Source: Elusimicrobiota bacterium (lineage in GTDB: Bacteria; Elusimicrobiota; Elusimicrobia; Elusimicrobiales; UBA9959). From it: 64,000 nucleotides of DNA. Where the stretch lies: the NCBI GenBank assembly GCA_016207645.1, contig JACQPH010000045.1:6610-70609 (forward strand), given 5' to 3'. Shown piece after piece: positions 1-64,000 of this stretch; within the stretch, counting starts at the first letter, position 1; every line of letters begins with the position of its first letter. The notes under the pieces are model-generated. The model had not been told where the DNA came from. It searched no databases and worked only from the letters and a program-made list of their open reading frames with translations. Both the position numbers and the translations under genes were made by a program.

Positions 1-1013
1 ACCCCAGGAGCCTGATAGCGCTGCGCCTGCTGGCGCAGAACACGCTGGAACTCCCCAAGGACTTCGTGAAGGAACGCCTGGCCGCCGCGCTGGAATACCG
101 CGAGACCCTGGGCGTTTCGCGCGCCTGCCGGGTCTGCTTCGGGGAATCCGACGGCCTGCCCGGCCTGGTGGTGGACCGCTACGGCGACGCCGTGGTGGCG
201 GAGATCCTCTCCGCCGGCATGGAGCTGCTCAAGGACGAGGTCACGGCCGCCCTCACCGACCTGCTCCGCCCCCGCGGCATCGCCTACAGGAACACCCACC
301 AGTTCCGCGAGCTGGAAGGCCTCCGCTCCTACGAGGAGACAGCTTTCGGGGTCATGCCGGAGAAAGCGAAGATAACCGAGAACGGCCTGGAGTACTGGGT
401 GCCGATGGCGGGCGGGCAGAAGACCGGCTGGTACTTCGACCAGCGGGAGAACCGGGAAGCCCTCGCGCCTTTTTTCAAGGGGCGCAGGGTGCTGGACCTG
501 CATACCTACCTCGGGGCTTTCGCGCTGACGGCCGCCAGGGCCGGCGCCGAGGCGGTCTGGGCCGTGGACTCCTCGGAGAAGGCGATAGAGCTGGCGGAGG
601 AGAACGCCGCCCTCAACAAGCTCGAAAAGAAAGTGCTCTTCCGGAAGGAAAAAGCGGAGCGCGTCCTGGAGGCCCTGGAAGCCGGGCAGCTGCCGGAAGC
701 CCCCGATTTCATCCTGCTCGACCCGCCCAACATCGTGCGCAACAAGAAGCACCTGCCGCAGGCCCTGAAGATGCTGGGCCGCATGGCCGGCGCCGCCATG
801 AAGGCCCTGCCGAAGGGCGGCTACCTGGCCGTCTCCACCTGCTCGCACCATATCTCCAGGGGGCTGTTCATGGAAACCCTCGCCGGGGCCGCGGCCAGGG
901 CGGGCCGGAAGGCCGTGGTGGCGGAACTGCGCGGCCAGGCCAAGGACCACCCGGTGCTGCTCAGCATGCCCGAGACCGAGTACCTGCATTTCGCGCTGCT
1001 CCGCGTCGTTTGA
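1..1013 (+). CDS. Class I SAM-dependent RNA methyltransferase (RlmI/YccW-like), 5' end cut by window edge
   Basis: ORF 66..1013 stays open in the same frame back to nt 3 (..LELPKDFVKERL..), so the N-terminus lies upstream. Motifs GLPGLVVDRY, QKTGWYFDQRENR, VLDLHTYLGAF (SAM pocket), ILLDPP and STCSHH fit RlmI-type enzymes. Confidence 0.75.
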   Translation, partial: PRSLIALRLLAQNTLELPKDFVKERLAAALEYRETLGVSRACRVCFGESDGLPGLVVDRYGDAVVAEILSAGMELLKDEVTAALTDLLRPRGIAYRNTHQFRELEGLRSYEETAFGVMPEKAKITENGLEYWVPMAGGQKTGWYFDQRENREALAPFFKGRRVLDLHTYLGAFALTAARAGAEAVWAVDSSEKAIELAEENAALNKLEKKVLFRKEKAERVLEALEAGQLPEAPDFILLDPPNIVRNKKHLPQALKMLGRMAGAAMKALPKGGYLAVSTCSHHISRGLFMETLAGAAARAGRKAVVAELRGQAKDHPVLLSMPETEYLHFALLRVV

Positions 1014-1042
1014 ACGCGGGCCGCGCGCACCTGAAAGAAGAA

Positions 1043-1070
1043 CAGGGCCGGAAGGCCCTGCTCTTTTTTT
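1043..1070. terminator. Intrinsic terminator hairpin between convergent genes
   Basis: CAGGGCC-GGAA-GGCCCTG stem-loop followed by CTCTTTTTTT. It lies between the + strand methyltransferase stop and the - strand receiver gene stop. Confidence 0.6.
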
Positions 1071-1083
1071 ACTCCGACGCCGC

Positions 1084-1452
1084 TTAAATTATACTTTTTA
1101 CCACCTTGAGGATCTCCGTTTTGCTGGAAGGCTTGGTGATATAGGTCTTGGCCCCGTAGCCGATGGCCTGCTGTATCTCGTGGATGCTGCCCTCCACCGT
1201 CAGCATCACTACCGGCACGCTCCGGGTCACCTTATCCGACTTGATCTCCTTGCAGGCCTTCAGGCCGTCCATTACCGGCATATGGATGTCCAGCATCACC
1301 AGCGCGGGGAGCTCCTTGCGGGCCAGCTCCACGGCCTCCAGGCCGTTCTCGGCCCTAATGACGGTATAGCCCTCGCTCTCGAGCATGGTGGCGAGCAGCA
1401 GGCGCATATCGGCGTCGTCGTCGGCGATAAGGATCTTGTTATGGAGGGGCAT
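1084..1452 (-). CDS. Stand-alone response regulator receiver (CheY-like)
   Basis: ORF 1084..1506 trimmed to Met of MPLHNKILIADDD because the upstream part overlaps tRNA-Phe. AGGAG sits 7 nt before ATG 1452. Receiver residues: DDD, LDIHMPVMDG, MLTV, KP. Confidence 0.85.
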   Translation of the reverse strand: MPLHNKILIADDDADMRLLLATMLESEGYTVIRAENGLEAVELARKELPALVMLDIHMPVMDGLKACKEIKSDKVTRSVPVVMLTVEGSIHEIQQAIGYGAKTYITKPSSKTEILKVVKSII

Positions 1453-1476
1453 CACCAGTCTCCTGAAAACGGAATT

Positions 1477-1548
1477 TGCCGCGGGCTGGGATCGAACCAG
1501 CGACACCTGGTTTTTCAGACCAGTGCTCTACCACTGAGCTACCGCGGC
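1477..1548 (-). tRNA. tRNA-Phe (anticodon GAA)
   Basis: The reverse complement folds as a cloverleaf: acceptor GCCGCGG/CCGCGGC, D arm GCTC-AGTGGTA-GAGC, anticodon arm CTGGT-CTGAAAA-ACCAG, variable GTGTC, T arm GCTGG-TTCGATC-CCAGC, discriminator A. CCA is not encoded. Confidence 0.9.
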
Positions 1549-1609
1549 AAAAGGTGGTAAGTACCGCGCCTTCAATAGTAGCATTTTTTGAAAACGCTGT
1601 TAACCGGAC

Positions 1610-2629
1610 CTATTTCAGCTCCAGCACGTCGTAGAGGCCGGGGCCGTAGGAGATCAGCCGCACTTTCGGGTTAGGGTAGACGGCGCAGACCTTGTCCAGG
1701 GTGGCCAGGAACTTCCTCGCCTGCCCGGTGAAGCTTTTTACGCCGCGGGAAATATCGGCCCCCTCCAGCAGGTCTATATGGGTTATGGCGAGCCTGGTGG
1801 CGGAATTTATGCTGACGGTCCGGCGGGCTACGCCCATGTCGAAACCGCCCACGCGGCGCAGGCGGCCGCTGACGCTGCCGACCTCGCGGCCGGCGGTGTG
1901 GTACCTGGAAAGGACCTTTTTATCCTTTATCTCGTCCGCGACCATACCGGGCCCCACGCGGGTGACATAGGGCTTGAACACGGCGTAGACCTCTCCGGCG
2001 TATTTCGGCCCCAGCCCGGCTTCGCCCAGGAAGGTGGAGGCGGTGGTGTCGCGCGAGGTCACGAAAGGGTACTCCCCGTGCAGGTTCGAAAGCTTCATCC
2101 CCTGCGTGCCCTCCAGCAGCATCCTGGAGCCCTTCGCCAGCGCCCTGTTCAGCAGCTCCGGCACGTCCTTGATATATTTCTTCAGGCGCGGCTCGTCCTT
2201 GGCGAAGCGCAGCTTCTTGCGGTCCACCCGGTCGCGCACCGCGGCGCCCAGGCCGGTGCCTACGCTGCCTATCTTCCCCATCATGCGCGCGTCGCCGCGC
2301 TCGGCGGCGGTATGGCGCGGCTCGATGATCACGGCGTGCGGATCGATGAGCAGGCGGTCTTGTACCCCGGTGAGCTTTATCTCCTTTTCCAGCCAGTCCG
2401 TTATTATGTAGGTGCCGGCGCCGAGGACCATTTTGGCCCGCTTATTGACGAAACCGCCGGGCATGGTCTTGAGCGTATAGATCTTATCGTTAAAGAATAT
2501 AGTGTGCCCGGCGTTCGGGCCGCCCACCCTGATGGAATAATCGTAATCCCCCCGGCTCGCCAGATACGCGCAGATCTTGCCCTTACCCTCGTCTCCGCCC
2601 TGGCCGCCCACAACTATATCGACAGGCAT
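1610..2629 (-). CDS. purA: Adenylosuccinate synthetase, short (archaeal-type, 339 aa) form
   Basis: GGQGGDEGKGK P-loop and GPNAGHT motifs. Stop/start is adjacent to purB. Confidence 0.9.
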   Translation of the reverse strand: MPVDIVVGGQGGDEGKGKICAYLASRGDYDYSIRVGGPNAGHTIFFNDKIYTLKTMPGGFVNKRAKMVLGAGTYIITDWLEKEIKLTGVQDRLLIDPHAVIIEPRHTAAERGDARMMGKIGSVGTGLGAAVRDRVDRKKLRFAKDEPRLKKYIKDVPELLNRALAKGSRMLLEGTQGMKLSNLHGEYPFVTSRDTTASTFLGEAGLGPKYAGEVYAVFKPYVTRVGPGMVADEIKDKKVLSRYHTAGREVGSVSGRLRRVGGFDMGVARRTVSINSATRLAITHIDLLEGADISRGVKSFTGQARKFLATLDKVCAVYPNPKVRLISYGPGLYDVLELK

Positions 2630-2630
2630 T

Positions 2631-4073
2631 TTATGCTCCTTTCGCGAGTTCAGCCGAAAGCCCCGTGTAGTTAAGGGGCGTGAGCCGCTTCAGTTCCGCC
2701 TTTACCGCGGGCCTGAGCTTAAGCCCGTCGATGAATTCCGCCAGCCCGGCGGCGGTGACTTCGCGGCCGCGGGTGAACTTGCCGAGCAGTTCGTAGGGCC
2801 CGGTCTCGCCTTCCCGCCTGAGTATGGTCTGTATGCCCTCGGCCAGCACCTCCGGGTGCCGTTCCAGCTCGGCGCCGGCGGCGGCTTCGTCGACGGCGGC
2901 GCGGGAAAGGCCGGTCAGCACGGACCCGTAAGCCGCCAGCCCATGGCCCAGGGCCGCGCCGAAATTGCGCTCCACGGTGGAGTCCGAGAGGTCCCGCTGC
3001 AGGCGTGAAACCGGCAGCTTAGAGGAGAAAAAGCCCAGCAGCGCGTTGGCCAGGCCCAGGTTCCCTTCCGCGTTCTCGAAATGGATAGGGTTCACCTTCT
3101 GCGGCATAGTCGAGGAGCCGACTTCCCCGGCCACGGCCTTCTGCTTCACCAGCCCGGCGGAGATATAGCGCCACATATCCTGGCAGAAAGCCAGCAGGAT
3201 CGTGTTGGCGCGGCGCAGATTGTCGAAGAGCTCGGCGTAGCTGTCATGCGGCTCTATCTGCGTGGTGAACAGATTGCACTCCAGCGCGGGGCCCGCACTT
3301 TTTCCCGTGCCCGGGCCAAAGTGCGGGCCAAGCCCCTTCGCGGAGTTGAAGCTTTCTATGAATTCTTCGGAAAACTTCCGCCAGTCGGCGGCGGGAAAGG
3401 CCGCGGCGTGGGCGTTGTAATTGCCGGAGGCCCCGTTCAGCTTGGCGCAGATGCGGGCGGCTTTAAGCTGTTCCACCTGCCGGCCCAGCCGGGCGTGGAA
3501 AACCCTGAACTCCTTGCCGAAGGTGGTGGGCACGGCGGGCTGGCCGTGGGTGCGGGCCAGCAGCGGGGCGGCGGCGTGCCTTACGGCCAGCGCGTCCAGG
3601 ACCGCCAGGATCTCCTCCAGGGCGGGGATGACCTCGGCGGTCAAAGCGTCCCTTAGCATCAGCGCGTAAGAAATGTTGTTCACGTCCTCGGAAGTGAGGG
3701 CGAAATGGACGAACTCGGTTATGTCCCGCAGCGAAGTGCGGCGCAGTTTTTCTTTGATGAAATACTCGACCGCTTTCACGTCGTGCTTTGTCGGCGGGAC
3801 CCGGCCCGAGCCGGTCTCCTCCAGGGCTACTACTTCAAGCGCGTCCCTGTCGGAAAGGGCCGGTAATTTTTCCAGGATGGCTTTCTCGGAGGGCTTGAGA
3901 CGCCTTATGCGCAGGCCGGGGGTGGCGCAGAGTTTCAGCAGGTAGCGGCATTCCACCTGCGCGCGGTAACGCGCCAGCGCGCCTTCGCCGAAGGCCCGGC
4001 CCAGACTTCCCAGTTTGCCGGAATATCTCCCGTCCAGAGGGCTGACCGCGTTCATGTTGCGCTGCGCCTGCAT
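2631..4073 (-). CDS. purB: Adenylosuccinate lyase
   Basis: ORF 2631..4142 trimmed to ATG 4073 (GGAGG 7 nt upstream). N-terminal SPLDGRY and the fumarate-lyase signature GSSTMPQKVNP are present. Confidence 0.9.
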   Translation of the reverse strand: MQAQRNMNAVSPLDGRYSGKLGSLGRAFGEGALARYRAQVECRYLLKLCATPGLRIRRLKPSEKAILEKLPALSDRDALEVVALEETGSGRVPPTKHDVKAVEYFIKEKLRRTSLRDITEFVHFALTSEDVNNISYALMLRDALTAEVIPALEEILAVLDALAVRHAAAPLLARTHGQPAVPTTFGKEFRVFHARLGRQVEQLKAARICAKLNGASGNYNAHAAAFPAADWRKFSEEFIESFNSAKGLGPHFGPGTGKSAGPALECNLFTTQIEPHDSYAELFDNLRRANTILLAFCQDMWRYISAGLVKQKAVAGEVGSSTMPQKVNPIHFENAEGNLGLANALLGFFSSKLPVSRLQRDLSDSTVERNFGAALGHGLAAYGSVLTGLSRAAVDEAAAGAELERHPEVLAEGIQTILRREGETGPYELLGKFTRGREVTAAGLAEFIDGLKLRPAVKAELKRLTPLNYTGLSAELAKGA

Positions 4074-4197
4074 AGGATCGCCTCCATAAAAAAACACCCC
4101 GTTCCGCGTTCGCAAGAACTGCCCGGAGCGGGGGTCTTGCAAGTAATTTTAACACAAAAAAGCTCGCCGTGTAAAATCCGCCCGGAGCCGAAAGTTT

Positions 4198-4206
4198 TGC
4201 TACAAT
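4198..4206 (+). promoter_or_regulatory. Extended -10 promoter (TGCTACAAT) 6 nt upstream of the kinase ATG (possible leaderless mRNA)
   Basis: TGC-TACAAT at 4198..4206, then ATCCCC, then ATG 4213. No Shine-Dalgarno can fit in 6 nt. Confidence 0.35.
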
Positions 4207-4212
4207 ATCCCC

Positions 4213-5307
<1,095 letters not shown>

Positions 5308-5318
5308 GCCGCGTGCCC

Positions 5319-7487
5319 TTAGTGCCGGAAATGCCTGACCCCGGTCAGCACCATGGCTACCCCCAGCTTGTCGGCGGTTTCCACCACTTCATCGTCCCTC
5401 AGGGACCCGCCGGGGTGTATCACGGCGGTAGCCCCCAGCTTCACCCCCTCCTCGAGCGCGTCGGGGAAAGGGAAGAAAGCGTCCGAGGCCATGACCAAAG
5501 TCTCCGGACGGGGATTATCCTTTAAAAAGGCTTCCAGCTTATGCCCGGCCATGAAGACCGAGTCCAGCCGGGACATCTGCCCCGCCCCGATGCCGACGGT
5601 GCGCTTGTTGTCGGAGAGGACTATGGCGTTCGAGCGCACGTACTTGGCCGCCGTCCAGGCGAAGCGCAGCGCCTCCTCCTCTTCCGCGGTAGGCTTCCGC
5701 CTGGTAGGGACCTCCCATTTATCGCCGAGCAGCAGTTTATCGTCGGTACTGACCAGCACTTCGTCGCCGATCGAGCGCAGCACCAGGTTGTCGGCCGGGA
5801 AGCTGTCCCATTTAAGCAGGCGCAGATTGGTCTTCTTCGCGAAGATCGCCAGCGCTTTCTCGTCGTAGTCCGGCGCGCAGACGACTTCCACGAACCTCCT
5901 GGCCAGGAACTCGGCTATGCGCCCGTCCAGCCTGCGGTTCAGGGCGATTATCCCGCCGAAGGCGGAGAGCGGGTCGGTGCTCCACGCCCTTTCGAAGGCC
6001 TCCGCTATGTCCGCGCCGGTGCCGACCCCGCAGGGCGTGACATGTTTGAAGATGACCGCCGCCGGTTTCTCGAACTCCCGCACCGCCTGGTAAGTGCCGT
6101 AGGCGTCGAGGATATTATTATAGGAGAGCTCCTTTCCCTGCAGCTGGGCGAAGGGAAGTTTTTCCTTCCTGGAATAAAGCGCGCAGGCCTGGTGCGGGTT
6201 CTCGCCGTAGCGCAGCTCGCGCACCTTTGTCAGCGGGACCGCGAGGCTGGGCGGGAAGCCGGCGGACGCCGTCTTCGAATGCGCGGCGGCGATAGCCCCG
6301 TCGTAGGCGGCGGTATGGGCGAAGGCCTTGACGGCCAGCTCTTTTTTGAGTTCAAGGGGCAGGCTCCCCGAACCCGCTTTCAGCGCCGCCAGGACCGGGG
6401 CGTAATCGGCCGGCGAGGTCAGCACCGCCACCGACCGGTAGTTCTTGCCCGCGGCGCGCAGCAGAGCCACGCCGCCGATATCTATGTTCTCTATCAGTTC
6501 CTCCGACCACGGAGCGGCTTTTTTGGCCGTCTCGGCGAAGGGATAAAGGTTCACCACCACCATGTCTATGGGCTCAATGCCGAATTTGAAGACCGTCCCG
6601 GCGTGGACGGAATTATCCCGCCGGTAAAGGATCCCGCCGTGCACGGCCGGGTGCAGGGTCTTCACCCTGCCGTCGAGCATCTCGGGAAAGCCGGTAAGGG
6701 TCTCGAGAGCGCGCACCGGCACGCCCGCTTCCTTCAGGAGTTTATAAGTGCCGGAAGTGGAGACCACCTCCACGCCTTCGGCGGCCAGGCCGCGGCAGAA
6801 TTCCACCGCGCCGCTCTTGTCGGAAACCGAGATCAGGGCGCGCCGCACTTTCCCGGTCTCGGGCGCCGGTCCGGAAAGCTCCACCTTGCGGCCTTTGACT
6901 TTAAGGAGGTCCGCGCAGAATAAAGCGGCGGCTTTAGGATAGACGGCCAGCTCGGCGGTATTTACTCTTTTAGCCAGGTCTTCGGGGGTGTCGCCCGGCA
7001 ATACGGGCACGGGCTGCTGGAGTATTATGGGCCCGCAGTCGTAGTTCTCGTCTACGAAATGCACGGTGACCCCGCTTACTTTCGCGCCGGACGCTATGAC
7101 GGCTTCGTGGACTTTGAGGCCGTAGAAGCCTTTCCCGCCGAAGGCCGGCAGCAGCGCCGGGTGGACGTTCATTATCCTGCCGCTGAAGGCGGAGAGGAGC
7201 CTGGGACCGAGTTTGAGCATGAAGCCCGCCAGGCAGACCAGGTCGGCCTTATGCTTCAGGCAGAGGCCGGCGAGATGCTCGTCATAAGCTTCGGGGGTCT
7301 TGAAATCACCGGGAACGGCGGTTTCGGCCGGGATCCCGGCTTTGGCCGCGCGCTCAAGCGCGCCGGCGCCGGGCTTGCTGGAAACGACCAGGGCTATTAT
7401 TCCCTTTATACGCCCATCCCTGGCCGCGTCTATCAAAGCCTGCAGATTAGTGCCGCCGCCGGAAGCGAAAACGACTATATTTTTCAT
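5319..7487 (-). CDS. purN-purH: Fusion of GAR transformylase (PurN) with AICAR transformylase/IMP cyclohydrolase (PurH)
   Basis: Residues ~1-200: FASGGGTNL, NVHPALLPAFGG, HFVDENYDCGPII (PurN). Remainder: ALISVSDKSG MGS-like IMP cyclohydrolase domain and a long AICARFT domain. It is one uninterrupted 722-aa ORF. Confidence 0.85.
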   Translation of the reverse strand: MKNIVVFASGGGTNLQALIDAARDGRIKGIIALVVSSKPGAGALERAAKAGIPAETAVPGDFKTPEAYDEHLAGLCLKHKADLVCLAGFMLKLGPRLLSAFSGRIMNVHPALLPAFGGKGFYGLKVHEAVIASGAKVSGVTVHFVDENYDCGPIILQQPVPVLPGDTPEDLAKRVNTAELAVYPKAAALFCADLLKVKGRKVELSGPAPETGKVRRALISVSDKSGAVEFCRGLAAEGVEVVSTSGTYKLLKEAGVPVRALETLTGFPEMLDGRVKTLHPAVHGGILYRRDNSVHAGTVFKFGIEPIDMVVVNLYPFAETAKKAAPWSEELIENIDIGGVALLRAAGKNYRSVAVLTSPADYAPVLAALKAGSGSLPLELKKELAVKAFAHTAAYDGAIAAAHSKTASAGFPPSLAVPLTKVRELRYGENPHQACALYSRKEKLPFAQLQGKELSYNNILDAYGTYQAVREFEKPAAVIFKHVTPCGVGTGADIAEAFERAWSTDPLSAFGGIIALNRRLDGRIAEFLARRFVEVVCAPDYDEKALAIFAKKTNLRLLKWDSFPADNLVLRSIGDEVLVSTDDKLLLGDKWEVPTRRKPTAEEEEALRFAWTAAKYVRSNAIVLSDNKRTVGIGAGQMSRLDSVFMAGHKLEAFLKDNPRPETLVMASDAFFPFPDALEEGVKLGATAVIHPGGSLRDDEVVETADKLGVAMVLTGVRHFRH

Positions 7488-7505
7488 TGGATTCCTTCGA
7501 TCGCT

Positions 7506-8474
7506 TTACTTCAGGATCACTTCGTTCCTGCCCTTCACTATTTCACCTATCACAACGGCGTCTTCCAGCGTTTTCAGGGCGGTTTTTACGGCTTCTTTGC
7601 GGACCACGGCTATCATGCCGAGGCCCATATTGAAAGAATCCCACATATCGGCTTCGGGGATGTTCCCGAGGCTTTGTATTTCGCGCATTATCGACGGGGT
7701 TTTCCAGGAATCTTTATAGACCGCGGCGGACATGGTCCTGGGCAGCACGCGCGGCAGGTTGCCGGGGATGCCGGAGCCGGTAATATGGGCCAAAGCGAGC
7801 ACGTCGTATTTCCGCCGGCGCAGCGCCGCGCGCAGCTTATTCACGTCCTTCACATAGATCCGCGTCGGAGTAAGCAGCCTGGAAGCGTATTTCTTAAGCA
7901 GCTTCTTCTCCCCCAGCACTTTCCTTATCAGCGAGAAGCCGTTGGAGTGGAAGCCGGTGGACTTCAGCCCTATCAGGACATCCCCGGGGCGCACCTTCTT
8001 CCCGTCGAGTATCTCCGAGTTCTTTACGATGCCCACCGAGAAGCCCGCGAGGTCGTATTCTCCCGGCTGGTAGAAGCCCGGCATCTCCGCCGTTTCACCG
8101 CCGAGCAGCGCCGATTCCCCCTGCCGGCAGCCTTCCAGGATGCCCTCTATGATCTTCTTCGAGCGGCCCAGGTCCAGCTTGCCGGTAGCGTAGTAATCGA
8201 GAAAGATCATCGGCCGGGCCCCGCAGCAGAGCAGGTCATTGACGCACATCGCGACCAGGTCGATCCCGATAGTATTATGCTTATCCAGCATAAAAGCCAG
8301 CTTCAGCTTCGTTCCCACCCCGTCGGTGGAGGCGACAATACTGTATTTACCCTTAGTTTCGTCTATCGACAGCAGCCCCGCAAAACCGCCGATAGCCTTG
8401 GACTTCTTCTCCAGGAATTCCGTGAATTTATCCGACAGCTTAATATCCACCCCGCTCTTCTTATAAGTCGTCAT
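7506..8474 (-). CDS. purM: Phosphoribosylformylglycinamidine cyclo-ligase (AIR synthetase)
   Basis: YKKSGVDI N-terminus, DGVGTK. Length and operon position fit PurM. Confidence 0.9.
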   Translation of the reverse strand: MTTYKKSGVDIKLSDKFTEFLEKKSKAIGGFAGLLSIDETKGKYSIVASTDGVGTKLKLAFMLDKHNTIGIDLVAMCVNDLLCCGARPMIFLDYYATGKLDLGRSKKIIEGILEGCRQGESALLGGETAEMPGFYQPGEYDLAGFSVGIVKNSEILDGKKVRPGDVLIGLKSTGFHSNGFSLIRKVLGEKKLLKKYASRLLTPTRIYVKDVNKLRAALRRRKYDVLALAHITGSGIPGNLPRVLPRTMSAAVYKDSWKTPSIMREIQSLGNIPEADMWDSFNMGLGMIAVVRKEAVKTALKTLEDAVVIGEIVKGRNEVILK

Positions 8475-8487
8475 TAAAATCCTCCAC

Positions 8488-9738
8488 TCACTTCCCGATA
8501 TCCTTCCTGTACTGCATCCCTTTGAAATTTATCGCCGCGGCGGCCTCGTAGGCTTTCCGCCGCGCCTCTTCCGGATCCTTCCCTGTCGCCGTCACGGAAA
8601 GGACGCGCCCGCCGTTGGTATAGTAGCTGTCACCTTTTTTTACCGTCCCGGCGTGAAAGACCAGCGCGTCCGCGGGGACTTTGTAGAGGCCGGAGATCTC
8701 TTTCCCCTTTTCAGGGTTCTCCGGATAGCCGCCGGCGGCGAGCACCACGGAAACACAGGCCTGATCCGAAATTTCCAGTTCCCTGCCCGCCAGATTCCCC
8801 TCGGCGCAGGCTTTCAGCAGCGCCAGCAGGTCGCTCTTGATCAGGGGCAGCACCGACTGGGTCTCCGGGTCGCCGAAGCGGCAGTTGAACTCCAGCGTCC
8901 TGGGACCGTCCGGAGTGAACATCAGCCCGGCGAAGATCACGCCGCAGAAAGGAATGCGCTCTTTTTTAACCCCGTCCACGAAACGCTGCAGGATCTCATT
9001 CCGGACCGTCTCCAGGTCGGCGGGAGTAATTTCCGCCGGACAGACCGCGCCCATTCCGCCCGTATTCGGCCCGGCGTCGCCGTCCAGCAGCCGCTTATGG
9101 TCCCTCGCCGGCGGCAGCATCAGGAAAGACTCGCCGTCCACCAGGGCCATCACCGAGGCCTCCCTGCCGGTCAGGAACTCCTCCATCACCACCTTGGAGC
9201 CGGAAGAGCCGAAGATCCGCTTCTCCATAAGATCCGAAACCGCCGCCAGAGCTTCGGCCTCGTCCGCGCAGATGCGCACGCCTTTCCCGGCCGCCAGCCC
9301 GTCCGCCTTGATGACCACCGGGTATTTCCTGTTCTCTTTTATCTTCTCCCTGGCGAAGGAAGCGTCGTACAGCACCGAAAAAGAGGCTGTGGGAATGGAG
9401 TTCCTGTCCATGAACTCCTTGGCGAACTGCTTTGAGGCCTCCAGCATAGCGCCGCGCTGGGAGGGACCGAAAACTTTTATGCCTTTGCCCGTCAGGAAAT
9501 CGCTTATCCCCTTCGCCAGCGGGGCTTCGGGCCCCACCACCACGAGCTCTATCTTATTCGCGGCGCAGTAAGCGTGTATCTTCCGGAAGTCGTCCTGGTC
9601 TATGTCGGGGCAGTCCGCCAGGCCCTTAATAGCGGCTGAGCCCGGAATTGAGTGCAGTTTCCCGAGCAGCGGGCTTTGCTTCAGCTTCCAGGCCAGCGCG
9701 TGCTCCCGGCCGCCGGAGCCGATCAGCAGTACGTTCAC
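8488..9738 (-). CDS. purD: Phosphoribosylamine-glycine ligase
   Basis: MNVLLIGSGGREHALAWKL N-terminus, ATP-grasp core, GPNTGGMG, NCRFGDPE. Confidence 0.9.
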   Translation of the reverse strand: MNVLLIGSGGREHALAWKLKQSPLLGKLHSIPGSAAIKGLADCPDIDQDDFRKIHAYCAANKIELVVVGPEAPLAKGISDFLTGKGIKVFGPSQRGAMLEASKQFAKEFMDRNSIPTASFSVLYDASFAREKIKENRKYPVVIKADGLAAGKGVRICADEAEALAAVSDLMEKRIFGSSGSKVVMEEFLTGREASVMALVDGESFLMLPPARDHKRLLDGDAGPNTGGMGAVCPAEITPADLETVRNEILQRFVDGVKKERIPFCGVIFAGLMFTPDGPRTLEFNCRFGDPETQSVLPLIKSDLLALLKACAEGNLAGRELEISDQACVSVVLAAGGYPENPEKGKEISGLYKVPADALVFHAGTVKKGDSYYTNGGRVLSVTATGKDPEEARRKAYEAAAAINFKGMQYRKDIGK

Positions 9739-11123
9739 AGCGCCGCCTTTACGGGAAGGCCATAGGCTTTCGCCGCGGCGCCCACCCGCGTATTGTAGCT
9801 GCCGGTGAAACAGGAGACGCAGAAATTCCTGTCCTTTCCGCTCCCGCAGGCGCTGACCAGGCTTTCAAGGGTCAGATAATGCAGCTCGTCGGCCCCGATG
9901 AAGCGGCGTATCTTCTCGACGGTCAGGTTGCAGGCTATCAGTTCCTTTTTGCTCGGCGTATCTATGCCGTAAAAGCACGGGGAAATGATGGGCGGCGAAG
10001 CTATGGCCATGATTATCTTCTTCGCGCCGGCTTTCTTCAGGCTTTTGACTATCTTGCGCGAGGTAGTCCCCCTGACGAGCGAGTCGTCTATCAGTATGAT
10101 GGTCTTGCCCTGGATGGCGTCCCTGATAGGCGCAAGCTTGAGGTGGGCGGTGAATTCCCGCAGGCGCTGGTCCGGCTGGATGAAAGAGCGGCCGGTGTAG
10201 TGATTGCGCATGAAGACCGTCTGGAAGGGCAGCCCAGACTCGTCGGAGAAACCCAGGGCGTAGACGGTGCCGGAATCCGGCACGCCGGAGACGATGTCGG
10301 CCTTCACGCCCTTCATTTCCCGCGCCAGAAGGGCTCCTATCTCGTAGCGCGAGGTCTGCACGGTCCGGCCGGCCACCATGGAATCCGGCCTGGCGAAATA
10401 GACCTGCTCGAAGATGCAGCGGGTGAATTTCTTCGCCGGGGCGAAACGCCGGAAGCGGGCTTTCCCGCCTTCGATCGTCACCATCTCGCCGGGCTCTATT
10501 TCCCTGACCGTCTTTCCCCCGGCCACTTCTATGGCGCAGGTCTCCGAGGCCAGCATATAGGACTTGCCGAGCTTTCCCAGCACCAGCGGCCGGAAACCGT
10601 GCGGGTCGCGCGCGCCGATCAATTTTCCCGGCGCCAGGAAAGCGAAAGCGTAGGAGCCCTCCAGCTTAGGGAGGTTCCTGGCCAGGGTGTCCTCCACGCT
10701 GCGGCCGCGGTGCTTCGCCATCAGGTGCAGGATGACTTCGGTATCGCTGGTGGACTGGAAGATAGCCCCGCCCTTCTGGAGCCGGGTCTTGAGGTCGTCG
10801 GAATTCGTCAGGTTGCCGTTATGCGCCACCGCCACCTGCCCCAGGTAGGAGTCCAGGACCAGCGGCTGGGCGTTCTTGAGATGGCTGGAACCAGTGGTGG
10901 AATAGCGGATATGGCCTATAGCGCTGCGTCCTTTGAGCGTCTCAAGAGCGTCCTTCGTGAAGACCTCGCTCACCAGCCCCATCCCTATGCTGTGGCGCAG
11001 GACCCCGTTATCGTCGGTGACTATCCCGGCCGATTCCTGGCCGCGGTGCTGCAGCGTGAAAAGACCGACATAGGCGATCCTCGACGCGTCATTATTGTCG
11101 GCTATGCCGAATATTCCGCACAT
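9735..11123 (-). CDS. purF: Amidophosphoribosyltransferase
   Basis: Ntn nucleophile MCGIFG, PRTase motif IILIDDSLVRGTT. 4-nt overlap with purD. Confidence 0.92.
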   Translation of the reverse strand: MCGIFGIADNNDASRIAYVGLFTLQHRGQESAGIVTDDNGVLRHSIGMGLVSEVFTKDALETLKGRSAIGHIRYSTTGSSHLKNAQPLVLDSYLGQVAVAHNGNLTNSDDLKTRLQKGGAIFQSTSDTEVILHLMAKHRGRSVEDTLARNLPKLEGSYAFAFLAPGKLIGARDPHGFRPLVLGKLGKSYMLASETCAIEVAGGKTVREIEPGEMVTIEGGKARFRRFAPAKKFTRCIFEQVYFARPDSMVAGRTVQTSRYEIGALLAREMKGVKADIVSGVPDSGTVYALGFSDESGLPFQTVFMRNHYTGRSFIQPDQRLREFTAHLKLAPIRDAIQGKTIILIDDSLVRGTTSRKIVKSLKKAGAKKIIMAIASPPIISPCFYGIDTPSKKELIACNLTVEKIRRFIGADELHYLTLESLVSACGSGKDRNFCVSCFTGSYNTRVGAAAKAYGLPVKAAL

Positions 11124-11135
11124 AATAGATTCCCT

Positions 11136-11876
11136 TTACCCGAGATAATCCACCGCGTTCCTGAAGAACTGGTAGCCGGCCGCGACGGCTTCCCTCGCTG
11201 CCGCTGGCCGGTCCGGATTCTGCCAGGCGAAGAAGTTGCGCTCCGGGTGGGGCATCAGGCCGAAGCAGGTTCCGGCCGCGTTCGTTATGCCGGCTATGTC
11301 CAGCATCGAGCCGTTCGGGTTGTCCGAATAGGTCATCGCGTGGAGCTCGCGCCCGACCAGGTCCGCCATTGTCTTTTTATCCTCCACTATGAATTTCCCC
11401 TCGCCGTGCGCGATCGGGAGCTCTATCGCTTCCGGCAGGCCTTTGGTGAACAGGCAGGGGCTTTTTTTATTTATCTTCAGCTTCACCCACTTGGCCAGGA
11501 AATGCCCGCAGTCATTGGTATAGAGCGTGGAAACCTGGGCGTTCCCTTTGTTCTCGGGCAGGAAGCCCGTTTTGACGAGTATCTGGAAACCGTTGCAGAT
11601 GCCTATCACCGGCCTTTTGCTCTTTATAAAAGCCTCGAAATCCGCAGAGAGGCGGCTCATCTTCACCGCGTAGATCTTGCCGGCCGAGATATCGTCGCCG
11701 TAAGAGAAGCCCCCGGGGAAAGCCATCAGGGAATAATCCAGCACCTTCTTTTCTCCTGACAGCAGTTGGTTGATATGCACCAGCTCCGGCTCGGCCCCGA
11801 CGTATTTAAAGGAATTGAACGTTTCGATATCGCAGTTGGTGGCGGTACCGCGCAGAATGATCGCTCTGGGCTTCAT
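11136..11876 (-). CDS. purQ: FGAM synthase glutaminase subunit
   Basis: Class I GATase: GICNGFQ catalytic Cys, MPHPER. 4-nt overlap with purL. Confidence 0.9.
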   Translation of the reverse strand: MKPRAIILRGTATNCDIETFNSFKYVGAEPELVHINQLLSGEKKVLDYSLMAFPGGFSYGDDISAGKIYAVKMSRLSADFEAFIKSKRPVIGICNGFQILVKTGFLPENKGNAQVSTLYTNDCGHFLAKWVKLKINKKSPCLFTKGLPEAIELPIAHGEGKFIVEDKKTMADLVGRELHAMTYSDNPNGSMLDIAGITNAAGTCFGLMPHPERNFFAWQNPDRPAAAREAVAAGYQFFRNAVDYLG

Positions 11877-14269
11877 ATGAGCTCCCGTTTCCAGCGGGCT
11901 TTCAGGCCGCCGATGTCTTCCTTAAAAAGCCGCTCCCCGCCGTCGGCCGCCTCAAGCACCGGTTCCTCGCTGACGAAGCCTATTTCGGGGACGGGCAGAC
12001 CTTCCACGAACTTCAGGAACTCCGCCTCCCTGTCCTTCACTACTTCGAGCACCAGGCGGGAAGGGCTTTCCCCGAACAGCAGTTCCAGCGCGGACAGGTC
12101 CTTCTCCTTCGCCGCTGAGGAAAGGTCTATTTCAGCCCCGAAGCCCCCGGAGAAAGCCATTTCGGAGAGGGTCACCGCCAGGCCGCCCTGCGACACGTCG
12201 TGAGCGGCGGCCACGCAACCGCTCTTGATGGCCTTCAGCAGCGCAGTGTACAGCCGCACCGCCGCCTTCATGTCCAGCGGGGCTATATAGTTATTGCCCG
12301 CCACCATCATGTCCGCGTAAACGGAGCCGCCCAGGCCGCGGCAGCTGGTCCCGGCCAGGTAAAGCGGGTTCCCGGCCTCCTTGAAATTCATCGTGATAGC
12401 CTTGCGGATATCCTCCACCGGGGCCGTGGCCGAGATCAGCAGGGACAGCGGTATCGGATATTCCTTCCCGTCGGCGTCCTTGGCCTGGTTGTAGAAGCTG
12501 TCCTTGCCCGAGATGAAAGGCGCGCCGTAAGCCATCGCCGCGTCGTGGCAGCCCTCGGCCGCCAGCACCAGGTCGCCCATCACTTCGGGGTCGCGCGGGC
12601 TGGCCGCGCAGAAATTGTCCAGGATGGCCGTGCGCGAGATCTCCGCGCCCACGCAGAGCAGATTCCTCACCGCCTCGTCCACCGCCTGCAGCGCCATCTG
12701 GTAAGGGTCTATTTTCCCGGCTGCGGGATTGAAGCCGTGCGTCACGGCGAAGCCGGAAAGATCGTGCAGGTCCAGCGTGGCGGCCTGCGGCCAAATGACA
12801 GTGGCGTCGCCGGGGCCGTCGCCGTATTTCCCCTGGAGCGGCTTTATCACCGTCCCGCCCTGCACCTCGTGGTCGTACTGGGTTATCACCGAATGCCTGG
12901 AGCAGACGTTAGGGTGGGCCAGCAGCTCTTTCAGGATCCCGCCGTAAGTTTTAGCCGGCCGGACCGGGGTCGCGCTGAAGATCCTCACTTTGCGGCGCGA
13001 GGCCGGCTTCTCGAAATTGGGCACGCCGCCGTGCAGGAAAGCCATGGGCAGGTCCGCCACCTTTTCCTCGCCGTGGGTGACCAGCAGCCTCCCGTTTCCG
13101 GGGAAGGCGCCCAGCACGCAGTATTCGCAGCTCTCCGCTTCAAGTATGGCCTCAAGCTTCTTCAGTTTAGCCTTCGGAACAGAAAGGATCATCCGCTCCT
13201 GCGATTCGGAAACCCAGATCTCCCACGGCTCGATGCGGGTATCCTTCAGCAGCGCGTCCTCGAGGCGCACCCGCGCGCCCGTTTCGGAACCGAGCTCTCC
13301 GATGGCGGAGGAGAAGCCGCCGGCCCCGCAGTCGGTGACGGCGTTATACAGGCCCAGGTCGCGGGCGCGCATCAGCACGTCGAGGGTCTTCTTCTCGTTC
13401 ACGGCATGCCCTATCTGCACGGCGGAGGCGGAAGTGTCCTCCTCGATATTGGCGGAAGAGAAAGTGGCGCCGTGGATGCCGTCCCGGCCGGTGCGCCCGC
13501 CGATGGAGACTATCAGGTCCCCGGGGACCACCTTTTTTTCTATCTTGTCCACGGGGATCAGGCCGGCGCAGCCGACATAGACCAGCGGATTGAGCAGATA
13601 GCCGTCGTCGAAATAGATGCCGCCGGAGGCGGTGGGGATGCCGATGCGGTTGCCGTAATCCCGCACCCCCTCCACCACGCCGCGCATGATGCGCTCGGGG
13701 GAATGGGAATTTCTGGGGAGCTTCTTTCTGGAGTCGAGGTAGCCGAAGCAGAAATTATCCGTGTTCAGTACCGGTTTCGCGCCCAGGCCCACGCCGAGGA
13801 TGTCCCGGATGACCCCGCCTACGCCGGTCTCCGCGCCGCCGTAGGGCTCCACCGCGCAGGGATGGTTGTGGGTCTCGGCCTTGAAGGCAAGGCCCCATTT
13901 CCCGCCCTTGCCGAACTCCACTATGCCGGCATTGTCGGTGAACACGGAAAGGCACCATTTCCTGTTCAGCGTCCTGGTAGCCTTGACTATGGTTTCCTTG
14001 AAAAGGTTCTTGTACTTTTTAACTTTGCCGCCGGACTTGAAGGCCACGGGACCGGAAAAGGTCTTATGCTTGCAGTGCTCGGACCAGGTCTGGGCTATGG
14101 TTTCCAGCTCGCCGCGCGAGGGCTGCCGGCCCATCTTTTTGAACTGGCGCCGCACTTCGGCGAGCTCCAGCGCGTTCAGCGACCAGCCGCAGGTCCTGTC
14201 CAGCTCCGCGAGCTGCCTGTCGCTCAAAGAGGTGAAGCCGGAAAGGGGGTCGGACATGGTTTTCAGCAT
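11873..14269 (-). CDS. purL: FGAM synthase II (large ATPase subunit)
   Basis: WSEHCKHKTF, KAETHNHPCAVEPYGGA, duplicated PurM-like domains, 798 aa. Confidence 0.92.
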   Translation of the reverse strand: MLKTMSDPLSGFTSLSDRQLAELDRTCGWSLNALELAEVRRQFKKMGRQPSRGELETIAQTWSEHCKHKTFSGPVAFKSGGKVKKYKNLFKETIVKATRTLNRKWCLSVFTDNAGIVEFGKGGKWGLAFKAETHNHPCAVEPYGGAETGVGGVIRDILGVGLGAKPVLNTDNFCFGYLDSRKKLPRNSHSPERIMRGVVEGVRDYGNRIGIPTASGGIYFDDGYLLNPLVYVGCAGLIPVDKIEKKVVPGDLIVSIGGRTGRDGIHGATFSSANIEEDTSASAVQIGHAVNEKKTLDVLMRARDLGLYNAVTDCGAGGFSSAIGELGSETGARVRLEDALLKDTRIEPWEIWVSESQERMILSVPKAKLKKLEAILEAESCEYCVLGAFPGNGRLLVTHGEEKVADLPMAFLHGGVPNFEKPASRRKVRIFSATPVRPAKTYGGILKELLAHPNVCSRHSVITQYDHEVQGGTVIKPLQGKYGDGPGDATVIWPQAATLDLHDLSGFAVTHGFNPAAGKIDPYQMALQAVDEAVRNLLCVGAEISRTAILDNFCAASPRDPEVMGDLVLAAEGCHDAAMAYGAPFISGKDSFYNQAKDADGKEYPIPLSLLISATAPVEDIRKAITMNFKEAGNPLYLAGTSCRGLGGSVYADMMVAGNNYIAPLDMKAAVRLYTALLKAIKSGCVAAAHDVSQGGLAVTLSEMAFSGGFGAEIDLSSAAKEKDLSALELLFGESPSRLVLEVVKDREAEFLKFVEGLPVPEIGFVSEEPVLEAADGGERLFKEDIGGLKARWKRELI

Positions 14270-14712
14270 TTTTCTATCCTGAATTTATTCACCACTTCGT
14301 TGACGAGGGTTTTGGAGACGGCCTGCCTGAGTTTCAGCTCCGAGGCGCACTGCACATAATAGGCGTGCCCGAACCTGACCGCCTCCGGAAGTTCGCCGGC
14401 CACGTCGGCGACGGCTTCCTTGACGCTTTCTCCCACCACGTCGGTCACGGAGTCTTTCAGCCAGACCTCCACCCGGTAGGCGTTCTTAAGGCCGGCCTTG
14501 CCGGGCTTCAGGGAACAATGCTCGGTGATATTGTCGGTCAGCAGTTCCGAGGCTATCCTGGAGAAGGTCTCTTCGCTGAAACCGGCGTCCACCCGGTAAA
14601 GGCGCGAGAGCCGGGCGGCCTTGACGTCCAGCCCGGCGTGGGCCAGCCTGCCGAGAAAAGCGGCCTCCTCGTTCTTCGCGTACTTCTCCTTGGTCCAGAT
14701 CTCTATTATCAT
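14263..14712 (-). CDS. purS: PurS-like protein with two tandem PurS-type halves (149 aa)
   Basis: The C-terminal half (YRVEVWLKDSVTDVVGESVKEAV..VNKFRIE) resembles ~80-aa PurS. The N-terminal half is a divergent repeat of similar length. It overlaps the purL start by 7 nt. Confidence 0.65.
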   Translation of the reverse strand: MIIEIWTKEKYAKNEEAAFLGRLAHAGLDVKAARLSRLYRVDAGFSEETFSRIASELLTDNITEHCSLKPGKAGLKNAYRVEVWLKDSVTDVVGESVKEAVADVAGELPEAVRFGHAYYVQCASELKLRQAVSKTLVNEVVNKFRIEKC

Positions 14713-14745
14713 TATGCGCCCGTAAAGAAGAAACCGGGTGATACT

Positions 14746-15621
14746 TCACCCGGCGGTTATTTTGTTAAGGGCTTCCTCGTACTTTTTGATGGTGCCCCGC
14801 ACCACCTCCGCGGGCAGCGCGGGCGGGGCGGAGTTCTTGTCCCAGCCGCTCCCCTCCAGCCAGTTGCGCACGTACTGTTTGTCGTAGCTCTCGGGGCTGG
14901 TCCCGACCCTGTACTGCGCCTTGTCCCAGAACCGGGAGGAGTCGGGCGTAAGCGCCTCGTCTATCAGCAGAAGCTCGCCGTCCAGCAGGCCGAACTCGAA
15001 CTTGGTGTCGGCCAGCAGGATGCCGCGCTTCTCCAAATGCCCGGCGGCGAATTCATACAGGGCCAGGCTCTTCTCTTTTATCTTCCCGGCCAGCTCCTCG
15101 CCGAGGACTTCGGCCATCTGTTCGAAGGTCACGTTCTCGTCGTGGCCCTGGTCGGCCTTGCTGGTGGGCGTGAACACCGGCTCCGGCAGCTTCTGCGCCT
15201 CTTCAAGGCCCGGCGGCAGCTTGATGCCGCAGACGCTGCCCTGTTTCCGGTATTCCTTCCAGCCCGAGCCGGTGATATACCCGCGCACTATGCATTCGAA
15301 ATCCACGCGCTTCGTCCGAAGCACCAGCACCGACCGGCCTTCCAGCCAGGCCCAGTCGAGCGCCGAAGTATCGTAGCCGGCGAGCCTGGCCCTGATCTCA
15401 CCGATATCGGAGGCTACCATATGGTTCTTTATGATGTGACCGGTCCGGTCGAACCAGAAGGAACTTATTTTATTAAGGATGGCGCCCTTGCCGGTGATCG
15501 GCGTAGGCAGTATGAAATCGAAAGCCGAGATTCTGTCGGAGGAAACAATCAGCAGGTACTTCTCGCCCGCCGCGTAAAGGTCGCGTACTTTTCCCTTATG
15601 TATCAGCTTCAGTTCAGCCAT
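14746..15621 (-). CDS. purC: SAICAR synthetase
   Basis: ORF 14746..15666 trimmed to MAELKLIHKGKVRDLY (AAGGAG 6 nt upstream of ATG 15621). SDRISAFD motif. Confidence 0.9.
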   Translation of the reverse strand: MAELKLIHKGKVRDLYAAGEKYLLIVSSDRISAFDFILPTPITGKGAILNKISSFWFDRTGHIIKNHMVASDIGEIRARLAGYDTSALDWAWLEGRSVLVLRTKRVDFECIVRGYITGSGWKEYRKQGSVCGIKLPPGLEEAQKLPEPVFTPTSKADQGHDENVTFEQMAEVLGEELAGKIKEKSLALYEFAAGHLEKRGILLADTKFEFGLLDGELLLIDEALTPDSSRFWDKAQYRVGTSPESYDKQYVRNWLEGSGWDKNSAPPALPAEVVRGTIKKYEEALNKITAG

Positions 15622-15665
15622 GCTCATCTCCTTGAAGGTAGACTGCCGGTCTTTACTGCGGATCA

Positions 15666-16178
15666 CTACATCTCCTGCAGGTACTTCTTGTAGCCTTTTT
15701 TCTCCAGCTTCGCCGTCTTGGCGAGGACTTCCTTCTTCATGGCGGCCCTGTAGGCCTTAAGCTTCGCCCGCAGCGAGGTTTCCTTCACGGCCAGGACCTG
15801 GACCGCCAGCAGGCCGGCGTTCTTCGCCGCGTTCACGCCTACGGTGGCCACCGGGATCCCTGCGGGCATCTGCACTATGGACAAAAGGGAATCGAGGCCG
15901 TTGAGCGAGGTGGCGTTCATCGGCACGCCTATCACGGGCAGCGTGGTGACGGCCGCGAGCACGCCCGGCAAATGGGCCGCCCCCCCGGCGCCGGCTATAA
16001 TGACCCCGAAACCGCGCTTTTCGGCGGCAGCCGAGTAAGCCAGGGCGGCCTCAGGGGTGCGGTGGGCGGAAAGGACCTTGATCTCGAAGGGGACGGAGAA
16101 ATGCTCCAGGACACCGGCGGCGGCGGACAGTACTCCCAGGTCCGAATCGCTTCCCATGACGATGGCTGCCTTAAGCAT
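15666..16178 (-). CDS. purE: N5-CAIR mutase / AIR carboxylase catalytic subunit (class I-like motifs)
   Basis: [23 protein letters not shown] 16178 is preferred over GTG 16184 (AGAGG 5 nt upstream). Confidence 0.9.
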
Positions 16179-16381
16179 GGTCACCTCTTTAAAGGAAAGA
16201 TTACCGCAGGGATATTCTATGATTTTCTAAAGACACGCACAAGCCAATGGATGTGCCGCTTCGGCACCCTCTTGTGCCGTATCAAGAGCTATGCTCCTCA
16301 GACGGCCAGATCGGGACGCTTATCTCCGTCGTAAAGGCTCAATACCGCGCAATGCTCCGGTTTTCCGCGGCCGGAGGGCCC

Positions 16382-16415
16382 TTGACATTTTCCGGTTATA
16401 CTGGTATAGTTATAC
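16382..16415 (+). promoter_or_regulatory. Sigma70-type promoter (TTGACA-17-TATAGT) overlapped by TATAC/GTATA half-site array (candidate Rrf2 operator)
   Basis: TTGACA 16382..16387, 17-nt spacer, TATAGT 16405..16410. TATAC-TG-GTATA-GT-TATAC spans 16397..16415, 27 nt upstream of the rrf2 ATG. Confidence 0.5.
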
Positions 16416-16441
16416 TAGATTACCACAAGGACCAAAGGCGC

Positions 16442-16861
16442 ATGCAAAGCATACTCAGGATCTCGGACGCGGCGGCCATAGCCATACACGCGGCCGACTA
16501 CCTGGCCGCGAAAAAGGACCCGCTCGTCCCGGCCATGGAGATAACCAGGGCGCTGGATATTTCCTACAACCACCTTTCCAAGGTGCTGCAGCAGCTCACC
16601 AGGGCGGGGCTGCTGACCGCCGCGCGCGGCCCTAAAGGCGGCTTCTCGCTTTCGCAGGCCGGCAAAAAAGCCAGGGTCCGCGATTTCATCGCCGCGATAG
16701 ACGGCCTTCCCCCCGCCGGGGACTGCCTGCTCAAGCACAAGGTCTGCCTGCACCGGAACTGCGTGCTGGGGAATTTCCTCAGCGAGACGAACGAGCGCTT
16801 TAAGGCGGTGCTGGACAGGAAGATCTCGGATTTCAGGGATTTACAGGGGCGGAGGCGGTGA
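16442..16861 (+). CDS. Rrf2-family transcriptional regulator (NsrR/IscR-like, three-Cys cluster motif)
   Basis: ORF 16247..16861 trimmed to MQSILRISDAAAIAIHAADYL. wHTH (ISYNHLSKVLQQLTRAGLL, RGPKGGF). Cys motif C-x6-C-x4-C (DCLLKHKVCLHRNC). Confidence 0.85.
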   Translation: MQSILRISDAAAIAIHAADYLAAKKDPLVPAMEITRALDISYNHLSKVLQQLTRAGLLTAARGPKGGFSLSQAGKKARVRDFIAAIDGLPPAGDCLLKHKVCLHRNCVLGNFLSETNERFKAVLDRKISDFRDLQGRRR

Positions 16862-16903
16862 AGCCTCTCCGTCCCGTTTTTTTGCGGAACAGGAGGAACT
16901 TAT

Positions 16904-17161
16904 ATGAACGACTCGACTGATCTTACCGGGAGAGGATTGAAGAAGAAGGTGGAGGACGCGCTGGCGCAGGTCAGGCCCTACCTCGAGGCGGACGGCGGCG
17001 GCGTGCAGCTCGTCGCCATAGACGAAACCTCGAAGACCGTGAAGGTGCGTCTGACCGGCGGCTGCGCCTGCTGCCCCTCGGCGGGTATCACGCTGAAGAA
17101 CGGCGTGGAAGCGGCGATCAGGAAGGCCGCTCCGGAGATAAAGAACGTCGAGGCGGTTTAA
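16904..17161 (+). CDS. NifU C-terminal-type (Nfu) Fe-S cluster carrier
   Basis: VRPYLEADGGGVQLV and GGCACCPS (CxxC). 85 aa. AGGAGG upstream. Confidence 0.85.
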   Translation: MNDSTDLTGRGLKKKVEDALAQVRPYLEADGGGVQLVAIDETSKTVKVRLTGGCACCPSAGITLKNGVEAAIRKAAPEIKNVEAV

Positions 17162-17176
17162 CCCAGGGGCGGCGTC

Positions 17177-17974
17177 ATGCACAAATACCTCGAACAGAAC
17201 ATCAAGGACATCATCGCCAGGTACCCCGGGGTGGGGAAGATCCTGAACGAATACAAGATAGGCTGCACCGCCTGCGCGGCGGGCACCTGCCGCCTGAAGG
17301 ATATCGTGGAGATCCATAACCTGCCCGGGCCCGAGGAGGAAAAGCTGATGGGGAGGATAGCCCTCGCCATTTCCCCCGACGGCGCCCTGATGGTCCCGAA
17401 AAGTCCGGGGAAAGCCGCTGCGCCGGCCGGCGGGTTAAAGTATTCCCCCCCGCTGAAAAGGCTGGTGGACGAGCATGTCCTGATAAAGCGGCTGCTGGCG
17501 CTGCTCCCGCGCTTCGTCGCCGGAACGGACCTGGGGTCCGAAGAGGGCGCCGGGCTGGCGCGCGGAGGGCTGAAGTTCATCCGCACTTACGCCGATAAGT
17601 ACCACCACGCGAAAGAGGAGGAGATCCTCTTCAAGTATTTCGACGGCGGCCTGGACGTTATCCAGGTCATGCTGCTGGACCATGTAACCGGGCGCGGCCA
17701 TGTAAAAGCCGCCGACGAGGCCTTGGCGGCTGGTGACGGGGCCGCGGCCGCGAAGCAGTTCCTGGCCTACCGCGAGCTGCTGGCCGAACATATCAAGAAG
17801 GAGGACGAGATCCTCTACCCGTGGATGGACAGGAACCTCACGATGAAACAGGTAGGCGAGCTGTCCGGCAGGTTCGACGAGGCGGATGAAAAATTCGCCC
17901 CGGAGCTTATCGCCGAATGCGAGGCGGTAGTGACCGGCCTGGAGAAACTGCTGGGCGCCGCGGAGTTAACCTGA
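17177..17974 (+). CDS. RIC/ScdA-like protein: DUF1858-type N-terminal domain fused to hemerythrin-like (HHE) domain
   Basis: N-terminus IKDIIARYPGVGKILNEYKIGCTACAAGTC. C-terminal part has His/Glu-rich helices (YHHAKEEEILFKYF, LLDHVTGRGH, LAEHIKKEDEILYPW). Confidence 0.7.
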   Translation: MHKYLEQNIKDIIARYPGVGKILNEYKIGCTACAAGTCRLKDIVEIHNLPGPEEEKLMGRIALAISPDGALMVPKSPGKAAAPAGGLKYSPPLKRLVDEHVLIKRLLALLPRFVAGTDLGSEEGAGLARGGLKFIRTYADKYHHAKEEEILFKYFDGGLDVIQVMLLDHVTGRGHVKAADEALAAGDGAAAAKQFLAYRELLAEHIKKEDEILYPWMDRNLTMKQVGELSGRFDEADEKFAPELIAECEAVVTGLEKLLGAAELT

Positions 17975-17976
17975 CC

Positions 17977-18636
17977 ATGGAGAACCGGGGAAAGCGCCAG
18001 CCGGACGTCTCCGGCTGCAATAAAAACGCGACCTGCCCGAATTCCCTGGGCCGCGCGGAGGGCCTGAGGCGGAGGATGGAAAGCCTGCTCGAAGAAGAAG
18101 GCCTGGCGGCATGGGTCGGCAGGATGCTCCCGGAGCCGGCTTTGGCGAGACACGCTTTCAGGGCCGCAACGGCGGAATGCCCCAACGCCTGTTCCCGGCC
18201 GCAGATAAAGGACTTCGGCGTCATACAGCGCAGCCTCCCCGGAAAAGGCGGGGGAGCCTGCGACAACTGCGGCCTATGCGTAAAAGCCTGCTGCGAATGC
18301 GGAATAACTCTCGATGCAAGAGGGCCCGCGGTAGATCTTGAGCTCTGCGTGCGCTGCGGGGCCTGCGCCAAAGTCTGTCCGACCGGGGCGCTGCGCGCGG
18401 AAAAGAAAGGTTTTTCGGTCTATATCGGCGGCAGGCTCGGCAGGCATCCCAGGCTGGGCGTGGAAGTGCTGGAACTGACGGACGAAGAGGGAGTACTGCT
18501 CGCGCTGAGAGCCGTGGTAAAGGGCTATATCAGGGAAGGCCGGCGCGGGGAGCGGTTCGGCGACCTGGCCGACAGGCTGGGCCTCGGGCGGCTGAAGGCT
18601 GAGATCGAAGCGGCCCTTTCCGGTCAGCCGGCGTGA
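17977..18636 (+). CDS. Truncated sulfite/nitrite-reductase-like Fe-S protein with inserted 2x[4Fe-4S] ferredoxin domain (219 aa)
   Basis: ORF 17917..18636 trimmed to MENRGK, 3 nt after the previous stop. Carries the siroheme-[4Fe-4S] Cys pattern C-x5-C (GCNKNATCPN) .. C-x3-C (ECPNACSRPQIKDFGVI) and the ferredoxin motifs CDNCGLCVKAC / CVRCGACAKVCP. Confidence 0.6.
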   Translation: MENRGKRQPDVSGCNKNATCPNSLGRAEGLRRRMESLLEEEGLAAWVGRMLPEPALARHAFRAATAECPNACSRPQIKDFGVIQRSLPGKGGGACDNCGLCVKACCECGITLDARGPAVDLELCVRCGACAKVCPTGALRAEKKGFSVYIGGRLGRHPRLGVEVLELTDEEGVLLALRAVVKGYIREGRRGERFGDLADRLGLGRLKAEIEAALSGQPA

Positions 18637-18668
18637 ATTTTCGGTCAAATATTCAGGAGGGAACTAAA

Positions 18669-19163
18669 ATGGAAAAGAAACACTCACATGGCGGACACGA
18701 AGCCGGCGGCTGCCCCGGGGCGAAGATGATGGACCTGCGCGAAGAAACGGCCGCCGCTGCCGCGCCGGCGGGGAAGGCCCCTTCGATGCTGCGGCAGTGG
18801 CCGGTGCAGCTGCACCTGATCTCGCCGATGGCGCCGTATTTCCAGAAGGCGGACCTGGTGGTCGCGGCCGACTGCACGGCTTTCGCCTACGGCAATTTCC
18901 ACGCGGAATACCTGAAAGGCAGGGCGGCCGTGATAGCCTGCCCCAAGCTGGACGACGGTCAGGAGGTCTACGTGGAGAAGATCCAGGCCCTGATAGAGGA
19001 CGCCAAGGTCAACACGCTCACCGTGCTGACGATGGAAGTGCCCTGCTGCGGCGGGCTGCTCGCCATGGTGCAGCAGGCCGCGCGCAACGCCAAGAGGAAA
19101 GTCCCGGTAAAGAGCATCGTAGTAGGCATAGGCGGGACGATCAAAAGCGAAGAGTGGGCATAA
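18669..19163 (+). CDS. Conserved Cys-rich redox protein of unknown function (LRQWPVQLHL..AADC..ACPKLDD..VPCCGG family), His-rich N-terminus
   Basis: AGGAGG 9 nt upstream of ATG 18669. I recall seeing this domain fused behind ferredoxin modules in other anaerobes; no characterised function is known to me. Confidence 0.6.
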   Translation: MEKKHSHGGHEAGGCPGAKMMDLREETAAAAAPAGKAPSMLRQWPVQLHLISPMAPYFQKADLVVAADCTAFAYGNFHAEYLKGRAAVIACPKLDDGQEVYVEKIQALIEDAKVNTLTVLTMEVPCCGGLLAMVQQAARNAKRKVPVKSIVVGIGGTIKSEEWA

Positions 19164-19185
19164 GAAGTTTCCGAAGCGAATACGC

Positions 19186-19222
19186 GCCGGCCTTGTCAGC
19201 GGACAGCGCTGACAAGGCCGGC
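19186..19222 (+). other. Perfect 15-16 bp GC-rich hairpin without U-tract between Fe-S genes and qNOR
   Basis: GCCGGCCTTGTCAGC(G) .. (C)GCTGACAAGGCCGGC with a 5-7 nt loop, followed by CTATAGCGG (no T run). Confidence 0.5.
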
Positions 19223-19256
19223 CTATAGCGGCATGTTAGCGGCCGGAGGACAAATA

Positions 19257-21521
19257 ATGGAAGGTCTCAAAAAAGCGGCGATAGCCAGCTTTGTTATCTC
19301 GATGCTCGTTCTGCTCGGCGGAGGGTGGCTGGCCAAAGACAGGGTCCCCCCCTACCCGCTGCAGATCTTCTCCGAAGGGACGGAACTTTCCGGGAAGGCG
19401 GAAATAATCAAGGGCCAGAACGCCTACCAGCGCTACGGCCTGATGGACCTGGGCAGCGTCTGGGGGCACGGGACCCTGCGCGGCCTGGATTTCTCGGCCA
19501 CCACGCTGAACCTGACGGGCCAGTACATGCGGCACTACTACGCCGGGAAGGCGGGCAAAAACTACGCCGCGCTCGACCCCGACGCCGCCGCCGCGATCGA
19601 CGCGAAAGTGATAAGGGAAATAAAGAAGAACAATTACGACCCCGTCACCGGCGTCCTCACTCTCACCCCTGCGCAGGCCTATGCCTTCCTGAAAGTCAGG
19701 GAGTACTGGCGCGAAGCTATGGTGAACGGGAACAACACCTACGGCCTGCAGGCCAAGGCGATGAAGGAGCTGAGCGAAACCGGGACGGTGGGCGACTTCT
19801 TCTTCTGGACCGCCTGGGCCGCCGGGGCCTTGAGGCCCGGCGAGAACTCCACCTACACCAATAACTGGCCGCCCGACGTCACCGTCGGCAACGCCATGAT
19901 GACCGACGCGCTCCTCTGGAGCGTGGCGGGCATCATAGCTTTCTTCATAGTCCTCGGGATAGTCACTTACGCCGTGCACCGCTACCGCATCCTTTACGGC
20001 GAGGAGAAAGCCGTGGAGACCGGCAGCCTGATGCTGAACCTGCCGCTCACCCTGAGCCAGGTCAGGGCGGCCAAGTTCTTCGTGGTAGTGACGGCCCTGT
20101 TCATCCTGCAGACCTGCATGGGCGGCATGCTGGCGCACTATACCGTCAGCCCCGGGACTTTCTTCCCGGACTTCCTGGCCGCGCTGGTCCCTTATACCTG
20201 GGCCAAAAGCTGGCATCTGCAGCTGGCCATTTTCTGGATAGCCACGACGTGGATAGGCGCTTCCATCTACCTGGCCCCCGTCATCAGCGGCAAAGAGCCG
20301 AAAGGGCAGGGCCTGCTCGTCAACATACTCTTCGGCGCGGTAGTGCTGGTGGCCGTGGGCAGCCTCGCGGGCACCGCGCTCGGCTCGAAGGGTTATTTCA
20401 CGGAGAACACCTGGTTCTGGTTCGGCCACCAGGGCTGGGAATTCCTCGAATCCGGCCGGTTCTGGCAATGGCTGCTCTTCGTGGGCCTCATCGCCTGGCT
20501 GGTCATAGTCTACCGCGGCATGAAGGACAAGCTCTTCGGGGCGGACAAGGACAACAGCGGCGTGGTCCTGTTCTACCTGGTGAGCGCCGTCATGGTGGTG
20601 GGCTTCTTCGGCTTCGGTTTCTTCTACGGCAAGGGCTCGCACCTTACCATCTCCGACTACTGGCGCTGGTTCGTGGTGCACCTGTGGGTGGAAGGCATCT
20701 TCGAGTTCTTCGGCGTGGCGATCATCTCCCTCTTCCTAGTGATGCTGGGGCTGGTCAAGAAGGAATCGGCGATGCGGGTGGCTTACTTCAGCGCCATCCT
20801 GGTGTTCGCCAGCGGCATCATCGGCACCGCGCACCATTACTTCTGGTACGGCGGGCCCTCCTACTGGCTGGCCCTGGGCGCGGTGTTCGCCTCGCTCGAA
20901 CCCATACCGATGATCCTGCTGGTCGTCCGGGCCTGGAAGGAATACGGGGCGATAGTGGACGCCGGCAAGGACTTCCCGTACCGCTGGCCGCTGTTCTTCC
21001 TGACGGCGTCGAGCTTCTGGAACTTCCTGGGCGCCGGGATGTTCGGCTTCTCCATCAACCTGCCGATCGTCAATTACTTCGAGCACGGGACGTACCTCAC
21101 GGCGAACCACGGCCATGCCGCCCTGTTCGGCGTCTACGGCATGCTGTCCATCTCGCTGCTGCTGTTCTCCTGGCGCTCGCTGGTCAAGGACGAGTACTGG
21201 AACAACGGCCTGCTGAAGGCTATCTTCTGGCTGCTGAACGGCGGCCTGTTCCTGATGGTGATGTCCGTGCTCCTGCCCGAAGGCCTGATCCAGACCTTCA
21301 TGGTCTACAAGCACGGGGTCTGGTTCGCCCGCAGCCCGGAGTTCTACAACCTGCCGGTCATCCTGCTGCTGAACAGGTTCAGGATCATACCCGACAGCAT
21401 CATCATAGCCGGCGCGGTGCTGCTCGGCTGGTTCCTGGTCTCCACTTACATCCGGATCAAACCGGTGAAGTGCGGCGAAGGGGAGGACATATATTACGGT
21501 AAAAGTTGTAAGATGTTGTAA
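19257..21521 (+). CDS. norZ: Quinol-dependent nitric oxide reductase (qNOR, single-subunit NorZ/NorB type)
   Basis: ~755 aa with an N-terminal periplasmic extension (GQNAYQRYGLMDLGSVWGHG) and 12+ TM helices. Heme-copper-oxidase motifs HLWVEGIFEFF and GTAHHYFWYG. GGAGGA 6 nt upstream of ATG 19257. Confidence 0.9.
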   Translation: MEGLKKAAIASFVISMLVLLGGGWLAKDRVPPYPLQIFSEGTELSGKAEIIKGQNAYQRYGLMDLGSVWGHGTLRGLDFSATTLNLTGQYMRHYYAGKAGKNYAALDPDAAAAIDAKVIREIKKNNYDPVTGVLTLTPAQAYAFLKVREYWREAMVNGNNTYGLQAKAMKELSETGTVGDFFFWTAWAAGALRPGENSTYTNNWPPDVTVGNAMMTDALLWSVAGIIAFFIVLGIVTYAVHRYRILYGEEKAVETGSLMLNLPLTLSQVRAAKFFVVVTALFILQTCMGGMLAHYTVSPGTFFPDFLAALVPYTWAKSWHLQLAIFWIATTWIGASIYLAPVISGKEPKGQGLLVNILFGAVVLVAVGSLAGTALGSKGYFTENTWFWFGHQGWEFLESGRFWQWLLFVGLIAWLVIVYRGMKDKLFGADKDNSGVVLFYLVSAVMVVGFFGFGFFYGKGSHLTISDYWRWFVVHLWVEGIFEFFGVAIISLFLVMLGLVKKESAMRVAYFSAILVFASGIIGTAHHYFWYGGPSYWLALGAVFASLEPIPMILLVVRAWKEYGAIVDAGKDFPYRWPLFFLTASSFWNFLGAGMFGFSINLPIVNYFEHGTYLTANHGHAALFGVYGMLSISLLLFSWRSLVKDEYWNNGLLKAIFWLLNGGLFLMVMSVLLPEGLIQTFMVYKHGVWFARSPEFYNLPVILLLNRFRIIPDSIIIAGAVLLGWFLVSTYIRIKPVKCGEGEDIYYGKSCKML

Positions 21522-21935
21522 ATGGGTACCATATTAAAGATATCGGAAGCGGCGGTGATAGCCGTGCACGCCGTCAACTTCCTCGCGAAAGCGGAAGGAA
21601 GCCCCAGTTCCACCAGGCTCATAGCTTCGGAGCTGGGGGTTTCCTACAATCACCTGACCAAGGTGCTGCAGCGTCTCACCCGGGCGGGCCTGCTGGTGCC
21701 CGGCCGCGGCCCGAAGGGAGGCTTCCTCCTTTCGAAAAAGGCCAGGGCCGGGAAACTGCGGGACGTTTTCGAGGCGATGGAAGGGAAGATGTCCCTTTCG
21801 AACTGCCTGATGAAGACCAAAGCCTGCGGCAGGCCAGGCTGCATCCTGGGGGACCTGATCCCCGAGACCAACCGGAAATTCCGCGAGGCGCTGGACAAGA
21901 AGATAAGCGAGCTGCCGGCGCGGAAGACCTGTTGA
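21522..21935 (+). CDS. Second Rrf2-family regulator (paralog of 16442..16861)
   Basis: ATG directly abuts the qNOR stop. VSYNHLTKVLQRLTRAGLL, RGPKGGF, and the same C-x6-C-x4-C motif (NCLMKTKACGRPGC). Confidence 0.85.
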   Translation: MGTILKISEAAVIAVHAVNFLAKAEGSPSSTRLIASELGVSYNHLTKVLQRLTRAGLLVPGRGPKGGFLLSKKARAGKLRDVFEAMEGKMSLSNCLMKTKACGRPGCILGDLIPETNRKFREALDKKISELPARKTC

Positions 21936-21938
21936 ACT

Positions 21939-22706
21939 ATGCCTCCTAAAAGAAGTTTCCTCGAGGAGACCTACCTGCTCTACAATAAGCCGGAATTCAT
22001 CCACCCCGACCCGCTGGAGTTCGTCTGGCGCTACAAGAGCGGCTCCGACAGGGAAATAGTCGGCCTGATAGCCGCCTGCCTGGCTTACGGCAACGTGACG
22101 CAGATCCTCAAGAGCGTGGAAAAAGTCCTTGGGCCGATGGGCGCCTCGCCGGCCGCCTGGCTTAAAGCCGCCCCCCCGGCCGTCGTTAAAAAGACCTTCG
22201 CCGCATTCAAGCACCGCTTCACTACCGGGGCCGAGCTGGCCGTCTTCCTGCTGAACATAAAGCTCGCCAGGCAAAAGCACGGCTCGCTCGAAAAGCTCTT
22301 CCTACAGGATTACGACAAGGACGAACCCACTGTAGAGCGCGCGATCTACAAATTCATCGACAAGTTCAACGCCGCCGGCTGCGCGCCTTCCCTGACGCCC
22401 TGCCCGGAGCATAAGAGCTCCTTCAAGCGGGTGAACCTGTACCTGCGCTGGATGGTCAGGAAGGACGCGGTGGACCCGGGCGTCTGGACCGGGGTATCCC
22501 CCGCCAAACTGCTGATCCCGCTGGACACCCATATGCGGCAGGTTTCGATGGGCATGGGCATAACCAGAAGGAAGGACACCTCGATGAAGACCGCCGCCGA
22601 GATCACGGCTTACTTCAGGACGGTGGAGCCCGGCGACCCGGTAAAATACGATTTCGCGCTTACCCGCGCCGGGATCAGGAGAAACAACGTAAAAACCCCG
22701 TTGTGA
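21939..22706 (+). CDS. TIGR02757/DUF2400-family uncharacterised protein
   Basis: N-terminal YNKPEFIHPDPLEFVWRY and LIAACLAYGNV recalled as typical of the family. Starts 3 nt after rrf2-2. Confidence 0.7.
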   Translation: MPPKRSFLEETYLLYNKPEFIHPDPLEFVWRYKSGSDREIVGLIAACLAYGNVTQILKSVEKVLGPMGASPAAWLKAAPPAVVKKTFAAFKHRFTTGAELAVFLLNIKLARQKHGSLEKLFLQDYDKDEPTVERAIYKFIDKFNAAGCAPSLTPCPEHKSSFKRVNLYLRWMVRKDAVDPGVWTGVSPAKLLIPLDTHMRQVSMGMGITRRKDTSMKTAAEITAYFRTVEPGDPVKYDFALTRAGIRRNNVKTPL

Positions 22707-22773
22707 TCTATTTTAGTAGAATACTTCGGCGGGGCACGCAGAAAGCCCCGGAGCTGTCGGCAGGAGGAAAGAA

Positions 22774-23346
22774 ATGAAGATCAAAGGTTCCAGGACCGAG
22801 AAGAACCTGCTCGCCGCTTTCGCCGGCGAGTCTCAGGCCCGCAACCGGTACACCTATTTCGCCGGCGCCGCGAAAAAAGAGGGCTATGTGCAGATCAGCC
22901 TGGCCTTCGAAGAGACCGCCTCGCAGGAGAAGGAGCACGCCAAACGCTTCTTCAAGTTCCTGGAAGGCGGCGATCTCAGTATCACGGCGACTTTTCCCGC
23001 CGGCAGGATCGCTGACACCAGGGCGAACCTGAAAGCTTCCGCCGACGGCGAGAAGCACGAATGGGGCACGCTCTACCCGGATTTCGCCAAGACGGCCCGG
23101 GAAGAAGGCTTCGAGCCGGTAGCCAAGGCCTTCGACGCCATCTCGGCGGCCGAGAAACAGCACGAGAAACGCTACCGGGGCTTCCTGAAGAATATCGAAG
23201 AAAGTTCCGTTTTCTGCAAGGCGAAAAAGACGGCCTGGCGCTGCCTTAACTGCGGCTACACTCACGAAGGGACCATTGCTCCGGAAAACTGCCCCGCCTG
23301 CGCCCATCCTAAAGCTTATTTCGAAATGCTTGCCGAGAACTGGTGA
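22774..23346 (+). CDS. rbr: Rubrerythrin
   Basis: N-terminal diiron four-helix domain (EKNLLAAFAGESQARNRY, EKEHAKRF) and C-terminal rubredoxin-like CLNCG..CPAC. Confidence 0.92.
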   Translation: MKIKGSRTEKNLLAAFAGESQARNRYTYFAGAAKKEGYVQISLAFEETASQEKEHAKRFFKFLEGGDLSITATFPAGRIADTRANLKASADGEKHEWGTLYPDFAKTAREEGFEPVAKAFDAISAAEKQHEKRYRGFLKNIEESSVFCKAKKTAWRCLNCGYTHEGTIAPENCPACAHPKAYFEMLAENW

Positions 23347-23396
23347 ATATGCTGAAATGCCGTTAGGCGGGCCCGGGGCTCCCAAAGGACACGATC

Positions 23397-23945
23397 ATGG
23401 ACGAAAACGTAAACGAAGAAGTAAAAAAAGAAGCTGTAAAGCGCACCGTGACCATTAAAGGCCGCCCGTTCACCCTTGTGGGCGACGAGATCAGGGTCGG
23501 CATGTCCGCCCCCGACTTCAAAGTGACGGACAACGACATGCTGCCAATGAAGTTCTCCCGCACCTACGGCGGCAAGGTGGCCGTCATCAGCGTAGTCCAC
23601 TCGCTGGACACTTCTATCTGCGACGTCGAGACCCGCCGCTTCAACAAGGAAGCCGAGGCGCTGGGCCCGGACGTGGGCGTGCTGACCATCAGCATGGACC
23701 TCCCCTTCGCCCAGAAGCGCTGGTGCGGGGCCGCCGGGATAAAAGCCGTGCGCACCTTCTCCGACTACCAGAAGGCCGATTTCGGCAAGTCCTGGGGCGT
23801 CCTGATCAAGGAACTGCGCCTGCTCGCGAGGGCCGTCTTCATCGTGGACAAGGACGGCATAGTGAAATACGCCCAGGTGGTCCCCGAAGTGGCCCAGGAG
23901 CCGGATTACGACGAAATCCTCACCGCCCTGCGGGCGCTGGTATAG
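23397..23945 (+). CDS. tpx: Thiol peroxidase (Tpx-type atypical 2-Cys peroxiredoxin)
   Basis: SAPDFKV, SLDTSICDVE (peroxidatic Cys), AQKRWCGA (resolving Cys). Confidence 0.9.
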   Translation: MDENVNEEVKKEAVKRTVTIKGRPFTLVGDEIRVGMSAPDFKVTDNDMLPMKFSRTYGGKVAVISVVHSLDTSICDVETRRFNKEAEALGPDVGVLTISMDLPFAQKRWCGAAGIKAVRTFSDYQKADFGKSWGVLIKELRLLARAVFIVDKDGIVKYAQVVPEVAQEPDYDEILTALRALV

Positions 23946-23972
23946 ACGAAACCGCTACAAGGAGAAAAACAA

Positions 23973-24353
23973 ATGCCTGAAAAAAGAGAAGTTTACAAAT
24001 GCGAGGTTTGCGGGAACATCGTGGAGGTCCTGCACGGCGGGAAAAGCCCGCTGGACTGCTGCGGCAAGGACATGAAGCCGATGAAAGAGAACACCGTGGA
24101 CGCTTCCAAGGAGAAGCACGTGCCGGTCATAGAGACGACCGACAAGGGGATCAAAGTAAAGATCGGCGCCGTGCCGCATCCGATGGAAGAGAAGCACTTC
24201 ATCGAATGGATCGAACTGGTGGCCGACGGCAAGGTTTTCCGGGAATATCTGAAGCCGGGCATGGCTCCCGAAGCCGTTTTCTGCGTCTGCTTCACCCCCA
24301 AGACTCTGGAGGCGCGGGAATATTGCAACCTGCACGGGTTATGGAAAGCCTGA
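23973..24353 (+). CDS. dfx: Desulfoferrodoxin (2Fe superoxide reductase)
   Basis: Centre I CEVCGN..CCG. Centre II His/Cys ligands ([22 protein letters not shown]). Confidence 0.92.
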
Positions 24354-24367
24354 ACTAAGGAGAAGAA

Positions 24368-24529
24368 ATGAAAAAATACGTCTGCAAGCTTTGCGGCTAC
24401 GTCTATGACCCCGCCGTAGGCGATCCCGACAACAACGTCCCCCCCGGCACGGCCTTCGAGAAGCTGCCCGAAACCTGGGTCTGCCCCGTCTGCGGCGCCG
24501 GCAAGGAAGAGTTCGAAATAGAAGCGTAG
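24368..24529 (+). CDS. Rubredoxin (53 aa; below ORF-track length cutoff)
   Basis: Hand translation: [53 protein letters not shown]. Two CxxCG knuckles. AAGGAG upstream. Confidence 0.92.
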
Positions 24530-24546
24530 TTCGGCTGAACGATAAT

Positions 24547-24575
24547 AAGGCCGGGAGCGATTCCGGCCTTTTTAT
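24547..24575 (+). terminator. Rho-independent terminator of the rbr-tpx-dfx-rubredoxin operon
   Basis: AAGGCCGG-loop-CCGGCCTT followed by TTTTATTTGTTTT. Confidence 0.75.
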
Positions 24576-24786
24576 TTGTTTTACTCATTAAATATGTATA
24601 GGAAGCAGAAGGACAATTAAATCATAGTCACTATAAGCGCGTTTATCGCCAGCTTACTTCGGATTTCCCCTCTTCCTTCCGCACGACTTTCTCAGAAATC
24701 TTACTATTCCCCGGCCCGGCTGGCGGCGGGTGCGGAAATAGTGAAGCTGGCGAACCGGACAAGAGCCTGTCGTGTCAAAAAAGTGA

Positions 24787-25281
24787 TCAAAGGGCGCGCC
24801 GCCAGGCTTTGAGTTTCTCGGGGTAGGGTTTGGAGGCGTGGGCGGGGCTGGTGGAGGGCAGGCGGCGGAACTCCAGGCCGGCGCGCGGGAGGGAAGGCAG
24901 GACGTATTTATTGAAGCATTCTTCGGCCTTCGAGCCGTTGAAGAGAACGCGCCTGATGCCGGGATGCCTGCGCAGGAAGGCCGACAGGTCATTTGGGACT
25001 ACGGAAGACTTTTCTATAGCCGAATCGAGGCTGCCGGGGCGGACGCAGGAGCCGAGGACGTCCCAGAGCGCTATCCCGTTCTTCTTCAGCAGCCGCAGGC
25101 GCGCGGCGTAGGGCAGGGCCGGGTCGAAGCCCAGGAGCTCGCCCAGCAGGCGCCGGAAGGCGTTGCGGGGATGCGCGTAGTATTGCCCGGCCGCCAGGGA
25201 GGCGCGCCCGGGCATGCTGCCGAGGATAAGAACCCTCGCGGCTGACTCCACCACGGGTTTAAAACCGCGGACTCTGCGCAT
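24787..25281 (-). CDS. Uracil-DNA-glycosylase superfamily protein, family 6-like (DNA-deoxyinosine/hypoxanthine glycosylase)
   Basis: ORF 24787..25503 trimmed to MRRVRGFKPV. ILGSMPGRASL and QYYAHPRNAF motifs. ~165 aa. Confidence 0.7.
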   Translation of the reverse strand: MRRVRGFKPVVESAARVLILGSMPGRASLAAGQYYAHPRNAFRRLLGELLGFDPALPYAARLRLLKKNGIALWDVLGSCVRPGSLDSAIEKSSVVPNDLSAFLRRHPGIRRVLFNGSKAEECFNKYVLPSLPRAGLEFRRLPSTSPAHASKPYPEKLKAWRRAL

Positions 25282-25339
25282 AGCCCATTCTCCAGCGCCC
25301 CGGATTTTATCTATAATACAAAAAGCCCCGGGGCGAAAT

Positions 25340-25750
25340 ATGCACGGATCCGTTCTGATAATCGACGACGACGAGGACCTCTCGGTCATACTGGCGGATT
25401 TCCTGCAGTCGAAGGGGTTCACGGTCGCCAGGGCGCCCGACGGCGCGACCGGCCTGGCGAAAGCCAGGGAAATGCTGCCCGACCTGATAACCCTGGACTT
25501 CAATATGCCCGACGAGAACGGCGTCGAGACCTACAACCGGCTGCGGAATAACCCGGAGACCGCGGTCATCCCGGTCATCTTTTTCTCCTCCACGCTGACG
25601 GGGCTCATAAAGCGGATGGTGCTGGAAAACCCGAGGGTTAAATTCCTTAAAAAAGGCTGCACCCCGAAAGAGCTGGAGCAATATGTCGAGGAAATGATGG
25701 CCTTGCCCAAACCTGAGCCGCCGCCCGCACCTCCTCCCGACAGGACGTGA
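25340..25750 (+). CDS. Stand-alone response regulator receiver with Pro-rich tail
   Basis: ORF 25214..25750 trimmed to MHGSVLIIDDDED. TLDFNMPDENG phospho-acceptor region. C-terminal PKPEPPPAPPP. Confidence 0.85.
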   Translation: MHGSVLIIDDDEDLSVILADFLQSKGFTVARAPDGATGLAKAREMLPDLITLDFNMPDENGVETYNRLRNNPETAVIPVIFFSSTLTGLIKRMVLENPRVKFLKKGCTPKELEQYVEEMMALPKPEPPPAPPPDRT

Positions 25751-25763
25751 AACCTCTTACAGG

Positions 25764-27077
25764 CTATTCGGCGCGCAGCGCGTCGGCGGGCTTCAGGCCG
25801 GCGGCCACCCAGGCCGGGTAGATGGCGAAAGCGAAGGCGGTAAAAGCCGCTATCAGCACGGACACAAAAGGCATCCAGGCCTTTATCGGGCTGCCGCCCA
25901 TCCCGAGCATCACCTTTACCGGCACCCCCCACAGATAGCCCAGGGCCGAGCCCAGCACGCCGCCTATCAGCCCCAGCATGACGGCTTCCACGATGAACTG
26001 CAGCATGATGTCCCGGCGGCTGGCGCCGATGGCCCGGCGTATGCCTATCTCCCTCGTACGCGCGAAGACCGTGGCCAGCGTGACGTTCATGATGCCGATG
26101 CCGCCGGCCAGGAAGGCCAGCATGCCGAGCGAAATGGTGACCAGGGCGTCCTTGACGCCGGCGGCGATCCTCTCGCGGATGATCTCCAGCTGGTTCTCGA
26201 CTATGAAGAAGTCCCCGTCGCCGAAGCGGATCTTGAGGAAATTATTTATCTTCCTCAGCGCCTCGTCGTAAGTCTGTTCGTTCCCGGTGTCGATATTGAG
26301 CTCCAGGGACTGCTGGCCTATGAAATTATAATGGACCAGCGTGGTGACGGGCGCCAGGACCTTGTAATCCTGGCTGGAGCCCGTGATAGTGGCGGGGCGC
26401 TTCGAATAAGGCAGTTCCTCCAGGATGCCGATCACGGTGAAGGTGAAGCCGTCTATATTGACCGTCTTGCCCAGCAGGTCGTTATGCGCCACCAGCATGT
26501 CGAAGCCGCCGGTGAAATTGTATTGCTTCATCCTGCTCTTATAAAGATCATTGCCGGGCGGAGGGGCGGCTTTTTTTACCAGCACACAGACCCTGAGCTT
26601 GTTCTCCACGTCGTGCCAGTCCAGGAAGCGGCCCTTCAGGGTATAGATGAAATCCCTCTTTACCCATTCCGGGGTCACGCCCATCACGCTGGTGGTCAGG
26701 CGGTGCTCGCCGTAGACCAGCACGTTCCGCCAGTCGCGGCCCTCGGGGGAGACCATGTAGAGTTCGGGCAGTTTCTCCCGCAGCCTCAGCACGTCGTCGT
26801 AGGTGAGGACGGGCGGCGGGACGTAGTCGTCGGGGTTGGAGTAGGTCTGGCTGTAATTCTGGGAGATCTTCAGCCTGGCCATGCCGGAAACCTGCTTCTG
26901 CCGCTCCAGGCTGGCGTAGGTGGCGAAGATGGCGGAGAAGGCGTCTATAAAGACCACCGACCCGGCCGCGATGGCCAGGAAGCTGAGCACCGAGCGCGTC
27001 TTATGCGCCCAGATCTCGGTGAAGCCCGTTTTGACCGCGTTCAGGAGGGCTCTCACTGTTCCAGCCTCCCGTCGCAC
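25764..27077 (-). CDS. MacB/FtsX-type ABC transporter permease
   Basis: N-terminal TM, large periplasmic domain, C-terminal TM bundle with REIGIRRAIGASRRDI. Confidence 0.85.
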   Translation of the reverse strand: MRREAGTVRALLNAVKTGFTEIWAHKTRSVLSFLAIAAGSVVFIDAFSAIFATYASLERQKQVSGMARLKISQNYSQTYSNPDDYVPPPVLTYDDVLRLREKLPELYMVSPEGRDWRNVLVYGEHRLTTSVMGVTPEWVKRDFIYTLKGRFLDWHDVENKLRVCVLVKKAAPPPGNDLYKSRMKQYNFTGGFDMLVAHNDLLGKTVNIDGFTFTVIGILEELPYSKRPATITGSSQDYKVLAPVTTLVHYNFIGQQSLELNIDTGNEQTYDEALRKINNFLKIRFGDGDFFIVENQLEIIRERIAAGVKDALVTISLGMLAFLAGGIGIMNVTLATVFARTREIGIRRAIGASRRDIMLQFIVEAVMLGLIGGVLGSALGYLWGVPVKVMLGMGGSPIKAWMPFVSVLIAAFTAFAFAIYPAWVAAGLKPADALRAE

Positions 27078-27718
27078 ATGCGCAGGTTGCGCCCGGCCCG
27101 GGCGGCCAGTTCCTTGTCGTGCGTGACCATGATCACGGTGATCCCTTCCGCGTTAAGCTCGACCAGCATCTGCATTATTTCCTTGCTCGAAGCGGAATCC
27201 AGGTTGCCGGTAGGCTCGTCGGCCAGGATAAGCCTGGGGGAATTGGCCAGCGCCCGGGCTATGGCCACGCGCTGGCGCTCGCCGCCGGAGAGCTCCAGCG
27301 GGATCTTCTTTTCCTTGCCGTGCAGGCCCACCCTGCGCAGCAGGGCATGGGCGCGCTCGTGCATCTCCGCGCGGCCCGCCCCGGCATACATCAGCGGGAG
27401 GGCGACGTTCTCCACGGAGGAAAGCCTGTTCAGCAGGTGGAAGGACTGGAAAACAAAACCTATCTCGTCGCGGCGCTTGGAGGAGCGCTCCAGGTCGGAA
27501 AGGGTGAACACATCGCGCCCGTTAAGGGAGTATTTCCCCCCGCTCGGCTCGTCCAGCAGGCCAATGATGTTGAGCAAAGTGGATTTACCGCAGCCGGAAG
27601 GCCCGGTGACGGCCACGAACTCCCCCGCCTTTATATCGAAAGAAACGCCGCGGAGGGCGGGCCAGCCGGCCTTTCCCCCCTCGTAAACCTTTGTCAGGTC
27701 AGCGCACTTTATGCTCAC
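27053..27718 (-). CDS. ABC transporter ATP-binding protein (MacB/LolD-like)
   Basis: Walker A GPSGCGKST, signature LSGGERQR, Walker B LILADEPTGNLD. Confidence 0.9.
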   Translation of the reverse strand: MSIKCADLTKVYEGGKAGWPALRGVSFDIKAGEFVAVTGPSGCGKSTLLNIIGLLDEPSGGKYSLNGRDVFTLSDLERSSKRRDEIGFVFQSFHLLNRLSSVENVALPLMYAGAGRAEMHERAHALLRRVGLHGKEKKIPLELSGGERQRVAIARALANSPRLILADEPTGNLDSASSKEIMQMLVELNAEGITVIMVTHDKELAARAGRNLRMCDGRLEQ

Positions 27719-28641
27719 TTCAGGGTCTCCGGCGCCGCGGTGAAAAGTTTATCCCCGGGTTTGACCGGGCCGGCCAGTTCGACCTCGGCTTCCGACCGCA
27801 GGCCGGGGAAGACCTCCAGCTTCTCGTACTCGTAGCCGGTCTTCTGGCGGTAGACGTAATGGTTCAGGCCTTCCTGGAACAGCGTCTCGATGGGGGCCTT
27901 CAGCACGTTCTTCTTCGCCTGCATATTGGCGGTGACCACGGCGCTCATGCCCACGCGCATCTTCTGGCTGGGCTTGTCGATGTTTATCACCACGCGGAAC
28001 ACCTTGGTGCCGGTACCCCCCCAGTTGTTGGACTTGCTTTCGGCCATCGGGGCCACCACGTCGATCTTCCCGGAGAATTTCTCGCCGGGGATGGACGTGA
28101 AGGTGATGAAGACCGGCATGCCCAGCCTGAGCTTGAAAATGTCTATTTCGCTCACCTGCAGGTTCACCGCCAGCGTGTTCATGTCCACCACGCGGGACAC
28201 GCAGGAACCCGAGCCGTCCACGCGCTTGCCTTCGCGGACCTCCTCCTCGCTGCCGCCCCGCCAGCCGGTGCTGATGCAGCGGGTGAGCAGCCCGGAGCGG
28301 GGCGACACTATAGGGACCGGCACGTACTGGGTGGAGTCGATGCGCTCTCCGCCCTTGAACATCATGATCTTCTCGTTCTTCTCCGCGTACTGCCCTTCCT
28401 TCTTCAGGATCTCCACGATGAAGCCCTTGCTGGGCGGAAAAATATCCACCGCGTCGCGCGAGACCAGCTCGCCGGATTCCTGCATATCCAGCTTGAGGTC
28501 GCCCCTGCTCGCTTCCCTGATGAAATCCGCAAGGTCCGCGCGGATGAGCATCTTTTTATAGCGCGTATAGCCGGCGAACCCCAGGGCGCTCACGAGGGCC
28601 AGTACCACCAGCCATACCGCGGGCTTTACTATTTTTTTCAT
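27715..28641 (-). CDS. Periplasmic adaptor (HlyD/MacA-type membrane fusion protein)
   Basis: N-terminal membrane anchor. Position between the TolC-like and ABC genes. Barrel-sandwich/beta-barrel-like sequence. Confidence 0.75.
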   Translation of the reverse strand: MKKIVKPAVWLVVLALVSALGFAGYTRYKKMLIRADLADFIREASRGDLKLDMQESGELVSRDAVDIFPPSKGFIVEILKKEGQYAEKNEKIMMFKGGERIDSTQYVPVPIVSPRSGLLTRCISTGWRGGSEEEVREGKRVDGSGSCVSRVVDMNTLAVNLQVSEIDIFKLRLGMPVFITFTSIPGEKFSGKIDVVAPMAESKSNNWGGTGTKVFRVVINIDKPSQKMRVGMSAVVTANMQAKKNVLKAPIETLFQEGLNHYVYRQKTGYEYEKLEVFPGLRSEAEVELAGPVKPGDKLFTAAPETLK

Positions 28642-28648
28642 AATGGTC

Positions 28649-29938
28649 TCACTCCCAGATCTTCTCCCCGAGCAGCACCCTGTAATTGGCCAGCGCCAGG
28701 TCCAGGTCGTTGGCGGCCGTGATCTGGCTGTTGCTGGAATCCAGGAGTTTCGTCTGCGAACTGTCCAGCTGGAGGAAAGAAGCGCTGCCCAGCGAGTATT
28801 CCGAAAGCAGGTTCTCGATGGTCTCCGACTGGGCCTTCACCTGGAATTCCAGCAGCTGGCGGGATTTCACCTGCAGCTCTATATCTTTTTGCGCGGACAG
28901 CACGCTCGTTTTAAGCGCGCGGACCGAATTCTCCAGGTCGAGCCCGGCGGAGGCGAGGGCGGCTTCCAGGTTCTTCACTTCCAGATAGTTCTGCGCGCCC
29001 AGGAAACCGAAGGGCAGGCTTAAAGACGCGCCCAGGCTGTAGGCGGGATCGCCGCCGAAACCGCCCGGGGCGCCGGAAAGCCCCAGCACCGTTTTCCGCC
29101 AGGCCGCGTCCACCTTGAGCCGCGGGTAATTGGACAGCACGCCGGCGCGGTTGGCGAGCTTCGTCCTTTCCAGCGCGAGCCGCTGCCGGCGCAGGGTGAA
29201 GTTGTTCTCCAGGGCTTTCGCCACGTCCTCTTTCGGCAGCGGCAGCCCGATAGCCGCCGACTGGGTGCTTATTTCCACCGTCTGCGGCGCGCCGGGCTCG
29301 GCGTTAATGAGCTCGTTGAAGGCCATCAGGGCCTTGCTCGCAGCGGTCTCCTCGCGCGCCAGCGAGAGCTCGCTGTCCAGCTTGTCGCCCTCGCTCTGCG
29401 TCACCTCTATATGGCTCCTGGTCCCGGATTGGAACTGCTCGTTGGTATCCTTGTACTGGCGCTCGCGGGAGGCCAGGTTCATCTTCGCGGTGCCGATGCG
29501 CCGCTGCGCCGAATACAGCGCGTAAAAGCGGTTAAGCGCCTTCACGGCTTCGTCCTGCTTCGCGATGAAGAGGTCCAGCCGCGCGGCCTCGTAGTCCAGC
29601 CTCGCGGTCTTTATCCGGCGCAGGGGGCTGGAGGCGGAGTCGTACAGGTTCCAGGAAGCCGACAGGCTGGAAGCTACTTCGTCCTTCCGGAAACGCGGGG
29701 AGGGGTCGCTCTCGTCGTAGAAAGTGTCGGACATGCTGAAAGTGAAAGCCGGCAGGGCGGCGTCGAGCAGCGCGGCCTTATAGGCGTTCTCGGCCTGTCC
29801 GAAGCTCTGCTCCGCCTTGCGCATGGTCGGGGAGGCGTCCAGGACGGTCCTGATATAGGACCCGGGGGTAAAGGGCCCGGCGGAGGCCGGAGCGGCCAGG
29901 ACCGCCAGGAAAAAGACCGCCGCGCGGAATTTGGTCAT
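28649..29938 (-). CDS. TolC-family outer-membrane efflux protein
   Basis: Signal peptide MTKFRAAVFFLAVLAAPASA, two OEP-like repeats. First gene of the efflux operon. Confidence 0.8.
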   Translation of the reverse strand: MTKFRAAVFFLAVLAAPASAGPFTPGSYIRTVLDASPTMRKAEQSFGQAENAYKAALLDAALPAFTFSMSDTFYDESDPSPRFRKDEVASSLSASWNLYDSASSPLRRIKTARLDYEAARLDLFIAKQDEAVKALNRFYALYSAQRRIGTAKMNLASRERQYKDTNEQFQSGTRSHIEVTQSEGDKLDSELSLAREETAASKALMAFNELINAEPGAPQTVEISTQSAAIGLPLPKEDVAKALENNFTLRRQRLALERTKLANRAGVLSNYPRLKVDAAWRKTVLGLSGAPGGFGGDPAYSLGASLSLPFGFLGAQNYLEVKNLEAALASAGLDLENSVRALKTSVLSAQKDIELQVKSRQLLEFQVKAQSETIENLLSEYSLGSASFLQLDSSQTKLLDSSNSQITAANDLDLALANYRVLLGEKIWE

Positions 29939-29988
29939 AGGAATAGCGGGTAGAATAAATGTACAGACCGTACTATATTTTACAAAAT

Positions 29989-30798
29989 TTACTTCCGCTT
30001 CTTTTCCGGCCGCGGGTCGGGGAGCTCATCTTCCTGAAGCGCAAGCCGGATAGTTGTCTGCAGCAGGACGCATTCCGGGCAGTCCAGGCCGGCCTTGAGA
30101 GTGTAGCCCAGATAGAGCTCGGCCTCTTTATAGCGCTTCAGCTCGTAGCAGACCAGGCCCATGTGCTTGGAGGTGGCGGCGAGGACCGGTCTTGGCGCGC
30201 GGACGCCGAGCCCGGCCTTGAGGGCTCCGTAAGCTTTGGGGAAATCGTCGAGCCCTTCGTAGGCGGAGGCCAGCGCGTTATAATACGGGTGCTTCTTCGC
30301 CCCCTCGAGGCCGCCGGCGGTCTCCAGCAGGCCCAGGGCCTCGCTGAATTTCTTCTCCTGGAGAAAGGCCCCGGCCAGGGAAAGATAGATCCCGGGGTTC
30401 TTGCTGCCGTTCTGGGCGGCGAGTTCCGCGAATTTGAGCGCTTCGGCGGCGGCGCCTTTCCTGGCGTGCACCGCGGCCAGCGACTCGTAGGCGGCGAGCA
30501 CCTGCTCGGGAGAGACCTGCCCGGCTACCTTGATGGCCAGCAATTCGTTCAGGTCGGAGACGACCCCGTCCCAGCTCTCGTCTTTCTCCAGGAGCTGCGC
30601 CCTCCTCAGCAGGTACGCTCCCTTGTAGCCGGCCGTGTGGTTCTCTATCAGGAAAGTGCAGGCTGCCGCCGCCTTCCGCCCCTCTCCTTCGAGGCAGTCT
30701 TTTTTCTTCGCGCTCAGGAAAAAACTGAAAGCTATGAAACCCGCGCCGGAAACGGCGAAGACCAGCGCTCCCCACTTGATCAGCTTTTTTATCGGCAT
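29989..30798 (-). CDS. Membrane-anchored TPR-repeat protein
   Basis: N-terminal TM (WGALVFAVSGAGFIAFSFFL) followed by repeated A/Y/L-rich TPR-like helices. Confidence 0.65.
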   Translation of the reverse strand: MPIKKLIKWGALVFAVSGAGFIAFSFFLSAKKKDCLEGEGRKAAAACTFLIENHTAGYKGAYLLRRAQLLEKDESWDGVVSDLNELLAIKVAGQVSPEQVLAAYESLAAVHARKGAAAEALKFAELAAQNGSKNPGIYLSLAGAFLQEKKFSEALGLLETAGGLEGAKKHPYYNALASAYEGLDDFPKAYGALKAGLGVRAPRPVLAATSKHMGLVCYELKRYKEAELYLGYTLKAGLDCPECVLLQTTIRLALQEDELPDPRPEKKRK

Positions 30799-30809
30799 AA
30801 GGCGCCCGT

Positions 30810-32552
30810 TTATTTCCCGGCCCGCGCGTAAAGGCAGTCGGCTTCGTCGTTGCGGCCTTCCCGGTCGAAGAGGGCGGCCAGCTTCTCCAGCCCCTCTTTG
30901 TCGGAGGAAAGCTCATACACAAAAATAGAATAGCCCGCGGTGAAAACCGGCTTGCGGGCCTTCAGCCAGGAGAAAGTCGCCTTGTCGGGATAATAGGTGC
31001 CCTGGAGGTTGGTGGCCGAGACCGCCAGCAGGACCTCCTTCATGCCGCAGACCTGCGCCCCGGCGGCCTTCAGCTCCACGTTGGAAACTATGCCCAGCGG
31101 GACGTAATTTATGCCGTGGCTTTCCGGCCTGGCCACGCCGAAATAGGAGAAGACCACCGGCGGGTTCCCCCGGCTTTTCAGATAAGCGGCCAGGCCCTTA
31201 ACGCCCTGTCCCCAGTCCAGGTTGGAATCCACGAAAAGCCTGTAGCCGCCGGCGGGCCCGCCCGCCGGCTCGTTGAAGTAAGCCAGGTAATGCGGCTGCG
31301 CCCGCAGCACGGAAGCGGCGTTAAGCGCCAGCAGCGCGGCGGCGAGCCAGGCCCCGCGCTTCAGCTCCGTCAATCGCGCCAGGGCCAGCCCGGCCAGCAC
31401 GGCGAGGAAAGGCATCACCGGCATGATATGCCTGTAGCCTATCTGCACCTTCGCCGTCAGCGAAGCCGCGAAAAAGACGGCGGGCGGGAGGATAAGCCAC
31501 AAATAGTCCTTCCGGAAATCCCTGAAGGCCAGCCAGGCCCCGGCCAGCGCGCCGAGCAGGACCAGCAGCGGGGTCTTGACCGCCAGCGCCGCCGGGAAAT
31601 ACCACCAGACGCCTTTAAGGGTATAGCGCCCCATCACGAAGGAGGAGCGGCCGGTGTCCAGCCTGTTCAGCGTGGCGGAAAGCCCGGCCCAGTACAGCCC
31701 GAGGTCGAACTTGTAGACCAGGGCCACCGTCAGCAGGCAGACGGCGCAGTAAAGCAGCAGGCAGGCCAGCAGTTTCGGGAACTTCAGCCGCGGCCAGAGC
31801 GCATTGTCGGCCAGCCAGAAGGCCGCTATCATCGGCGGGACTATGAACATGCTGAACTTGGAGACCAGGGCCAGGCCCGACACCGCTCCGGCGAGCGCCG
31901 CCCAGAGCCACAGTTTCCACATGCCCGCGGCTTCGGTTCTCTGCCCGCGCTTCCCCTCCCTGACGGCGGGGACCGTGGTAAAAAGCCAGCCCAGGGCGAA
32001 AGAGCCGAAATAGAAGACCGCCGCGGCCGCGTCGGTGCTGATAAGAGCGTCGTTGGAGATGAAGACCGGCATGGTGCAGAACACGGCGAGGCTGAGCGCC
32101 GCGGCGACCGGCGACCGGAGGCGGGAAGCGAACAGCCAGATGAACCAGGCGAACAGCGCGGTCCAGACCAGGAAGGTGAAAGCGCGGGCCGTGTTCAGCA
32201 GGCGCCCGTGCGGGACGGAGTTCTGGTACAGGAACAGGTCCCCGTAGTGGTAGGGCATGAAATTGGCGAAATAGGGATGCCCGGTGAAGGTCTGCGGTTT
32301 CAGCGCCAGCAGCGGCAGGGCCGAGAGCATCTCGGAGAAAGGCGGGTGGTCCATGATGTTCATCACGTAGCGCCCGGTGTAAAGATAGGAATAGCCGCTG
32401 GAAAGATGCACGGTCTCGTCGTAGGTGGCCGCCGAGGAGCGGATGAAGGAAAAACCGGCGAAAAGGTGGAAGACCAGCGCCGCCGCGGCGAGAACGACCG
32501 GGAACCGGTATTTTTCGCTCATAACTCCATTATATGATACAAAAATAGCCAT
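30810..32552 (-). CDS. GT-C fold glycosyltransferase (ArnT/PMT-like, polyprenyl-phosphate dependent)
   Basis: Multi-TM protein with a first-loop YDE motif (AATYDETVHLSSGYSY). Start uncertain (ATG 32552 or 32522). Confidence 0.75.
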   Translation of the reverse strand: MAIFVSYNGVMSEKYRFPVVLAAAALVFHLFAGFSFIRSSAATYDETVHLSSGYSYLYTGRYVMNIMDHPPFSEMLSALPLLALKPQTFTGHPYFANFMPYHYGDLFLYQNSVPHGRLLNTARAFTFLVWTALFAWFIWLFASRLRSPVAAALSLAVFCTMPVFISNDALISTDAAAAVFYFGSFALGWLFTTVPAVREGKRGQRTEAAGMWKLWLWAALAGAVSGLALVSKFSMFIVPPMIAAFWLADNALWPRLKFPKLLACLLLYCAVCLLTVALVYKFDLGLYWAGLSATLNRLDTGRSSFVMGRYTLKGVWWYFPAALAVKTPLLVLLGALAGAWLAFRDFRKDYLWLILPPAVFFAASLTAKVQIGYRHIMPVMPFLAVLAGLALARLTELKRGAWLAAALLALNAASVLRAQPHYLAYFNEPAGGPAGGYRLFVDSNLDWGQGVKGLAAYLKSRGNPPVVFSYFGVARPESHGINYVPLGIVSNVELKAAGAQVCGMKEVLLAVSATNLQGTYYPDKATFSWLKARKPVFTAGYSIFVYELSSDKEGLEKLAALFDREGRNDEADCLYARAGK

Positions 32553-32593
32553 GGCTCCCGGCCCGGCCAGGTATACGAATCCGCCGGCGGTTT

Positions 32594-32926
32594 TTAATGC
32601 AACCCCGGATGATGGTAAGCGGCAGAGGTGGAAGGGGGTATAAGACTATGCACATGCTGCCATGCATGGGACTCATGGGAAGCGTGCCAAAGGTCATAGG
32701 TCTGCTGCAGATTGGTCCAAAGATTGGGAGTGGTGCGAAATGCCCGGGAAAGGCGTAAAGCCATATCCGGCGTAATAGCGCAACGCTCGTTAACGATCCT
32801 GGAAAGAGTCTTACGGGAGATAGCCAGAGCTTTGGCGGCGGCGGAAACCGTAAGTTTCAGCGGTTCCAGATAGTGCCTTTTAAGGATCCCTCCGGGATGC
32901 GTGGGGGGCCGTGTTTTCTTGTTCAT
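32594..32926 (-). CDS. higA: HigA-type antitoxin (XRE HTH)
   Basis: HPGGILKRHYLEPLKLTVSAAAKALAISRKTLSRIVNERCAITPDMALRLSRAF. Confidence 0.85.
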   Translation of the reverse strand: MNKKTRPPTHPGGILKRHYLEPLKLTVSAAAKALAISRKTLSRIVNERCAITPDMALRLSRAFRTTPNLWTNLQQTYDLWHASHESHAWQHVHSLIPPSTSAAYHHPGLH

Positions 32927-32941
32927 TATAATTTATCCTCT

Positions 32942-33238
32942 CTAGTGATAATCCATGTAATCCACCACATAGGCGTTTCCGTTTTTAAATTGGAAGATAA
33001 TACGCCAGTTGCCGGAAACCCTGACCGCCCAGTATCCTTTAAGCTCCCCTTTGAGCGGATGAAGAACCGAACCGGGATAATCCATATCGTTAATGACCGC
33101 AGCGGCATCCAGACGGTCCAGTATATCCGCCAGTTTCTGCGCCTGGCCCGGCTGGATGCCTTTCTTAGAGCCGGTGTAAAAGAACTTTTCCAAGCCTTTG
33201 TGTTTAAAATTCTCGATCACGGTTATAGTGTAACCCAT
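32942..33238 (-). CDS. higB: HigB-type toxin (RelE/ParE superfamily plasmid-maintenance killer)
   Basis: IENFKHKGLEKFF..KGELKGYWAVRVSGNWRIIFQF. Alternative GTG start at 33220 would give the canonical MIENFKHKGLEKFF N-terminus. Confidence 0.85.
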   Translation of the reverse strand: MGYTITVIENFKHKGLEKFFYTGSKKGIQPGQAQKLADILDRLDAAAVINDMDYPGSVLHPLKGELKGYWAVRVSGNWRIIFQFKNGNAYVVDYMDYH

Positions 33239-33255
33239 AGAGTTACACTTGTCAA
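33220..33255 (-). promoter_or_regulatory. Candidate higBA promoter TTGACA-17-TACACT placed 6 nt before GTG 33220 (leaderless geometry)
   Basis: The minus strand reads TTGACA AGTGTAACTCTATGGGT TACACT ATAACC GTG. The palindrome CGTTAT-G-ATAACG at 33281..33293 lies just upstream. Confidence 0.35.
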
Positions 33256-33299
33256 GAGTTGTTTTTAAGGCAACGTCGGGCGTTATGATAACGGGACGC

Positions 33300-33357
33300 C
33301 AGTTCGGTCCGGGTTGTTAGTAATAAGTCAGATAATCAACTACGTCCCGTATCTCCC
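33300..33357. repeat. Copy A of ~58 bp imperfect direct repeat
   Basis: CAGTTCGGTCCGGGTTGTTAGTAATAAGTCAGATAATCAACTACGTCCCGTATCTCCC aligns with 34793..34850 at roughly four-fifths identity, with two 1-nt indels (hand alignment). Confidence 0.7.
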
Positions 33358-33364
33358 ACCATTC

Positions 33365-34705
33365 TTATTGCCCATTTGGAAATTTAGAGGGACTGGCGCC
33401 CCCCTCACCCTGCTTTCTTTGATTTAGTCGCGATTTGGCCGATTCCCTCGTTCCTTGGTCGGGGTGACTCTTTACAACCTCCTCTAGGACAGGGACAGCT
33501 TCCGCATTGCCCGATAGAGCGACCAAATCCACTGCAAATAGAGACCCTGTGCGGCGTTTTTCTAGAATATCCACGAAAACCGAAAACCGTGAATTAAACA
33601 ACGAACCCACCTTGCTGTCCGCTGAAGCAGCTCTTCGCGGGGAATGAAGTCCGTGCAACCCCTGCAAAACAAAATACTCTACCCGTTCATTCAGCGGCTT
33701 ATCCTCCAACTTTTTCAGCAATGGCTCCACGGCCCGCAAATCATCCGATTCCCCCAAGCTTGCAGCGGCGGACATTTGCACATTTTCATCAGGATCGTTC
33801 AACATTTCAATAAGCCGCGGAACGCTTGATAACCCTTCGCCATAACGAAACCATAAAACAAGCCTGCGGGCAGCCATTTCCCTAACCCTGGAAGAAGCAT
33901 CCGTTAAAAGACCGGTTATTACCGGTAAAGCGTTATCTCTGCGCCGATCGCCTAGATCAAGGGCGGCGCGCGACCTGATTCTATCGTTTGGATGCTTTGA
34001 GAGCGAAATTAAAATATTTGTAGCCTCCGTGGAAAACTGGTCGGATAAAACCAAGCTGGCGGTTTTGATAACCTCCTCATTTTTACTATTCGCGGCAGCA
34101 ATTGCCAGACTCACGAATTCTTTATCGTGTGTATGTCGTATTACAGAGAGCGCGGTATGCTGCGCCTCCGGGACATCGCTTTTGAGTAATTTAACAACTT
34201 CACCATGATACACCCCATGAATAGCACCGCTGGACAATCCCCATATGTACTGGCGGGCTGTCTGCATTAACAGGGTATTTGTAGATGTGGCCAACCCGAA
34301 CATCGCACGATCACGTTCGAAATCGGTCTTCATGATGGAAACATCAAGAAGCTTCTTCACCATAGTGATGTTCCGCTCTTCGTATTTCGGAGATAGCGGC
34401 AAGACATATGTGCGCCGGCCGTTAAAAATTACGACATATGTCGAATCCGGCAGCAGCGGCGCTGGAGGATGGATATCAGATCCGTTGGCCAATGGCCATT
34501 CAAGCGCTTTTGGGGATACTTGCCCCTTAAGGACAGTCAGAATTTCAACCGGGAACGGAGCGGTTCTCTGTGACGCCGTTTTCCCCACAAAAATAGCATC
34601 ACTTGACTTAACCCACTCGTACAAATTTGGAGGCAGGGATTTTGCCGAGGCACCGGAAATAACGGCAAACACTAAAACCCAAAAACCTCTGTGCCCAAAT
34701 TTCAT
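33365..34705 (-). CDS. Secreted HEAT-repeat (PBS-lyase HEAT-like) protein, low GC
   Basis: Signal peptide MKFGHRGFWVLVFAVISGASA. Repeated ..D..VR..AA..LG.. HEAT-like units (RIRSRAALDLG, SRVREMAARRL, ENVQMSAAASLG). GGAGG 9 nt upstream. Confidence 0.7.
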   Translation of the reverse strand: MKFGHRGFWVLVFAVISGASAKSLPPNLYEWVKSSDAIFVGKTASQRTAPFPVEILTVLKGQVSPKALEWPLANGSDIHPPAPLLPDSTYVVIFNGRRTYVLPLSPKYEERNITMVKKLLDVSIMKTDFERDRAMFGLATSTNTLLMQTARQYIWGLSSGAIHGVYHGEVVKLLKSDVPEAQHTALSVIRHTHDKEFVSLAIAAANSKNEEVIKTASLVLSDQFSTEATNILISLSKHPNDRIRSRAALDLGDRRRDNALPVITGLLTDASSRVREMAARRLVLWFRYGEGLSSVPRLIEMLNDPDENVQMSAAASLGESDDLRAVEPLLKKLEDKPLNERVEYFVLQGLHGLHSPRRAASADSKVGSLFNSRFSVFVDILEKRRTGSLFAVDLVALSGNAEAVPVLEEVVKSHPDQGTRESAKSRLNQRKQGEGGASPSKFPNGQ

Positions 34706-34792
34706 GAGAACACGCCTCCGACTTATCCCTTCTGTTTTTTAAGCTTTGGACGGGGATAATGGAACGAAGTTGGCTTTGTGATTATTTACCCA

Positions 34793-34850
34793 CAGTTCAG
34801 TCCGGGTCGTTATAATAAGTCAAATAGCCAACTACACCCAATTATCTCCC
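34793..34850. repeat. Copy B of ~58 bp imperfect direct repeat
   Basis: CAGTTCAGTCCGGGTCGTTATAATAAGTCAAATAGCCAACTACACCCAATTATCTCCC. Lies between the XDH-L1 stop and the HEAT gene start. Confidence 0.7.
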
Positions 34851-34881
34851 GTTGTTTTTGGCTTACATCACACAGATATGA

Positions 34882-37191
34882 TCAACCCCGCTTCTTCAGC
34901 GCCGCCAGCACCTTGTCGGGGGTGAAGGGGGCGTCGAAGAGCCGGATGCCGCAGGCATTGTAGATGGCGTTGGCCACCGCCGGCAGCGGGCCGTTGATAC
35001 CTATCTCGGAGACCGACTTGGCGCCGAAGGGGCCGGCGGGCTCCCAGGTGGGGATCAGGAAGGTGCGCAGCGGCGGCGTGTCGGCCGCCGAGAAGATCTT
35101 GTAGCGGCGGAAAGAGGCGTTCAGCGGGGTGCCGTTGGTGGAGAATTCCATTTCCTCGGACAGCGTGTGGCTGATGCCGTTCAGCACCGCCCCGTCGTTC
35201 TGGCCCTCCGCCAGCTGCGGGTTGATCGCGGTGCCGCAGTCCACGCAGCTCACGTAGTCCAGGATCTTCACCACCCCGGTCTCCATGTCCACTTCCACCT
35301 CGGCGAAATTCGCCTGGAAGGGCGGCGGGGAGGTATGGGCGAAATGGGAGGCGGAGGCCGTTATCTGGTGCTGGTTATAATAGTACAGGGAAGTATTGGC
35401 CACTTCGGAGAGGGAGCAGGAAGCTCCGTCCTTGGCCACGACCTTCCCCCCTTCCAGCCGCAGCTCCTCTTTTTTCTGGTCCAGGATCTTCGCCCCGACT
35501 TCCAGTATCATCTCGCGCACTTTCTCGGCGGTCTTCTTCACGGCTCCGCCGGAGATGAAGGTGGTGGAGGAGGCGTAGGCGCCCACGTCGAAAGGCGTGA
35601 TATCGGTGTCTGAAGAAGTAACAATTATGTCGTCGGTTTTTATTCCCAGAACCTCGGCCGCTATCTGGGCGAGGATGGTGTCGGAGCCGGTGCCCAGGTC
35701 GGCCGCGCCGACCAGCAGGTTGAAGGAGCCGTCCTCGTTCATCTTCATCGTGGCCGAGGCCATGTCCACTTCGGGGATGCCGGAGCCCTGCATCATGCAG
35801 GCCGCGCCCACGCCGCGGCGGATAGGGCCCGACTGGGCGGCGTACTTCGCGCGCTTCTCGGCCCATTTGATCTCTTCCGTGCCTTTCCGGATGGCCTCGA
35901 ACAGGCCGGTGGAGGTAATGACCTGCTCCACGCCCTCGCGGCCCTCGCCCATGGCCTTGAACACCGGCGAACCCTCTCCAAGTTTGATGTAATTCATCTT
36001 CCTGAACTCTACGGGGTCCATGCCGATCTTGGCGGCCATCATGTCCATCAGGCATTCCCAGGCGAAGAAGCCCTGCGTCGCGCCATAGCCGCGGTAAGCC
36101 CCTGCCACCGGCATATTCGTGTATACGCTGCGGCCGATGAAGCGGATATTGTTCTTCACGCGGTACATCGGGATGGTATGCGAGCCGGAGCACATCATCA
36201 CGGTGAGAGCGTGCGAGCCGTAAGCGCCCGTGTTCAGGGTTATCTCCATCTCGGCGTCGGTGATGGTGCCGTCCTTTTTCACGCCGGCCTTCAGGCGGCA
36301 GGTGGCGGGATGGCGGGTGCGGGAGGAGACGAAGGTTTCTTTCCGGGTATATTCCAGCTTCACCGGGCGCTTGGTCTTGAGCGCGAGCGCGGCGACAATA
36401 TCCTCAAGGACTTCCTGCTTGGAGCCGAAGCCGCCGCCGATGCGCGGCTTCACCACGCGGATCTTCTTCACCGGGATCTTCAGGGCCTGGGCCACTATGC
36501 GGCGCACGTGGAAAGGGACCTGCGTGGAGGTACGCAGCACCAGCCTGCCGGAATTGTCGAAATGCGCTATCGTGACATGCGGCTCGATAGCGCAGTGCTG
36601 GAGGTAGGGGATCTTCCAACTGTGCTCGAAGACATGGTCCGCTTCCTTGAACCACTCTCCGTTCTTCACTTCGAAATCGAACCTGGCCGCGATATTGTGC
36701 TTCGCGTCCGGGATATTCTTTGAATCTTCCTCGTCGTGGATGACCGGGGCGCCGTCCTTCATGGCCTCGAAGGTGTCGAAGACCGCCGGCAGGACCTCGT
36801 AATCCACCTTTATCTTCAAAAGGGCCTCGTGCGCGGCTTCAGGGGTCTCCGCGGCCACGGCGGCCACGCGGTCGCCCACGAAGCGGACCTTATTGTCCAG
36901 CGTATAGGTGTCGTAAGGGGAAGGCTCCGGGTAGCCCTGGCCGGCGGTGGTATGCGGTACGCGGGGCAGGTCCTTGCAGGTGAGCACCGCTTTCACGCCG
37001 GGGACTTTAAGCGCGGCCGAGACGTCTATCTTTTTTATCCTGGCGTGGGCGTGCGGGCTCCAGAGTATCTTCCCGCACAGCAGGCCCTTGAACTCCACGT
37101 CGTCGGTGAAGGCCGGCTCGCCGCAGGCCAGTCCCAGCGCGTCCATTTTGATCACCGGCTTATTTACGACATTCAGATCTTTAGCATCCAT
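34882..37191 (-). CDS. Xanthine dehydrogenase-family molybdopterin-binding large subunit (set 1)
   Basis: ORF 34882..37218 trimmed to ATG 37191 (MDAKDLNVVNKPV), because the track start is a TTG inside the tandem repeat. GGGFGSKQE, conserved Glu in AKSVSEIG. Confidence 0.9.
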   Translation of the reverse strand: MDAKDLNVVNKPVIKMDALGLACGEPAFTDDVEFKGLLCGKILWSPHAHARIKKIDVSAALKVPGVKAVLTCKDLPRVPHTTAGQGYPEPSPYDTYTLDNKVRFVGDRVAAVAAETPEAAHEALLKIKVDYEVLPAVFDTFEAMKDGAPVIHDEEDSKNIPDAKHNIAARFDFEVKNGEWFKEADHVFEHSWKIPYLQHCAIEPHVTIAHFDNSGRLVLRTSTQVPFHVRRIVAQALKIPVKKIRVVKPRIGGGFGSKQEVLEDIVAALALKTKRPVKLEYTRKETFVSSRTRHPATCRLKAGVKKDGTITDAEMEITLNTGAYGSHALTVMMCSGSHTIPMYRVKNNIRFIGRSVYTNMPVAGAYRGYGATQGFFAWECLMDMMAAKIGMDPVEFRKMNYIKLGEGSPVFKAMGEGREGVEQVITSTGLFEAIRKGTEEIKWAEKRAKYAAQSGPIRRGVGAACMMQGSGIPEVDMASATMKMNEDGSFNLLVGAADLGTGSDTILAQIAAEVLGIKTDDIIVTSSDTDITPFDVGAYASSTTFISGGAVKKTAEKVREMILEVGAKILDQKKEELRLEGGKVVAKDGASCSLSEVANTSLYYYNQHQITASASHFAHTSPPPFQANFAEVEVDMETGVVKILDYVSCVDCGTAINPQLAEGQNDGAVLNGISHTLSEEMEFSTNGTPLNASFRRYKIFSAADTPPLRTFLIPTWEPAGPFGAKSVSEIGINGPLPAVANAIYNACGIRLFDAPFTPDKVLAALKKRG

Positions 37192-37202
37192 ATTCAGTCC
37201 CC

Positions 37203-37273
37203 AATCTCCAATCTCCAATCTCCAATCTCCAATCTCTAATCTCTAAATCTCTAACCTCTAATCTCTAACCTCT
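37203..37273. repeat. Heptamer tandem array, ~10 units AATCTCC/AATCTCT/AACCTCT (minus strand: TGGAGAT/TAGAGAT/TAGAGGT)
   Basis: Direct reading: 4x AATCTCC, 2x AATCTCT, AAATCTCT, AACCTCT, AATCTCT, AACCTCT. It fills the gap between the 2Fe-2S subunit stop (37265) and the large-subunit ATG (37191). Confidence 0.95.
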
Positions 37274-37768
37274 ACTCTTCAGCCTTTTAGCCGCGTTCTT
37301 CACGGCCTCTACCTGCTTCACATAGCCGGTGCAGCGGCAGAGGTTGCCGTCGAGGGCTTTGCGGATCTCGGCCTCGGTGGGGTCCGGTATCCTGTCCAGC
37401 AAATACTTGGAGGAAAGTATCATCCCCGGTATGCAGAAGCCGCACTGCACGGCGCCGGCCTCTACGAAAGCCTGCTGCAGCGGGTGCGGGTTATGCACGG
37501 AACCGAGCCCTTCGATAGTGGTGATCTCGCCGCCGTGGGCGGCTACGGCCGGGACCAGGCAGCCCAGCACCGGCTTCCCGTTCAGGAGCACCGCGCAGGA
37601 GCCGCAGTCGCCGGTATCGCAGCCCTTCTTCGCGCCTTTCCAGCCGTGGCGGCGCAGGGCGTCGAGCAGGGACTCCGCGTTCCTGACCGAGAGTTCCTTC
37701 TTTTCGCCGTTCACGGCCGCGGATATCCCGAAAAAACCTTTATCGGCGGCCAGCAGGCTGTTTTTCAT
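37265..37768 (-). CDS. XDH-family [2Fe-2S] small subunit (set 1)
   Basis: CDTGDCGSCAV plant-type cluster motif and QCGFCIPG..CRCTGY second cluster motif. Confidence 0.9.
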   Translation of the reverse strand: MKNSLLAADKGFFGISAAVNGEKKELSVRNAESLLDALRRHGWKGAKKGCDTGDCGSCAVLLNGKPVLGCLVPAVAAHGGEITTIEGLGSVHNPHPLQQAFVEAGAVQCGFCIPGMILSSKYLLDRIPDPTEAEIRKALDGNLCRCTGYVKQVEAVKNAAKRLKSRG

Positions 37769-38580
37769 ATTTTACCTTCCATGAAGCGCTTGAGCAGGTT
37801 AGAGGCGGCCGCGCAGCGGTACTCGCCGGCCCTGGCGGCTTCCAGTTCCGCGGCGAAGGCGGCGGCCGCGGCGGCCCCTTCTCCGGAGAGCATGGCCTTT
37901 TCCGCCTCGGGCGCCCGGAACGGCCTGGGCGAAAGCGCGCCCACGGCCGCGCGCGCCTGGGTCACGGACTTCCCCTTCTTCTCGGCGGAGAAGAAGAGGG
38001 TTATATAGGATTCCCAGCTGGACGCCGTCCTGGCCAGCTTAATGAACTCGCATTTCCAGTTCCTGGTCTTCGCGGGGATAATTGCTTCGGTTATCAGGCT
38101 GTCCAGCCCCGGCCTCAGGCCCAGGCCCGAGGTGTAGAGGTCCTGGAAATCTATAAGTTTTGCGCCTTTTCCGGTCTGCAGCCGCACCTTGGCGTCCAGG
38201 GCCAGCAGGACTACGGGGAAGATATTGAAGGAATGCGGGCGGGCTATGTTCCCGCCTATCGTGGCCATGTTGCGGATGAGCTGGGTAGAGCAGGCCGCCG
38301 CGGCCGCGGCTATGCTCCCTCCGGCCCAGGTACGGCAGAGCCTGGAGCGGTCTATCTCGTCGAAGGTGGCTCCCGCGCCGATGACCAGGTTCCCGCCCTG
38401 GAGCCTGATGTCTTTTATCGGCAGGTTCTTCAGGTCCAGGTAGGTTTCCACGGAATCGGGCAGGGTCTTGGACACCAGCGTGCCGCCGGCGAGAGCCATG
38501 GCTTTATATCTTTTATTCAGGAGCAGGGAGAGCGCTTCTTTCACTTTGGACGGACAGGCGTAGTATTTGATGTTTTTCAC
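37765..38580 (-). CDS. XDH-family FAD-binding medium subunit (set 1)
   Basis: ORF 37765..38655 trimmed to GTG 38580 (GGAGGA upstream, avoids overlap with the previous gene). LAGGTLV, IRNMATIGGNI. Confidence 0.8.
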   Translation of the reverse strand: MKNIKYYACPSKVKEALSLLLNKRYKAMALAGGTLVSKTLPDSVETYLDLKNLPIKDIRLQGGNLVIGAGATFDEIDRSRLCRTWAGGSIAAAAAACSTQLIRNMATIGGNIARPHSFNIFPVVLLALDAKVRLQTGKGAKLIDFQDLYTSGLGLRPGLDSLITEAIIPAKTRNWKCEFIKLARTASSWESYITLFFSAEKKGKSVTQARAAVGALSPRPFRAPEAEKAMLSGEGAAAAAAFAAELEAARAGEYRCAAASNLLKRFMEGKI

Positions 38581-38612
38581 GGTTCCTCCGGATAGATCCC
38601 GCGCGGGCCTCT

Positions 38613-39452
38613 TCAGGCCAGCGACTTTAAAGCGCGTTCGAGCAGGACCCCGCACATGTCCAGGCGGTAGGCCGCTTCGCTGCGGGTGTCGGTGATCGGT
38701 GAAGCTTCGGTCCTGACCAGGGCCGAGGCCTCCGCTATAGTTTCAGCCGAAAGCTTTTTATCGGCCAGGAAGGCGGAAGTGCGGGCCGCGTACAGCGGCA
38801 CCGGGGCCACGGAGCCGAGCGCCACGCGGACTCTCTTTACCGCGCCGCCGGAAAGCTCGGCCGTGACGGCTACCGCGGCTTTGGAGATACCGAAATAAGC
38901 GCGCGGGCCGAGCTTGAGGTAGGCGCCGGCATGGCGGCGCTTCCGTATCTCGAAGCCGAGTATCAGCTCGTCCTTTTTCAGCGCGGTCAGCTTCGGACCA
39001 AGGAAAAAGTCCACGAGGGGCAGGCGGCGCTTTTTCCCCTTCAGGGCGAGCAGGACAGAAGCCCCTTCGGCCACCAGGGAACAGGCGCCGTCGGCGCAGG
39101 GGCTGGCGTTGGCGGCGTTACCGCCCAGCGTGGCCATATTGCGCAGGCTGGGGCTGGCGAAATGCGGTATGGCCGCAACAAGGGCCGGGCACCAGCGCGC
39201 CGCAGCTTTGGAGCTTTCTATCTCGGAAATTTTCACCCCGGAGCCGATGAACAGGGAGCCTGCCGCCTCTTTTATGGAGCCCAGCTCGGGGAGGTCGCCT
39301 ATATCTATCCAGCACTCGGAGTGCTCAACTCCGGCAACTCCGGCGGTGACCAGGTCCGTGCCGCCGGCGAGATAGCGGCGGCGGGCGGGCAGGCCCGGCA
39401 GCATTTTCCAGAGCTCTTTGAGGTTAGAGGGCTTTACTATGATCTCGGGCAT
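38613..39452 (-). CDS. XDH-family FAD-binding medium subunit (set 2)
   Basis: YLAGGTDLV, LRNMATLGGNAANASP. 279 aa. Confidence 0.85.
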   Translation of the reverse strand: MPEIIVKPSNLKELWKMLPGLPARRRYLAGGTDLVTAGVAGVEHSECWIDIGDLPELGSIKEAAGSLFIGSGVKISEIESSKAAARWCPALVAAIPHFASPSLRNMATLGGNAANASPCADGACSLVAEGASVLLALKGKKRRLPLVDFFLGPKLTALKKDELILGFEIRKRRHAGAYLKLGPRAYFGISKAAVAVTAELSGGAVKRVRVALGSVAPVPLYAARTSAFLADKKLSAETIAEASALVRTEASPITDTRSEAAYRLDMCGVLLERALKSLA

Positions 39453-39459
39453 AAAGAAA

Positions 39460-39487
39460 GGGTAGAGGGTTTAGGGTAGAGGGGAGA
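39460..39487. repeat. Second heptamer array GGGTAGA GGGTTTA GGGTAGA GGGGAGA (plus strand), related to the 37.2 kb array but inverted
   Basis: Direct reading of the 37-nt gap between set-2 2Fe-2S and FAD subunits. A further GAGGTTAGAGGG lies at 39420..39431 inside the FAD gene. Confidence 0.8.
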
Positions 39488-39489
39488 GA

Positions 39490-39975
39490 CTACTTTTTTA
39501 TTTTCCGGGCTTTCCCGACCGCGGACAGCACCTTCTCGTAGCCTGTGCAGCGGCAGAGGTTGCCGGTCAGCCCCAGCTTGATCTCTTCGAGCGTGGCCTT
39601 CGGCCTGCGGCGCAGCAGCGCTTCCGAAGCCACTATCAGGCCGGGAGTACAGAAGCCGCACTGCACGGCCCCTTCGGCCATGAAGGTCTTCTGCAGCGGG
39701 TGCAGCCCGCCATCGCGGCCCTTTATCCCTTCTATGGTCACGAGTTCTTTGCCGTGGACCTGCACGGCCATCATCAGGCAGGAATTCACGGCCCTGCCGT
39801 CGAGCAGGACCAGGCAGGCGCCGCATTCGCCCTCGCCGCAGCCTTCCTTGGTGCCTTTCAGTCCGAGGTCCTCGCGGATAAATTCCAGCAAAGAGCGGGA
39901 AGAAGGGAGCTCCCGCTCCATGCTCACGCCGTTCACCCTGCATTTCAGGACGAACGGGCTTGTTGACTGTTTCAT
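39490..39975 (-). CDS. XDH-family [2Fe-2S] small subunit (set 2)
   Basis: CGEGECGACLV and QCGFCTPG..CRCTGY. Confidence 0.9.
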   Translation of the reverse strand: MKQSTSPFVLKCRVNGVSMERELPSSRSLLEFIREDLGLKGTKEGCGEGECGACLVLLDGRAVNSCLMMAVQVHGKELVTIEGIKGRDGGLHPLQKTFMAEGAVQCGFCTPGLIVASEALLRRRPKATLEEIKLGLTGNLCRCTGYEKVLSAVGKARKIKK

Positions 39976-42263
39976 CGGGCGGCGACCTTCTTCAGCTCTT
40001 TCCAGATCTTCTCCGGCAGCAGCGGTACCGAATTTACGCGGGCGCCGCAGGCGTTCTTTATAGCGTTGGCCACGGCCGGCGCCACGCCTATGAGCGGGAC
40101 CTCGCCCATGCCCTTGGCCTTATAGGGTCCCCCGGCGTAGGGTTTTTCTATGAAAGTTATATCATATTCGGGTTTATCGGCGGTAGTAGCGATGACATAG
40201 TCGGTAAAGTTGGGATTTACCATGATCCCGTTCTTGTAGATAAGGTTCTCGTACAGGGCCCAGCTCATGCCCTGGAGTATGCCGCCCTGGGCCTGCCCGA
40301 CGGCCAGACGCGGGTTGACTATTCTGCCCACGTCGTAGGCGGCCCAGATCTTCTTGACCTTCGCCACGCCGGTCTTCAGGTCCACCTCCACTTCCGCGGC
40401 GTCGGCCGAGTAGGAATAGATCACGTAGGCGTCGCCCTGGCCGTCCTCCATCCTGAAAGTGGTGCGGGGCGCGGCGTACCAGCCCTGCTCGCTCATCTTC
40501 AGGCGGCGGAACCAGCATTCGGCCACGACTTTCCTGAAATCCACGGACTTCCCGCCCATGGAGAAAATTCCGCCGGCCGCGACCATCTTTTTCGAGGCGT
40601 CGGCGCCGGCGGCGGAAAGCAGGCTGAAGGCGGTCTTAAAAATGCGCTCCCGTAGCGGCGCGGCGGCTTCGATGATGGCGTTGCCGCTCATCAGCGTGGT
40701 GCGGCTGGCGACGGTAGGGCCTGAATCGGGGACCTTCGAGGAATCGACTTCCTCCACTTTCACGCTTTCGTACGGAGCGTTCAGCGTCTCGGCGGCTATC
40801 TGCGCCAGCACCGTGAGCGCGCCCTGCCCCATCTCGGTATTCCCGACGTTCACTCCCACGGAGGAATCCTTGTAGATATTCACCAGCGCGCCGGCGCGGT
40901 CCAGGTAGCGCCCCTTCGCGCCCAGGCCCACGCCGTAATAAGTCGCCGAGAAACCTATCCCGGTCGCCACGTCGCCGGCCGCCGCCCGGGGCTTCGCCTT
41001 TTTGTCCCAGCCCGAACGCTTCCGCACCGTCTGGACCAGCTCTTTCAGGCCGCAGGAGGAGTTAAGTTTCTGCCCGGTCACCGTCCTGTCGCCGGGCTCG
41101 AGCAGATTTTTCAGCCTGAACTGCACGGGGTCCATCCCGACTTTCTCCGCCAGTTCGTCTATGAGCGACTCCTGGGCGAAGCAGACCTGCGGCTGGCCGA
41201 AACCGCGGAAAGCCCCGCAGGGGACCTTATTGGTGGCGGCGGCGTAGGTCTTTATATCCACGTTGGCTATCTTGTAGGGCCCGGCGGCGTGCACGGTGCC
41301 GCGCCAGAGCACTATAGGCGAAAGGGTGGAATAGGCCCCGCCGTCCAGCACGTAGTTCACGCGGCAGGCCGTTATCCTCCCGCTCTTATCCGCGGCGTAG
41401 GCCACGCGCGCCCAGCCGGGATGGCGCTTGGACATGCTCTGGAAATCCTCTTTGCGTCCGTAAATGAGCTTTACCGGTTTTCCGGTCTTGGCGGCGCAGA
41501 GGGCCGCGTGGGAAGCCACCAGGGCGGGCACGTCCTCCTTGCCGCCGAAACCCCCGCCGGTGACGGTCTGAAGTATCTTCACCTTGTGATACGGGATACC
41601 CAGCGCGGCGGCCACGGCGTCCAGCACGTAGAAGGGGCACTGCGTGGTGCTGTGCACCGTCATGCCGCCGTCGGACTCCGGCAGCGCTATGGCGCCCTGG
41701 GTTTCCAGGTAGGCATGCACCTGGTAATTCGTGCTGAACTCCCCCTCCGCAGTATAGGCGGCTTTTTTTAAGGCGGCGTCCACCGAGCCTTTTTTTATGA
41801 CGAAGCTGGAAATGACGTTATCATCGCCGAAAATTTTGACCGCGTCCTTCTCGAGCGCCTTCAGAGGGTCCTCGACGAAGGGCAGCTCCCTGTACTTTAT
41901 CTCCACCAGGGCGGCGGCTTTCCGCGCGGCGCGGGCCGTGGCGGCCACCACCAGCGCCACCGTCTCGCCGGCGAAGCGGGCCTCTTTCTCGGGCAGGAAG
42001 GGATAATCCTGCATCACCACCGGCCACTTGTTCACGCCCTTTATGTCCCTGTACGTGACCAAAGTCACATAGCCGGGCAAGCGCCGCGCACGGGCATCGG
42101 AAATTGAAAGTATCTTTATCCTGGGGCGCGGCGAGCGCACGGCGGCCGCGTGCAGCAGGCCGGCGAACTCCCTGTCATCCGCGTATTGCGCGGCCCCGAC
42201 GGCCTTTATCAAGGCGTCCTTCCTGGGCAGCGATCTCCCGATATATGATAATTTTTCTTTCAT
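39972..42263 (-). CDS. Xanthine dehydrogenase-family molybdopterin-binding large subunit (set 2)
   Basis: GGGFGGKEDV, conserved Glu in AKGMGEVP. 763 aa. 4-nt overlap with its 2Fe-2S subunit. Confidence 0.9.
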   Translation of the reverse strand: MKEKLSYIGRSLPRKDALIKAVGAAQYADDREFAGLLHAAAVRSPRPRIKILSISDARARRLPGYVTLVTYRDIKGVNKWPVVMQDYPFLPEKEARFAGETVALVVAATARAARKAAALVEIKYRELPFVEDPLKALEKDAVKIFGDDNVISSFVIKKGSVDAALKKAAYTAEGEFSTNYQVHAYLETQGAIALPESDGGMTVHSTTQCPFYVLDAVAAALGIPYHKVKILQTVTGGGFGGKEDVPALVASHAALCAAKTGKPVKLIYGRKEDFQSMSKRHPGWARVAYAADKSGRITACRVNYVLDGGAYSTLSPIVLWRGTVHAAGPYKIANVDIKTYAAATNKVPCGAFRGFGQPQVCFAQESLIDELAEKVGMDPVQFRLKNLLEPGDRTVTGQKLNSSCGLKELVQTVRKRSGWDKKAKPRAAAGDVATGIGFSATYYGVGLGAKGRYLDRAGALVNIYKDSSVGVNVGNTEMGQGALTVLAQIAAETLNAPYESVKVEEVDSSKVPDSGPTVASRTTLMSGNAIIEAAAPLRERIFKTAFSLLSAAGADASKKMVAAGGIFSMGGKSVDFRKVVAECWFRRLKMSEQGWYAAPRTTFRMEDGQGDAYVIYSYSADAAEVEVDLKTGVAKVKKIWAAYDVGRIVNPRLAVGQAQGGILQGMSWALYENLIYKNGIMVNPNFTDYVIATTADKPEYDITFIEKPYAGGPYKAKGMGEVPLIGVAPAVANAIKNACGARVNSVPLLPEKIWKELKKVAAR

Positions 42264-42282
42264 AAAGCCTGATCTTACTATT

Positions 42283-43803
42283 TCAGCCGACCTTGTATAT
42301 TACCACGGTTTCCGACTTTCCCTTCAGCGCGGCCTTGCCGAGCGGCGCGAAGGTCACGGCGGAACCCAGGGAGGCTTTCCCCCTGGAGTACGCGGCCTCG
42401 CTTACCAGGATATCGGTGTTGAACTCCCTGGTCTTGGACTCCAGGCGCGAGGCTATATTCACGGTATCGCCGATAAAGGTGTATTCCAGGCGCGCGGAAG
42501 TCCCGATATTCCCGCCGACCAGCTTCCCGGAGTGAATGCCGATGCCGAACTCCACCGTCCCCGGTGCTTTGCCGGAGGCGTTATACTCCGCCAGGGCCTT
42601 GCGCATCGCCATGGCCGCGCGCACGGCGTCGGCGGCGTAATCCTCGGAACCGAGCAGCGGCGTGTAGACGGCCATCACCGCGTCGCCGATGAATTTATTG
42701 ATAACGCCTTTGTTCGCGGTGATCGGCGGGGTGATATAGTGGAAATAATCGTTCAGGAAGCCGACCAGCATGGACGCGCTCATCTTTTCGCTCAGCGGGG
42801 TGAAGTTGCGGATATCGCAGAACATCACCGCCGCCTCCATGTCCTCGCCGCCCAGGTTCACCTTCTTGTTCTTGATCAGCTCCCGCGCTATCTCGATGGA
42901 CAGGTACTTGCCGAAGGTGTCCTGCAGTTCCTCGCGCTCTTTCAGCCCGTCCACCATCTCGTTGAAACCGGCCTTCAGGTTGGCTATCTCGTCGGTAAAA
43001 TAGATGCGGGTCTTTACGAAGTCGCCGCCGGCCACGCGCTTCATCTTGGCTATCAGCCCGTCCAGCGGCACCTGGACGCCGCTGTAGATGGTGGAAAGGC
43101 CGGTGAGCAGCAGCACGCCGGAGAGGAAGAGCAGCATCCCCAGGTCCTCCGCGAAAAAGTCCCAGGGCACCCTGTTCAGGAAGAGAATATAGATGAGGAT
43201 GAAGGGGATCACCGCGAAACCTGTTATCAGCGAAGAGACCTTCACGTAGAGTGGAATGGAGAAACCCGATCTCAGCCGGGAGAGTTCCTCCGGGGCGTAA
43301 AGAGCCTCTATCAGCTTCTTCTGCTTTGAAAGGTGGGCGTCTATATGCGCCACCAGCAGCGCGGCCTGAGCGACGAAGGCGACGCCGGCGGCGGCGTATT
43401 GCTGCCAGGATAGCCCGACGGCAAAACCCGGGACGGCCAGAGCGGTCGCCTGGGCGATCACCAGCATGAGGAAAGCGTCGCGGTAAATATTTCCCAGCCG
43501 GACCCGTATCTTCGCTTTAAGTATCTCGTCCGGCTTCCTCACGTAGAGGTAGGCCGGCCGGCCCCAGAGATAGGTGAGCATGATCATCACCAGGAAAGGG
43601 ATCCCGATGTTCACCCCGGTATGCCGGGTACCGAGGCTCATATTGACCAGCGCCCCGGCGGCCCTGGGTTCGCCGGAAAAAGCGACCATCGCTGTCCTGA
43701 AGAAGGCTGAATTGACGAAAGAGAGGAACAGCGGTATCGTCAGGAGATTGAAGAACTCCGTAAGCTGGCCCTTGCGCTCTTGCTGTTTTGGATCGCCGAA
43801 CAT
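42283..43803 (-). CDS. Membrane class III adenylate/guanylate cyclase with HAMP linker (class IIIb-like Lys/Thr specificity pair)
   Basis: Multi-TM N-terminus, HAMP-like segment (AKMKRVAGGDF..FNEMVDGL). Cyclase core FCDIRNFT, NKFIGDAVMAVY, EYTFIGDTVNIASRLES. Confidence 0.85.
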   Translation of the reverse strand: MFGDPKQQERKGQLTEFFNLLTIPLFLSFVNSAFFRTAMVAFSGEPRAAGALVNMSLGTRHTGVNIGIPFLVMIMLTYLWGRPAYLYVRKPDEILKAKIRVRLGNIYRDAFLMLVIAQATALAVPGFAVGLSWQQYAAAGVAFVAQAALLVAHIDAHLSKQKKLIEALYAPEELSRLRSGFSIPLYVKVSSLITGFAVIPFILIYILFLNRVPWDFFAEDLGMLLFLSGVLLLTGLSTIYSGVQVPLDGLIAKMKRVAGGDFVKTRIYFTDEIANLKAGFNEMVDGLKEREELQDTFGKYLSIEIARELIKNKKVNLGGEDMEAAVMFCDIRNFTPLSEKMSASMLVGFLNDYFHYITPPITANKGVINKFIGDAVMAVYTPLLGSEDYAADAVRAAMAMRKALAEYNASGKAPGTVEFGIGIHSGKLVGGNIGTSARLEYTFIGDTVNIASRLESKTREFNTDILVSEAAYSRGKASLGSAVTFAPLGKAALKGKSETVVIYKVG

Positions 43804-43841
43804 TTGTCGCCTCTAAACGGTTTCAGGAAAGACGGTTAGAT

Positions 43842-44447
43842 TCAGTTTTGCGGGCGGACGAGGGCTTCGTAGTCCTCGGGCGTGTCGATGTCGCGGACCA
43901 CTTCGGGGTCCTTGACCTCCAGGTCGGCTATACTCGCCAGCGGGTTATGGGTGACCCAGTGCAGCCCCTTTTCGAGCGGGCCTTCGAAGCAAAGGCTTCT
44001 GTACTTCGCAGGTATTATTATGGGGTGCCCGCGCTTCAGCCTGGAGTCGGCCGCCCTGAAGGTCCGGGGGATAACTATGGAGTCCTTGTTATAGGACCAG
44101 AACTCGACAAGTTTCTTATAGGTTTCCGGGAGCACGGCGGGCTGGTCGACCAGGCAGACCATGAAAGCCTCGGTAAATTCAGAAACGACCCCCAGCCCCT
44201 CCCGCAGCGAGGAGAGCTGCCCGTGCTCTGGCTTTAGGTTCAGTGCCACTTTCTCCTCCGCCGGCGTCCAGGCGGACAGGATCTCTTTCGAGGACCGGCC
44301 CAGCACCACGACCCTGTCTTCCACGCCCGCCGACCGGAGCGCGGCGCAGACATGCTCGATGAAAGGCTTGCCGCGCCACTGGAGAACGGCTTTAGGCCGC
44401 CCCATCCTGGCAGAATCCCCGGCCGCAAGTATAATGGCAGACAGCAT
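43842..44447 (-). CDS. mocA: MobA-like NTP transferase (molybdenum cofactor cytidylyl/guanylyl-transferase, MocA-like)
   Basis: MLSAIILAAGDSARMGRPKAVLQWRGKPF N-terminal motif. ~200 aa. Heads the XDH operon. Confidence 0.8.
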   Translation of the reverse strand: MLSAIILAAGDSARMGRPKAVLQWRGKPFIEHVCAALRSAGVEDRVVVLGRSSKEILSAWTPAEEKVALNLKPEHGQLSSLREGLGVVSEFTEAFMVCLVDQPAVLPETYKKLVEFWSYNKDSIVIPRTFRAADSRLKRGHPIIIPAKYRSLCFEGPLEKGLHWVTHNPLASIADLEVKDPEVVRDIDTPEDYEALVRPQN

Positions 44448-44524
44448 GGCTATATTATCCCTTGTTTAGATAATACCAAAAGTCCGCGCATTGTTTAACA
44501 GGGTCGCGGCGTAGCGTTCGCTTT

Positions 44525-44553
44525 TTGACGAAGCGGCGGATATATCGGATAAT
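44525..44553 (+). promoter_or_regulatory. Candidate sigma70 promoter TTGACG-17-GATAAT for the M16 peptidase gene
   Basis: TTGACG 44525..44530, 17-nt spacer, GATAAT 44548..44553. 35 nt upstream of ATG 44589 with GGAGGG between. Confidence 0.4.
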
Positions 44554-44588
44554 ATACTTAGATTCTTCTCACAGCCCGGAGGGTACAC

Positions 44589-47360
<2,772 letters not shown>

Positions 47361-47377
47361 ACCGGGCGGGTCAAGAC

Positions 47378-47417
47378 GAAAGAACACGCGCCGCTTACGG
47401 CGCGTGTTCTTTTTTTA
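47378..47417. terminator. Bidirectional intrinsic terminator
   Basis: AGAACACGCGCCG-CTTA-CGGCGCGTGTTCT with TTTTTTTT on the + strand and an A-rich 5' flank. Lies between convergent genes. Confidence 0.85.
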
Positions 47418-47432
47418 TACGGGGTCTGACTT

Positions 47433-48809
47433 TCAGCAGCCGGCTTTCCGGTAAAGCCTGGCGGCGGCTTTATTGGCGCGCTCCGCCAGCTTGAACTCGT
47501 CGACATTGACCAGGCGGCCGTTCTTTACCGCCACTTTGCCGTTGACTATGGTGTATTTCGTCCGGTGGGAACAGCCGCAGAAAAGCAGCGAGGCCAGCGG
47601 GTCCGACTTTGAACCCGCGAAGTCCAGCCCGCTTACGTCGAAGACGGCTATATCGGCGGCCTTCCCGGGCTCTATGGAACCTATGTCGTCGCGCCCCAGC
47701 ACCGAGGCCCCGCCGCGGGTGGCCAGCCTGAAAGCGTCCCGCGCCGGCATGGCTTCCACGCCGGCCTTCACTCGCTGCACCAGCATGGCCTGGCGTATCT
47801 CGCCCAGCATATCGGAGGAGTCGTTGGAGGCCGAACCGTCCACGGCCAGGCCCACGGGGACCTTGTGGTTCAGGAACATCCGGATGGGCGCTATGCCCGA
47901 GCCTAGCCGCAGATTGGAGCAGGGGCAGTGGGCGGCACCGGTCCGGGTCCCGCCCATTTTTTTCGCCTCGGCCTCGTTTATGAAAACGCAGTGCGCGAAC
48001 CAGGCGTTACCCTCGGAAACCCAGCCGACGGACTCCATGTATTCCAACGGGCGCATTTTAAAGAGCTTTTTGCAGAAAGCCTCTTCATCTATGGTTTCCG
48101 CCAGGTGGGTGTGCATACGCACCCCCCATTTTTTGGCCATCACGGCGGTGAGCTTCAGCAGTTCCGTGGTGACCGAGAAAGGCGAGCAGGGCGCCAGCGC
48201 CAGGCGGGTCATGGCGAACTTCCGCGGATCGTGGAACTTGCGCACCAGCCGCTCGCAGTCCTTCATGATGAAGTCCTCGGTCTGCACCACGCTGTCCGGC
48301 GGCAGACCGCCTTTGGAGCGGCCCCTGGACATGGAGCCGCGCGTGGCGTGGAAGCGCATGCCCAGCTCGCGGGCCGCCTCTATCTGCGTGTCTATGAAGA
48401 AGCCGCTGTCCTTTTCGGGGAACAGGTAAAGGTGGTCGGAACTGGTGGTACAGCCGGTCAGCAGCAGCTCCCCCAGGCCGACCTGGGTGCTGGCGTAGAC
48501 GGCCTCGGGGTCGATATGCTTCCAGATGTCGTAAAGATAGATAAGCCAGTCGAAAAGCTTGGCGTCCTGCACCTTGGGCAAATTGCGGGTAAGCGTCTGG
48601 TAAAGGTGGTGATGGGTGTTGACGAAACCGGGCAGGACGACGCAGCCTTTCGCGTCTATGACCGCGTCCGCTTTGACCCTGAGAGCATTCCCGACCTTCT
48701 TTATTTCCGCGCCCTCGATGTAGACTTCGCCGCCCTTTATCTCGCTGCCCTTCCCGTCCATGGTGGCCAGCACCAGCGCGTTCTTTATCAGGATGGATCT
48801 TGTCGGCAT
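47433..48809 (-). CDS. Amidohydrolase of the 8-oxoguanine/guanine (isoxanthopterin) deaminase group
   Basis: ORF 47433..49091 trimmed to MPTRSILIKNALV. VNTHHHLYQTLTR metal motif, HTHLAE, AVDGSASND. Confidence 0.85.
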   Translation of the reverse strand: MPTRSILIKNALVLATMDGKGSEIKGGEVYIEGAEIKKVGNALRVKADAVIDAKGCVVLPGFVNTHHHLYQTLTRNLPKVQDAKLFDWLIYLYDIWKHIDPEAVYASTQVGLGELLLTGCTTSSDHLYLFPEKDSGFFIDTQIEAARELGMRFHATRGSMSRGRSKGGLPPDSVVQTEDFIMKDCERLVRKFHDPRKFAMTRLALAPCSPFSVTTELLKLTAVMAKKWGVRMHTHLAETIDEEAFCKKLFKMRPLEYMESVGWVSEGNAWFAHCVFINEAEAKKMGGTRTGAAHCPCSNLRLGSGIAPIRMFLNHKVPVGLAVDGSASNDSSDMLGEIRQAMLVQRVKAGVEAMPARDAFRLATRGGASVLGRDDIGSIEPGKAADIAVFDVSGLDFAGSKSDPLASLLFCGCSHRTKYTIVNGKVAVKNGRLVNVDEFKLAERANKAAARLYRKAGC

Positions 48810-48837
48810 ACGGGGTTCTTTGCTCCGAACGGGTTTA

Positions 48838-48873
48838 TTATCCGCTGAAAATATTATAGTAAAATAAGGATAA
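48838..48873. promoter_or_regulatory. AT-rich divergent control region with TTATCC..GGATAA inverted repeat bracketing -10-like hexamers
   Basis: TTATCC 48838..48843 and GGATAA 48868..48873. TATTAT/TATAGT at 48852..48860. Lies between divergent catabolic genes. Confidence 0.35.
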
Positions 48874-48902
48874 GGGCAAAGACGGCCGCAACCGGAGAAG
48901 CC

Positions 48903-51467
48903 ATGAAAAAGACCATAAAATTCCTTTCCGACGCGCAGCTCAAGAGCGAGGCGGACCGCTGCCTCTACTGCGAGGAGAAGCCCTGCAAGACGGCCTGCCC
49001 GGCGGATTGCTCCCCGGGGGATTTCATCATGGCCGTGCGGCAGATGGAGAATTCGGATTTCAAGCGCTCGGCCGCCCTGATCATGGGCCACAATACCTTC
49101 GGCGGCGTCTGCGGTGCGGTCTGCCCCGACTGGTTCTGCGTAAAGGCCTGCTCCCGGAAGATCTTCGACAACCCCATAAACATACCGGCGGTGCAGGCCG
49201 CCGTAGTGCAGAAAGCCAAGGAGTTGGGGATGATGCCCGAATTCAGGCCGGCTAAGCCCAACGGGAAGAAAGTCGCCGTAGTGGGCGCCGGGCCTGCCGG
49301 TTTAGGCGCGGCCGGCACGCTGGCGCAGCTGGGCTACAAAGTGGACATTTTTGAAAAGGCTAAGAAGACCGGCGGCGCCTGTAATCTTATACCGGAAAAG
49401 CGCCTGCCGGCGGAAGTACTCCGCACCGAGATAGAATTCGTAAGAACGCTGGGCGACATCTCTATCAAGACCGGCTCGGCGGTAAAGGACCCGGCCTCGC
49501 TGCTGAAAAAATACGGGGCGGTCATAGTGACCGCCGGCGTGGCGGACCAGATAAGGCTGAATATCCCCAACGAGGGCCTGGGAGTGGAAGGACTGGAATT
49601 CCTGGCGAACCGGAAAAAATATCCGCTCAAGGGGAAGAACGTGGCCGTGATAGGCGGCGGGGCCGTGGCGGCCGACTGCGCGATGACGGCGCTGGAAGCC
49701 GGGGCGCATAAAGCGGAGATCTTCACCCGGAAGAACATAGGCCATATCCAGCTTTCGCAGAAGGAACTGCACGACCTCATCGGGGCCGGGGTGAACATAA
49801 ACGCCAAATCCCGCATAACCGGCATTCTGGCCGCCGGAAAGAGGATAAACGGCATCACCGTGGCCCGCCTGGACGAGAAGGCTAACGATATCAAGGGGTC
49901 CTGCCAGGTCCGCTCCGACATAGACTTCGTGGTGCTGGCCATAAAGAACCTGCCGGTCTTCACCGACAGGAAGAAGAAGGGCGTTTTTCTCGCCGGGGAC
50001 TGCCGCAACGGCGCCTCCACCGTGGTGGAAGCCGTGGCCTCGGCCAAGAACGCCGCCCTCGAGGCCGACGCCTACCTGCGCGGCGGCAAGCCCGTCCCGC
50101 GCGCCGGGTTGTTCCCCGGGGCCATGAGCGCCTATGAAAAGAACATCATGAACGGCGAACTGGCCTATACGCGGAAGGTCTGCGGCAGGACCGATTCCTG
50201 GTCCACCGACAAGAAAAGCGCCGTCATCCTGAAAGGCAGGAACATGCTGCCGGTGGACCTGAGCACCGACTTCTTCGGCCGCAAGCTGCTTTCCCCGTTC
50301 CTTATCTCCGCCTCCCCCCACTCGGACGGCTACGACCAGGTGAAGCGCGCCTACGAGGCCGGCTGGCCCGGCGTGGTGATGAAGACCGCCTTCGACGGGC
50401 TGCACATACACATCCCCTCGGAGTACATGGTCACCTTCAGCGAGAGCACCTACGGCAATTCCGACAACGTGTCGGGCCACCCGCTGGACCGGGTCTGCGC
50501 CGAAGTGGCCAGGCTGGTGAAGGAATACCCGGACCGCCTCACCGCGGCCTCCACCGGCGGCCCGGTGACCGGGAACGACGAGGCCGACAGGAAAGCCTGG
50601 CAGTCGAATACCCTTAAGCTGGAAAAAGCCGGGGCTATGGCTATAGAATATTCCCTCTCCTGCCCGCAGGGCGGCGACGGCACCAAGGGCGATATCGTTT
50701 CGCAGGACCCCGAGCTGTCCGCCAGGATCATAGGCTGGGTGATGGAAGTTTCCGACCCCGAAGTGCCGAAGCTTTTCAAGCTGACCGGCGCCGTCACCGC
50801 CATCTGGCAGGTGGTGAACGCTATAAAGCGGGTTTACGCCGGATACCCGCATAAGAAGGCCGGCATAACGCTGGCCAATTCCTTCCCGGCTCTGGCTTTC
50901 CGCAAGCGCCTGTCCGGGAAAGGGAAATGGGAGGAAGGCATGGTGGTGGGCATGAGCGGCGAGGGCGTGGCCCCCATCAGCAATCTCACCATCTCCAAGG
51001 CCGTGAACCTGGGCGTGCCCATCTCCGGCAACGGCGGGCCCATGGACTACAAGGCCGCCGCGCATTTCCTGGCGCTCGGCGCGAAGTCGGTGCAGTTCTG
51101 CACCGTGGTCATGAAGCACGGCTTCGGCATCATAGACGAGCTCAACTGGGGGCTCAGCCACATGCTCGAGGAGAAAGGCTACAAGTCAGTCGAGGAATTC
51201 ATCGGCTGCGCCCTGCCCGGGCCCGTGACGAACTTCCCCGACCTCACCCCGGTAAAGAACATCCCGTCGGTGGACGCGGAGCTCTGCCGCCACTGCGGCA
51301 ACTGCGCGCGCTGCGGCTACCTGGCGGTGAAGCTGGACGGGGACAAGGTGCCTAAGTTCGACGCCTCGAAGTGCATAGGCTGCTCGCTCTGCGTCAAGAA
51401 ATGCTTCTCCGGCGCGCTGAAGATGCGCAAGCGCACCGCGGAGGAGCTCAGGGTTTGTCCGGAATAA
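48903..51467 (+). CDS. Dihydropyrimidine-dehydrogenase-like fusion: GltD/PreT-type FeS-FAD-NAD(P)H module + PreA/DHODH-type FMN barrel + 2x[4Fe-4S]
   Basis: N-terminus CLYCEEKPCKTACP, VAVVGAGPAGLGAA and AVIGGGAVAADCA Rossmann motifs. Central TIM-barrel part with IEYSLSCPQGGDG. C-terminal CRHCGNCARC / CIGCSLCVKKC. Confidence 0.85.
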   Translation: MKKTIKFLSDAQLKSEADRCLYCEEKPCKTACPADCSPGDFIMAVRQMENSDFKRSAALIMGHNTFGGVCGAVCPDWFCVKACSRKIFDNPINIPAVQAAVVQKAKELGMMPEFRPAKPNGKKVAVVGAGPAGLGAAGTLAQLGYKVDIFEKAKKTGGACNLIPEKRLPAEVLRTEIEFVRTLGDISIKTGSAVKDPASLLKKYGAVIVTAGVADQIRLNIPNEGLGVEGLEFLANRKKYPLKGKNVAVIGGGAVAADCAMTALEAGAHKAEIFTRKNIGHIQLSQKELHDLIGAGVNINAKSRITGILAAGKRINGITVARLDEKANDIKGSCQVRSDIDFVVLAIKNLPVFTDRKKKGVFLAGDCRNGASTVVEAVASAKNAALEADAYLRGGKPVPRAGLFPGAMSAYEKNIMNGELAYTRKVCGRTDSWSTDKKSAVILKGRNMLPVDLSTDFFGRKLLSPFLISASPHSDGYDQVKRAYEAGWPGVVMKTAFDGLHIHIPSEYMVTFSESTYGNSDNVSGHPLDRVCAEVARLVKEYPDRLTAASTGGPVTGNDEADRKAWQSNTLKLEKAGAMAIEYSLSCPQGGDGTKGDIVSQDPELSARIIGWVMEVSDPEVPKLFKLTGAVTAIWQVVNAIKRVYAGYPHKKAGITLANSFPALAFRKRLSGKGKWEEGMVVGMSGEGVAPISNLTISKAVNLGVPISGNGGPMDYKAAAHFLALGAKSVQFCTVVMKHGFGIIDELNWGLSHMLEEKGYKSVEEFIGCALPGPVTNFPDLTPVKNIPSVDAELCRHCGNCARCGYLAVKLDGDKVPKFDASKCIGCSLCVKKCFSGALKMRKRTAEELRVCPE

Positions 51468-51470
51468 ACC

Positions 51471-52796
51471 ATGAAAAAGACCATACTGATAAAGAACGGG
51501 ACCATAGTTACTCTCGGGGAAAAAAACAAGGTGCTGTCCGGCCACGCCCTGCTTATAGAGGACGGCCTCATAAAGAAAATAGCCCCCCGGAGCAGCTTCA
51601 AAGGGAAGTATTCGAAAGTTATCGACGCTTCGGGCAAGCTGATCATGCCGGGCTTCATAAACGCCCATATGCACTTCTACAGCACCTTCGCCCGCGGGCT
51701 CGGGAAGGCGGCCCCGTCGAGGAATTTCGTGGAGATACTCAACAACCTCTGGTGGCGGCTGGACAAGAACCTCACCAACGCGGACTCCTACTACAGCGCC
51801 CTGATACCGCTCATCGACGCGGTGCGCAAAGGCACCACCACCCTGCTGGACCACCACGCCAGCCCCTTCGCCATCACCGGCTCGCTGGCGGCGGTGGAAA
51901 AGGCGGTCAGGGAGGCCGGCCTGCGCGCCTGCCTCTGCTACGAGGTTTCGGACCGCGACGGGAAGGAGAAGGCCAGGGAGGGGCTCGACGAGAATTCCGC
52001 CTTCATAACGGCCTCGGCCGTCCGGAACGACAACACAGTGAAGGCCATGTTCGGCCTGCACGCCTCGTTCACCATTTCGGACGAGACGCTGGAGGAAGCC
52101 GCCTACCGCGGCCATAAGCAGGGCGCCGGCTTCCATATCCATACCGCCGAGTCCCAGGCGGACCAGCTGCACTGCGAATCCCACCACAAACTGCGCGTCG
52201 TGGAAAGGCTGCGCGACTTCGGCATACTGGGCAGAAAGTCCATAGCCGCCCACTGCGTGCACGTCAACGAGGCGGAGATAGATATACTCAAAGAAACAGG
52301 CACCGCCGTGGTGCACAACCCGCAGTCGAACGCCAACAACTCCGTCGGCATCGCCGACCTGGTAAAGATGTCGGCCGCCGGCGTGCTGGTGGGTCTCGGC
52401 ACCGACGCCATGACCGTGAACATGCTGGAGGAAGCGCGTTCCGCCCTCTGGCTTCAGCATCTGAAGCGGGACCCGTCGCAGGGCTTCATGGAAGCGGGCA
52501 ACGCCCTGCTGGTCAACAACGCGAAGATCGCGAACCGCTGCTTCAAGGGGCTGGGCGAGCTGAAGGAAGGCTTCGCCGCCGACCTGGCGATAATGGATTA
52601 TCTGCCCCCCACGCCGCTGGACGCCTCCAACTTCTACGGCCATTTGATATTCGGCATAAGCCAGAGCGCGGTGGACACCACCATAGCCGCCGGGCGGGTG
52701 CTCATGGAAGGCAAGAAGCTGAAACTGGACCTGGACGAGGAGGAAGTCACCCGCAAATCCGCGGAACTGGCGAAGAAGCTCTGGAAGAATTTTTGA
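51471..52796 (+). CDS. ssnA: SsnA-family putative aminohydrolase
   Basis: MPGFINAHMHFYSTFARGL resembles E. coli SsnA HNHFYSGLSRG. 441 aa. Starts 3 nt after the DPD-like gene. Confidence 0.8.
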   Translation: MKKTILIKNGTIVTLGEKNKVLSGHALLIEDGLIKKIAPRSSFKGKYSKVIDASGKLIMPGFINAHMHFYSTFARGLGKAAPSRNFVEILNNLWWRLDKNLTNADSYYSALIPLIDAVRKGTTTLLDHHASPFAITGSLAAVEKAVREAGLRACLCYEVSDRDGKEKAREGLDENSAFITASAVRNDNTVKAMFGLHASFTISDETLEEAAYRGHKQGAGFHIHTAESQADQLHCESHHKLRVVERLRDFGILGRKSIAAHCVHVNEAEIDILKETGTAVVHNPQSNANNSVGIADLVKMSAAGVLVGLGTDAMTVNMLEEARSALWLQHLKRDPSQGFMEAGNALLVNNAKIANRCFKGLGELKEGFAADLAIMDYLPPTPLDASNFYGHLIFGISQSAVDTTIAAGRVLMEGKKLKLDLDEEEVTRKSAELAKKLWKNF

Positions 52797-52808
52797 TCCC
52801 CGGGCGTG

Positions 52809-52842
52809 AAAAGCCCGCGTTCTTGTGAACGCGGGCTTTTTT
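52809..52842 (+). terminator. Rho-independent terminator after ssnA
   Basis: AAAAGCCCGCGTT-CTTGTG-AACGCGGGCTTTT followed by TT. Confidence 0.85.
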
Positions 52843-52856
52843 AATTTACGGGAAAA

Positions 52857-53552
52857 CTATCGGGCCGGGACCGGGGTCTTCCCTTCCACGCAGACGCTGG
52901 CTTTGGACTTGCCGTTCGCCTTTACGAGTTCGTAAAGGGTCTTAGCGTTCGCCTTTGACAGCCTTATGCAGCCGTGGGAAGCGGTCTTGCCCAGCAGCCA
53001 TTCCGCTTCGGTGCCGTGTATGGCGATATTGCCGTTGAAGAAGATGGAATTGGGCATGGGCGCCTTGTTGTAAAGGCTGGAATAGTGCATCTCCTCTATA
53101 AAATCCGGCGCGAAGCATTTGCCGCTGCCCGGCGTGCCGTATTTGGGCGGTAACCCGGAGGATATTTTGAAGACCTTGCTGAACTCGGGCCCCTCCACGT
53201 TCAGCCGCTGCGCGCCCAGGTCTATGACGATGCGCACGGGCGCCAGCTTGGCCTTGGCGCTGCTTATAAGGTACCGGGAAGCAGGCAGGCCGTACGCTTC
53301 CGCTTCGTCGGAATTCAACGGCAGGCCGAAAGCCAGGCTTACCTCGGCCGGAGTATGCCCGTCGATGAACGCGGCCGGGTCGGCGGCAGCCTCCGCGCGG
53401 AGGGCCTCGATATCCCCCGGGACTTGCGGGGAAGTCGCGGCCGGCAGGCCGGGCAAACGTGCGCCCTTGACCAGGCCCGGCAGGTCGAAAGCGGAACCGG
53501 AGGAAGCTATAGAGAGGAGGAGCGCGGTCAGCGCGGCGATGCGGATCTTCAT
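52857..53552 (-). CDS. L,D-transpeptidase (YkuD domain), secreted
   Basis: Signal peptide. GNIAIHGT..GKTASHGCIRL catalytic motif. Confidence 0.85.
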   Translation of the reverse strand: MKIRIAALTALLLSIASSGSAFDLPGLVKGARLPGLPAATSPQVPGDIEALRAEAAADPAAFIDGHTPAEVSLAFGLPLNSDEAEAYGLPASRYLISSAKAKLAPVRIVIDLGAQRLNVEGPEFSKVFKISSGLPPKYGTPGSGKCFAPDFIEEMHYSSLYNKAPMPNSIFFNGNIAIHGTEAEWLLGKTASHGCIRLSKANAKTLYELVKANGKSKASVCVEGKTPVPAR

Positions 53553-53669
53553 GAGCTAATTCAATCAAATACGGAGCGGAGCCGTATGAGCCGAAAGTAC
53601 CTGCCGGGCGGCGTCTTTCGGCCCGCCGGCACTGGGCCCTTTATCCGGGCCGCGCTCAGAACAGGCTGC

Positions 53670-54668
53670 TCAGAAAGTCTGGGTGACTTTGTTCAGGCCT
53701 TTGGGGTTGTCGGGGTTCAGGCCTTTGGAAAGGGAAAGGCGCAGGGCCAGCAGCTTCATGCGGATATCCACGGGGATGCAGCTGAAAGGGAATTTGAGCT
53801 TTCCCGGCCGCACTATTTCACAGGGCGTGCCGCGCTCATCCAGCGCTTTTTTGACCTTCAGTATATCCTCCGGCAGCCTGTCGGCAGGGGTGAACAGGAA
53901 GACCAGGTCCCTGGCGGTATAGGCGCCTACGGGGCCGTGCAGGAACTCGGCGGCCGAATAGCCCAGGGCGTGGGACTTGGCCATCTCCCTGAACTTGAGG
54001 GCGGAGTCCTCGGCCACGGCGTTATAAGGCCCGCGCCCGACGAAGCCCAGCATACGGGCTTTCTTTATCCCGGCCAGGAGTTCCACCCCGCCGCGATCGT
54101 CCCGCACGGCTTCGCGGGCCGCGGCCACTGTGTCCCTGAAATCCTTCGCGGAAAAGCAGCGGCTCCAGGCCTGCGCCGTCCACAGCACGGCCCAGAGCTG
54201 CAGCTCGAAGCTCTTGGTGGCCGCCACCGGGACCTCCCTGGAATCCGAAAGCAGGATATGCCGCCCGGCCAGGCGCGCCAGCGGGTTGTTCGCCAGGTCG
54301 GCCTCGTTGGTGACGGCTACGCCTTTCGCCCCCCATTTCATCAGCTTCTCCAGGCAGGCCGTGATGTCCTGGCTGCGGCCGGACTGCGAAAAGGCCCAGA
54401 CGGCCTGGCCCTTGAAATTCAGCGGCTTCCTGGCCTCGAAGATGGAGTGCGGGTGGATGAAATTGGTGATGGTGCCGGCGTAGGCCTCCCAGATATACTT
54501 GGCGAACAGCGTGGCGGTGCCGGAAGAGCCGCGCCCGACCAGGTAGACGGCTTTGTCCCCGGACCGGAGGGCAAGTTTCTTAAGAGAGCCCGAGCGCGCG
54601 GAGAATTTTTCCAGCAGGGCGGGGATCTCGGCTATGTCGCCGTAGGTGAGCGTTTCTCCGATGTTCAT
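53670..54668 (-). CDS. Double-SIS-domain sugar-phosphate isomerase/deaminase (GlmS C-terminal/AgaS/FrlB-like)
   Basis: VYLVGRGSSGTA and AFSQSGRSQD SIS motifs. No glutaminase domain. Confidence 0.75.
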   Translation of the reverse strand: MNIGETLTYGDIAEIPALLEKFSARSGSLKKLALRSGDKAVYLVGRGSSGTATLFAKYIWEAYAGTITNFIHPHSIFEARKPLNFKGQAVWAFSQSGRSQDITACLEKLMKWGAKGVAVTNEADLANNPLARLAGRHILLSDSREVPVAATKSFELQLWAVLWTAQAWSRCFSAKDFRDTVAAAREAVRDDRGGVELLAGIKKARMLGFVGRGPYNAVAEDSALKFREMAKSHALGYSAAEFLHGPVGAYTARDLVFLFTPADRLPEDILKVKKALDERGTPCEIVRPGKLKFPFSCIPVDIRMKLLALRLSLSKGLNPDNPKGLNKVTQTF

Positions 54669-55516
54669 TTTCCCCGGCCCTTGACTTTTTTTCTGGCTTC
54701 CCGCAGGCGCTTCATCCCGAGCTCTATGTCGCGCAGGTCCAGGCCGGTGCGGCCGTAATGCGCGTGCTCTATGGGCGAGTCGGGGCAGATATAGGTGCCG
54801 CGGCGCACGCCCTTCGGATCTTTTTCCAGGCCCAGCCAGATAAGCCAGGGCTTCAGGCGCGAAAAGTCCTTGGCCAGCAGTTCCGGGTTGGAGCGCATGA
54901 TAAGCCGCCGGTCGCCGAAACCTTCCAGCACGGCGGCGCTGTGGTAACCGGCTTCCTTCGCAGCCTCGACGTCGCGGTGGGTGTCGCCGATCACAAAGAC
55001 CTCGCGCGGGCTTATTTTAACACCGGCCAGCCTCCCGGCCCGCTCCACGGCCTTTTCCAGCACTTCGCTCCGGTGGCGGGAATCGCAGCCGTAGCCGCCG
55101 AAGGCGAAATGCTTCAGCAGGCCGGACGGTTCGAGTTTTATGAAGGCCCCGTCCTTCAGGTTGCCGGTGCCGAGGCCTACCAGCACGTCCCTGCGGCCGG
55201 AAAGCTTAGCCAGGAATTTTTCCGCTCCGTTCAGCCTGGAATAATTCCCGGACCTTATGGACCTCTTTACTTCAGCGGGAAGTAAATTTAGATATTGAAG
55301 TTCCATCTCCCGGAACTGCCTGGCGGACGGCTTTTTGCCGCTGGCGTACTTGAAGACCAGGCTGAAGTTTTCCTTATCGGTACAGCCCTGCCATGAGACC
55401 TTATCGCAGGCATGTTCGACGCCGAACATGTCCTTTATTACTTTATCGAGCGCCCGGCCTCCCGCTCCCCCCGCTTTGATCAGGGTGCCGTCGATATCGA
55501 AAAGGACGATCTTCAT
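54665..55516 (-). CDS. HAD-superfamily phosphatase with ~70-aa basic C-terminal extension
   Basis: Motif I FDIDGTL, motif III/IV region VIGDTHRDVEAAKEAG. ATGA overlap with the SIS gene. Confidence 0.8.
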   Translation of the reverse strand: MKIVLFDIDGTLIKAGGAGGRALDKVIKDMFGVEHACDKVSWQGCTDKENFSLVFKYASGKKPSARQFREMELQYLNLLPAEVKRSIRSGNYSRLNGAEKFLAKLSGRRDVLVGLGTGNLKDGAFIKLEPSGLLKHFAFGGYGCDSRHRSEVLEKAVERAGRLAGVKISPREVFVIGDTHRDVEAAKEAGYHSAAVLEGFGDRRLIMRSNPELLAKDFSRLKPWLIWLGLEKDPKGVRRGTYICPDSPIEHAHYGRTGLDLRDIELGMKRLREARKKVKGRGK

Positions 55517-55523
55517 CGTATAG

Positions 55524-56774
55524 TTATCGCCCGCCGTGAACGATCTTCCCCTTCTTCACCGTCATCGAGCACTGGCTGGCGCCGAAATAATAGCAGAGCT
55601 CCCGGTAATCGTCCGCTTTATAGAAGGCCAGGTCGGCCTGCAGGCCGGGGACCACGCTGCCCACCCTGTCGCCTATGCCCAGCGCCCAGGCCCCGTTCAC
55701 CGTGGCGGCGCAAAAGGCCTCCTCCGGCGTCATGCCGCAATGGGTGCAGGCCGCGGACAGGACGAACTGCATGTTCCAGCAGGGGCAGGTGCCGGGATTG
55801 AGATCCGTAGCCAGGGCCACGGGCACGCCCGCGGCGATAAGCTCGCGCGCCGGCGGGTATTTCGTCAGGCCGAGGTAATAATTGGAAGCCGGCAGCAGCG
55901 TCGCTATGGTCCCCGCCTCGCGCATGGCCGTTATGTCCTGCGCATAGACATGGTCGGCGTGGTCCGCGCTGAGGACCCCCGCCGCTATCCCGGCGCGGGT
56001 GCCGCCGTAGTTGGAAAGCTGCTCGGAATGTACCTTGGGCTTCAGGCCCAGGCTGGCGGCTTCCTTCAGGTAGGCCGTGGTCTGCTCCGGGGTGAAATAG
56101 CCCTTCTCGCAGAAGATATCCGCGAAGACGGCCAGCTTTTCGGCGGCGGCCTTAGGCAGGATCTCCGCCGTGACATAGGCCAGGTACTTCGCCGCGTCGC
56201 CGCTGAACTCCGGCGGCACGCTGTGCGCCGCCAGCAGGGTGGGCAGCATTTCAAGAGGGGTGAGCTTCTGCGCCTCGCGCACGGCCCGCAGCATTTTCAG
56301 CTCGGATTCCAGGCTCAGGCCGTAGCCGCTCTTCACCTCTGCCGTGGTGGTGCCGCAGGCGAGGAAACCCGCGGCCCGCGCGGCGAGCTGCTCCGCCATG
56401 GCCCTCCGGGACTGCCGGCGCACCGCCCCTATGCTGGAAAGTATCCCCCCGCCGGCGGCCTTTATCTCCTGGTAGGAGGCCCCGGCGGCGCGCATCGAAA
56501 AATCCTTGAGGCGCGGCTCGGCGAAAACGGCGTGGGTATGGCTGTCCACGAAACCTGGCAGGCAGATCCCGTTGACCTCCACCTTCCTGGCTTTTTTAGC
56601 CAGGCGGTGGCGGGACACTACGGACCGCGGACCGGCCGCCTCTATGAGCCCGTTCTCCACCAGCACCTCGGCGTTCTTCACCAGCCCTATCTCGCGCATG
56701 GCTTCCCCCGCGCGGGGAACGGCGTCTCCGGCGAAGGTGAGGAGCTGTTTGATACCGGTGAAGAGGGTGGCCAT
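55524..56774 (-). CDS. hutI: Imidazolonepropionase
   Basis: PGFVDSHTHAVF, YQEIKAAGGGILSS, amidohydrolase His/Asp set. Confidence 0.9.
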   Translation of the reverse strand: MATLFTGIKQLLTFAGDAVPRAGEAMREIGLVKNAEVLVENGLIEAAGPRSVVSRHRLAKKARKVEVNGICLPGFVDSHTHAVFAEPRLKDFSMRAAGASYQEIKAAGGGILSSIGAVRRQSRRAMAEQLAARAAGFLACGTTTAEVKSGYGLSLESELKMLRAVREAQKLTPLEMLPTLLAAHSVPPEFSGDAAKYLAYVTAEILPKAAAEKLAVFADIFCEKGYFTPEQTTAYLKEAASLGLKPKVHSEQLSNYGGTRAGIAAGVLSADHADHVYAQDITAMREAGTIATLLPASNYYLGLTKYPPARELIAAGVPVALATDLNPGTCPCWNMQFVLSAACTHCGMTPEEAFCAATVNGAWALGIGDRVGSVVPGLQADLAFYKADDYRELCYYFGASQCSMTVKKGKIVHGGR

Positions 56775-57271
56775 TATCTGAAATTCTCGAACTGGAGGGT
56801 TATCCCGTAATCCCCGCCGCGCAGCAGGGCCATCACGTTCTGGAGCTCGTCCTTGGACTTGGAGGTGACGCGCAGCGCGTCGCCCTGGATCGAGACATTG
56901 GCCTTGAGCTTTTGGTCTTTTATCGCCCTGACTATCTCCTTGGCTTTCTCCTGGGGGATGCCCTGCTGCACCTTCACGGCCTGCTTGGCCGTCCCGCCCA
57001 GGGCGCTCTCCACCTTCTGCGCCTCGAAATTCTTGACCGGCAGGCCGCGCTTGGAGATCTTCGTCAGCAGCACGTCGTAAAGGGCCTTCACCTTGTAGGC
57101 GTCGCTGGACTGCAGCATTATGACATTGGCCTTCTTGTCGAAGTTTATCTCCGAATTGGAGCCCTTGAAGTCGTAGCGGTTGATCACTTCCTTCATGGCG
57201 ATGGCTATAGCCTCGTCCACCACCGTATACTCCACCTTTGAAACCACGTCGAAACTGAATTCAGAAGCCAT
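56774..57271 (-). CDS. yajQ: YajQ/UPF0234-family nucleotide-binding protein
   Basis: SFDVVSKVEYTVVDEAIAIAMKEVINRYDFKGS. 165 aa. 1-nt overlap with the hutI start. Confidence 0.85.
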   Translation of the reverse strand: MASEFSFDVVSKVEYTVVDEAIAIAMKEVINRYDFKGSNSEINFDKKANVIMLQSSDAYKVKALYDVLLTKISKRGLPVKNFEAQKVESALGGTAKQAVKVQQGIPQEKAKEIVRAIKDQKLKANVSIQGDALRVTSKSKDELQNVMALLRGGDYGITLQFENFR

Positions 57272-57290
57272 GAGTCGTTTCCTCCGTAAT

Positions 57291-58964
57291 TTATTTAAGC
57301 ATCGGTATCTTCACGCCTTTCTTTCTGGCGAAATCCGAAGCCAGCTTGTAGCCGGCGTCGGCGTGGCGCAGCACGCCCATGGCCGGGTCGTTGGTGAGCA
57401 CCCGCTCCAGCCGCAGCGCCATCTCTTTCGTGCCGTCGGCCACGGTCACCTGCCCGGCGTGCAGGGAATAGCCCATGCCCACCCCGCCGCCGTGGTGGAA
57501 AGAGACCCAGCTGGCCCCGGAAGCGGTATTGATAAGGGCGTTAAGGATAGGCCAGTCGGCTATGGCGTCGGAGCCGTCCTTCATGGATTCGGTCTCGCGG
57601 AAAGGGCTGGCCACGGAGCCGGAATCCAGGTGGTCGCGCCCTATCACGATAGGCGCCGAGATCTTCCCCTTCTTCACCAGGTCGTTGATGCGCAGGCCCA
57701 TCAGGTGGCGCTCGCCGTAGCCCAGCCAGCAGATGCGCGAAGGCAGGCCCTGGAACTTCACCTTCCTGGAAGCGAGGTCCATCCAGCGGCGCAGATGCTC
57801 GTCACCGGGGAACAGCTCGAGCGCGAGTTTATCCGTGACGGCGATGTCCTGCGGGTCGCCGGAGAGGGCGGCCCAGCGGAAAGGGCCTTTCCCCTCGCAG
57901 AAAAGGTCGCGGATATAGGCCGGCACGAAGCCGGGGAAGTCGTAAGCGCGCTTCACGCCCTGCTTGAAAGCCATGGTGCGGATATTGTTGCCGTAGTCGA
58001 AAACGACGGCGCCGGCCTTCCGGAGCTTCAGCATGGCCTCGACGTGTAGCGCGATGGATCCCATGGCGAGCTTCAGGTACTTATCCGGGTCCGCCCGGCG
58101 CAGGGCGTCGGCTTCCTTCACGCCGTAGCCCTTCGGGATATAGCCTTTCAGCGGGTCGTGCGCCGAGGTCTGGTCGGTCAGCACGTCTATCTTCACGCCG
58201 CGGCGGGCCAGCTCCGGCAGCACCTCGGCGCAGTTGCCCAGCAGGCCGATGGAAAGCGGCTTCTTCGCTTTCAGGGCCGCGGCGGCCAGGCGCAGGGCCT
58301 CGTCCAGGTCGCGGCTCATTATGTCCACATAAGCGGTGTCCAGGCGCTTCTGTATGCGCGTCTCGTCGGCCTCGATTATCAGCGCCACTCCGCCGTTCAT
58401 GGTCACGGCCAGGGGCTGGGCGCCGCCCATGCCGCCGAGCCCGCCGGTGACGGTAAGTTTCCCGGCCAGGTCGCCGCCGAAATGCTTGCGCGCGCAGGCG
58501 GCAAAGGTCTCGTAGGTGCCCTGCAGGATGCCCTGCGTGCCGATATAGATCCAGGAGCCGGCCGTCATCTGGCCGTACATCATCAGGCCTTTCTTTTCCA
58601 GCTCGTCGAAGGTCTCCCAGTTCGCCCAGTTCCCCACAAGATTGGAATTGGCTATGATAACGCGCGGTGAATATTCATGCGTGCGCAGTATCCCTACGGG
58701 CTTCCCCGACTGCACCAGCAGGGTCTCGTCGTTCTCCAGGCCCCGCAGGGAGGAAACTATGGCGTGATAGCAGTCCCAGTTGCGGGCGGCCTTGCCGCGC
58801 CCGCCGTAGACGATAAGGTCTTCGGGGCGCTCGGCCACTTCCGGGTCCAGATTGTTCATCAGCATGCGCAGGGCCGCCTCCTGCTGCCAGCCTTTGCAGG
58901 AGAGCTTATTGCCCCGCGCCGCGCGGATGACCCGCTCTTCGATCTTCGGTGAAGCCATGATCAT
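57291..58964 (-). CDS. hutU: Urocanate hydratase
   Basis: [39 protein letters not shown]-binding motif. 557 aa. Confidence 0.92.
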
Positions 58965-58971
58965 ATCCTCG

Positions 58972-60504
58972 TTACCAGGAGCTCTTCAGCGCGCCTATCT
59001 CTTTTTCCACGGCCTCCAGGACCGAGCACTTCCTTACGGCCTCGGTCATGGCGTTATGGTCTATGAAAAGAGGCCGGTCCTCGTCCAGGTGCCTGACCAC
59101 TTTGCGGATGGCGGCATGGGCGGCGCGCGTGCCGTCACCGGCGCGGAAATGCCTGAAATCCACGCCCTGCGCGGCGGCTATCATCTCTATGGCCAGCACG
59201 CCGCAGGCGTTGTCGAGGATCTGCCTCGTCTTGAGCGCCGCGTTCATGCCCATGCTGACGAAATCCTCCTGGTCCGCGGCCGCGGGGATGGACTGGATGC
59301 AGGAGGGCGCGCTCAGTATGCGCTGCTCCACCACCAGCATGTCCGCCGTGTACTGGCTGAGCATCAGGCCGGAGAACATCCCGGCGCCCTTGGTCAGGAA
59401 AGCCGGCAGTCCTACGCTCAGGGCCGGGTTCAGCAGGCGGTTCAGGCGCCTTTCGGAGAGCACGGACACCATGGTGACGCCGGCCCCCACCATATCCAGG
59501 GGCATGCTGACCGGGGTGCCCTGGAAATTGGCGCCGGTGAGCACGGTGTCGCTCTCCGGCAGGAAAATGGGATTATCGGCCACGCCGTTGATCTCTATCT
59601 CGAACTGTTCGCGGGCGAAGGCGAGGTGGTCCCGGAAAGCGCCGATGACCTGCGGGGTGGAGCGCATGGAATAGGCGTCCTGCACTTTCACTTTGAGCTT
59701 CCCGGTGACCAGGTCGGAACCGGCCACCACGGAGCGGATATTCGCGGCGGAGGTGATGGCGCCTTTGAAACCCCGCAGCTCGTGCAGGCGGGTGTCGTAC
59801 GGCTTCATGTTGGCCATGAGCGCCTCCAGGGACATGGCCGCCGTGATCTCGGCCTGTTTGACCCAGCGCTCCGCGTCGTAGAGCTCCAGGCAGCCCATGC
59901 CGGTCAGCAGGTTGGAGCCGTTTATGGCGGCGAGGCCGTCGCGCGCCTGCAGCCCCGGGACGGGGATGCCCGCCTTCTTCATGGCCGCCCTGGTGGGCAT
60001 CCGCCTGCCCCGGTAGAAGCATTCACCCTCGCCCATGAGAGAAAGGGCCAGCTGGCTCATGGGAGCCAGGTCGCCGCAGGCGCCCACGCTGCCCTTCTCG
60101 CAGACTACCGGCGTAAGCCCCTTGTTGAGCATAGCCACGTAGGCCAGGGTTATTTCAGGCCGGCAGCCGGAATGCCCCCTGCTGTGGACGCTTATCCGCA
60201 GCAGCATGGCCGCGCGCACGTGTTCGACGGGGGCCGGCTTGCCTATGCCGGCGGCATGGTTGTAGATCAGGTAGCGCTGGAACTGCTTGACCTGCTCGTC
60301 GGTGAGCACCAGCTCGGAGAATTCGCCTATGCCGGTATTCACGCCGTACATTATCTCGCGGGCCGTGATCTTCTTCTCCAGCATGGCGCGGCATTTCCTG
60401 ATGCGCGCCGCGGCCGCGGGGCTCAAAGCCACTTTCGCGCCGTGCCGCGCGACGCTGACCACGTCTTCGATAGCAAGGGCGTCTCCGCCCACTTTGATGA
60501 TCAT
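58972..60504 (-). CDS. hutH: Histidine ammonia-lyase (MIO enzyme) with Ala-Cys-Gly in place of the Ala-Ser-Gly triad
   Basis: ORF 58972..61146 trimmed to [15 protein letters not shown] (ATG 60504). [26 protein letters not shown]. Confidence 0.9.
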
Positions 60505-60524
60505 AATCGTATCCTCGGGACCGC

Positions 60525-61238
60525 CTATAGGTAGCCGTAATACACGTACCTGGTCCAGGCGCCCAGCAGGAGCGTGATCGCCACGCTCAGCCAGATGTTG
60601 ACGCGGGACATGTCGATGATGCGCTTCCGCTTTATGTAGAAGATCTGGAAGATCCAGGCCAGGGCGAAAGGGATCCACCAGTAGCCGGCCGCGAAGAAAA
60701 AGGCCCAGAGCACCACCCGCTCGAAGATGAGGAAGTATTTCTCGTCGAAGTGCGGAAAGGCCATTCCGAACATGTCCTTCTCGAAGAAGTAGACCAGCAC
60801 GGTGGTGAAATGGGTGACCATCACCAGCATCACGGCGATGGCCGACCATTTCTCCCCCAGCAGCAGGCCGGGCCCCTCGATGTTCACCGGGGAGATCATG
60901 AACAGCACGTAGAAATGCAGTATCTGGTCCGTCAGGAAGCTGACCGTGTTGTCCTTGAAGCGCAGGGACTTCATGCTGTAGATCCGCAGTTCGTCTATCA
61001 GGAAATGCGCGGCCAGCATCAGCCCCAGCGCCCCCCAGCCGTTCACCGGCAGCGGCCCCAGCCTGACCCAGGTCTCCGGGAGGTAGTTCCAGGTCAGGGC
61101 CGCTGACACGACGAAGTGGGTCAGGCAGTGCAGCAGCATGCCCCACACGTTCTTGCGCTTCATGCGGTTGACGACGTCGAGCTGCAGCGTGAAGTCCGCC
61201 AGCAGGTGCGAGAGTAAAAGGCGCCAGAAGATGATCAT
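60525..61238 (-). CDS. DUF3307-family integral membrane protein
   Basis: N-terminal LLLSHLLADFTLQ motif and His-containing TM helices. Abuts the cyclase stop. Confidence 0.6.
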   Translation of the reverse strand: MIIFWRLLLSHLLADFTLQLDVVNRMKRKNVWGMLLHCLTHFVVSAALTWNYLPETWVRLGPLPVNGWGALGLMLAAHFLIDELRIYSMKSLRFKDNTVSFLTDQILHFYVLFMISPVNIEGPGLLLGEKWSAIAVMLVMVTHFTTVLVYFFEKDMFGMAFPHFDEKYFLIFERVVLWAFFFAAGYWWIPFALAWIFQIFYIKRKRIIDMSRVNIWLSVAITLLLGAWTRYVYYGYL

Positions 61239-63413
61239 TTAGCCCTTTGAGGTCAGGTTGAAGGACTGGTCCCAGTCCTTTGGCGGCTCCTTTATGTACA
61301 GCTCCGCCTGCTCTATGTAGAACTGCGAGGGCCCGTCGTTAGGGCGGGCCGCCAGCGCGGCCCGGAAATCCTTCAGCGAACCGGCGTAGTCGGCCTTGTA
61401 GAACTTCTCTATGCCGGCCTCGTAGTGTCCGAGCATGGCCTTGACCTCCGGCGCCGCGTTGCCCTTGCGGGCGAAGGGTTCGTACACCTTCACCGGGATG
61501 GCCTTGCCGACCACGCGGATGCTGCCGAGGTAGCGGTGGTCGAAGAAGTCTTTCAGTCCCCCGAAGGTCTCCTCGCTGGTCATGATCTTGGAGTGGAAGA
61601 ACTTGTTTGCGCCCTCCAGGCGGGAGGACAGGTTCACCGCGTCGCCCATCACGGTGTAGGACAGCCTGGTCTTGGAGCCCATGTTGCCCACGACCATCGG
61701 GCCCGAGTTCACGCCCACGCGCGCCGCGGGTTTTATAGTGTACTGTGTGAGCGCCTCGTTCAGGCGGGCCATCTCCACCTGGCAGTCGACGGCCGCCAGC
61801 AGCGCCAGCTTCTTATGGTCCGCCTGGTCCAGCGGGGCGTTCCAGAAAGCCACGATGCAGTCGCCGATGTATTTGTCCACCGTGCCGTCGTGCTTGAGGA
61901 TGATCTCGGTGAAGGCGGACAGGTATTCGTTGAGCATGGAGGTCAGTTCCTCGGGCGTCATCTTCTCCGACATGGTGGTGAAGCCCGCCAGGTCCAGGAA
62001 GAAAGCGGTCATGTCCCGCTTCTCGCCGCCGAGGGAGAGCTTGGACGGGTCCTTGGTGATGAGCTCGACCACCTTGGGGGACAGGTACTGCCCGAAAGTG
62101 TTCTTGATCCACTTCTTCTCGCGGCCCTCGGCCAGGCCCTTATCGACCGTTATATAGGCGAAAGGAAGGAAAAGGGACAACAGCACCGAGCCGAAAGGCA
62201 TGAGGACGTTATGGGCAAGCAGCACGACGTCGATCACGCACATGGCCCCTATGACCGTGAAACAGACCGAGATCAGCAGGGCCAGGGAATGCCTGCGCAG
62301 GTAAACCGGCAGCCAGGGCAGCAGCAGGACCAGGAGCACGGTATAGGTCACGGTCAGCGGCTCGCGGAAATCGCCCGCCAGCAGGTTGTCGGTGAACGTA
62401 GCGTGGACCTCGACGCCCGGCAGCTGCTTCGATAACGGGCTGGGCATGTGGTCGAACGCGCCGATAGCCGTGGAGCCGACCAGGGTCACCCCGCCCTTCA
62501 GGGCTTCTTTTTCCTCTTTGCTGAGCTGGCCGCTCAGGATATCCGCGAAGGAGATATGCCTGTAGCTCGAAGACTTGATGCTCTTCTTGTCCTTATCCCA
62601 GCCGGGATGAAGTTTGCGGCTGATGTAGTCCCGGTAATTCAGCGTTCTCTCGCCGCCGTATTCCACGAAAAGCTGGGAAAGCGACTTTCCGGAATAGATC
62701 GCGTAGGAAGCCAGCCCGATGGAGGGGATCGCGATGTCGGCGCATTCCTTCCAGCACTTTACGTCCTTCAGGCCGGCTTTCGAATAAGTCATCCAGTCGT
62801 CGGCGTTGCCGTCGAAATCGGTGTCCTTGCCGTAAAAAGGCATATAGCGCCTCACCTGCCCGTCGTTGTCCAGCGTAAGGTCGACATGCGGCTGGGCGAT
62901 AATGGCGCTGGCCCCGGCGAGGCCGTCGATAGGGGGCTTTATCTTCAGGGTATCCAGGTCGATATGGACCAGGTTGACCACGTTCCCGACCCGGGCCACG
63001 GCCTGCACGTACTGCCTGTTGTCCTCGGGAATATCGCGCTCGGACTTGGAGAGTATCACGTCGAATACTATGCCTTTAACCCCGTACTTGTTAAGTTTCT
63101 CCACCAGTTCGCCGTAATAGCGCCTCTTGAGAGGCCAGCCGTAGCGGTCCAGAGTGAGCTCGTCGATGGCGGTTATCGTTATCTTCGGATTGGACGGTTT
63201 ATTGAGATACTTGCCGAAAAGGAAGGTATTGGAAAGAGAATCGGAACTCCAATCCAGCCAGGACAGCATTTGCGGCAAGTTCACTATAAAGTGGTTCCAG
63301 GTGTAGTCTATCGGTTTCGTGGCCGGAATAACCACGGAGAAGAAAAGCCAGAGGAAGGAAAAAACAGCGGTGCCTATGTAGAACTTCGTATTACCGGGGA
63401 CAGTTGTTTTCAT
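61239..63413 (-). CDS. CHASE2-sensor membrane class III adenylate/guanylate cyclase (class IIIb-like Lys/Thr pair)
   Basis: Periplasmic CHASE2 (ITAIDELTLDRYGWPLKRRYYGELVEKL, VFDVILSKSE), TM block, cyclase core FFLDLAGFT, DKYIGDCIVAFW, SYTVMGDAVNLSSRLEG, helical C-terminal tail. Confidence 0.85.
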   Translation of the reverse strand: MKTTVPGNTKFYIGTAVFSFLWLFFSVVIPATKPIDYTWNHFIVNLPQMLSWLDWSSDSLSNTFLFGKYLNKPSNPKITITAIDELTLDRYGWPLKRRYYGELVEKLNKYGVKGIVFDVILSKSERDIPEDNRQYVQAVARVGNVVNLVHIDLDTLKIKPPIDGLAGASAIIAQPHVDLTLDNDGQVRRYMPFYGKDTDFDGNADDWMTYSKAGLKDVKCWKECADIAIPSIGLASYAIYSGKSLSQLFVEYGGERTLNYRDYISRKLHPGWDKDKKSIKSSSYRHISFADILSGQLSKEEKEALKGGVTLVGSTAIGAFDHMPSPLSKQLPGVEVHATFTDNLLAGDFREPLTVTYTVLLVLLLPWLPVYLRRHSLALLISVCFTVIGAMCVIDVVLLAHNVLMPFGSVLLSLFLPFAYITVDKGLAEGREKKWIKNTFGQYLSPKVVELITKDPSKLSLGGEKRDMTAFFLDLAGFTTMSEKMTPEELTSMLNEYLSAFTEIILKHDGTVDKYIGDCIVAFWNAPLDQADHKKLALLAAVDCQVEMARLNEALTQYTIKPAARVGVNSGPMVVGNMGSKTRLSYTVMGDAVNLSSRLEGANKFFHSKIMTSEETFGGLKDFFDHRYLGSIRVVGKAIPVKVYEPFARKGNAAPEVKAMLGHYEAGIEKFYKADYAGSLKDFRAALAARPNDGPSQFYIEQAELYIKEPPKDWDQSFNLTSKG

Positions 63414-63437
63414 TTTGATAACCCTCTTATTGACCGC

Positions 63438-64000
63438 CTATTTTACCGTGAACCGGAACATCCCTCCGGGCGGACCTTCCGCCCAGATCCTGCCGCCGTG
63501 CAGCTCCACTATTTTCCTGGAGATGGCCAGGCCCAGGCCGAAGCCGGCTTCGCCCTCCGCCGGTTTGAGCCGCTTGTATTTCTCGAAGACCGCCTCCAGC
63601 TGGTCCGGAGGCAGGCCGGGGCCCGTATCGGAGACGGTAAAGACCAGGCCGCCGTTCACGGCGGCGGCCGAAGCCGTGACCTTCCCGCCCCTCGGGGTGA
63701 ATTTCCAGGCGTTGGAAAGGAGGTTCTCCACGACCCGGCGCAGCAGCGAGGAATCGGCCGAGAACTCCGCGGTACCGGCGCCGGCCGTCTCCACCGAGAG
63801 CGAGATCCCCTTCTCCTCGAAAATGGCCCTGAAGCTCTCGGCCGCGGAAGAGAGGAACTCGGCCGCTTTGAGCGGCTTGAGGTCCGGCTTCAGCTGGCCG
63901 GCTTCCATGCGCGAGATATCCAGGATATTCTCCAGCAGCTTGAACAGCCTGTCGCTGGAATCCCTGACGTTCCTGACGTAGCCGGACTGCCTGGCCTCCG
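63438..64000 (-). CDS. Sensor histidine kinase, C-terminal part (N-terminus beyond window edge)
   Basis: The frame stays open to nt 64000 (..LLENILDISRMEAGQL). HATPase_c motifs NLLSNAWKF, DTGPGL, GFGLGLAI. Confidence 0.8.
   Translation of the reverse strand, partial: EARQSGYVRNVRDSSDRLFKLLENILDISRMEAGQLKPDLKPLKAAEFLSSAAESFRAIFEEKGISLSVETAGAGTAEFSADSSLLRRVVENLLSNAWKFTPRGGKVTASAAAVNGGLVFTVSDTGPGLPPDQLEAVFEKYKRLKPAEGEAGFGLGLAISRKIVELHGGRIWAEGPPGGMFRFTVK

Follow-up and report, generated by a model that had tools for sequence, protein, structure and literature searches.

A plus-strand gene cluster at positions 16382-21935 of the 64,000-nucleotide stretch of DNA analysed here (the window), which comes from an uncultured Elusimicrobiota bacterium, reads as a nitrosative-stress operon with one operator and an unstudied Fe-S-type subfamily of Rrf2 regulators, in which the doubling of the regulator gene is historical and the two copies are largely redundant. 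We regard this reading, taken as a whole, as probable rather than secure.

Operon organization

On the plus strand, the promoter is followed by rrf2A, nfu and the genes for a hemerythrin protein, a NIR_SIR/ferredoxin protein and an AF_0155-type Cys-rich protein, and then by qNOR and rrf2B, with intergenic gaps of 42, 15, 2, 32, 69 and 0 nt, respectively. An earlier note on this DNA had described such a single plus-strand array between two Rrf2 genes. All of its genes were confirmed, with gaps of 0-69 nt, and its gene identities were right. The unit does open with rrf2A, and rrf2B does follow qNOR, but the array does not close there, as a DUF2400 gene begins 3 nt on. The features are as follows.

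16382-16410, plus strand: sigma-70-type promoter, TTGACA (16382-16387), 17-nt spacer, TG-extended TATAGT (16405-16410)
16397-16417, unstranded: candidate operator element TATACTGGTATAGTTATACTA, overlapping palindromes TATAC-TG-GTATA-GT-TATAC
16442-16861, plus strand: rrf2A, A-type Rrf2 regulator of the hcp-linked clade, 139 aa (PF02082, E 8.6e-22)
16842-16846, unstranded: deletion scar, ~1.77 kb lost, from alignment of the window to locus L023
16904-17161, plus strand: nfu, NifU-like C-terminal domain of the Fe-S cluster carrier type, 85 aa (PF01106, E 3.4e-24)
17177-17974, plus strand: hemerythrin-domain protein, 265 aa (PF01814, E 2.1e-16)
17977-18636, plus strand: NIR_SIR 4Fe-4S domain plus ferredoxin protein, 219 aa (PF01077, E 4.5e-17; Fer4, E 4e-9)
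18669-19163, plus strand: AF_0155-family Cys-rich protein, 164 aa (precomputed Pfam PF27217 on the identical L012 gene)
19233-21521, plus strand: qNOR, quinol-dependent nitric oxide reductase, 762 aa (PF22085 and PF00115)
21522-21935, plus strand: rrf2B, B-type Rrf2 regulator of the qNOR-linked clade, 137 aa (PF02082, E 9.4e-23)
21939-22706, plus strand: DUF2400/TIGR02757 protein (PF09674, E 4.7e-72)
22714-22723, plus strand: TAGTAGAATA element with -10-like TAGAAT, upstream of rbr
24547-24570, plus strand: terminator-like hairpin after rd, 10-bp stem with 6 GC pairs, then TTTATTTGTT

The nfu gene is conserved in L002, L004, L005, L023, L030 and L092. The hemerythrin protein has a Cys-containing, DUF1858-like N-terminal domain, with a weak DUF1858/TIGR03980 match (19 bits to TIGR03980, the "hybrid cluster protein-associated redox disulfide domain", cut-off 45). 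Orthology to RIC/YtfE was considered and rejected, the score to RIC TIGR03652 being 17.5 bits against a cut-off of 204.7; the match to the YtfE structure 7BHC has an E value of 0.046. The protein is similar to RIC in architecture only. The NIR_SIR/ferredoxin protein aligns only to the C-terminal half of AsrC-type sulfite reductase; its gene call agrees with L012, and the gene is missing from L001/L092 and L003. The Cys-rich protein, which would be 176 aa long if GTG 18633 is the start, had no match in our local Pfam or NCBIfam copies and no relative in the PDB. In other lineages the AF_0155 gene recurs directly 3' of the subfamily rrf2 and 5' of hcp, and in L099 and L101 it forms a fusion with Fer4 domains. 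The qNOR, for which a start at 19257 is also possible, is genuine and full length, matching PDB 3AYF over residues 12-753 (E 3.9e-201). Its TAA ends at 21521 and the rrf2B ATG begins at 21522, as the earlier note had it, and the identical TAA-ATG junction is found in L001/L092. The window arrangement is unlikely to be an assembly chimera, because the same junction of purE with rrf2A-nfu is present in two separate Logan assemblies (runs SRR12113385 and SRR12113419).

Promoter and operator

The promoter TTGACA-17-TATAGT, with 11 of 12 matches, is the only strong promoter-like site within 15500-25000, and its -35/-10 layout is kept in front of the leading gene at nearly every related locus recovered, whichever gene that is. 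The -10 box is covered by the operator core TGGTATAGTTATACTA (16402-16417), a 16-bp palindrome of the GGTA-N6-TACC type. The TATAC/GTATA operator candidate of the earlier note thus proved to be real and conserved in related loci, and the search for further copies that the note had suggested found a single copy in the 64-kb window. With 0-2 mismatches, the 16-mer precedes the first gene of nearly every Elusimicrobiota locus recovered. Moreover, the 16-mer TGGTATAGTTATACCA is identical in loci that carry only an A-type regulator (L017, L018) and loci that carry only a B-type regulator (L002, L005, L089), and therefore both proteins probably repress one and the same promoter.

The element extends beyond these loci. 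Within 200 nt upstream of rrf2, GGTA-N6-TACC with at most one mismatch is present at 18 of the 22 distant subfamily loci, where the background rate is 0.07 per 200 nt, and there the core is mostly located 25-45 nt before the rrf2 start codon. It is unrelated to the NsrR consensus gATGyAT-N5-ATrCATc. These data suggest GGTA-N6-TACC as the putative operator common to this Rrf2 subfamily.

Downstream, the DUF2400 gene comes after the regulator/hcp/qNOR block in every related locus extending that far and adjoins the subfamily rrf2 in L099; the regulated unit probably ends with it. The plus-strand array then runs on through rbr, tpx, dfx and rd (22774-24529). The TAGTAGAATA element, found with small variations in 12 of 12 loci compared, is probably a separate promoter for these four genes, and a search for GGTA-N6-TACC in front of rbr found no site there. 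The same arrangement could be read as two adjacent regulons with one Rrf2 each, whereby rrf2B would lie outside the NO unit as the first gene and dedicated regulator of a DUF2400 unit, perhaps including rbr-tpx-dfx-rd. B-type genes always stand directly before DUF2400, mostly 3-25 nt from it, and do so also at the loci that have lost qNOR (L003, L089, L096), and the 100-nt spacer before rrf2B in L002, L004 and L005 contains TACAAT and an operator-like TAGTATATGAGTACCA over the rrf2B start codon, with TGTAAATGGGTACC at the equivalent place in the window (21517-21530). However, the A-only loci L018, L025, L031 and L035 have the same DUF2400-rbr cluster in the absence of B, the window has no spacer, promoter or obvious Shine-Dalgarno sequence before rrf2B, the operator-like sequence falls in codons 1-3, where it could be a chance product of the coding sequence, and rbr lacks the operator. 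We consider the two-regulon arrangement highly improbable.

The two regulators

The rrf2A and rrf2B proteins are 47% identical over 131 residues in a gapless alignment (E 4e-44), which bears out the paralogy claimed previously, and both contain the C-x6-C-x4-C motif (DCLLKHKVCLHRNC and NCLMKTKACGRPGC). The earlier note had set this spacing against x5/x5 for NsrR and IscR. It is no peculiarity of the pair: C-x6-C-x4-C is found in 117 of 120 close homologs and, in a wider comparison of the window pair with 150 representatives of 50%-identity clusters, in 119 of the 152 sequences. Spacing varies among the characterised Fe-S Rrf2 proteins as well. Residues of note in rrf2A are C95, C102, C107, H16 and D9; H16 and the three cysteines are among the columns invariant across 83 subfamily sequences.

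Both proteins score 42-44 bits to the NsrR equivalog family (cut-off 182) and 40 bits to the IscR equivalog family (cut-off 207), and their best sub-threshold NCBIfam match is a SUF regulator. Rather than falling in the ordinary NsrR or IscR equivalog families, the two regulators form their own large, uncharacterised Rrf2 subfamily, of which the x6/x4 Cys spacing is the mark. The AF2 model of rrf2A has the Rrf2 fold (mean pLDDT 86.5), and its top PDB structural matches are the ScNsrR-DNA complex 7B0C and RsrR.

The sister clades A and B separate in a neighbour-joining tree, built from distances only and lacking support values. A and B hardly differ in the recognition helix and wing (SYNHL(S/T)KVLQ(Q/R)LTRAGLL and RGPKGGF), and their DNA-reading and dimerisation helices show few changes, of a conservative kind. 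The cluster loop differs systematically, being CL(L)K-H-KVC-x-H-R-x-C, with two His, in the A clade and CLMK-T-K-x-C-G-K/R-x-G-C in the B clade, differences that could tune sensitivity. Purifying selection acts on both: dN/dS values against orthologs are 0.18-0.21 for rrf2A and 0.15-0.21 for rrf2B, the same as in ortholog-ortholog controls. That selection is equally strong on the two argues against simple redundancy.

Origin of the regulator pair

Of the related Elusimicrobiota loci that are readable across both regulator positions, the window alone has two regulators; the others carry one, either A-type before hcp or B-type after qNOR. Bracketing by two Rrf2 genes, as the earlier note had pictured the unit, is hence not a conserved design, and the window bears the scar of an hcp deletion. 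Here, window 16361-16842 corresponds to L023 2918-3399 and window 16846-17200 to L023 5172-5521, and the rrf2A stop codon, the spacer, the whole of hcp, a gene that sister loci have in this place, and a portion of the hcp-nfu spacer are lost. The hairpin of the latter spacer, GGGGCGGAGG...CCTC, now lies directly 3' of the rrf2A coding sequence, and the rrf2A C-terminal tail, DLQGRRR, is non-native. A 1.77-kb deletion has thus taken out hcp and joined the rrf2A 3' end to the former hcp-nfu spacer.

Sister loci show related layouts: rrf2A-hcp-nfu...qNOR in L023, where the contig ends inside qNOR; rrf2A, an hcp pseudogene and nfu...qNOR in L030, with rrf2B and the DUF2400 5' end lost; hcp-nfu...qNOR-rrf2B without A in L002, L004 and L005; and qNOR 3'-end remnants before rrf2B in L003, L089 and L096. 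The pair thus has the look of a relic of gene shuffling and deletion. The usual place of the A clade is the first gene, before hcp, and that of the B clade the gene after qNOR; an rrf2A-hcp unit and an nfu...qNOR-rrf2B module probably came together in one operon, after which sister lineages would have lost A or B while the window lineage kept both and lost hcp.

Alternatively, the pair could be a genuine two-sensor circuit, with A and B non-redundant. The proteins might form heterodimers with two unlike cluster sites, or homodimers that compete for one operator with different NO/O2 thresholds or different signals, and promoter-proximal A and distal, translationally coupled B, made in unequal amounts, might shape the kinetics of induction and shut-off. 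Both copies are intact and under equal selection, and A's two loop His are absent from B. Rrf2 dimers take a non-Cys ligand from the partner subunit (ScNsrR Asp8, PMC5411485), so an A-B heterodimer would mix sites, and rrf2B, which abuts the qNOR stop and lacks its own Shine-Dalgarno sequence, would therefore be expressed at a level unlike that of A. A precedent exists in D. desulfuricans, where HcpR1 and HcpR2, two paralogs with NO-related functions, divide the work within one organism (PMC5701242). Against such a circuit, all other related loci readable across both positions cope with one regulator of either type and the same operator, the window arrangement bears a recent-looking deletion scar, and A and B show, as noted, few and conservative changes in the helices for DNA reading and dimerisation. 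We judge a two-sensor circuit unlikely, and largely redundant copies remain the preferred reading.

Proposed regulation and signal

We propose that one strong sigma-70 promoter drives the operon and that the 16-bp palindrome over its -10 box serves as operator. A and B would each bind an Fe-S cluster, with His16 as a candidate ligand. A holo-dimer on the -10 box would repress transcription; NO would damage or nitrosylate the cluster and release the dimer; and release would switch on nfu, the hemerythrin protein, the NIR_SIR/ferredoxin and AF_0155 proteins and qNOR, as well as both regulators (negative autoregulation) and probably DUF2400. A and B most likely share the one operator and would be largely redundant as repressors.

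Gene content points to NO as the signal. Distant subfamily members adjoin hcp, YgbA_NO, flavodiiron protein and AF_0155/ferredoxin genes, and the NsrR and HcpR regulons have the same gene content as found here (PMC1274295). The NsrR-type role suggested by the earlier note is plausible on this basis, even though both proteins score far below the NsrR cut-off. Alternatively, the subfamily may sense Fe-S status, redox or O2/ROS, like IscR, RisR and RsrR, and co-ordinate Fe-S repair with oxidative-stress defence, qNOR and hcp being merely two targets. Consistent with this, nfu lies within the operon, DUF2400-rbr-tpx-dfx-rd is always downstream on the same strand, the L099 regulator is surrounded by dfx, ferritin, rubrerythrin and flavodiiron protein genes, and the closest database matches are the redox sensor RsrR in the PDB, whose His12 aligns with His16, and, below threshold, a SUF regulator in NCBIfam. 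Yet the most constant neighbours of the subfamily, hcp and AF_0155/ferredoxin, plus qNOR and YgbA_NO, are well-known NO/nitrite-stress genes (PMC1274295), rbr is preceded by a conserved -10-like element and not by the operator, and isc/suf biosynthesis genes are not adjacent. A signal other than NO thus seems to us quite unlikely.

Comparison with known regulators

NsrR, the NO-sensing [4Fe-4S] Rrf2 repressor of S. coelicolor, E. coli and B. subtilis, shares the winged-helix fold and is the top structural match of the rrf2A model. C95 and C107 align with C93 and C105 of ScNsrR (C93/C99/C105, PMC9338935). The three Cys occupy the same loop, and relative to ScNsrR only the middle one is moved, by one residue (x6/x4 here, x5/x5 in ScNsrR; E. 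coli NsrR has x4/x5). The NsrR regulon is made up of comparable genes, such as norB, hcp and ytfE/dnrN (PMC1274295), and NsrR represses from a palindromic operator that overlaps the promoter, as we propose here. However, identity to NsrR is only about 25-27%, the operators differ, the window proteins have four additional N-terminal residues, and the position of the ScNsrR ligand Asp8 is Ala12 here, while the proteins carry the invariant His16.

The helix 1 region of NsrR and RsrR gives a cluster ligand from the partner subunit. RsrR, the redox-sensing [2Fe-2S] Rrf2 protein of Streptomyces venezuelae, is the best PDB sequence match (E 6e-10 to 1e-9), in an alignment that covers only C95 of the Cys triad and ends before C102 and C107. 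His16 aligns with RsrR His12 and C95 with C90, both reportedly cluster ligands, whereas the position of Glu8 is Ala here and the gene context of RsrR is unlike this operon.

The Fe-S-status regulators IscR and RisR also have three Cys, to which IscR adds a His ligand; by analogy, A and B could plausibly use (Cys)3His ligation too. The Fe-S carrier gene nfu is a further likeness. But IscR His H107 comes after the third Cys while helix 1 carries the invariant His here, the Cys are spaced x5/x5 in E. coli IscR and x9/x5 in RisR (C92/C102/C108, PMC9973013), and no isc/suf genes are near this operon.

HcpR, the regulator of hcp-frdX in anaerobes, which belongs to the unrelated CRP/FNR family, shares the ecological role and targets: hcp with a ferredoxin-like partner and hemerythrin-like genes, in strict anaerobes (PMC1274295). 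Its operators, TGTGA-N6-TCACA or TTGAC-N4-GTCAA, are unlike GGTA-N6-TACC, and it is mostly a predicted activator, whereas repression is proposed here.

Of greater interest than the doubling itself is that both regulators belong to a large subfamily of Rrf2 proteins that is as yet unstudied and has a distinct, conserved putative DNA operator.

Gene content and limits of the array

An unbroken array of genes on the + strand occupies 16.38 to 24.57 kb of the window and includes two Rrf2 regulators, the 139-aa product of its first gene, rrf2A (A), and the 137-aa product of rrf2B (B), which comes after qNOR.

Genes of the array as far as DUF2400
16442–16861, + strand: rrf2A, Pfam Rrf2
16904–17161, + strand: nfu, NifU-like domain
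17177–17974, + strand: hemerythrin protein, PF01814; N-terminus weakly DUF1858 / 'hcp-associated redox disulfide'
17977–18636, + strand: NIR_SIR (SiR-like) plus Fer4 protein, PF01077 and Fer4
18669–19163, + strand: AF_0155-family Cys-rich protein, PF27217 (precomputed on the identical gene of L012, a locus of the same strain)
19233–21521, + strand: qNOR, PF22085 (residues 47–214) and PF00115 (residues 280–690); match to Geobacillus qNOR 3AYF with an E-value of 3.9e-201 over residues 12–753
21522–21935, + strand: rrf2B, Pfam Rrf2
21939–22706, + strand: DUF2400, beginning 3 nt past rrf2B

An earlier note had described a gene unit that opens and closes with the two regulators. The genes, the junction at which the rrf2B ATG directly abuts the qNOR TAA, the paralogy and the C-x6-C-x4-C motif of both proteins were all confirmed, and the start coordinate it gave, 16382, is that of the −35 box. 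The array extends past rrf2B, however: DUF2400 begins 3 nt later and is followed, again on the + strand, by rbr, tpx, dfx and rd, and the earliest terminator-like hairpin is located at 24547–24570. The junction of purE with rrf2A-nfu is identical in two further Logan assemblies, which excludes misassembly as the source of the arrangement and rules out a chimera at the rrf2A-nfu junction.

qNOR, the quinol-dependent NO reductase, is a single polypeptide whose domain matches give the NorZ-type architecture, in which an N-terminal cytochrome-c-like domain without heme c is fused to a NorB/COX1 core. The hemerythrin protein falls far below the RIC/YtfE/ScdA equivalog cut-off (TIGR03652; 17.5 versus 204.7 bits), matches YtfE with an E-value of 0.046 and shows its DUF1858-like N-terminal domain only at an E-value of 0.009. 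A search for PDB relatives of the AF_0155-family protein returned none, and no hcp gene was found within the 64-kb window.

Several features adjoin the array or lie elsewhere in the window. A purL-purS-purC-purE operon (11873–16184, − strand) is divergent from the stress operon, a position kept in many related loci. In Elusimicrobiota the regulator/hcp/qNOR block always has DUF2400 (TIGR02757) after it, and this gene is found just upstream of an rrf2 gene of the same subfamily in a Deltaproteobacteria-labelled MAG (L099, 4001–4834); it looks like a conserved, functionally uncharacterised member of the stress locus. A single tRNA gene is present at 1477–1548 (− strand). The segment at 33–35 kb has a GC content of 0.49–0.50, compared to about 0.62 elsewhere, and may have been acquired horizontally; it encodes a 446-aa protein (33365–34705, − strand) with an N-terminal signal-like sequence and, as judged by eye, HEAT-type repeats.

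Placement of the two regulators in the Rrf2 family

A and B share 47% identity over 131 ungapped residues, and both pass the Rrf2 models PF02082 (78.1 and 81.3 bits versus a cut-off of 30) and TIGR00738 (78.7 and 76.4 bits versus 73.3). The AF2 model (mean pLDDT 86.5) shows an N-terminal winged helix-turn-helix and a long dimerisation helix, with ScNsrR-DNA and RsrR as its top structural matches, and all 35 PDB matches with E-values below 1e-3 are Rrf2 proteins (NsrR, RsrR, CymR, IscR and structural-genomics Rrf2 entries). By profile score the pair lies outside the ordinary NsrR and IscR groups. Both proteins miss the NsrR, IscR, RirA and CymR equivalog cut-offs widely, scoring 44.0 and 42.2 bits versus 182 for NsrR (NF008240) and 40.7 and 40.2 bits versus 207.55 for IscR (TIGR02010/NF008110). 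By alignment and profile, A and B are thus assigned to the Rrf2 superfamily and not to NsrR, IscR, RsrR or RirA.

Proteins identical to both regulators occur in an Elusimicrobia MAG, and close homologs all come from Elusimicrobiota MAGs and metagenomes. These homologs led us to reject a Desulfovibrio-like origin, at which the rbr, dfx and rd genes and the GC content had hinted. Taxonomic names for clusters of the wider subfamily were almost absent, the single label encountered being 'Deltaproteobacteria bacterium'. In a neighbour-joining tree, A groups with regulators that precede hcp, while B groups with those directly upstream of DUF2400 in five related loci (L001–L005; L-numbers denote loci from other genomes or metagenomes), where the preceding gene is in most cases qNOR. 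A search of 1.84 billion representative proteins with the clade profile retrieved 18,609 at E-values of 1e-3 or lower and 2,532 at 1e-10 or lower (representatives at 50% identity), and about 1,500 clusters at 90% identity match one outgroup member with E-values of 1e-20 or lower. Full-text literature searches, in a corpus that excludes subscription journals and RegPrecise, turned up no account of this subfamily, of its Cys spacing or of its operator. The sequence comparisons thus point to an uncharacterised subfamily with its own predicted ligand pattern and its own putative operator.

Cysteine motif and candidate cluster ligands

The C-x6-C-x4-C spacing that the earlier note regarded as distinctive is indeed present in A and B but is not special to the pair, being found in 117 of 120 rrf2A homologs and, exactly, in 119 of 152 sequences (the two window proteins and the 150 best representatives). 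Spacing also varies among characterised Fe-S Rrf2 proteins, which, together with the latter count, makes it a signature of the subfamily.

Cysteine spacing in characterised Rrf2 proteins
E. coli NsrR: x4/x5 (alignment here)
E. coli IscR: x5/x5 (alignment here)
ScNsrR: C93/C99/C105 (PMC9338935)
RisR: C92/C102/C108 (PMC9973013)

An alignment of 83 sequences covering the Elusimicrobiota clade and an outgroup clade contains invariant columns at S8, H16, S41, K47, Q50, R62-G63-P64, G66-G67-F68, C95, C102 and C107. As in NsrR, the three cysteines lie in the loop after the wing; C95 and C107 match ScNsrR C93 and C105 in position, whereas C102 is one residue off. In RsrR, one subunit contributes Glu8 and His12 as cluster ligands and its partner contributes two Cys. 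In ScNsrR the fourth ligand is Asp8 from the partner subunit (PMC5411485). The positions of both ScNsrR Asp8 and RsrR Glu8 are occupied by Ala12 in the two paralogs, and the invariant His16, one helical turn beyond Ala12, aligns with RsrR His12, as does C95 with RsrR C90. Unlike the C-x5-C-x5-C-x2-H ligand set of IscR, no His is found three residues after the third Cys. His16 is more telling than the Cys spacing, and we propose that ligation may be of a (Cys)3 plus trans-His type, through His16. The cluster loop of the A clade additionally bears a pair of His that B lacks.

Promoter and putative operator

The only strong sigma-70-type match between 15500 and 25000, TTGACA-17-TATAGT at 16382–16410, agrees at 11 of 12 positions and carries a TG extension. 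Two palindromes that interlock, TATAC-TG-GTATA-GT-TATAC (16397–16417), overlap it. This promoter/operator (P/O) is kept before the first gene in nearly all related Elusimicrobiota loci recovered, whether that gene is rrf2, hcp, nfu, the hemerythrin gene or qNOR, before which it is more degenerate. The consensus across these loci is TGGTATAGTTATACCA, and the conserved form is TGGTATA-N2-TATACCA, i.e. GGTA-N6-TACC. Of 22 distant subfamily loci, 18 have GGTA-N6-TACC with at most one mismatch in the 200 nt before rrf2 (background, 0.07 per 200 nt), usually 25–45 nt before the start codon and with an embedded TATAAT-like box. The site bears no relation to gATGyAT-N5-ATrCATc, the NsrR consensus (PMC1274295).

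The operator is identical in loci that hold only A (L017, L018) or only B (L002, L005, L089), and the recognition helix and wing are almost identical between the two proteins. The simplest reading is that A and B would both bind this one putative operator and repress by covering the −10 box.

Further copies of the TATAC/GTATA element, for which the earlier note had proposed a search, were not evident in the window. Searches of the 64-kb window with TATACNNGTATA, GTATANNTATAC and TGGTATANNTATACCA (up to three mismatches) and GGTA-N6-TACC (up to one) gave no second good site, and only the promoter site stood out. A weak operator-like sequence, TGTAAATGGGTACC, one mismatch from GGTA-N6-TACC, lies over the rrf2B start codon (21517–21530). 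Operator-like sites are likewise located over the rrf2B start in L002, L004 and L005 (about 9995–10010), and the L002 counterpart, TAGTATATGAGTACCA, also with one mismatch, is in a 100-nt spacer after TACAAT. The site could be a weak internal autoregulatory element or a coding coincidence (codons Gly/Ser-Thr-Ile).

Upstream of rbr a −10-like TAGTAGAAT(A/G)T element (window 22714–22723), often followed by a GC-rich hairpin, was found in all 12 loci compared (the window, L002, L004, L005, L006, L009, L018, L025, L031, L035, L089 and L092), and the GGTA-N6-TACC search of the window gave no Rrf2 operator there. The rbr-tpx-dfx-rd genes are probably transcribed from a separate promoter that does not depend on the Rrf2 operator.

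Plasticity of the locus and origin of the doubled state

The region between the divergent pur operon and DUF2400-rbr-tpx-dfx-rd is strikingly plastic in related genomes.

Gene order after P/O in related loci
L018, L025, L031, L035: rrf2A-hcp-DUF2400...
L089, L091: hcp-rrf2B-DUF2400...
L002, L004, L005: hcp-nfu-hemerythrin-SiR-AF_0155-qNOR-rrf2B-DUF2400...
L092: nfu-hemerythrin-AF_0155-qNOR-rrf2B-...
L003: hemerythrin-AF_0155-rrf2B-...
L009: qNOR-rrf2-DUF2400...
L023: rrf2A-hcp-nfu-...-qNOR (contig ends inside qNOR)
L030: rrf2A-(hcp pseudogene)-nfu-...-qNOR, then deletion of rrf2B and the DUF2400 5′ end

Among the loci read, both regulators occur together only in the window and L012. Where qNOR is gone, roughly its last 8–10 codons persist before rrf2B (L003, about 3560–3600; L089, about 9980–10000; L096, about 3420–3445). 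L029 and L030 carry an hcp pseudogene with an internal deletion, and L030 has also lost rrf2B and the DUF2400 5′ end (coordinates for L029/L030, 4271–4500 and 9170–9340). The NIR_SIR gene is absent from L001/L092 and L003. Deletions thus recur at the locus, and hcp, qNOR and the SiR-like gene were each lost independently.

Two other features of these loci are recorded here. L096 carries a second, unrelated Rrf2 gene (1739–2143; C-x6-C-x5-C) with its own palindrome, ATGATACTGATATAGTATCAT, before it, 1.3 kb upstream of the B-type rrf2 with divergent xdhC-like genes between. In other lineages, the AF_0155-family protein is encoded directly downstream of a subfamily rrf2 and upstream of hcp (L038–L040, L046, L048, L050, L052, L054, L055, L070, L099 and L101) and is fused to Fer4 domains in L099 and L101. 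It could correspond to the C-terminal module of an FrdX-type ferredoxin partner of Hcp. Such a partner has been described (PMC1274295).

The window itself bears a deletion scar. Window 16361–16842, with the promoter and rrf2A, aligns with L023 2918–3399, and window 16846–17200, with the hcp-nfu spacer hairpin and nfu, aligns with L023 5172–5521; these breakpoints indicate that 1,772 bp including hcp are missing from the window. The rrf2A reading frame extends into the old spacer, giving a non-native tail, DLQGRRR. No contig with a full rrf2A-hcp-...-qNOR-rrf2B operon was found, L023 breaking off inside qNOR. Our preferred interpretation is that an rrf2A-hcp unit and an nfu...qNOR-rrf2B module became fused and that the dual-regulator state is a remnant of this event; sister lineages would then have dropped A or B, suggesting that either regulator suffices. 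The bracket put forward as an unusual design is real and rare, but module fusion followed by deletion explains it most simply.

Both window copies show dN/dS values of 0.15–0.21, i.e. purifying selection as strong as that on orthologs, which, together with the loop His pair of the A clade, argues against pure redundancy. The possibility that rrf2A is a decaying post-deletion remnant was ruled out, as its invariant residues are intact and its dN/dS (0.18–0.21) equals that of controls.

A designed two-sensor circuit of A and B, for which HcpR1 and HcpR2 provide a family-independent precedent (PMC5701242), appears unlikely. We likewise consider it improbable that A and B, with differing cluster environments and possible heterodimers with unlike sites, form a two-sensor device on one operator and are the first-seen members of a new Fe-S Rrf2 sensor class. 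Such a device would make control graded or responsive to two signals (NO versus O2/redox). A new class, with (Cys)3 plus trans-His16 ligation and a GGTA-N6-TACC operator, would be widespread and would provide strict anaerobes with a regulator of hcp and NO reductase of a third kind, alongside NsrR and HcpR.

Candidate signal and significance

We infer from gene context that NO is the signal. The array resembles an NsrR-type NO-detoxification regulon (hmp, norB, hcp, ytfE) by position, with qNOR and the hemerythrin protein here and hcp within the equivalent operon of sister genomes, and the gene set agrees with published NsrR and HcpR regulons (PMC1274295). Subfamily members recur beside hcp, AF_0155/ferredoxin (Fer4) and qNOR genes, with distant members also beside cupin genes and single ones beside YgbA_NO or a flavodiiron protein. 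The rival is a redox or Fe-S-status signal, to which the adjoining oxidative-stress genes and nfu would be suited; rbr, however, has its own conserved element and no operator. Under an NO signal, the system would be like NsrR and HcpR in predicted function, a nitrosative-stress regulon with an autoregulated repressor. It differs from IscR in lacking isc/suf linkage, only nfu being near the pair in the window.

The doubling itself, rare, lineage-specific and arising from module fusion and deletion, is of little importance. The locus series, in which sister genomes retain A, B or the pair and hcp, qNOR and the SiR-like gene are variously lost, amounts to a clean natural experiment that shows which parts are dispensable. 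The more useful by-product is a large uncharacterised Rrf2 subfamily. Its putative ligand arrangement would be new to the chemistry of Fe-S sensors. If its members sense NO, they would fill a regulatory gap, that of the nitrosative-stress genes in Elusimicrobiota and other anaerobes without NsrR or HcpR.

What the first reader, a model, noticed from the sequence alone, without database searches (positions are those of the whole stretch)
33300..34850. About 58 bp imperfect direct repeats bracket the HEAT-repeat gene like cassette boundaries
Copy A (33300..33357) ends 8 nt from the HEAT gene stop. Copy B (34793..34850) lies 88 nt upstream of its start and 32 nt after the XDH-L1 stop. By hand alignment they share roughly four-fifths of positions, with two single-base indels. 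Conserved blocks are CAGTTC.GTCCGGGT.GTTA, TAATAAGTCA, CAACTAC and ATCTCCC. So a 1.49 kb unit of one repeat plus one gene is delimited by the repeats. That pattern is expected for a gene cassette inserted by site-specific recombination (attC/att-like), for a duplicated regulatory leader (each copy precedes a minus-strand gene, HEAT and higB), or for a small structured RNA present in two copies.
Basis: seen in the sequence. Interest (0 to 1): 0.55.

Follow-up and report, generated by a model that had tools for sequence, protein, structure and literature searches.

The report
Hairpin repeats at seams of foreign islet
Two diverged copies of a short hairpin-forming DNA repeat really do flank a horizontally acquired HEAT-repeat gene in an Elusimicrobia genome, sitting at the joints of a small patchwork of foreign genes, but they fail the tests for integron attC sites, a shared regulatory leader or a known RNA, and no further copy was found in the collections searched.

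Summary
The repeat is real. Copy A (33300-33357) and copy B (34793-34850) share 48 of 59 aligned columns, with a Smith-Waterman score of 60 against 15.6±2.3 for shuffles. An independent assembly reproduces the arrangement.

B is a 103-bp imperfect palindrome (34750-34852). A (33284-33359) lacks B's outer left arm but folds into its own hairpin.

Both lie in a 2.3-kb low-GC islet (32584-34881; GC3 0.49-0.60, against 0.72-0.91 for the other 52 ORFs taken as genes). The islet sits in a gene-order hot spot between an XDH operon and a glycosyltransferase-like gene.

The neighbouring higBA unit (32584-33283) is a separate mobile module, 92% identical in unrelated contigs. Its edge coincides with A's left edge, so the repeats mark module seams.

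They are not canonical attC sites: no RYYYAAC/GTTRRRY pair was found, and none of the window's 55 ORFs taken as genes matched a recombinase family. They are not the higBA leader, not dif-like, not sigma-70 promoters or intrinsic terminators, and match no Rfam family.

Pattern scans of GTDB genomes, JGI metagenomes and IMG/VR, and BLAST against plasmids and phages, found no further copy.

Best reading (confidence 0.4): a foreign palindromic repeat of the REP/MITE kind, acting as or left over from recombination joints. This is ordinary biology of modest interest.

The parts
33300..33357 (+).
   Evidence: 81% identical to copy B. SW score 60 against shuffles of 15.6±2.3.
33284..33359 (.). Copy A, full extent. 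It fills the gap between the HEAT stop codon and the edge of the higBA module. It forms its own hairpin, with stems 33287-33304 and 33338-33353.
   Evidence: nhmmer alignment 33279-33359. RNA fold of the sense strand gives -26.8 kcal/mol, z -2.6. The higBA homology to L016-L023 stops at 33283.
34793..34850 (+).
34750..34852 (.). Copy B, full element: a 103-bp imperfect palindrome. The left arm (34750-34791) is an inverted partial copy of the right arm (34810-34852).
   Evidence: Inverted repeat I2. Arms are about three-quarters identical, roughly 32 of 43 positions by my count on the arm alignment. Fold energy is -35.8 kcal/mol (RNA, z -3.8) and -17.6 kcal/mol (DNA, z -3.2). It is the longest local inverted repeat reported in the window, and its arms lie between ORFs. 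The three arms are the only matches to the arm HMM and to the consensus pattern.
33365..34705 (-). HEAT-repeat gene (446 aa): the foreign single-gene cargo between the two copies
   Evidence: Pfam HEAT_2 at 5.8e-22. GC3 is 0.49, against 0.72-0.91 in host ORFs. Homologues in L003 and L004 are also low-GC genes with high-GC flanks. An N-terminal signal peptide is my own reading of the sequence and was not tested.
32584..33283 (-). Self-contained higBA toxin-antitoxin module. It includes the promoter (-35 at 33250-33255, -10 at 33227-33232), the operator palindrome GTGTAAC-N7-GTTACAC (33228-33248), higB and higA (32594-32926).
   Evidence: Pfam HigB-like_toxin at 3.2e-25 and HTH_3. TIGR02607 HigA at 1.6e-32. 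The promoter matches 10 of 12 consensus positions. The module is 92% identical over 700 bp to L016-L023, 85% to L024 and 81% to L026, each with different flanks.
32584..34881 (.). The whole low-GC islet, made of the higBA module, copy A, HEAT, copy B and a 29-nt AT-rich spacer
   Evidence: GC is 0.44-0.52 inside and 0.56-0.69 in the flanks; the islet overall is 0.49 against 0.61 for the window. Homology to relatives resumes at 32546. In relatives the XDH-L homologue is followed by a GC-rich terminator that is absent here.
34882..37218 (-). Host XDH large subunit. Its stop codon borders the islet.
   Evidence: Pfam MoCoBD_1 and MoCoBD_2. NCBIfam XdhA. GC3 is 0.84.
30810..32522 (-). Host 570-aa membrane glycosyltransferase-like gene bordering the islet on the other side. 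The real start is probably the ATG at 32522.
   Evidence: Homologues are 570-571 aa long, and some carry PF02366 or PF13231. Upstream homology begins at 32546.

Best explanation
A and B are two already-diverged members of a short hairpin-forming (imperfectly palindromic) repeat. The repeat belongs to the foreign DNA, not to the host.

B is a full 103-bp palindrome. A is a variant that lacks the outer left arm exactly where the higBA module begins, and it has its own local stem.

The copies sit at the joints of a 2.3-kb patchwork: host XDH-L | B | HEAT | A | higBA | host.

Inferred mechanism: the HEAT gene travelled, or was slotted in, between copies of this repeat. This happened either by recombination between similar copies or because long hairpins are favoured break-and-join points. 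The higBA module was later joined at, and truncated, copy A.

A secondary effect is also inferred. On the sense (minus) strand each copy lies just after a stop codon, so it would add a stable 3' stem-loop to the XDH-L and HEAT transcripts.

Shown here: the repeat, the palindrome and hairpins, the foreign origin, and the coincidence with module edges. Inferred: any recombination role and any RNA role.
For: - The repeat is highly significant.
- B is an imperfect palindrome and the longest local inverted repeat reported in 64 kb. A forms a different but stable hairpin.
- All three arm copies lie inside the islet and nowhere else in the window or in about 170 kb of related loci.
- The islet is foreign: GC3 is 0.49-0.60 against 0.72-0.91 for the other 52 ORFs. 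The elements themselves are 43-47% GC.
- A's left limit equals the higBA module limit found by comparison with L016-L023 (33283/33284). L026 puts the same 5' edge near 33269-33275.
- The higBA module occurs with flanks unlike the window's in L016-L021, L022/L023 (upstream side), L024 and L026, so it is independently mobile.
- HEAT homologues are low-GC single genes in high-GC flanks in L003 and L004, so HEAT moves on its own too.
- The site is a gene-order hot spot in relatives L008-L010.
- The host terminator that follows the XDH-L homologue in relatives is missing here. An AT-rich spacer plus B stands in its place.
- The copies differ by 19%, by indels and by arm architecture, while the cargo genes are still unameliorated. 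They were therefore distinct copies before arrival, not a duplication made on insertion here (inference).
Against: - Only two and a half copies are known. Pattern scans of GTDB species genomes, JGI metagenomes and IMG/VR, and BLAST against plasmids and phages, gave only chance hits. A repeat family is therefore asserted from one locus.
- Those collection scans need exact matches to the specified bases, and the rest of this MAG could not be searched.
- No target-site duplication is visible around B (read from the sequence).
- No remnant of A's missing arm lies beyond the higBA module.
- The closest HEAT homologues (60-76% aa) have no such flanks.
- No recombinase is nearby.
- The hairpins have no U-tract, so a terminator role is unproven.
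Confidence: 0.4

Rival explanations
1. Non-canonical cassette recombination sites. A and B would be attC-like hairpin sites used by a recombinase encoded elsewhere. B-HEAT-A would be an integrated single-gene cassette, with one site per cassette placed directly after the ORF.
For: - Direct repeats bracket one compact gene, with 7 nt between the stop codon and A and 44 nt between B and the ATG.
- Both copies are imperfect palindromes within the 55-141 nt size range of attC sites (size range from PMC7370490).
- The neighbour is a HigA/TIGR02607 toxin-antitoxin pair, which is among the commonest integron cassette cargo (PMC7370490).
- The copies are diverged, as adjacent attC sites are.
Against: - No RYYYAAC/GTTRRRY pair with at most one mismatch each and at least 6 of 7 complementary positions exists in the islet, on either strand.
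- The stem bases are ACGGGGATAAT/ATTATCTCCCGT (B) and GATAACGGGACG/CGTCCCGTATC (A), without AAC/GTT.
- No intI or any other recombinase family matched among the 55 window ORFs.
- The higBA module has no site after higA.
- A lacks one arm of B.
- No further copies were found in any collection.
Confidence: 0.12
2. The main function is at the RNA level. The copies would be 3' stem-loops that end or stabilise the XDH-L and HEAT transcripts, or 5' leaders or attenuators of HEAT and higBA. The sequence similarity would reflect shared function.
For: - Sense-strand hairpins of -26.8 and -35.8 kcal/mol (z -2.6 and -3.8) start 5-29 nt after stop codons.
- The canonical terminator present after the XDH-L homologue in relatives is missing here.
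- The two copies keep a long hairpin even though they build it from different left arms.
Against: - No U-tract and no terminator call.
- No Rfam match, even at E up to 10.
- The consensus fold of the two copies is weak, at -5.8 kcal/mol with only 2 compensatory pairs.
- B's local fold is no better than shuffles (z +0.6).
- higBA works as a unit without the repeat elsewhere, and HEAT homologues lack it.
- No sigma-70 promoter lies in either copy.
Confidence: 0.15
3. An old local duplication. One intergenic segment was duplicated when HEAT was inserted, in this genome or in an earlier host, and the two halves then drifted apart. The palindromes would have no function.
For: - Direct orientation, with the two copies immediately flanking a single ORF.
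- No other copies anywhere.
Against: - The 19% divergence, the indels and the extra inverted arm in B contrast with cargo genes that are still unameliorated (GC3 0.49-0.60). A duplication made on insertion into this host is therefore unlikely.
- Hairpin stability in both copies exceeds shuffles, which drift should erode.
Confidence: 0.15
4. A duplicated promoter or operator leader bound by one regulator (for example HigA) that co-regulates HEAT and higBA.
For: Each copy lies about 80-90 nt upstream of the next minus-strand start codon.
Against: - higBA has its own TTGACA-17-TACACT promoter and a perfect palindromic operator. Both lie downstream of copy A and inside the conserved module.
- No GTGTAAC or GTTACAC half-site (one mismatch allowed) occurs in either copy.
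- No sigma-70-like promoter lies in the copies.
- The repeat is absent upstream of all higBA and HEAT homologues examined.
Confidence: 0.04

Closest known systems
Extragenic palindromic repeats (REP/BIME, ERIC, Neisseria Correia/NEMIS-type elements); comparison from general knowledge
   Same: Imperfect palindromes of 35-150 bp. They lie in intergenic DNA just after stop codons, form stable hairpins, are often found at recombination or insertion hot spots, and can act as mRNA 3' stem-loops.
   Different: Those families have tens to hundreds of copies per genome. Here only 2.5 copies are known, all inside one 2.3-kb foreign islet. No sequence similarity to anything in the collections searched.
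MITEs, and MITE-flanked composite units (for example integron mobilisation units); from general knowledge
   Same: B is about 100 bp long with roughly 41-nt imperfect terminal inverted repeats and no coding capacity. Two copies flank a cargo gene.
   Different: No target-site duplication, no cognate transposase, and no other copies. A lacks the outer arm that would be needed for mobilisation.
Integron attC sites and CALIN arrays (features as given in PMC7370490)
   Same: Imperfect palindromes within the attC size range, diverged between neighbours, with compact gene-plus-site units. A HigA-type toxin-antitoxin pair next door is typical cargo.
   Different: No R''/R' core motifs and no integrase. 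There is no site after higBA, and one copy is truncated.
pdif (XerC/D) modules of Acinetobacter plasmids, and dif-type sites; from general knowledge
   Same: Small gene modules, often toxin-antitoxin pairs, bounded by short recombination sites and lacking their own recombinase.
   Different: The best dif-like match in the islet is 19-20 of 28, no better than the window background of 21 of 28. pdif sites flank modules in inverted orientation, not direct.
Minimal mobile elements / variable hot spots between conserved genes (Neisseria concept); from general knowledge
   Same: Different cargo occupies the interval next to the conserved glycosyltransferase-like gene in related genomes (L008, L009 and L010 against the window).
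   Different: In those systems exchange goes through homologous recombination in the conserved flanks. Here the gene order of the XDH side is itself rearranged, so no simple allelic replacement is visible.

Membership tests
Integron attC site | Imperfect palindrome of 55-141 nt that folds into a hairpin | tested here: met
   B spans 103 nt and A's hairpin about 67 nt (33287-33353). Both are more stable than shuffles. Size range taken from PMC7370490.
Integron attC site | Complementary R''/R' core motifs RYYYAAC ... GTTRRRY at the base of the stem | tested here: not met
It gave 0 hits.
Integron attC site | An integron integrase nearby, or an array of attC sites each following a cassette | tested here: not met
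   No recombinase family matched among the 55 window ORFs taken as genes. The higBA module has no copy downstream of it.
Integron attC site | L''/L' boxes with extrahelical bases recognised by IntI | not testable with these tools
   Bulges exist in both hairpins, but no attC covariance model or IntI assay was available.
MITE | Terminal inverted repeats on a short non-coding element | tested here: met
   B's arms (34750-34791 and 34810-34852) are about three-quarters identical by my count on the alignment. No coherent ORF runs through the element.
MITE | Target-site duplication at both ends | tested here: not met
   The flanks are ...CTTTGG|ACGGGG and CTCCCGT|TGTTTT, with no direct duplication adjacent to the ends (sequence).
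MITE / REP-type repeat family | Many dispersed copies in the genome | tested here: inconclusive
   Only the islet copies occur in the 64-kb window. None were found in GTDB representatives, JGI metagenomes or IMG/VR by pattern scan. The rest of this MAG is not in any searchable collection.
REP-type extragenic palindrome | Intergenic position directly 3' of genes, with a stable stem-loop on the transcript strand | tested here: met
   A's full extent starts 5 nt after the HEAT stop codon and B 29 nt after the XDH-L stop, on the minus strand. Fold energies are -26.8 and -35.8 kcal/mol.
Intrinsic (Rho-independent) terminator | GC-rich short stem followed by a U-tract | tested here: not met
   The scan reports no terminator-like site in either copy. 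Relatives have a canonical terminator after the XDH-L homologue.
higBA promoter/operator leader | Conserved together with the higBA module and carrying its operator motif | tested here: not met
   Module homology stops at 33283 in L016-L023 and near 33269 in L026, with unrelated DNA upstream. No operator half-sites occur in the repeats.
Described structured RNA family (Rfam 15) | Match to a covariance model | tested here: not met
   The only hit at gathering threshold is a tRNA at 1477-1548. At E up to 10, nothing overlaps the core repeats: the closest hit is a plant microRNA model (MIR856, E=7) starting at 34847, the last bases of B.
dif / pdif Xer site | A 28-bp XerC arm, 6-nt spacer and XerD arm matching the dif consensus | tested here: not met
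   The best match in the islet is 19-20 of 28 against a window background maximum of 21 of 28. The consensus was recalled from memory.

The most novel reading that the evidence does not exclude
A and B are sites of an undescribed hairpin-site cassette system, attC-like in architecture but without the AAC/GTT core, served by a recombinase encoded elsewhere. The system would insert promoterless single-gene cassettes such as HEAT next to toxin-antitoxin modules in Elusimicrobia or in their gene donors.
Probability: 0.08. Interest if true: 0.6.

Novelty: new member of a known kind. Interest (0 to 1): 0.22.

Why it matters
If the reading is right, this locus is a small, clean example of how foreign single genes and toxin-antitoxin modules are stitched into a chromosomal hot spot at hairpin-forming repeats without any resident recombinase. 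That is useful for annotating such islets in uncultured phyla, but it is not conceptually new.

It would matter more only if the repeats proved to be sites of an unknown cassette-recombination system. Present evidence makes that unlikely.

Tried and rejected
- **More copies.** Five DNA patterns of 17-22 specified bases, one of which matches all three arms, were scanned against GTDB genomes, JGI metagenomes and IMG/VR. The hits were all chance matches that do not extend beyond the pattern: a sigma-70 promoter in an Oscillospiraceae MAG, a site inside a long ORF in L025, and six viral sites.
- **BLAST of the B region** against plasmids and phages gave nothing. The higBA module DNA against plasmids and the HEAT protein against plasmids and phages also gave no match.
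- **Empty site.** Relatives with the 570-aa gene (82-86% aa identity; L008-L010) have a different gene order (rhodanese and other genes, with the XDH operon inverted). No empty-site comparison was possible.
- **HEAT homologues** (L002-L005) have no repeat. The apparent resemblance of the L005 3' flank (GGGAGATA..GGACG) and the L003/L004 upstream matches are at chance level or lie in coding DNA.
- **Missing arm of A.** No remnant was found beyond the higBA module.
- **Other identities.** The attC grammar scan, the dif scan and the operator half-site scan were all negative. Six-frame translation shows no pseudogene origin. An exact look-up of HEAT and HigB found only the same sample.
- **The 19-nt repeat** at both ends of the higBA module (32590-32608 and 33261-33279) was judged chance-level, AT-rich similarity. 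It is weaker in L016 and absent in L026.

Full report
**Observation.** The repeat is real.
- Copy A (33300-33357) and copy B (34793-34850) align with 48 identities in 59 columns and two single-base indels.
- A local alignment of the two intergenic regions scores 60. Two thousand dinucleotide shuffles give 15.6±2.3, with a maximum of 30.
- BLAST and nhmmer find no other full copy in the 64-kb window.
- The stated distances to the HEAT stop, the HEAT start and the XDH-L stop are correct.
- The Logan assembly of run SRR12113385 (L001) is 100% identical to window 27272-35743. Because the copies also differ by 19%, an assembly artefact is excluded.

**Anatomy.**
- Weaker similarity extends left to about 33279/34772.
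- Next to B lies an inverted partial copy at 34750-34791. B is therefore a 103-bp imperfect palindrome (34750-34852) whose arms are about three-quarters identical.
- A consensus pattern fitted to the three arms matches exactly these three places, against none in 100 shuffles of the window. An arm HMM finds no others in the window or in the related loci.
- B is the longest local inverted repeat reported in the window, and its arms lie between ORFs.
- A lacks B's outer left arm. It folds instead into its own hairpin (33287-33304 with 33338-33353), using the conserved CAGTT and AACTAC blocks plus a GGGACG/CGTCCC stem that B does not have.
- Sense-strand RNA energies are -26.8 kcal/mol (z -2.6) for A and -35.8 kcal/mol (z -3.8) for B. 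DNA folds behave similarly for B.
- The two copies do not share one fold. The consensus structure is weak, at -5.8 kcal/mol with 2 compensatory pairs.

**Context.**
- The window is from an Elusimicrobia MAG.
- A low-GC islet spans 32584-34881.
- Its three genes have GC3 of 0.56 (HigA), 0.60 (HigB) and 0.49 (HEAT). The other 52 ORFs taken as genes in the window have 0.72-0.91.
- The flanking genes are the XDH large subunit (34882-37218) and a 570-aa glycosyltransferase-like membrane protein.
- Of the 55 window ORFs taken as genes, none matched a recombinase or transposase family. Most are housekeeping: purine synthesis, oxidative-stress genes, MacAB-type efflux, two XDH-like clusters and histidine degradation.
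- In relatives carrying the 570-aa gene at 82-86% identity (L008-L010), the interval upstream of that gene holds different genes each time, and the XDH operon is inverted. This is a rearrangement hot spot, and no empty-site comparison is possible.
- In L008 and L009 the XDH-L homologue is followed by a canonical GC-rich terminator. In the window, 29 AT-rich bases and B stand in its place.

**Module boundaries.**
- The higBA unit (32584-33283) is 92% identical over 700 bp to eight Logan contigs from other runs (L016-L023), 85% to L024 and 81% to L026. In each case the flanks are unlike the window's.
- Homology stops at 33283/33284 upstream and at 32584 downstream, 10 nt after the higA stop.
- The module carries its own TTGACA-17-TACACT promoter and a perfect GTGTAAC-N7-GTTACAC operator.
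- A's left limit therefore coincides with the edge of an independently mobile module. A fills exactly the gap between that edge and the HEAT stop codon.
- HEAT homologues (60-76% aa; L002-L005) share only the ORF at the nucleotide level. In L003 and L004 they are again low-GC genes in high-GC flanks. None has the repeat.

**Tests of the proposed interpretations.**
- *attC.* The size and the palindromic nature fit (PMC7370490). However, no RYYYAAC...GTTRRRY pair exists in the islet, nor in the higBA contigs L016, L022, L023 and L024. No integrase is present, higBA has no downstream site, and A is truncated.
- *Regulatory leader.* This is refuted for higBA, because the module is complete without the repeat elsewhere and the repeats contain no operator half-site. 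It is unsupported for HEAT.
- *Structured RNA.* No Rfam match overlaps the core repeats even at E up to 10; the nearest is a plant microRNA model at E=7 touching the last bases of B. There is no promoter or terminator and no common fold.
- *Others.* The best dif-like match is at background level. No target-site duplication is visible. There is no coding remnant.

**Search for further copies.** The pattern scans of 185,579 GTDB species genomes, JGI metagenomes and IMG/VR, and BLAST against plasmids and phages, gave only chance hits. These scans need exact matches to 17-22 specified bases. The MAG itself is not in the genome collection, since the first pattern did not even recover the window. 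The rest of this genome therefore remains unsearched.

**Explanation.** I read A and B as two already-diverged members of a foreign, hairpin-forming repeat of the REP/MITE kind, sitting at the seams of a patchwork islet.
- The 19% divergence, the indels and the different arm architecture contrast with cargo genes whose codon composition is still far from the host's. The copies were therefore distinct before arrival and were not created by a duplication on insertion here. This is an inference.
- Their positions suggest that HEAT moved or was inserted between copies of the repeat. This could be recombination between similar copies, or hairpins acting as break-and-join points.
- The higBA module was probably joined later at copy A and removed its outer arm.
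- As a by-product, each copy gives the upstream transcript a strong 3' stem-loop where the host terminator has been lost.
- Confidence is 0.4.
- Rivals: a non-canonical cassette site system (0.12), a primarily RNA-level function (0.15), an old functionless local duplication (0.15), and a shared regulatory leader (0.04).

**Novelty and verdict.** This is a previously unseen sequence of a familiar kind, namely short palindromic repeats at islet joints. The 'cassette boundary' intuition is right in the loose sense that the repeats mark module seams, but the attC, leader and sRNA readings are not supported. Interest is modest. The decisive data are the rest of the MAG and the reads of SRR12113385.

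Noticed in passing
window 32584-33283; L016-L024, L026: The higBA pair is a discrete ~700-bp promoter-to-stop module. It is 92% identical in Logan contigs from other runs (SRR254905xx), 85% in an ENA contig and 81% in a JGI contig. Its flanks there are unlike the window's: a divergent RelE/HTH pair, AbiEii, or a degraded XRE gene.
   Followed up: yes
window 33218-33238: The higB start is probably the GTG at 33220, not the ATG at 33238. The Pfam HigB model begins at residue 9 of the long ORF, and the TTGACA-17-TACACT promoter ends 6 nt before the GTG. Neither start has a Shine-Dalgarno sequence, which suggests a leaderless mRNA.
   Followed up: partly
window 32522-32552: The mechanical 580-aa ORF of the glycosyltransferase-like gene probably starts at the ATG at 32522, giving 570 aa. 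Homologues are 570-571 aa long, and upstream homology to relatives begins only at 32546.
   Followed up: partly
L016 1-121 and 1787-1908: The contig carrying two divergent toxin-antitoxin modules (RelE/HTH and HigBA) ends in ~122-nt inverted repeats that are 83-95% complementary. Each repeat lies 3' of a module and contains a long A-run/GCGAAC...GTTCGC/T-run hairpin. This could be a real repeat family or an assembly-graph effect.
   Followed up: partly
L026 285-322 and 1146-1183: In this JGI contig the higBA module is bracketed by 38-nt direct repeats (87% identical). They look like 3' ends of a degraded XRE/HTH (antitoxin-like) gene; that reading comes from my hand translation of the sequence. 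This is another case of direct repeats flanking a module, with a different origin.
   Followed up: partly
L023 47-62 and 112-127; L022 upstream region: Perfect 16-nt direct repeats CCAGTGTCGCAAAAGT lie 65 nt apart, with a GTGTCGC...GCGACAC hairpin, just upstream of the higBA module. They are unrelated in sequence to copies A and B.
   Followed up: no
L003 985-2298; L004 387-1691: HEAT-repeat homologues (60-72% aa) are low-GC genes (0.51 and 0.47) inside high-GC flanks (0.63 and 0.60). This gene therefore seems to move as a single-gene unit in several genomes. In L002 the homologue is preceded by a tRNA-like T-arm motif at the cut contig end, but ARAGORN found no tRNA.
   Followed up: partly
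window 34853-34881 versus L008 and L009: The XDH large-subunit gene has lost the canonical GC-rich terminator that follows its homologue in relatives. Its last ~6 codons also differ (…LKKRG* against …EKKK*), so the islet border abuts the stop codon.
   Followed up: partly
window 34882-42263: Two XDH-like clusters lie in tandem on the minus strand, with gene order MoCoBD-Fer2-FAD and then FAD-Fer2-MoCoBD. The operon orientation next to the 570-aa gene is inverted relative to L008 and L009, and the rhodanese gene that precedes the 570-aa gene in all three relatives is absent.
   Followed up: partly
window 32590-32608 and 33261-33279: A 19-nt imperfect direct repeat (16 of 19; GTTTTTAAKGCAACNNCGG) sits at both ends of the higBA module. 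It was judged chance-level, AT-rich similarity because it is weaker or absent in the homologous modules.
   Followed up: yes
window 33283-33293: A perfect small palindrome GTTAT-G-ATAAC lies exactly at the junction between the higBA module and copy A. Its significance is unknown.
   Followed up: no

Follow-up and report, generated by a model that had tools for sequence, protein, structure and literature searches.

The DNA analysed here probably encodes two independent three-subunit molybdenum hydroxylases, a xanthine dehydrogenase (XDH) and an XdhD-type urate reductase, within a purine-catabolism island of Elusimicrobia. The window (the whole stretch of 64,000 nt that was analysed) comes from contig JACQPH010000045.1 (GCA_016207645.1) of an Elusimicrobiota bacterium of lineage UBA9959. 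Between positions 34882 and 42263 its minus strand holds six co-directional genes, transcribed in the order L1-S1-M1-M2-S2-L2. We regard the locus as a probable case of ordinary juxtaposition, in which an XDH lies beside a probable urate reductase. This reading rests on gene content, family placement, signature residues and conserved order and neighbourhood, from which we infer the substrates and the catalytic direction.

The reductive route of purine degradation through 2,8-dioxopurine was elucidated as recently as 2025, from work on E. coli and clostridia of the gut. XdhD-YgfM uses NADH to reduce urate to 2,8-dioxopurine (2025; bioRxiv 10.1101/2025.05.19.654654, 10.1101/2025.04.24.650524), after which YgfK/UacX and SsnA process the product further. 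SsnA is a marker gene of the reductive urate pathway, and clusters of SsnA with XdhA/XdhD homologs have been noted earlier in Elusimicrobiota.

In the pathway that we propose, enzyme 1 (L1-S1-M1) would be a conventional xanthine dehydrogenase, oxidising either hypoxanthine or xanthine so that urate is formed. Enzyme 2 (M2-S2-L2) would be the counterpart of E. coli YgfM-XdhD (2,8-dioxopurine dehydrogenase), encoded here by three unfused genes, and most likely takes the C6 oxygen off urate reductively to give 2,8-dioxopurine, which the neighbouring dihydropyrimidine-dehydrogenase (DPD)-like reductase and SsnA would go on to reduce and ring-open. With the two enzymes co-expressed, NADH from enzyme 1 could feed enzyme 2, so that xanthine would be turned into 2,8-dioxopurine with no net redox change.

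Layout and integrity of the two enzymes

The features are listed in Table 1. Two complete XDH-family enzymes encoded by six genes had been described in an earlier note on this DNA, and the Pfam domains and cofactor motifs bear this out. L1 and L2 alike consist of hammerhead, MoCoBD_1 and MoCoBD_2 domains, while S1 and S2 alike consist of Fer2 and Fer2_2 and each keep 8/8 ligand cysteines. M1 matches FAD_binding_5 (129 bits) and CO_deh_flav_C (74 bits) and has the FAD motifs AGGTD and TLGGN. M2 matches FAD_binding_5 (86.6 bits), has a C-terminal domain that is weak in Pfam (22 bits vs 25.5) and has the motifs AGGTL and TIGGN; its AlphaFold model has a pLDDT of 91.4 and a TM score of 0.80-0.86 to complete FAD subunits (CutM, NDH and glyceraldehyde oxidoreductase). 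All six proteins are thus members of the three-subunit L/S/M xanthine dehydrogenase / molybdenum hydroxylase superfamily.

Table 1. Features of the window, with positions counted from its first nucleotide
Feature	Position	Strand	Remarks
L2, Mo (molybdopterin) subunit of enzyme 2	34882-37191	-	769 aa; placed in XdhD clade
11-residue insertion KAMGEGREGVE in L2	35926-35958	-	from translation; E416 = equivalent of E. coli XdhD Glu606
S2, 2x[2Fe-2S] subunit of enzyme 2	37265-37768	-	167 aa; Pfam
M2, FAD subunit of enzyme 2, YgfM position	37765-38580	-	271 aa
M1, FAD subunit of enzyme 1	38613-39452	-	279 aa
S1, 2x[2Fe-2S] subunit of enzyme 1	39490-39975	-	161 aa; Fer2 + Fer2_2
L1, Mo (molybdopterin) subunit of enzyme 1	39972-42263	-	763 aa
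MocA-like Mo-cofactor cytidylyltransferase	43842-44447	-	upstream, same strand; Pfam NTP_transf_3; TIGR03310 137 bits, under the cut-off of 186
8-oxoguanine deaminase family	47433-48809	-	NF006055 640 bits, over the cut-off of 532; ORF reaches 49091
Dihydropyrimidine-dehydrogenase-like fusion	48903-51467	+	Pfam Fer4_20, Pyr_redox_2, DHO_dh, Fer4
SsnA amidohydrolase	51471-52796	+	NF005540 538 bits (cut-off 444); TIGR03314 509 bits (cut-off 455.5)

M2 starts at a GTG preceded by GGAGGA, a ribosome binding site visible in the sequence, within an ORF that reaches 38655; L2 starts at an ATG (MDA...), as in its relatives, within an ORF that reaches 37218. The order previously given as a reading of the minus strand is really that of the plus coordinates, and the overlaps and gaps had likewise been placed in reverse: the 4-nt overlaps are L1/S1 and M2/S2, and the gaps are S1-M1 (37 nt), M1-M2 (32 nt from the M1 stop to the M2 start) and S2-L2 (73 nt). 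A promoter and terminator scan found no minus-strand terminator-like site within the six-gene cluster; the scan does not decide the operon structure. A tandem repeat with a unit of 7 bp (GGAGATT/AGAGATT when read on the minus strand, about 10.7 copies, positions 37203-37278) spans the S2 stop and the S2-L2 spacer, and is found in the corresponding spacer of none of nine relatives.

The identities between the two enzymes are 32% for L1 and L2, 50% for S1 and S2, and 29% for M1 and M2, which indicates that they are deep paralogs, on old separate branches of the XDH family. A simple tandem duplication had been doubted before, and rightly so: the 29-50% identity, and the fact that each paralog is closer to orthologs in other phyla, rule out a recent tandem or inverted duplication. 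The view that these are two different, apparently intact enzymes and not of the CODH type also holds. Domains and motifs are intact, and the VAYRCSFR loop with the Cu-binding Cys of CoxMSL CODH is missing, with GAFRGFG (L1) and GAYRGYG (L2) instead; the scores on TIGR02416 are 247 and 307, where the cut-off is 991.

Family placement and active sites

The active-site positions E802, R880, F914 and E1261 of the bovine enzyme correspond to E243, R321, F355 and E721 in L1, and these are kept in 12/12 L1 orthologs; the Phe1009 position is Leu in L1 and in 12/12 orthologs. The motifs quoted in the earlier note are present, namely GGGFGGK and KGMGEVP in L1 and GGGFGSK and KSVSEIG in L2. The best PDB match of L1 is R. 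capsulatus XdhB (324 bits), and its best NCBIfam match is pucD. L1 scores below all XDH equivalog cut-offs (pucD 539 against 783.65, NF043082 491 against 780, TIGR02965 (xanthine_xdhB) 456 against 849.5), and a homolog search with L1 returned generic names alone, which did not inform on function.

Enzyme 2 was placed by comparison with the E. coli proteins. Using blastp, L2 is 39% identical to the Mo domain of XdhD (516 bits), and its second-best E. coli match is XdhA (33%, 403 bits); S2 aligns with XdhD residues 3-151. In a distance-based neighbour-joining tree, built without clostridial DOPDH, purine hydroxylase and nicotinate dehydrogenase sequences, the L2 family and XdhD form a clade with a bootstrap of 99/100. 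L2 is thereby placed in the XdhD clade and not in the XdhA or canonical XDH clades, and enzyme 2 is a probable urate / 2,8-dioxopurine oxidoreductase.

The active-site comparison proposed in the earlier note separates the two large subunits: the equivalents of Glu802, Arg880 and Glu1261 are all in L1, while L2 lacks the first two and keeps the catalytic Glu. In L2 the E802, R880 and F914 positions are occupied by Q259, C334 and Y369, and the catalytic Glu (E729) and Q224 are retained. The L2 family as a whole has Q, C/N/V and mostly Y at these three positions, again with the catalytic Glu. The insertion that bears the Glu606 equivalent (Table 1) is invariant across XdhD and 35/35 L2-family proteins; XdhA, the L1 family, L3 and other paralogs have a gap there. 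Glu606 of XdhD has been proposed to orient urate.

NCBIfam assigns neither enzyme, every equivalog cut-off being missed, and L2 falls between the XdhA and XdhD models. S2 and L2 concatenated score 683 on TIGR03313 (Mo/Fe-S subunit), against a cut-off of 1101.9, and M2 scores 52.8 on TIGR03312 (FAD subunit), against 241.5; the E. coli controls score 2123 and 490 on these two models. On the XdhA model NF043082, L2 scores 713 (cut-off 780).

These scores bear on a rival reading, which we consider unlikely, of two oxidative purine hydroxylases that work one after the other, with L2 being XdhA-like or purine-hydroxylase-like and producing, for example, xanthine, which L1 would convert to urate. Some anaerobes do possess separate purine hydroxylase and XDH enzymes. 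XDH-family reactions are reversible, XdhA is the next E. coli match of L2 after XdhD, and the NF043082 score is near its cut-off and nominally slightly above the TIGR03313 score. Per aligned position, however, TIGR03313 fits L2 better (683 bits over ~600 positions vs 713 bits over ~755), the tree groups the L2 family with XdhD rather than XdhA, and L2 has the XdhD-specific insertion that XdhA lacks. Furthermore, in many phyla an L2-type module is the sole XDH-family enzyme beside SsnA, YgfK and HyuA; these loci speak against an L2 that makes xanthine, because the pathway needs 2,8-dioxopurine. At least three of YgfK, HyuA, YgeY, YgeW, YqeA and YgeX occur at 9/80 L2-ortholog loci, and loci with pathway genes usually have no second XDH-family enzyme close by.

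The earlier suggestion of two successive purine hydroxylations thus survives in part. Sequential action is most probable, but hydroxylation is probably wrong for enzyme 2: L2 lacks the equivalents of Glu802, Arg880 and Phe914 and falls in the XdhD clade, in which the characterised member reduces urate by dehydroxylation.

Neighbourhood and gene order in the window and in relatives

The DPD-like gene directly precedes SsnA, the place that ygfK takes in E. coli. Its product combines a PreT-like FAD/NAD(P)H part with a PreA-like FMN part and 4Fe-4S, and scores 209 bits on PreA and 139 bits on YgfK, both under cut-off. It is a candidate 2,8-dioxopurine reductase, which would be analogous to YgfK or UacX without being a YgfK ortholog. 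L2 is 11.7-15.6 kb from SsnA and this reductase, so that ssnA and a reductase gene are co-encoded with it. MocA-like orthologs lie beside the modules in five related loci (L005, L007, L008, L010 and L043), and orthologs of the 8-oxoguanine deaminase adjoin M2-S2-L2 modules in 12/80 loci; the expected product of this deaminase is urate.

Searches of the 64-kb window with tblastn found no HyuA, YgeW (ygeW/uacY), YgeX, YgeY or YqeA, and no homolog of YqeB or YqeC. YqeC also has no match in 87 related loci, where XdhC-like genes of ordinary length alone were seen. No XdhC chaperone gene is found within the window, though one is present in relatives. Three plus-strand ORFs 3' of SsnA, which lack Pfam matches and might pass for novel pathway genes, are shadow ORFs; the true genes opposite them, on the minus strand, are YkuD-like, SIS, HAD and HutI-like. 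The cluster of locus L002 has inserted genes of 573 and 280 aa; these show no similarity to the ORFs of 580 and 290 aa that lie downstream of L2 in the window.

A non-purine substrate for enzyme 2, for example an aromatic acyl-CoA, aldehyde or N-heterocycle, with the adjacency to XDH a coincidence, is distinctly unlikely. The best solved-structure match of L2 is the alpha subunit of 4-hydroxybenzoyl-CoA reductase (4-HBCR; 369 bits), and several L2 orthologs are named 'aldehyde oxidase' in databases. Against this, M2 (271 aa) has no Cys cluster or 4Fe-4S insertion, scores only 36 on TIGR03195 (HcrB; cut-off 404.55) and has the fold of a plain FAD subunit, and L2 scores 557 on TIGR03194 (HcrA; cut-off 994.55). 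Purine and urate pathway genes surround the module in the window and in 23/80 orthologous loci, these being the loci with SsnA within 10 kb of the L2 ortholog, and JGI gives several orthologs the xdhD label 'putative selenate reductase molybdopterin-binding subunit'.

The mirrored order L-S-M | M-S-L had been considered special. Among 80 L2-ortholog loci from many phyla, M-S-L is found in 47/80, M-[S.L] in 1/80 and L-S-M in 0/80, with S-L fusions in 8/80 L2-family members; E. coli ygfM-xdhD, an FAD gene followed by a fused FeS-Mo gene, has the same M-S-L order. L1-ortholog loci have L-S-M in 12/12. The mirror consequently reads as a by-product of two family-specific orders, with no special meaning, because each module keeps its own family's usual order. 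The earlier note had allowed that the arrangement would be less notable if both sets were orthologs of independent enzymes that commonly occur this way, and this is largely the case.

The layout L1-S1-M1...M2-S2-L2 on one strand recurs in at least eight other Elusimicrobia contigs and is therefore not a chance feature of this one. The two FAD genes are separated by a TldD/PmbA pair in L004, L005, L012 and L034; the L2 of L012 is 89% identical to that of the window. A literature search turned up no link of TldD/PmbA to purine or urate metabolism, and nothing on Elusimicrobia XDH. L008 has MocA, XdhC and a third L-S pair between the two FAD genes, and a single FAD gene stands there between two S-L pairs; the latter might hint at a shared subunit. 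For the majority of L2-family loci, no L1 module lies within 10 kb.

A physically coupled unit of XDH and the XdhD-type enzyme, a selenium-independent 'xanthine to 2,8-dioxopurine isomerase' that works without free NAD(H), is in our view very unlikely. In such a unit, electrons from xanthine C8 would be passed to the reduction of urate C6, either from FAD to FAD or via a shared subunit, and it would be selenium-independent because only XdhC-type genes, and no YqeB/YqeC maturation genes, lie alongside. A single mixed super-complex of the two enzymes, joined by their FAD subunits and with xanthine electrons passing directly to urate reduction, is highly improbable: M1 and M2 are adjacent and co-directional within a cluster free of minus-strand terminator-like sites, and the overall conversion would be redox-neutral, but a free NAD(H) pool would couple both reactions without contact, most L2-family loci lack a nearby L1 module, and the FAD-centred complex put forward earlier is not supported because TldD/PmbA or other genes part M1 and M2 in the five relatives described above. 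In known structures of the family, it is the large subunits that make the dimer contact, with the FAD subunits at the periphery.

Under the preferred reading of two independent enzymes, the results suggest that the pathway's first enzyme occurs widely across environmental phyla in a three-subunit form whose Fe-S and FAD subunits are intact, often without selenium-trait genes and here beside a conventional XDH. Among these phyla are Elusimicrobia, Riflebacteria, Verrucomicrobiota, Bipolaricaulota, Thermotogae and Chloroflexi, and some archaeal MAGs have it too. These proteins are candidates for an oxygen-sensitive, possibly selenium-independent, NAD(P)H-linked urate reductase, and the LGEG(K/R)EG insertion could serve as a simple sequence marker for genes now labelled 'aldehyde oxidase' or 'selenate reductase'.

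Comparison with known systems

Enzyme 1 resembles the canonical XDHs (Rhodobacter capsulatus, bovine and B. subtilis PucCDE) in its cofactors (Mo, 2x[2Fe-2S] and FAD) and in having equivalents of Gln767 as well as Glu802, Arg880, Phe914 and Glu1261. It differs in being made of three separate subunits in L-S-M order, and in the Leu at the Phe1009 position, where there is also a 2-residue insertion. E. coli XdhABC is likewise a three-subunit purine-oxidising enzyme near a urate-degradation cluster, and in E. coli, too, the XDH and DOPDH genes share one genomic island. Its order is L-M-S, however, and XdhA, which lacks the Arg880 equivalent and the Glu606 insertion, is 31% identical to L1 and 33% to L2, and closest to neither.

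CoxMSL and QorMSL (quinoline oxidoreductase) share the M-S-L order and the overall folds with enzyme 2. The overall folds of 4-HBCR are also alike, but here the context is purine metabolism and M2 is closer in fold to plain FAD subunits.

Clostridium sporogenes XdhAC (DOPDH) and C. difficile XdhD with UacX have the same proposed reaction and position in the pathway, and C. difficile similarly has a PF01180 (PydA/DPD-type) reductase in place of YgfK. The clostridial enzymes, as described, have no FAD subunit, work without NAD(P)H and are selenium-dependent; by these descriptions, rather than by sequences, enzyme 2 is set apart by its intact FAD subunit. The reductase in the window itself includes an FAD/NAD(P)H domain, and a look for selenium-trait genes gave none. 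At the A1078 position, Thr/Ser is reported for C. sporogenes DOPDH and L2 has Tyr.

The closest parallel that we propose is E. coli XdhD-YgfM. There the FeS and Mo domains are fused, whereas S2 and L2 are separate polypeptides; the N-terminal domain of XdhD has no Fe-S cysteines, whereas S2 retains all eight. The N-terminal region of XdhD has a ~35-residue insertion missing from L2, its Gln557 position is Arg in L2, and YgfM and M2 are only weakly alike (25% identity; 53 bits against the cut-off of 241.5). The E. coli cluster has YgfK where the window has the DPD-like fusion, and yqeB/yqeC are not nearby here. The likenesses lie in the active site, where Gln follows GGGFGSK, Tyr and Ile occupy the F914 and F1009 positions respectively, and an Arg880 equivalent is missing; in the FAD-FeS-Mo order, with the FAD gene directly upstream and a 4-nt overlap; and in the associated genes, namely ssnA, mocA and one for a ring reductase of the NAD(P)H type.

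Two gene sets and their surroundings

Six genes are found on the minus strand at 34882-42263, transcribed in the order L1-S1-M1-M2-S2-L2 (L, Mo subunit; S, 2×[2Fe-2S] subunit; M, FAD subunit). In line with an earlier note on this DNA, which described two complete XDH-family enzymes, both sets have the full Pfam domain complement of three-subunit molybdenum hydroxylases. All eight cysteine ligands of the two [2Fe-2S] clusters are retained in S1 and S2, as are the FAD motifs AGG(T) and T(I/L)GGN in M1 and M2. M2 gave the weakest Pfam match of the six proteins; its predicted model has a mean pLDDT of 91.4, and matches complete FAD subunits (CO dehydrogenase, nicotinate dehydrogenase, glyceraldehyde oxidoreductase) with TM scores of 0.80-0.86. 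There are 4-nt overlaps at L1/S1 and M2/S2, and spacers of 37 nt (S1-M1), 32 nt (M1-M2) and 73 nt (S2-L2). The earlier note had partly interchanged overlaps and gaps, and its minus-strand reading order was in fact the order of plus coordinates.

Coordinates of the genes in the window and of TldD/PmbA-like gene pairs in related loci (L handles)
Feature	Position	Strand	Remark
L2	34882-37191	-	
S2	37265-37768	-	
M2	37765-38580	-	
M1	38613-39452	-	
S1	39490-39975	-	
L1	39972-42263	-	763 aa
HAMP-adenylate cyclase	42283-43803	-	between MocA-like gene and L1
MocA-like cytidylyltransferase	43842-44447	-	upstream of L1
8-oxoguanine deaminase family	47433-48809	-	640 bits, cut-off 532
Dihydropyrimidine-dehydrogenase-like (DPD-like) fusion	48903-51467	+	directly before SsnA
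SsnA	51471-52796	+	538 bits, cut-off 444
YkuD-like	52857-53552	-	
SIS	53670-54668	-	
HAD	54665-55516	-	
HutI-like amidohydrolase	55524-56774	-	
TldD/PmbA-like pair, L004	5601-9004		
TldD/PmbA-like pair, L005	5647-8998		
TldD/PmbA-like pair, L012	~5004-8400		
TldD/PmbA-like pair, L034	~5108-8500		
TldD/PmbA-like pair, L029	4929-8340		

Three further purine-related genes (8-oxoguanine deaminase family, DPD-like fusion and SsnA) lie within 15 kb. A hut operon follows the SsnA region, with DUF520, hutU and hutH after the HutI-like gene. Long plus-strand ORFs at 53355-56810 have no family match and are shadow ORFs (genome GC content 62%); the true genes lie on the minus strand. No gene for an XdhC-type Mo-cofactor insertion chaperone was found anywhere in the 64-kb window; unlike the window, L003, L004, L005, L010 and L011 have one immediately 5' of L1.

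The end of S2 and the S2-L2 spacer are occupied by a 7-bp tandem repeat (37203-37278), in which the unit GGAGATT/AGAGATT, as read on the coding strand, occurs about 10.7 times. Every unit has a Shine-Dalgarno-like GGAG core; the repeat was not found in the equivalent spacer of nine relatives. The S1-M1 spacer contains a shorter heptamer repeat (39459-39488, 4.3 copies). GC content dips to 0.53-0.56 at 32001-36000, compared to about 0.62 elsewhere, across a HEAT-repeat gene, an HTH gene and the 3' half of L2.

Two branches of the XDH family

Sequence comparison places the two enzymes in different branches of the XDH family. Identities between the sets are 32% (L), 50% (S) and 29% (M), in line with the strong divergence noted earlier. 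The nearest matches of L1 are R. capsulatus XdhB in the PDB and PucD among NCBIfam models. L1 has the equivalents of bovine Glu802, Arg880, Phe914, Gln767 and Glu1261, and deviates solely at Phe1009, which is Leu; all 12 orthologs are the same in both respects. L1-S1-M1 is most likely a conventional XDH.

L2 retains the catalytic Glu and the Gln767 equivalent; its residues at the Glu802, Arg880 and Phe914 positions are Gln, Cys and Tyr, respectively. It shares 39% identity with the E. coli XdhD Mo domain (516 bits), against 33% with XdhA (403 bits). In a distance-based (neighbor-joining) tree containing no clostridial sequences, the L2 family and XdhD grouped together with a bootstrap support of 99/100, apart from XdhA, the L1 family and the remaining paralogs. 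L2 and XdhD also share an 11-residue insertion (KAMGEGREGVE in L2, window 35926-35958), which is absent from XdhA, L1 and other paralogs in the alignment. Its Glu, invariant in 35 of 35 L2-family proteins, aligns with XdhD Glu606; a 2025 preprint proposed that this residue orients urate for dehydroxylation at C6.

Curated HMMs do not decide the assignment of L2, which scores below the cut-offs for XdhD, even with S2 attached (683 versus 1101.9), and for XdhA (713 versus 780). L2 could still, less probably, be an oxidative purine hydroxylase, its score on the XdhA model being close to the cut-off. Its substrate could also be a non-purine, 4-hydroxybenzoyl-CoA reductase being its top match in the PDB, but this is improbable: there is no 4Fe-4S insertion in M2, and the genomic context is one of purine metabolism.

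Gene order in related loci

Species-representative genomes were scanned with an L2-family alignment, and arrangements were assigned using ORFs and BLAST. This survey gave 80 loci (51-94% identity), drawn from a wide range of bacterial phyla as well as some archaeal MAGs. The order around the L2 ortholog is M-S-L in 47, M followed by a fused S-L gene in one, and other fused, XdhD-like S-L genes in seven. Another seven have S-L with no FAD gene directly adjoining; four lack an S gene in the 250 nt adjoining L2, all with an S2-like gene farther upstream; and in 14 the upstream sequence was too short or L2 was uncalled. No other order, such as L-S-M, was found at any of the 80 loci. E. coli ygfM-xdhD also follows M-S-L, with S and L fused. 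L1 orthologs have the order L-S-M in 12 of 12 cases, two Asgard archaeal loci among them. The mirrored layout thus results from two modules placed side by side, each keeping the order of its own family. The observation in the earlier note was correct, but its explanation is ordinary.

The one-strand arrangement of the window recurs in L002, L003, L010 and L011, while a TldD/PmbA-like gene pair separates M1 from M2 in L004, L005, L012 and L034. In L012 this difference from the window must be recent, because the L2 proteins are 89% identical. In L008 the modules are separated by genes for MocA and XdhC and by a third L-S pair. At the majority of L2-family loci, no L1 module is present within 10 kb. 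There is no visible constraint on M1-M2 adjacency. The earlier suggestion of a mixed super-complex around the two FAD subunits, for which this adjacency was the sole support, is accordingly very improbable.

Relatives show further variation. The L1-S1 pair is split in L004 by a gene for a CsgG/FlgO-like lipoprotein of about 430 aa (2921-4213), and has gaps of 1.1-1.3 kb in L011, L012 and L034; in L002, four unrelated genes separate S1 and M1. The TldD/PmbA-like proteins are long (545-570 aa), and the pair is recurrent between or just 5' of XDH-family modules in Elusimicrobia; a literature search found no link of TldD/PmbA to purine enzymes. The third L-S pair of L008 (5861-8679) is about 30% identical to L1, L2, XdhA and XdhD, has Ser at the Glu802 position of its L and lacks its own FAD gene; lying directly 5' of M2-S2-L2, it gives L-S-M-S-L around a single FAD gene. 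In L043 (Elusimicrobiales), the 8-oxoguanine deaminase and MocA are 91% and 80% identical to those of the window and the XDH modules are different, as also in L029 and L037. The L043 L2 ortholog (56% identical to window L2) is convergent with an L-S pair whose identity to L1 is 34% and in which every canonical residue, Phe1009 included, is present. An exchange of XDH modules between these close relatives seems to have taken place.

Function and comparison with known systems

Two 2025 preprints (bioRxiv 10.1101/2025.05.19.654654, 10.1101/2025.04.24.650524) describe a reductive urate pathway that runs through 2,8-dioxopurine and has SsnA as its marker; one of them already recorded Elusimicrobiota SsnA clusters with XdhA/XdhD homologs. 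In this pathway the urate formed by an XDH is reduced to 2,8-dioxopurine, by XdhD-YgfM in E. coli and by XdhAC in C. sporogenes, and YgfK or a PydA-like UacX, together with SsnA, reduces and then opens the ring. SsnA occurs no more than 10 kb from the L2 ortholog at 23 of the 80 loci, and an 8-oxoguanine deaminase gene, whose product is urate, adjoins the L2 module at 12. At least three of YgfK, HyuA, YgeY, YgeW, YqeA and YgeX are present at nine, mostly with no second XDH-family enzyme close by. YgfK accepts 2,8-dioxopurine and not xanthine (2025 preprint); 2,8-dioxopurine is accordingly the product expected of the enzyme in such clusters. M2-S2-L2 is thus most likely a three-subunit equivalent of XdhD-YgfM. 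Since E. coli XdhD-YgfM uses NADH (2025 preprint), xanthine could be converted to 2,8-dioxopurine in a redox-neutral manner via NAD(H) if both enzymes were co-expressed.

Several features differ from those of the characterised enzymes. S and L are fused in XdhD, whereas S2 and L2 are separate polypeptides; and the N-terminal "Fe-S" domain of XdhD (residues 1-165; 25317-25811 in L006, the E. coli locus) has no Cys, whereas S2 keeps all its ligands. The eight Cys are kept in most fused L2-family proteins, and lost in one fused relative, L084. L2 has Arg in place of XdhD Gln557, and the DPD-like fusion occupies the place of YgfK. Genes for yqeB/yqeC were found neither in the window nor in any related locus. 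Systems of this kind have recently been described; what is new here is the unfused three-subunit form, and its occurrence in a new phylum.
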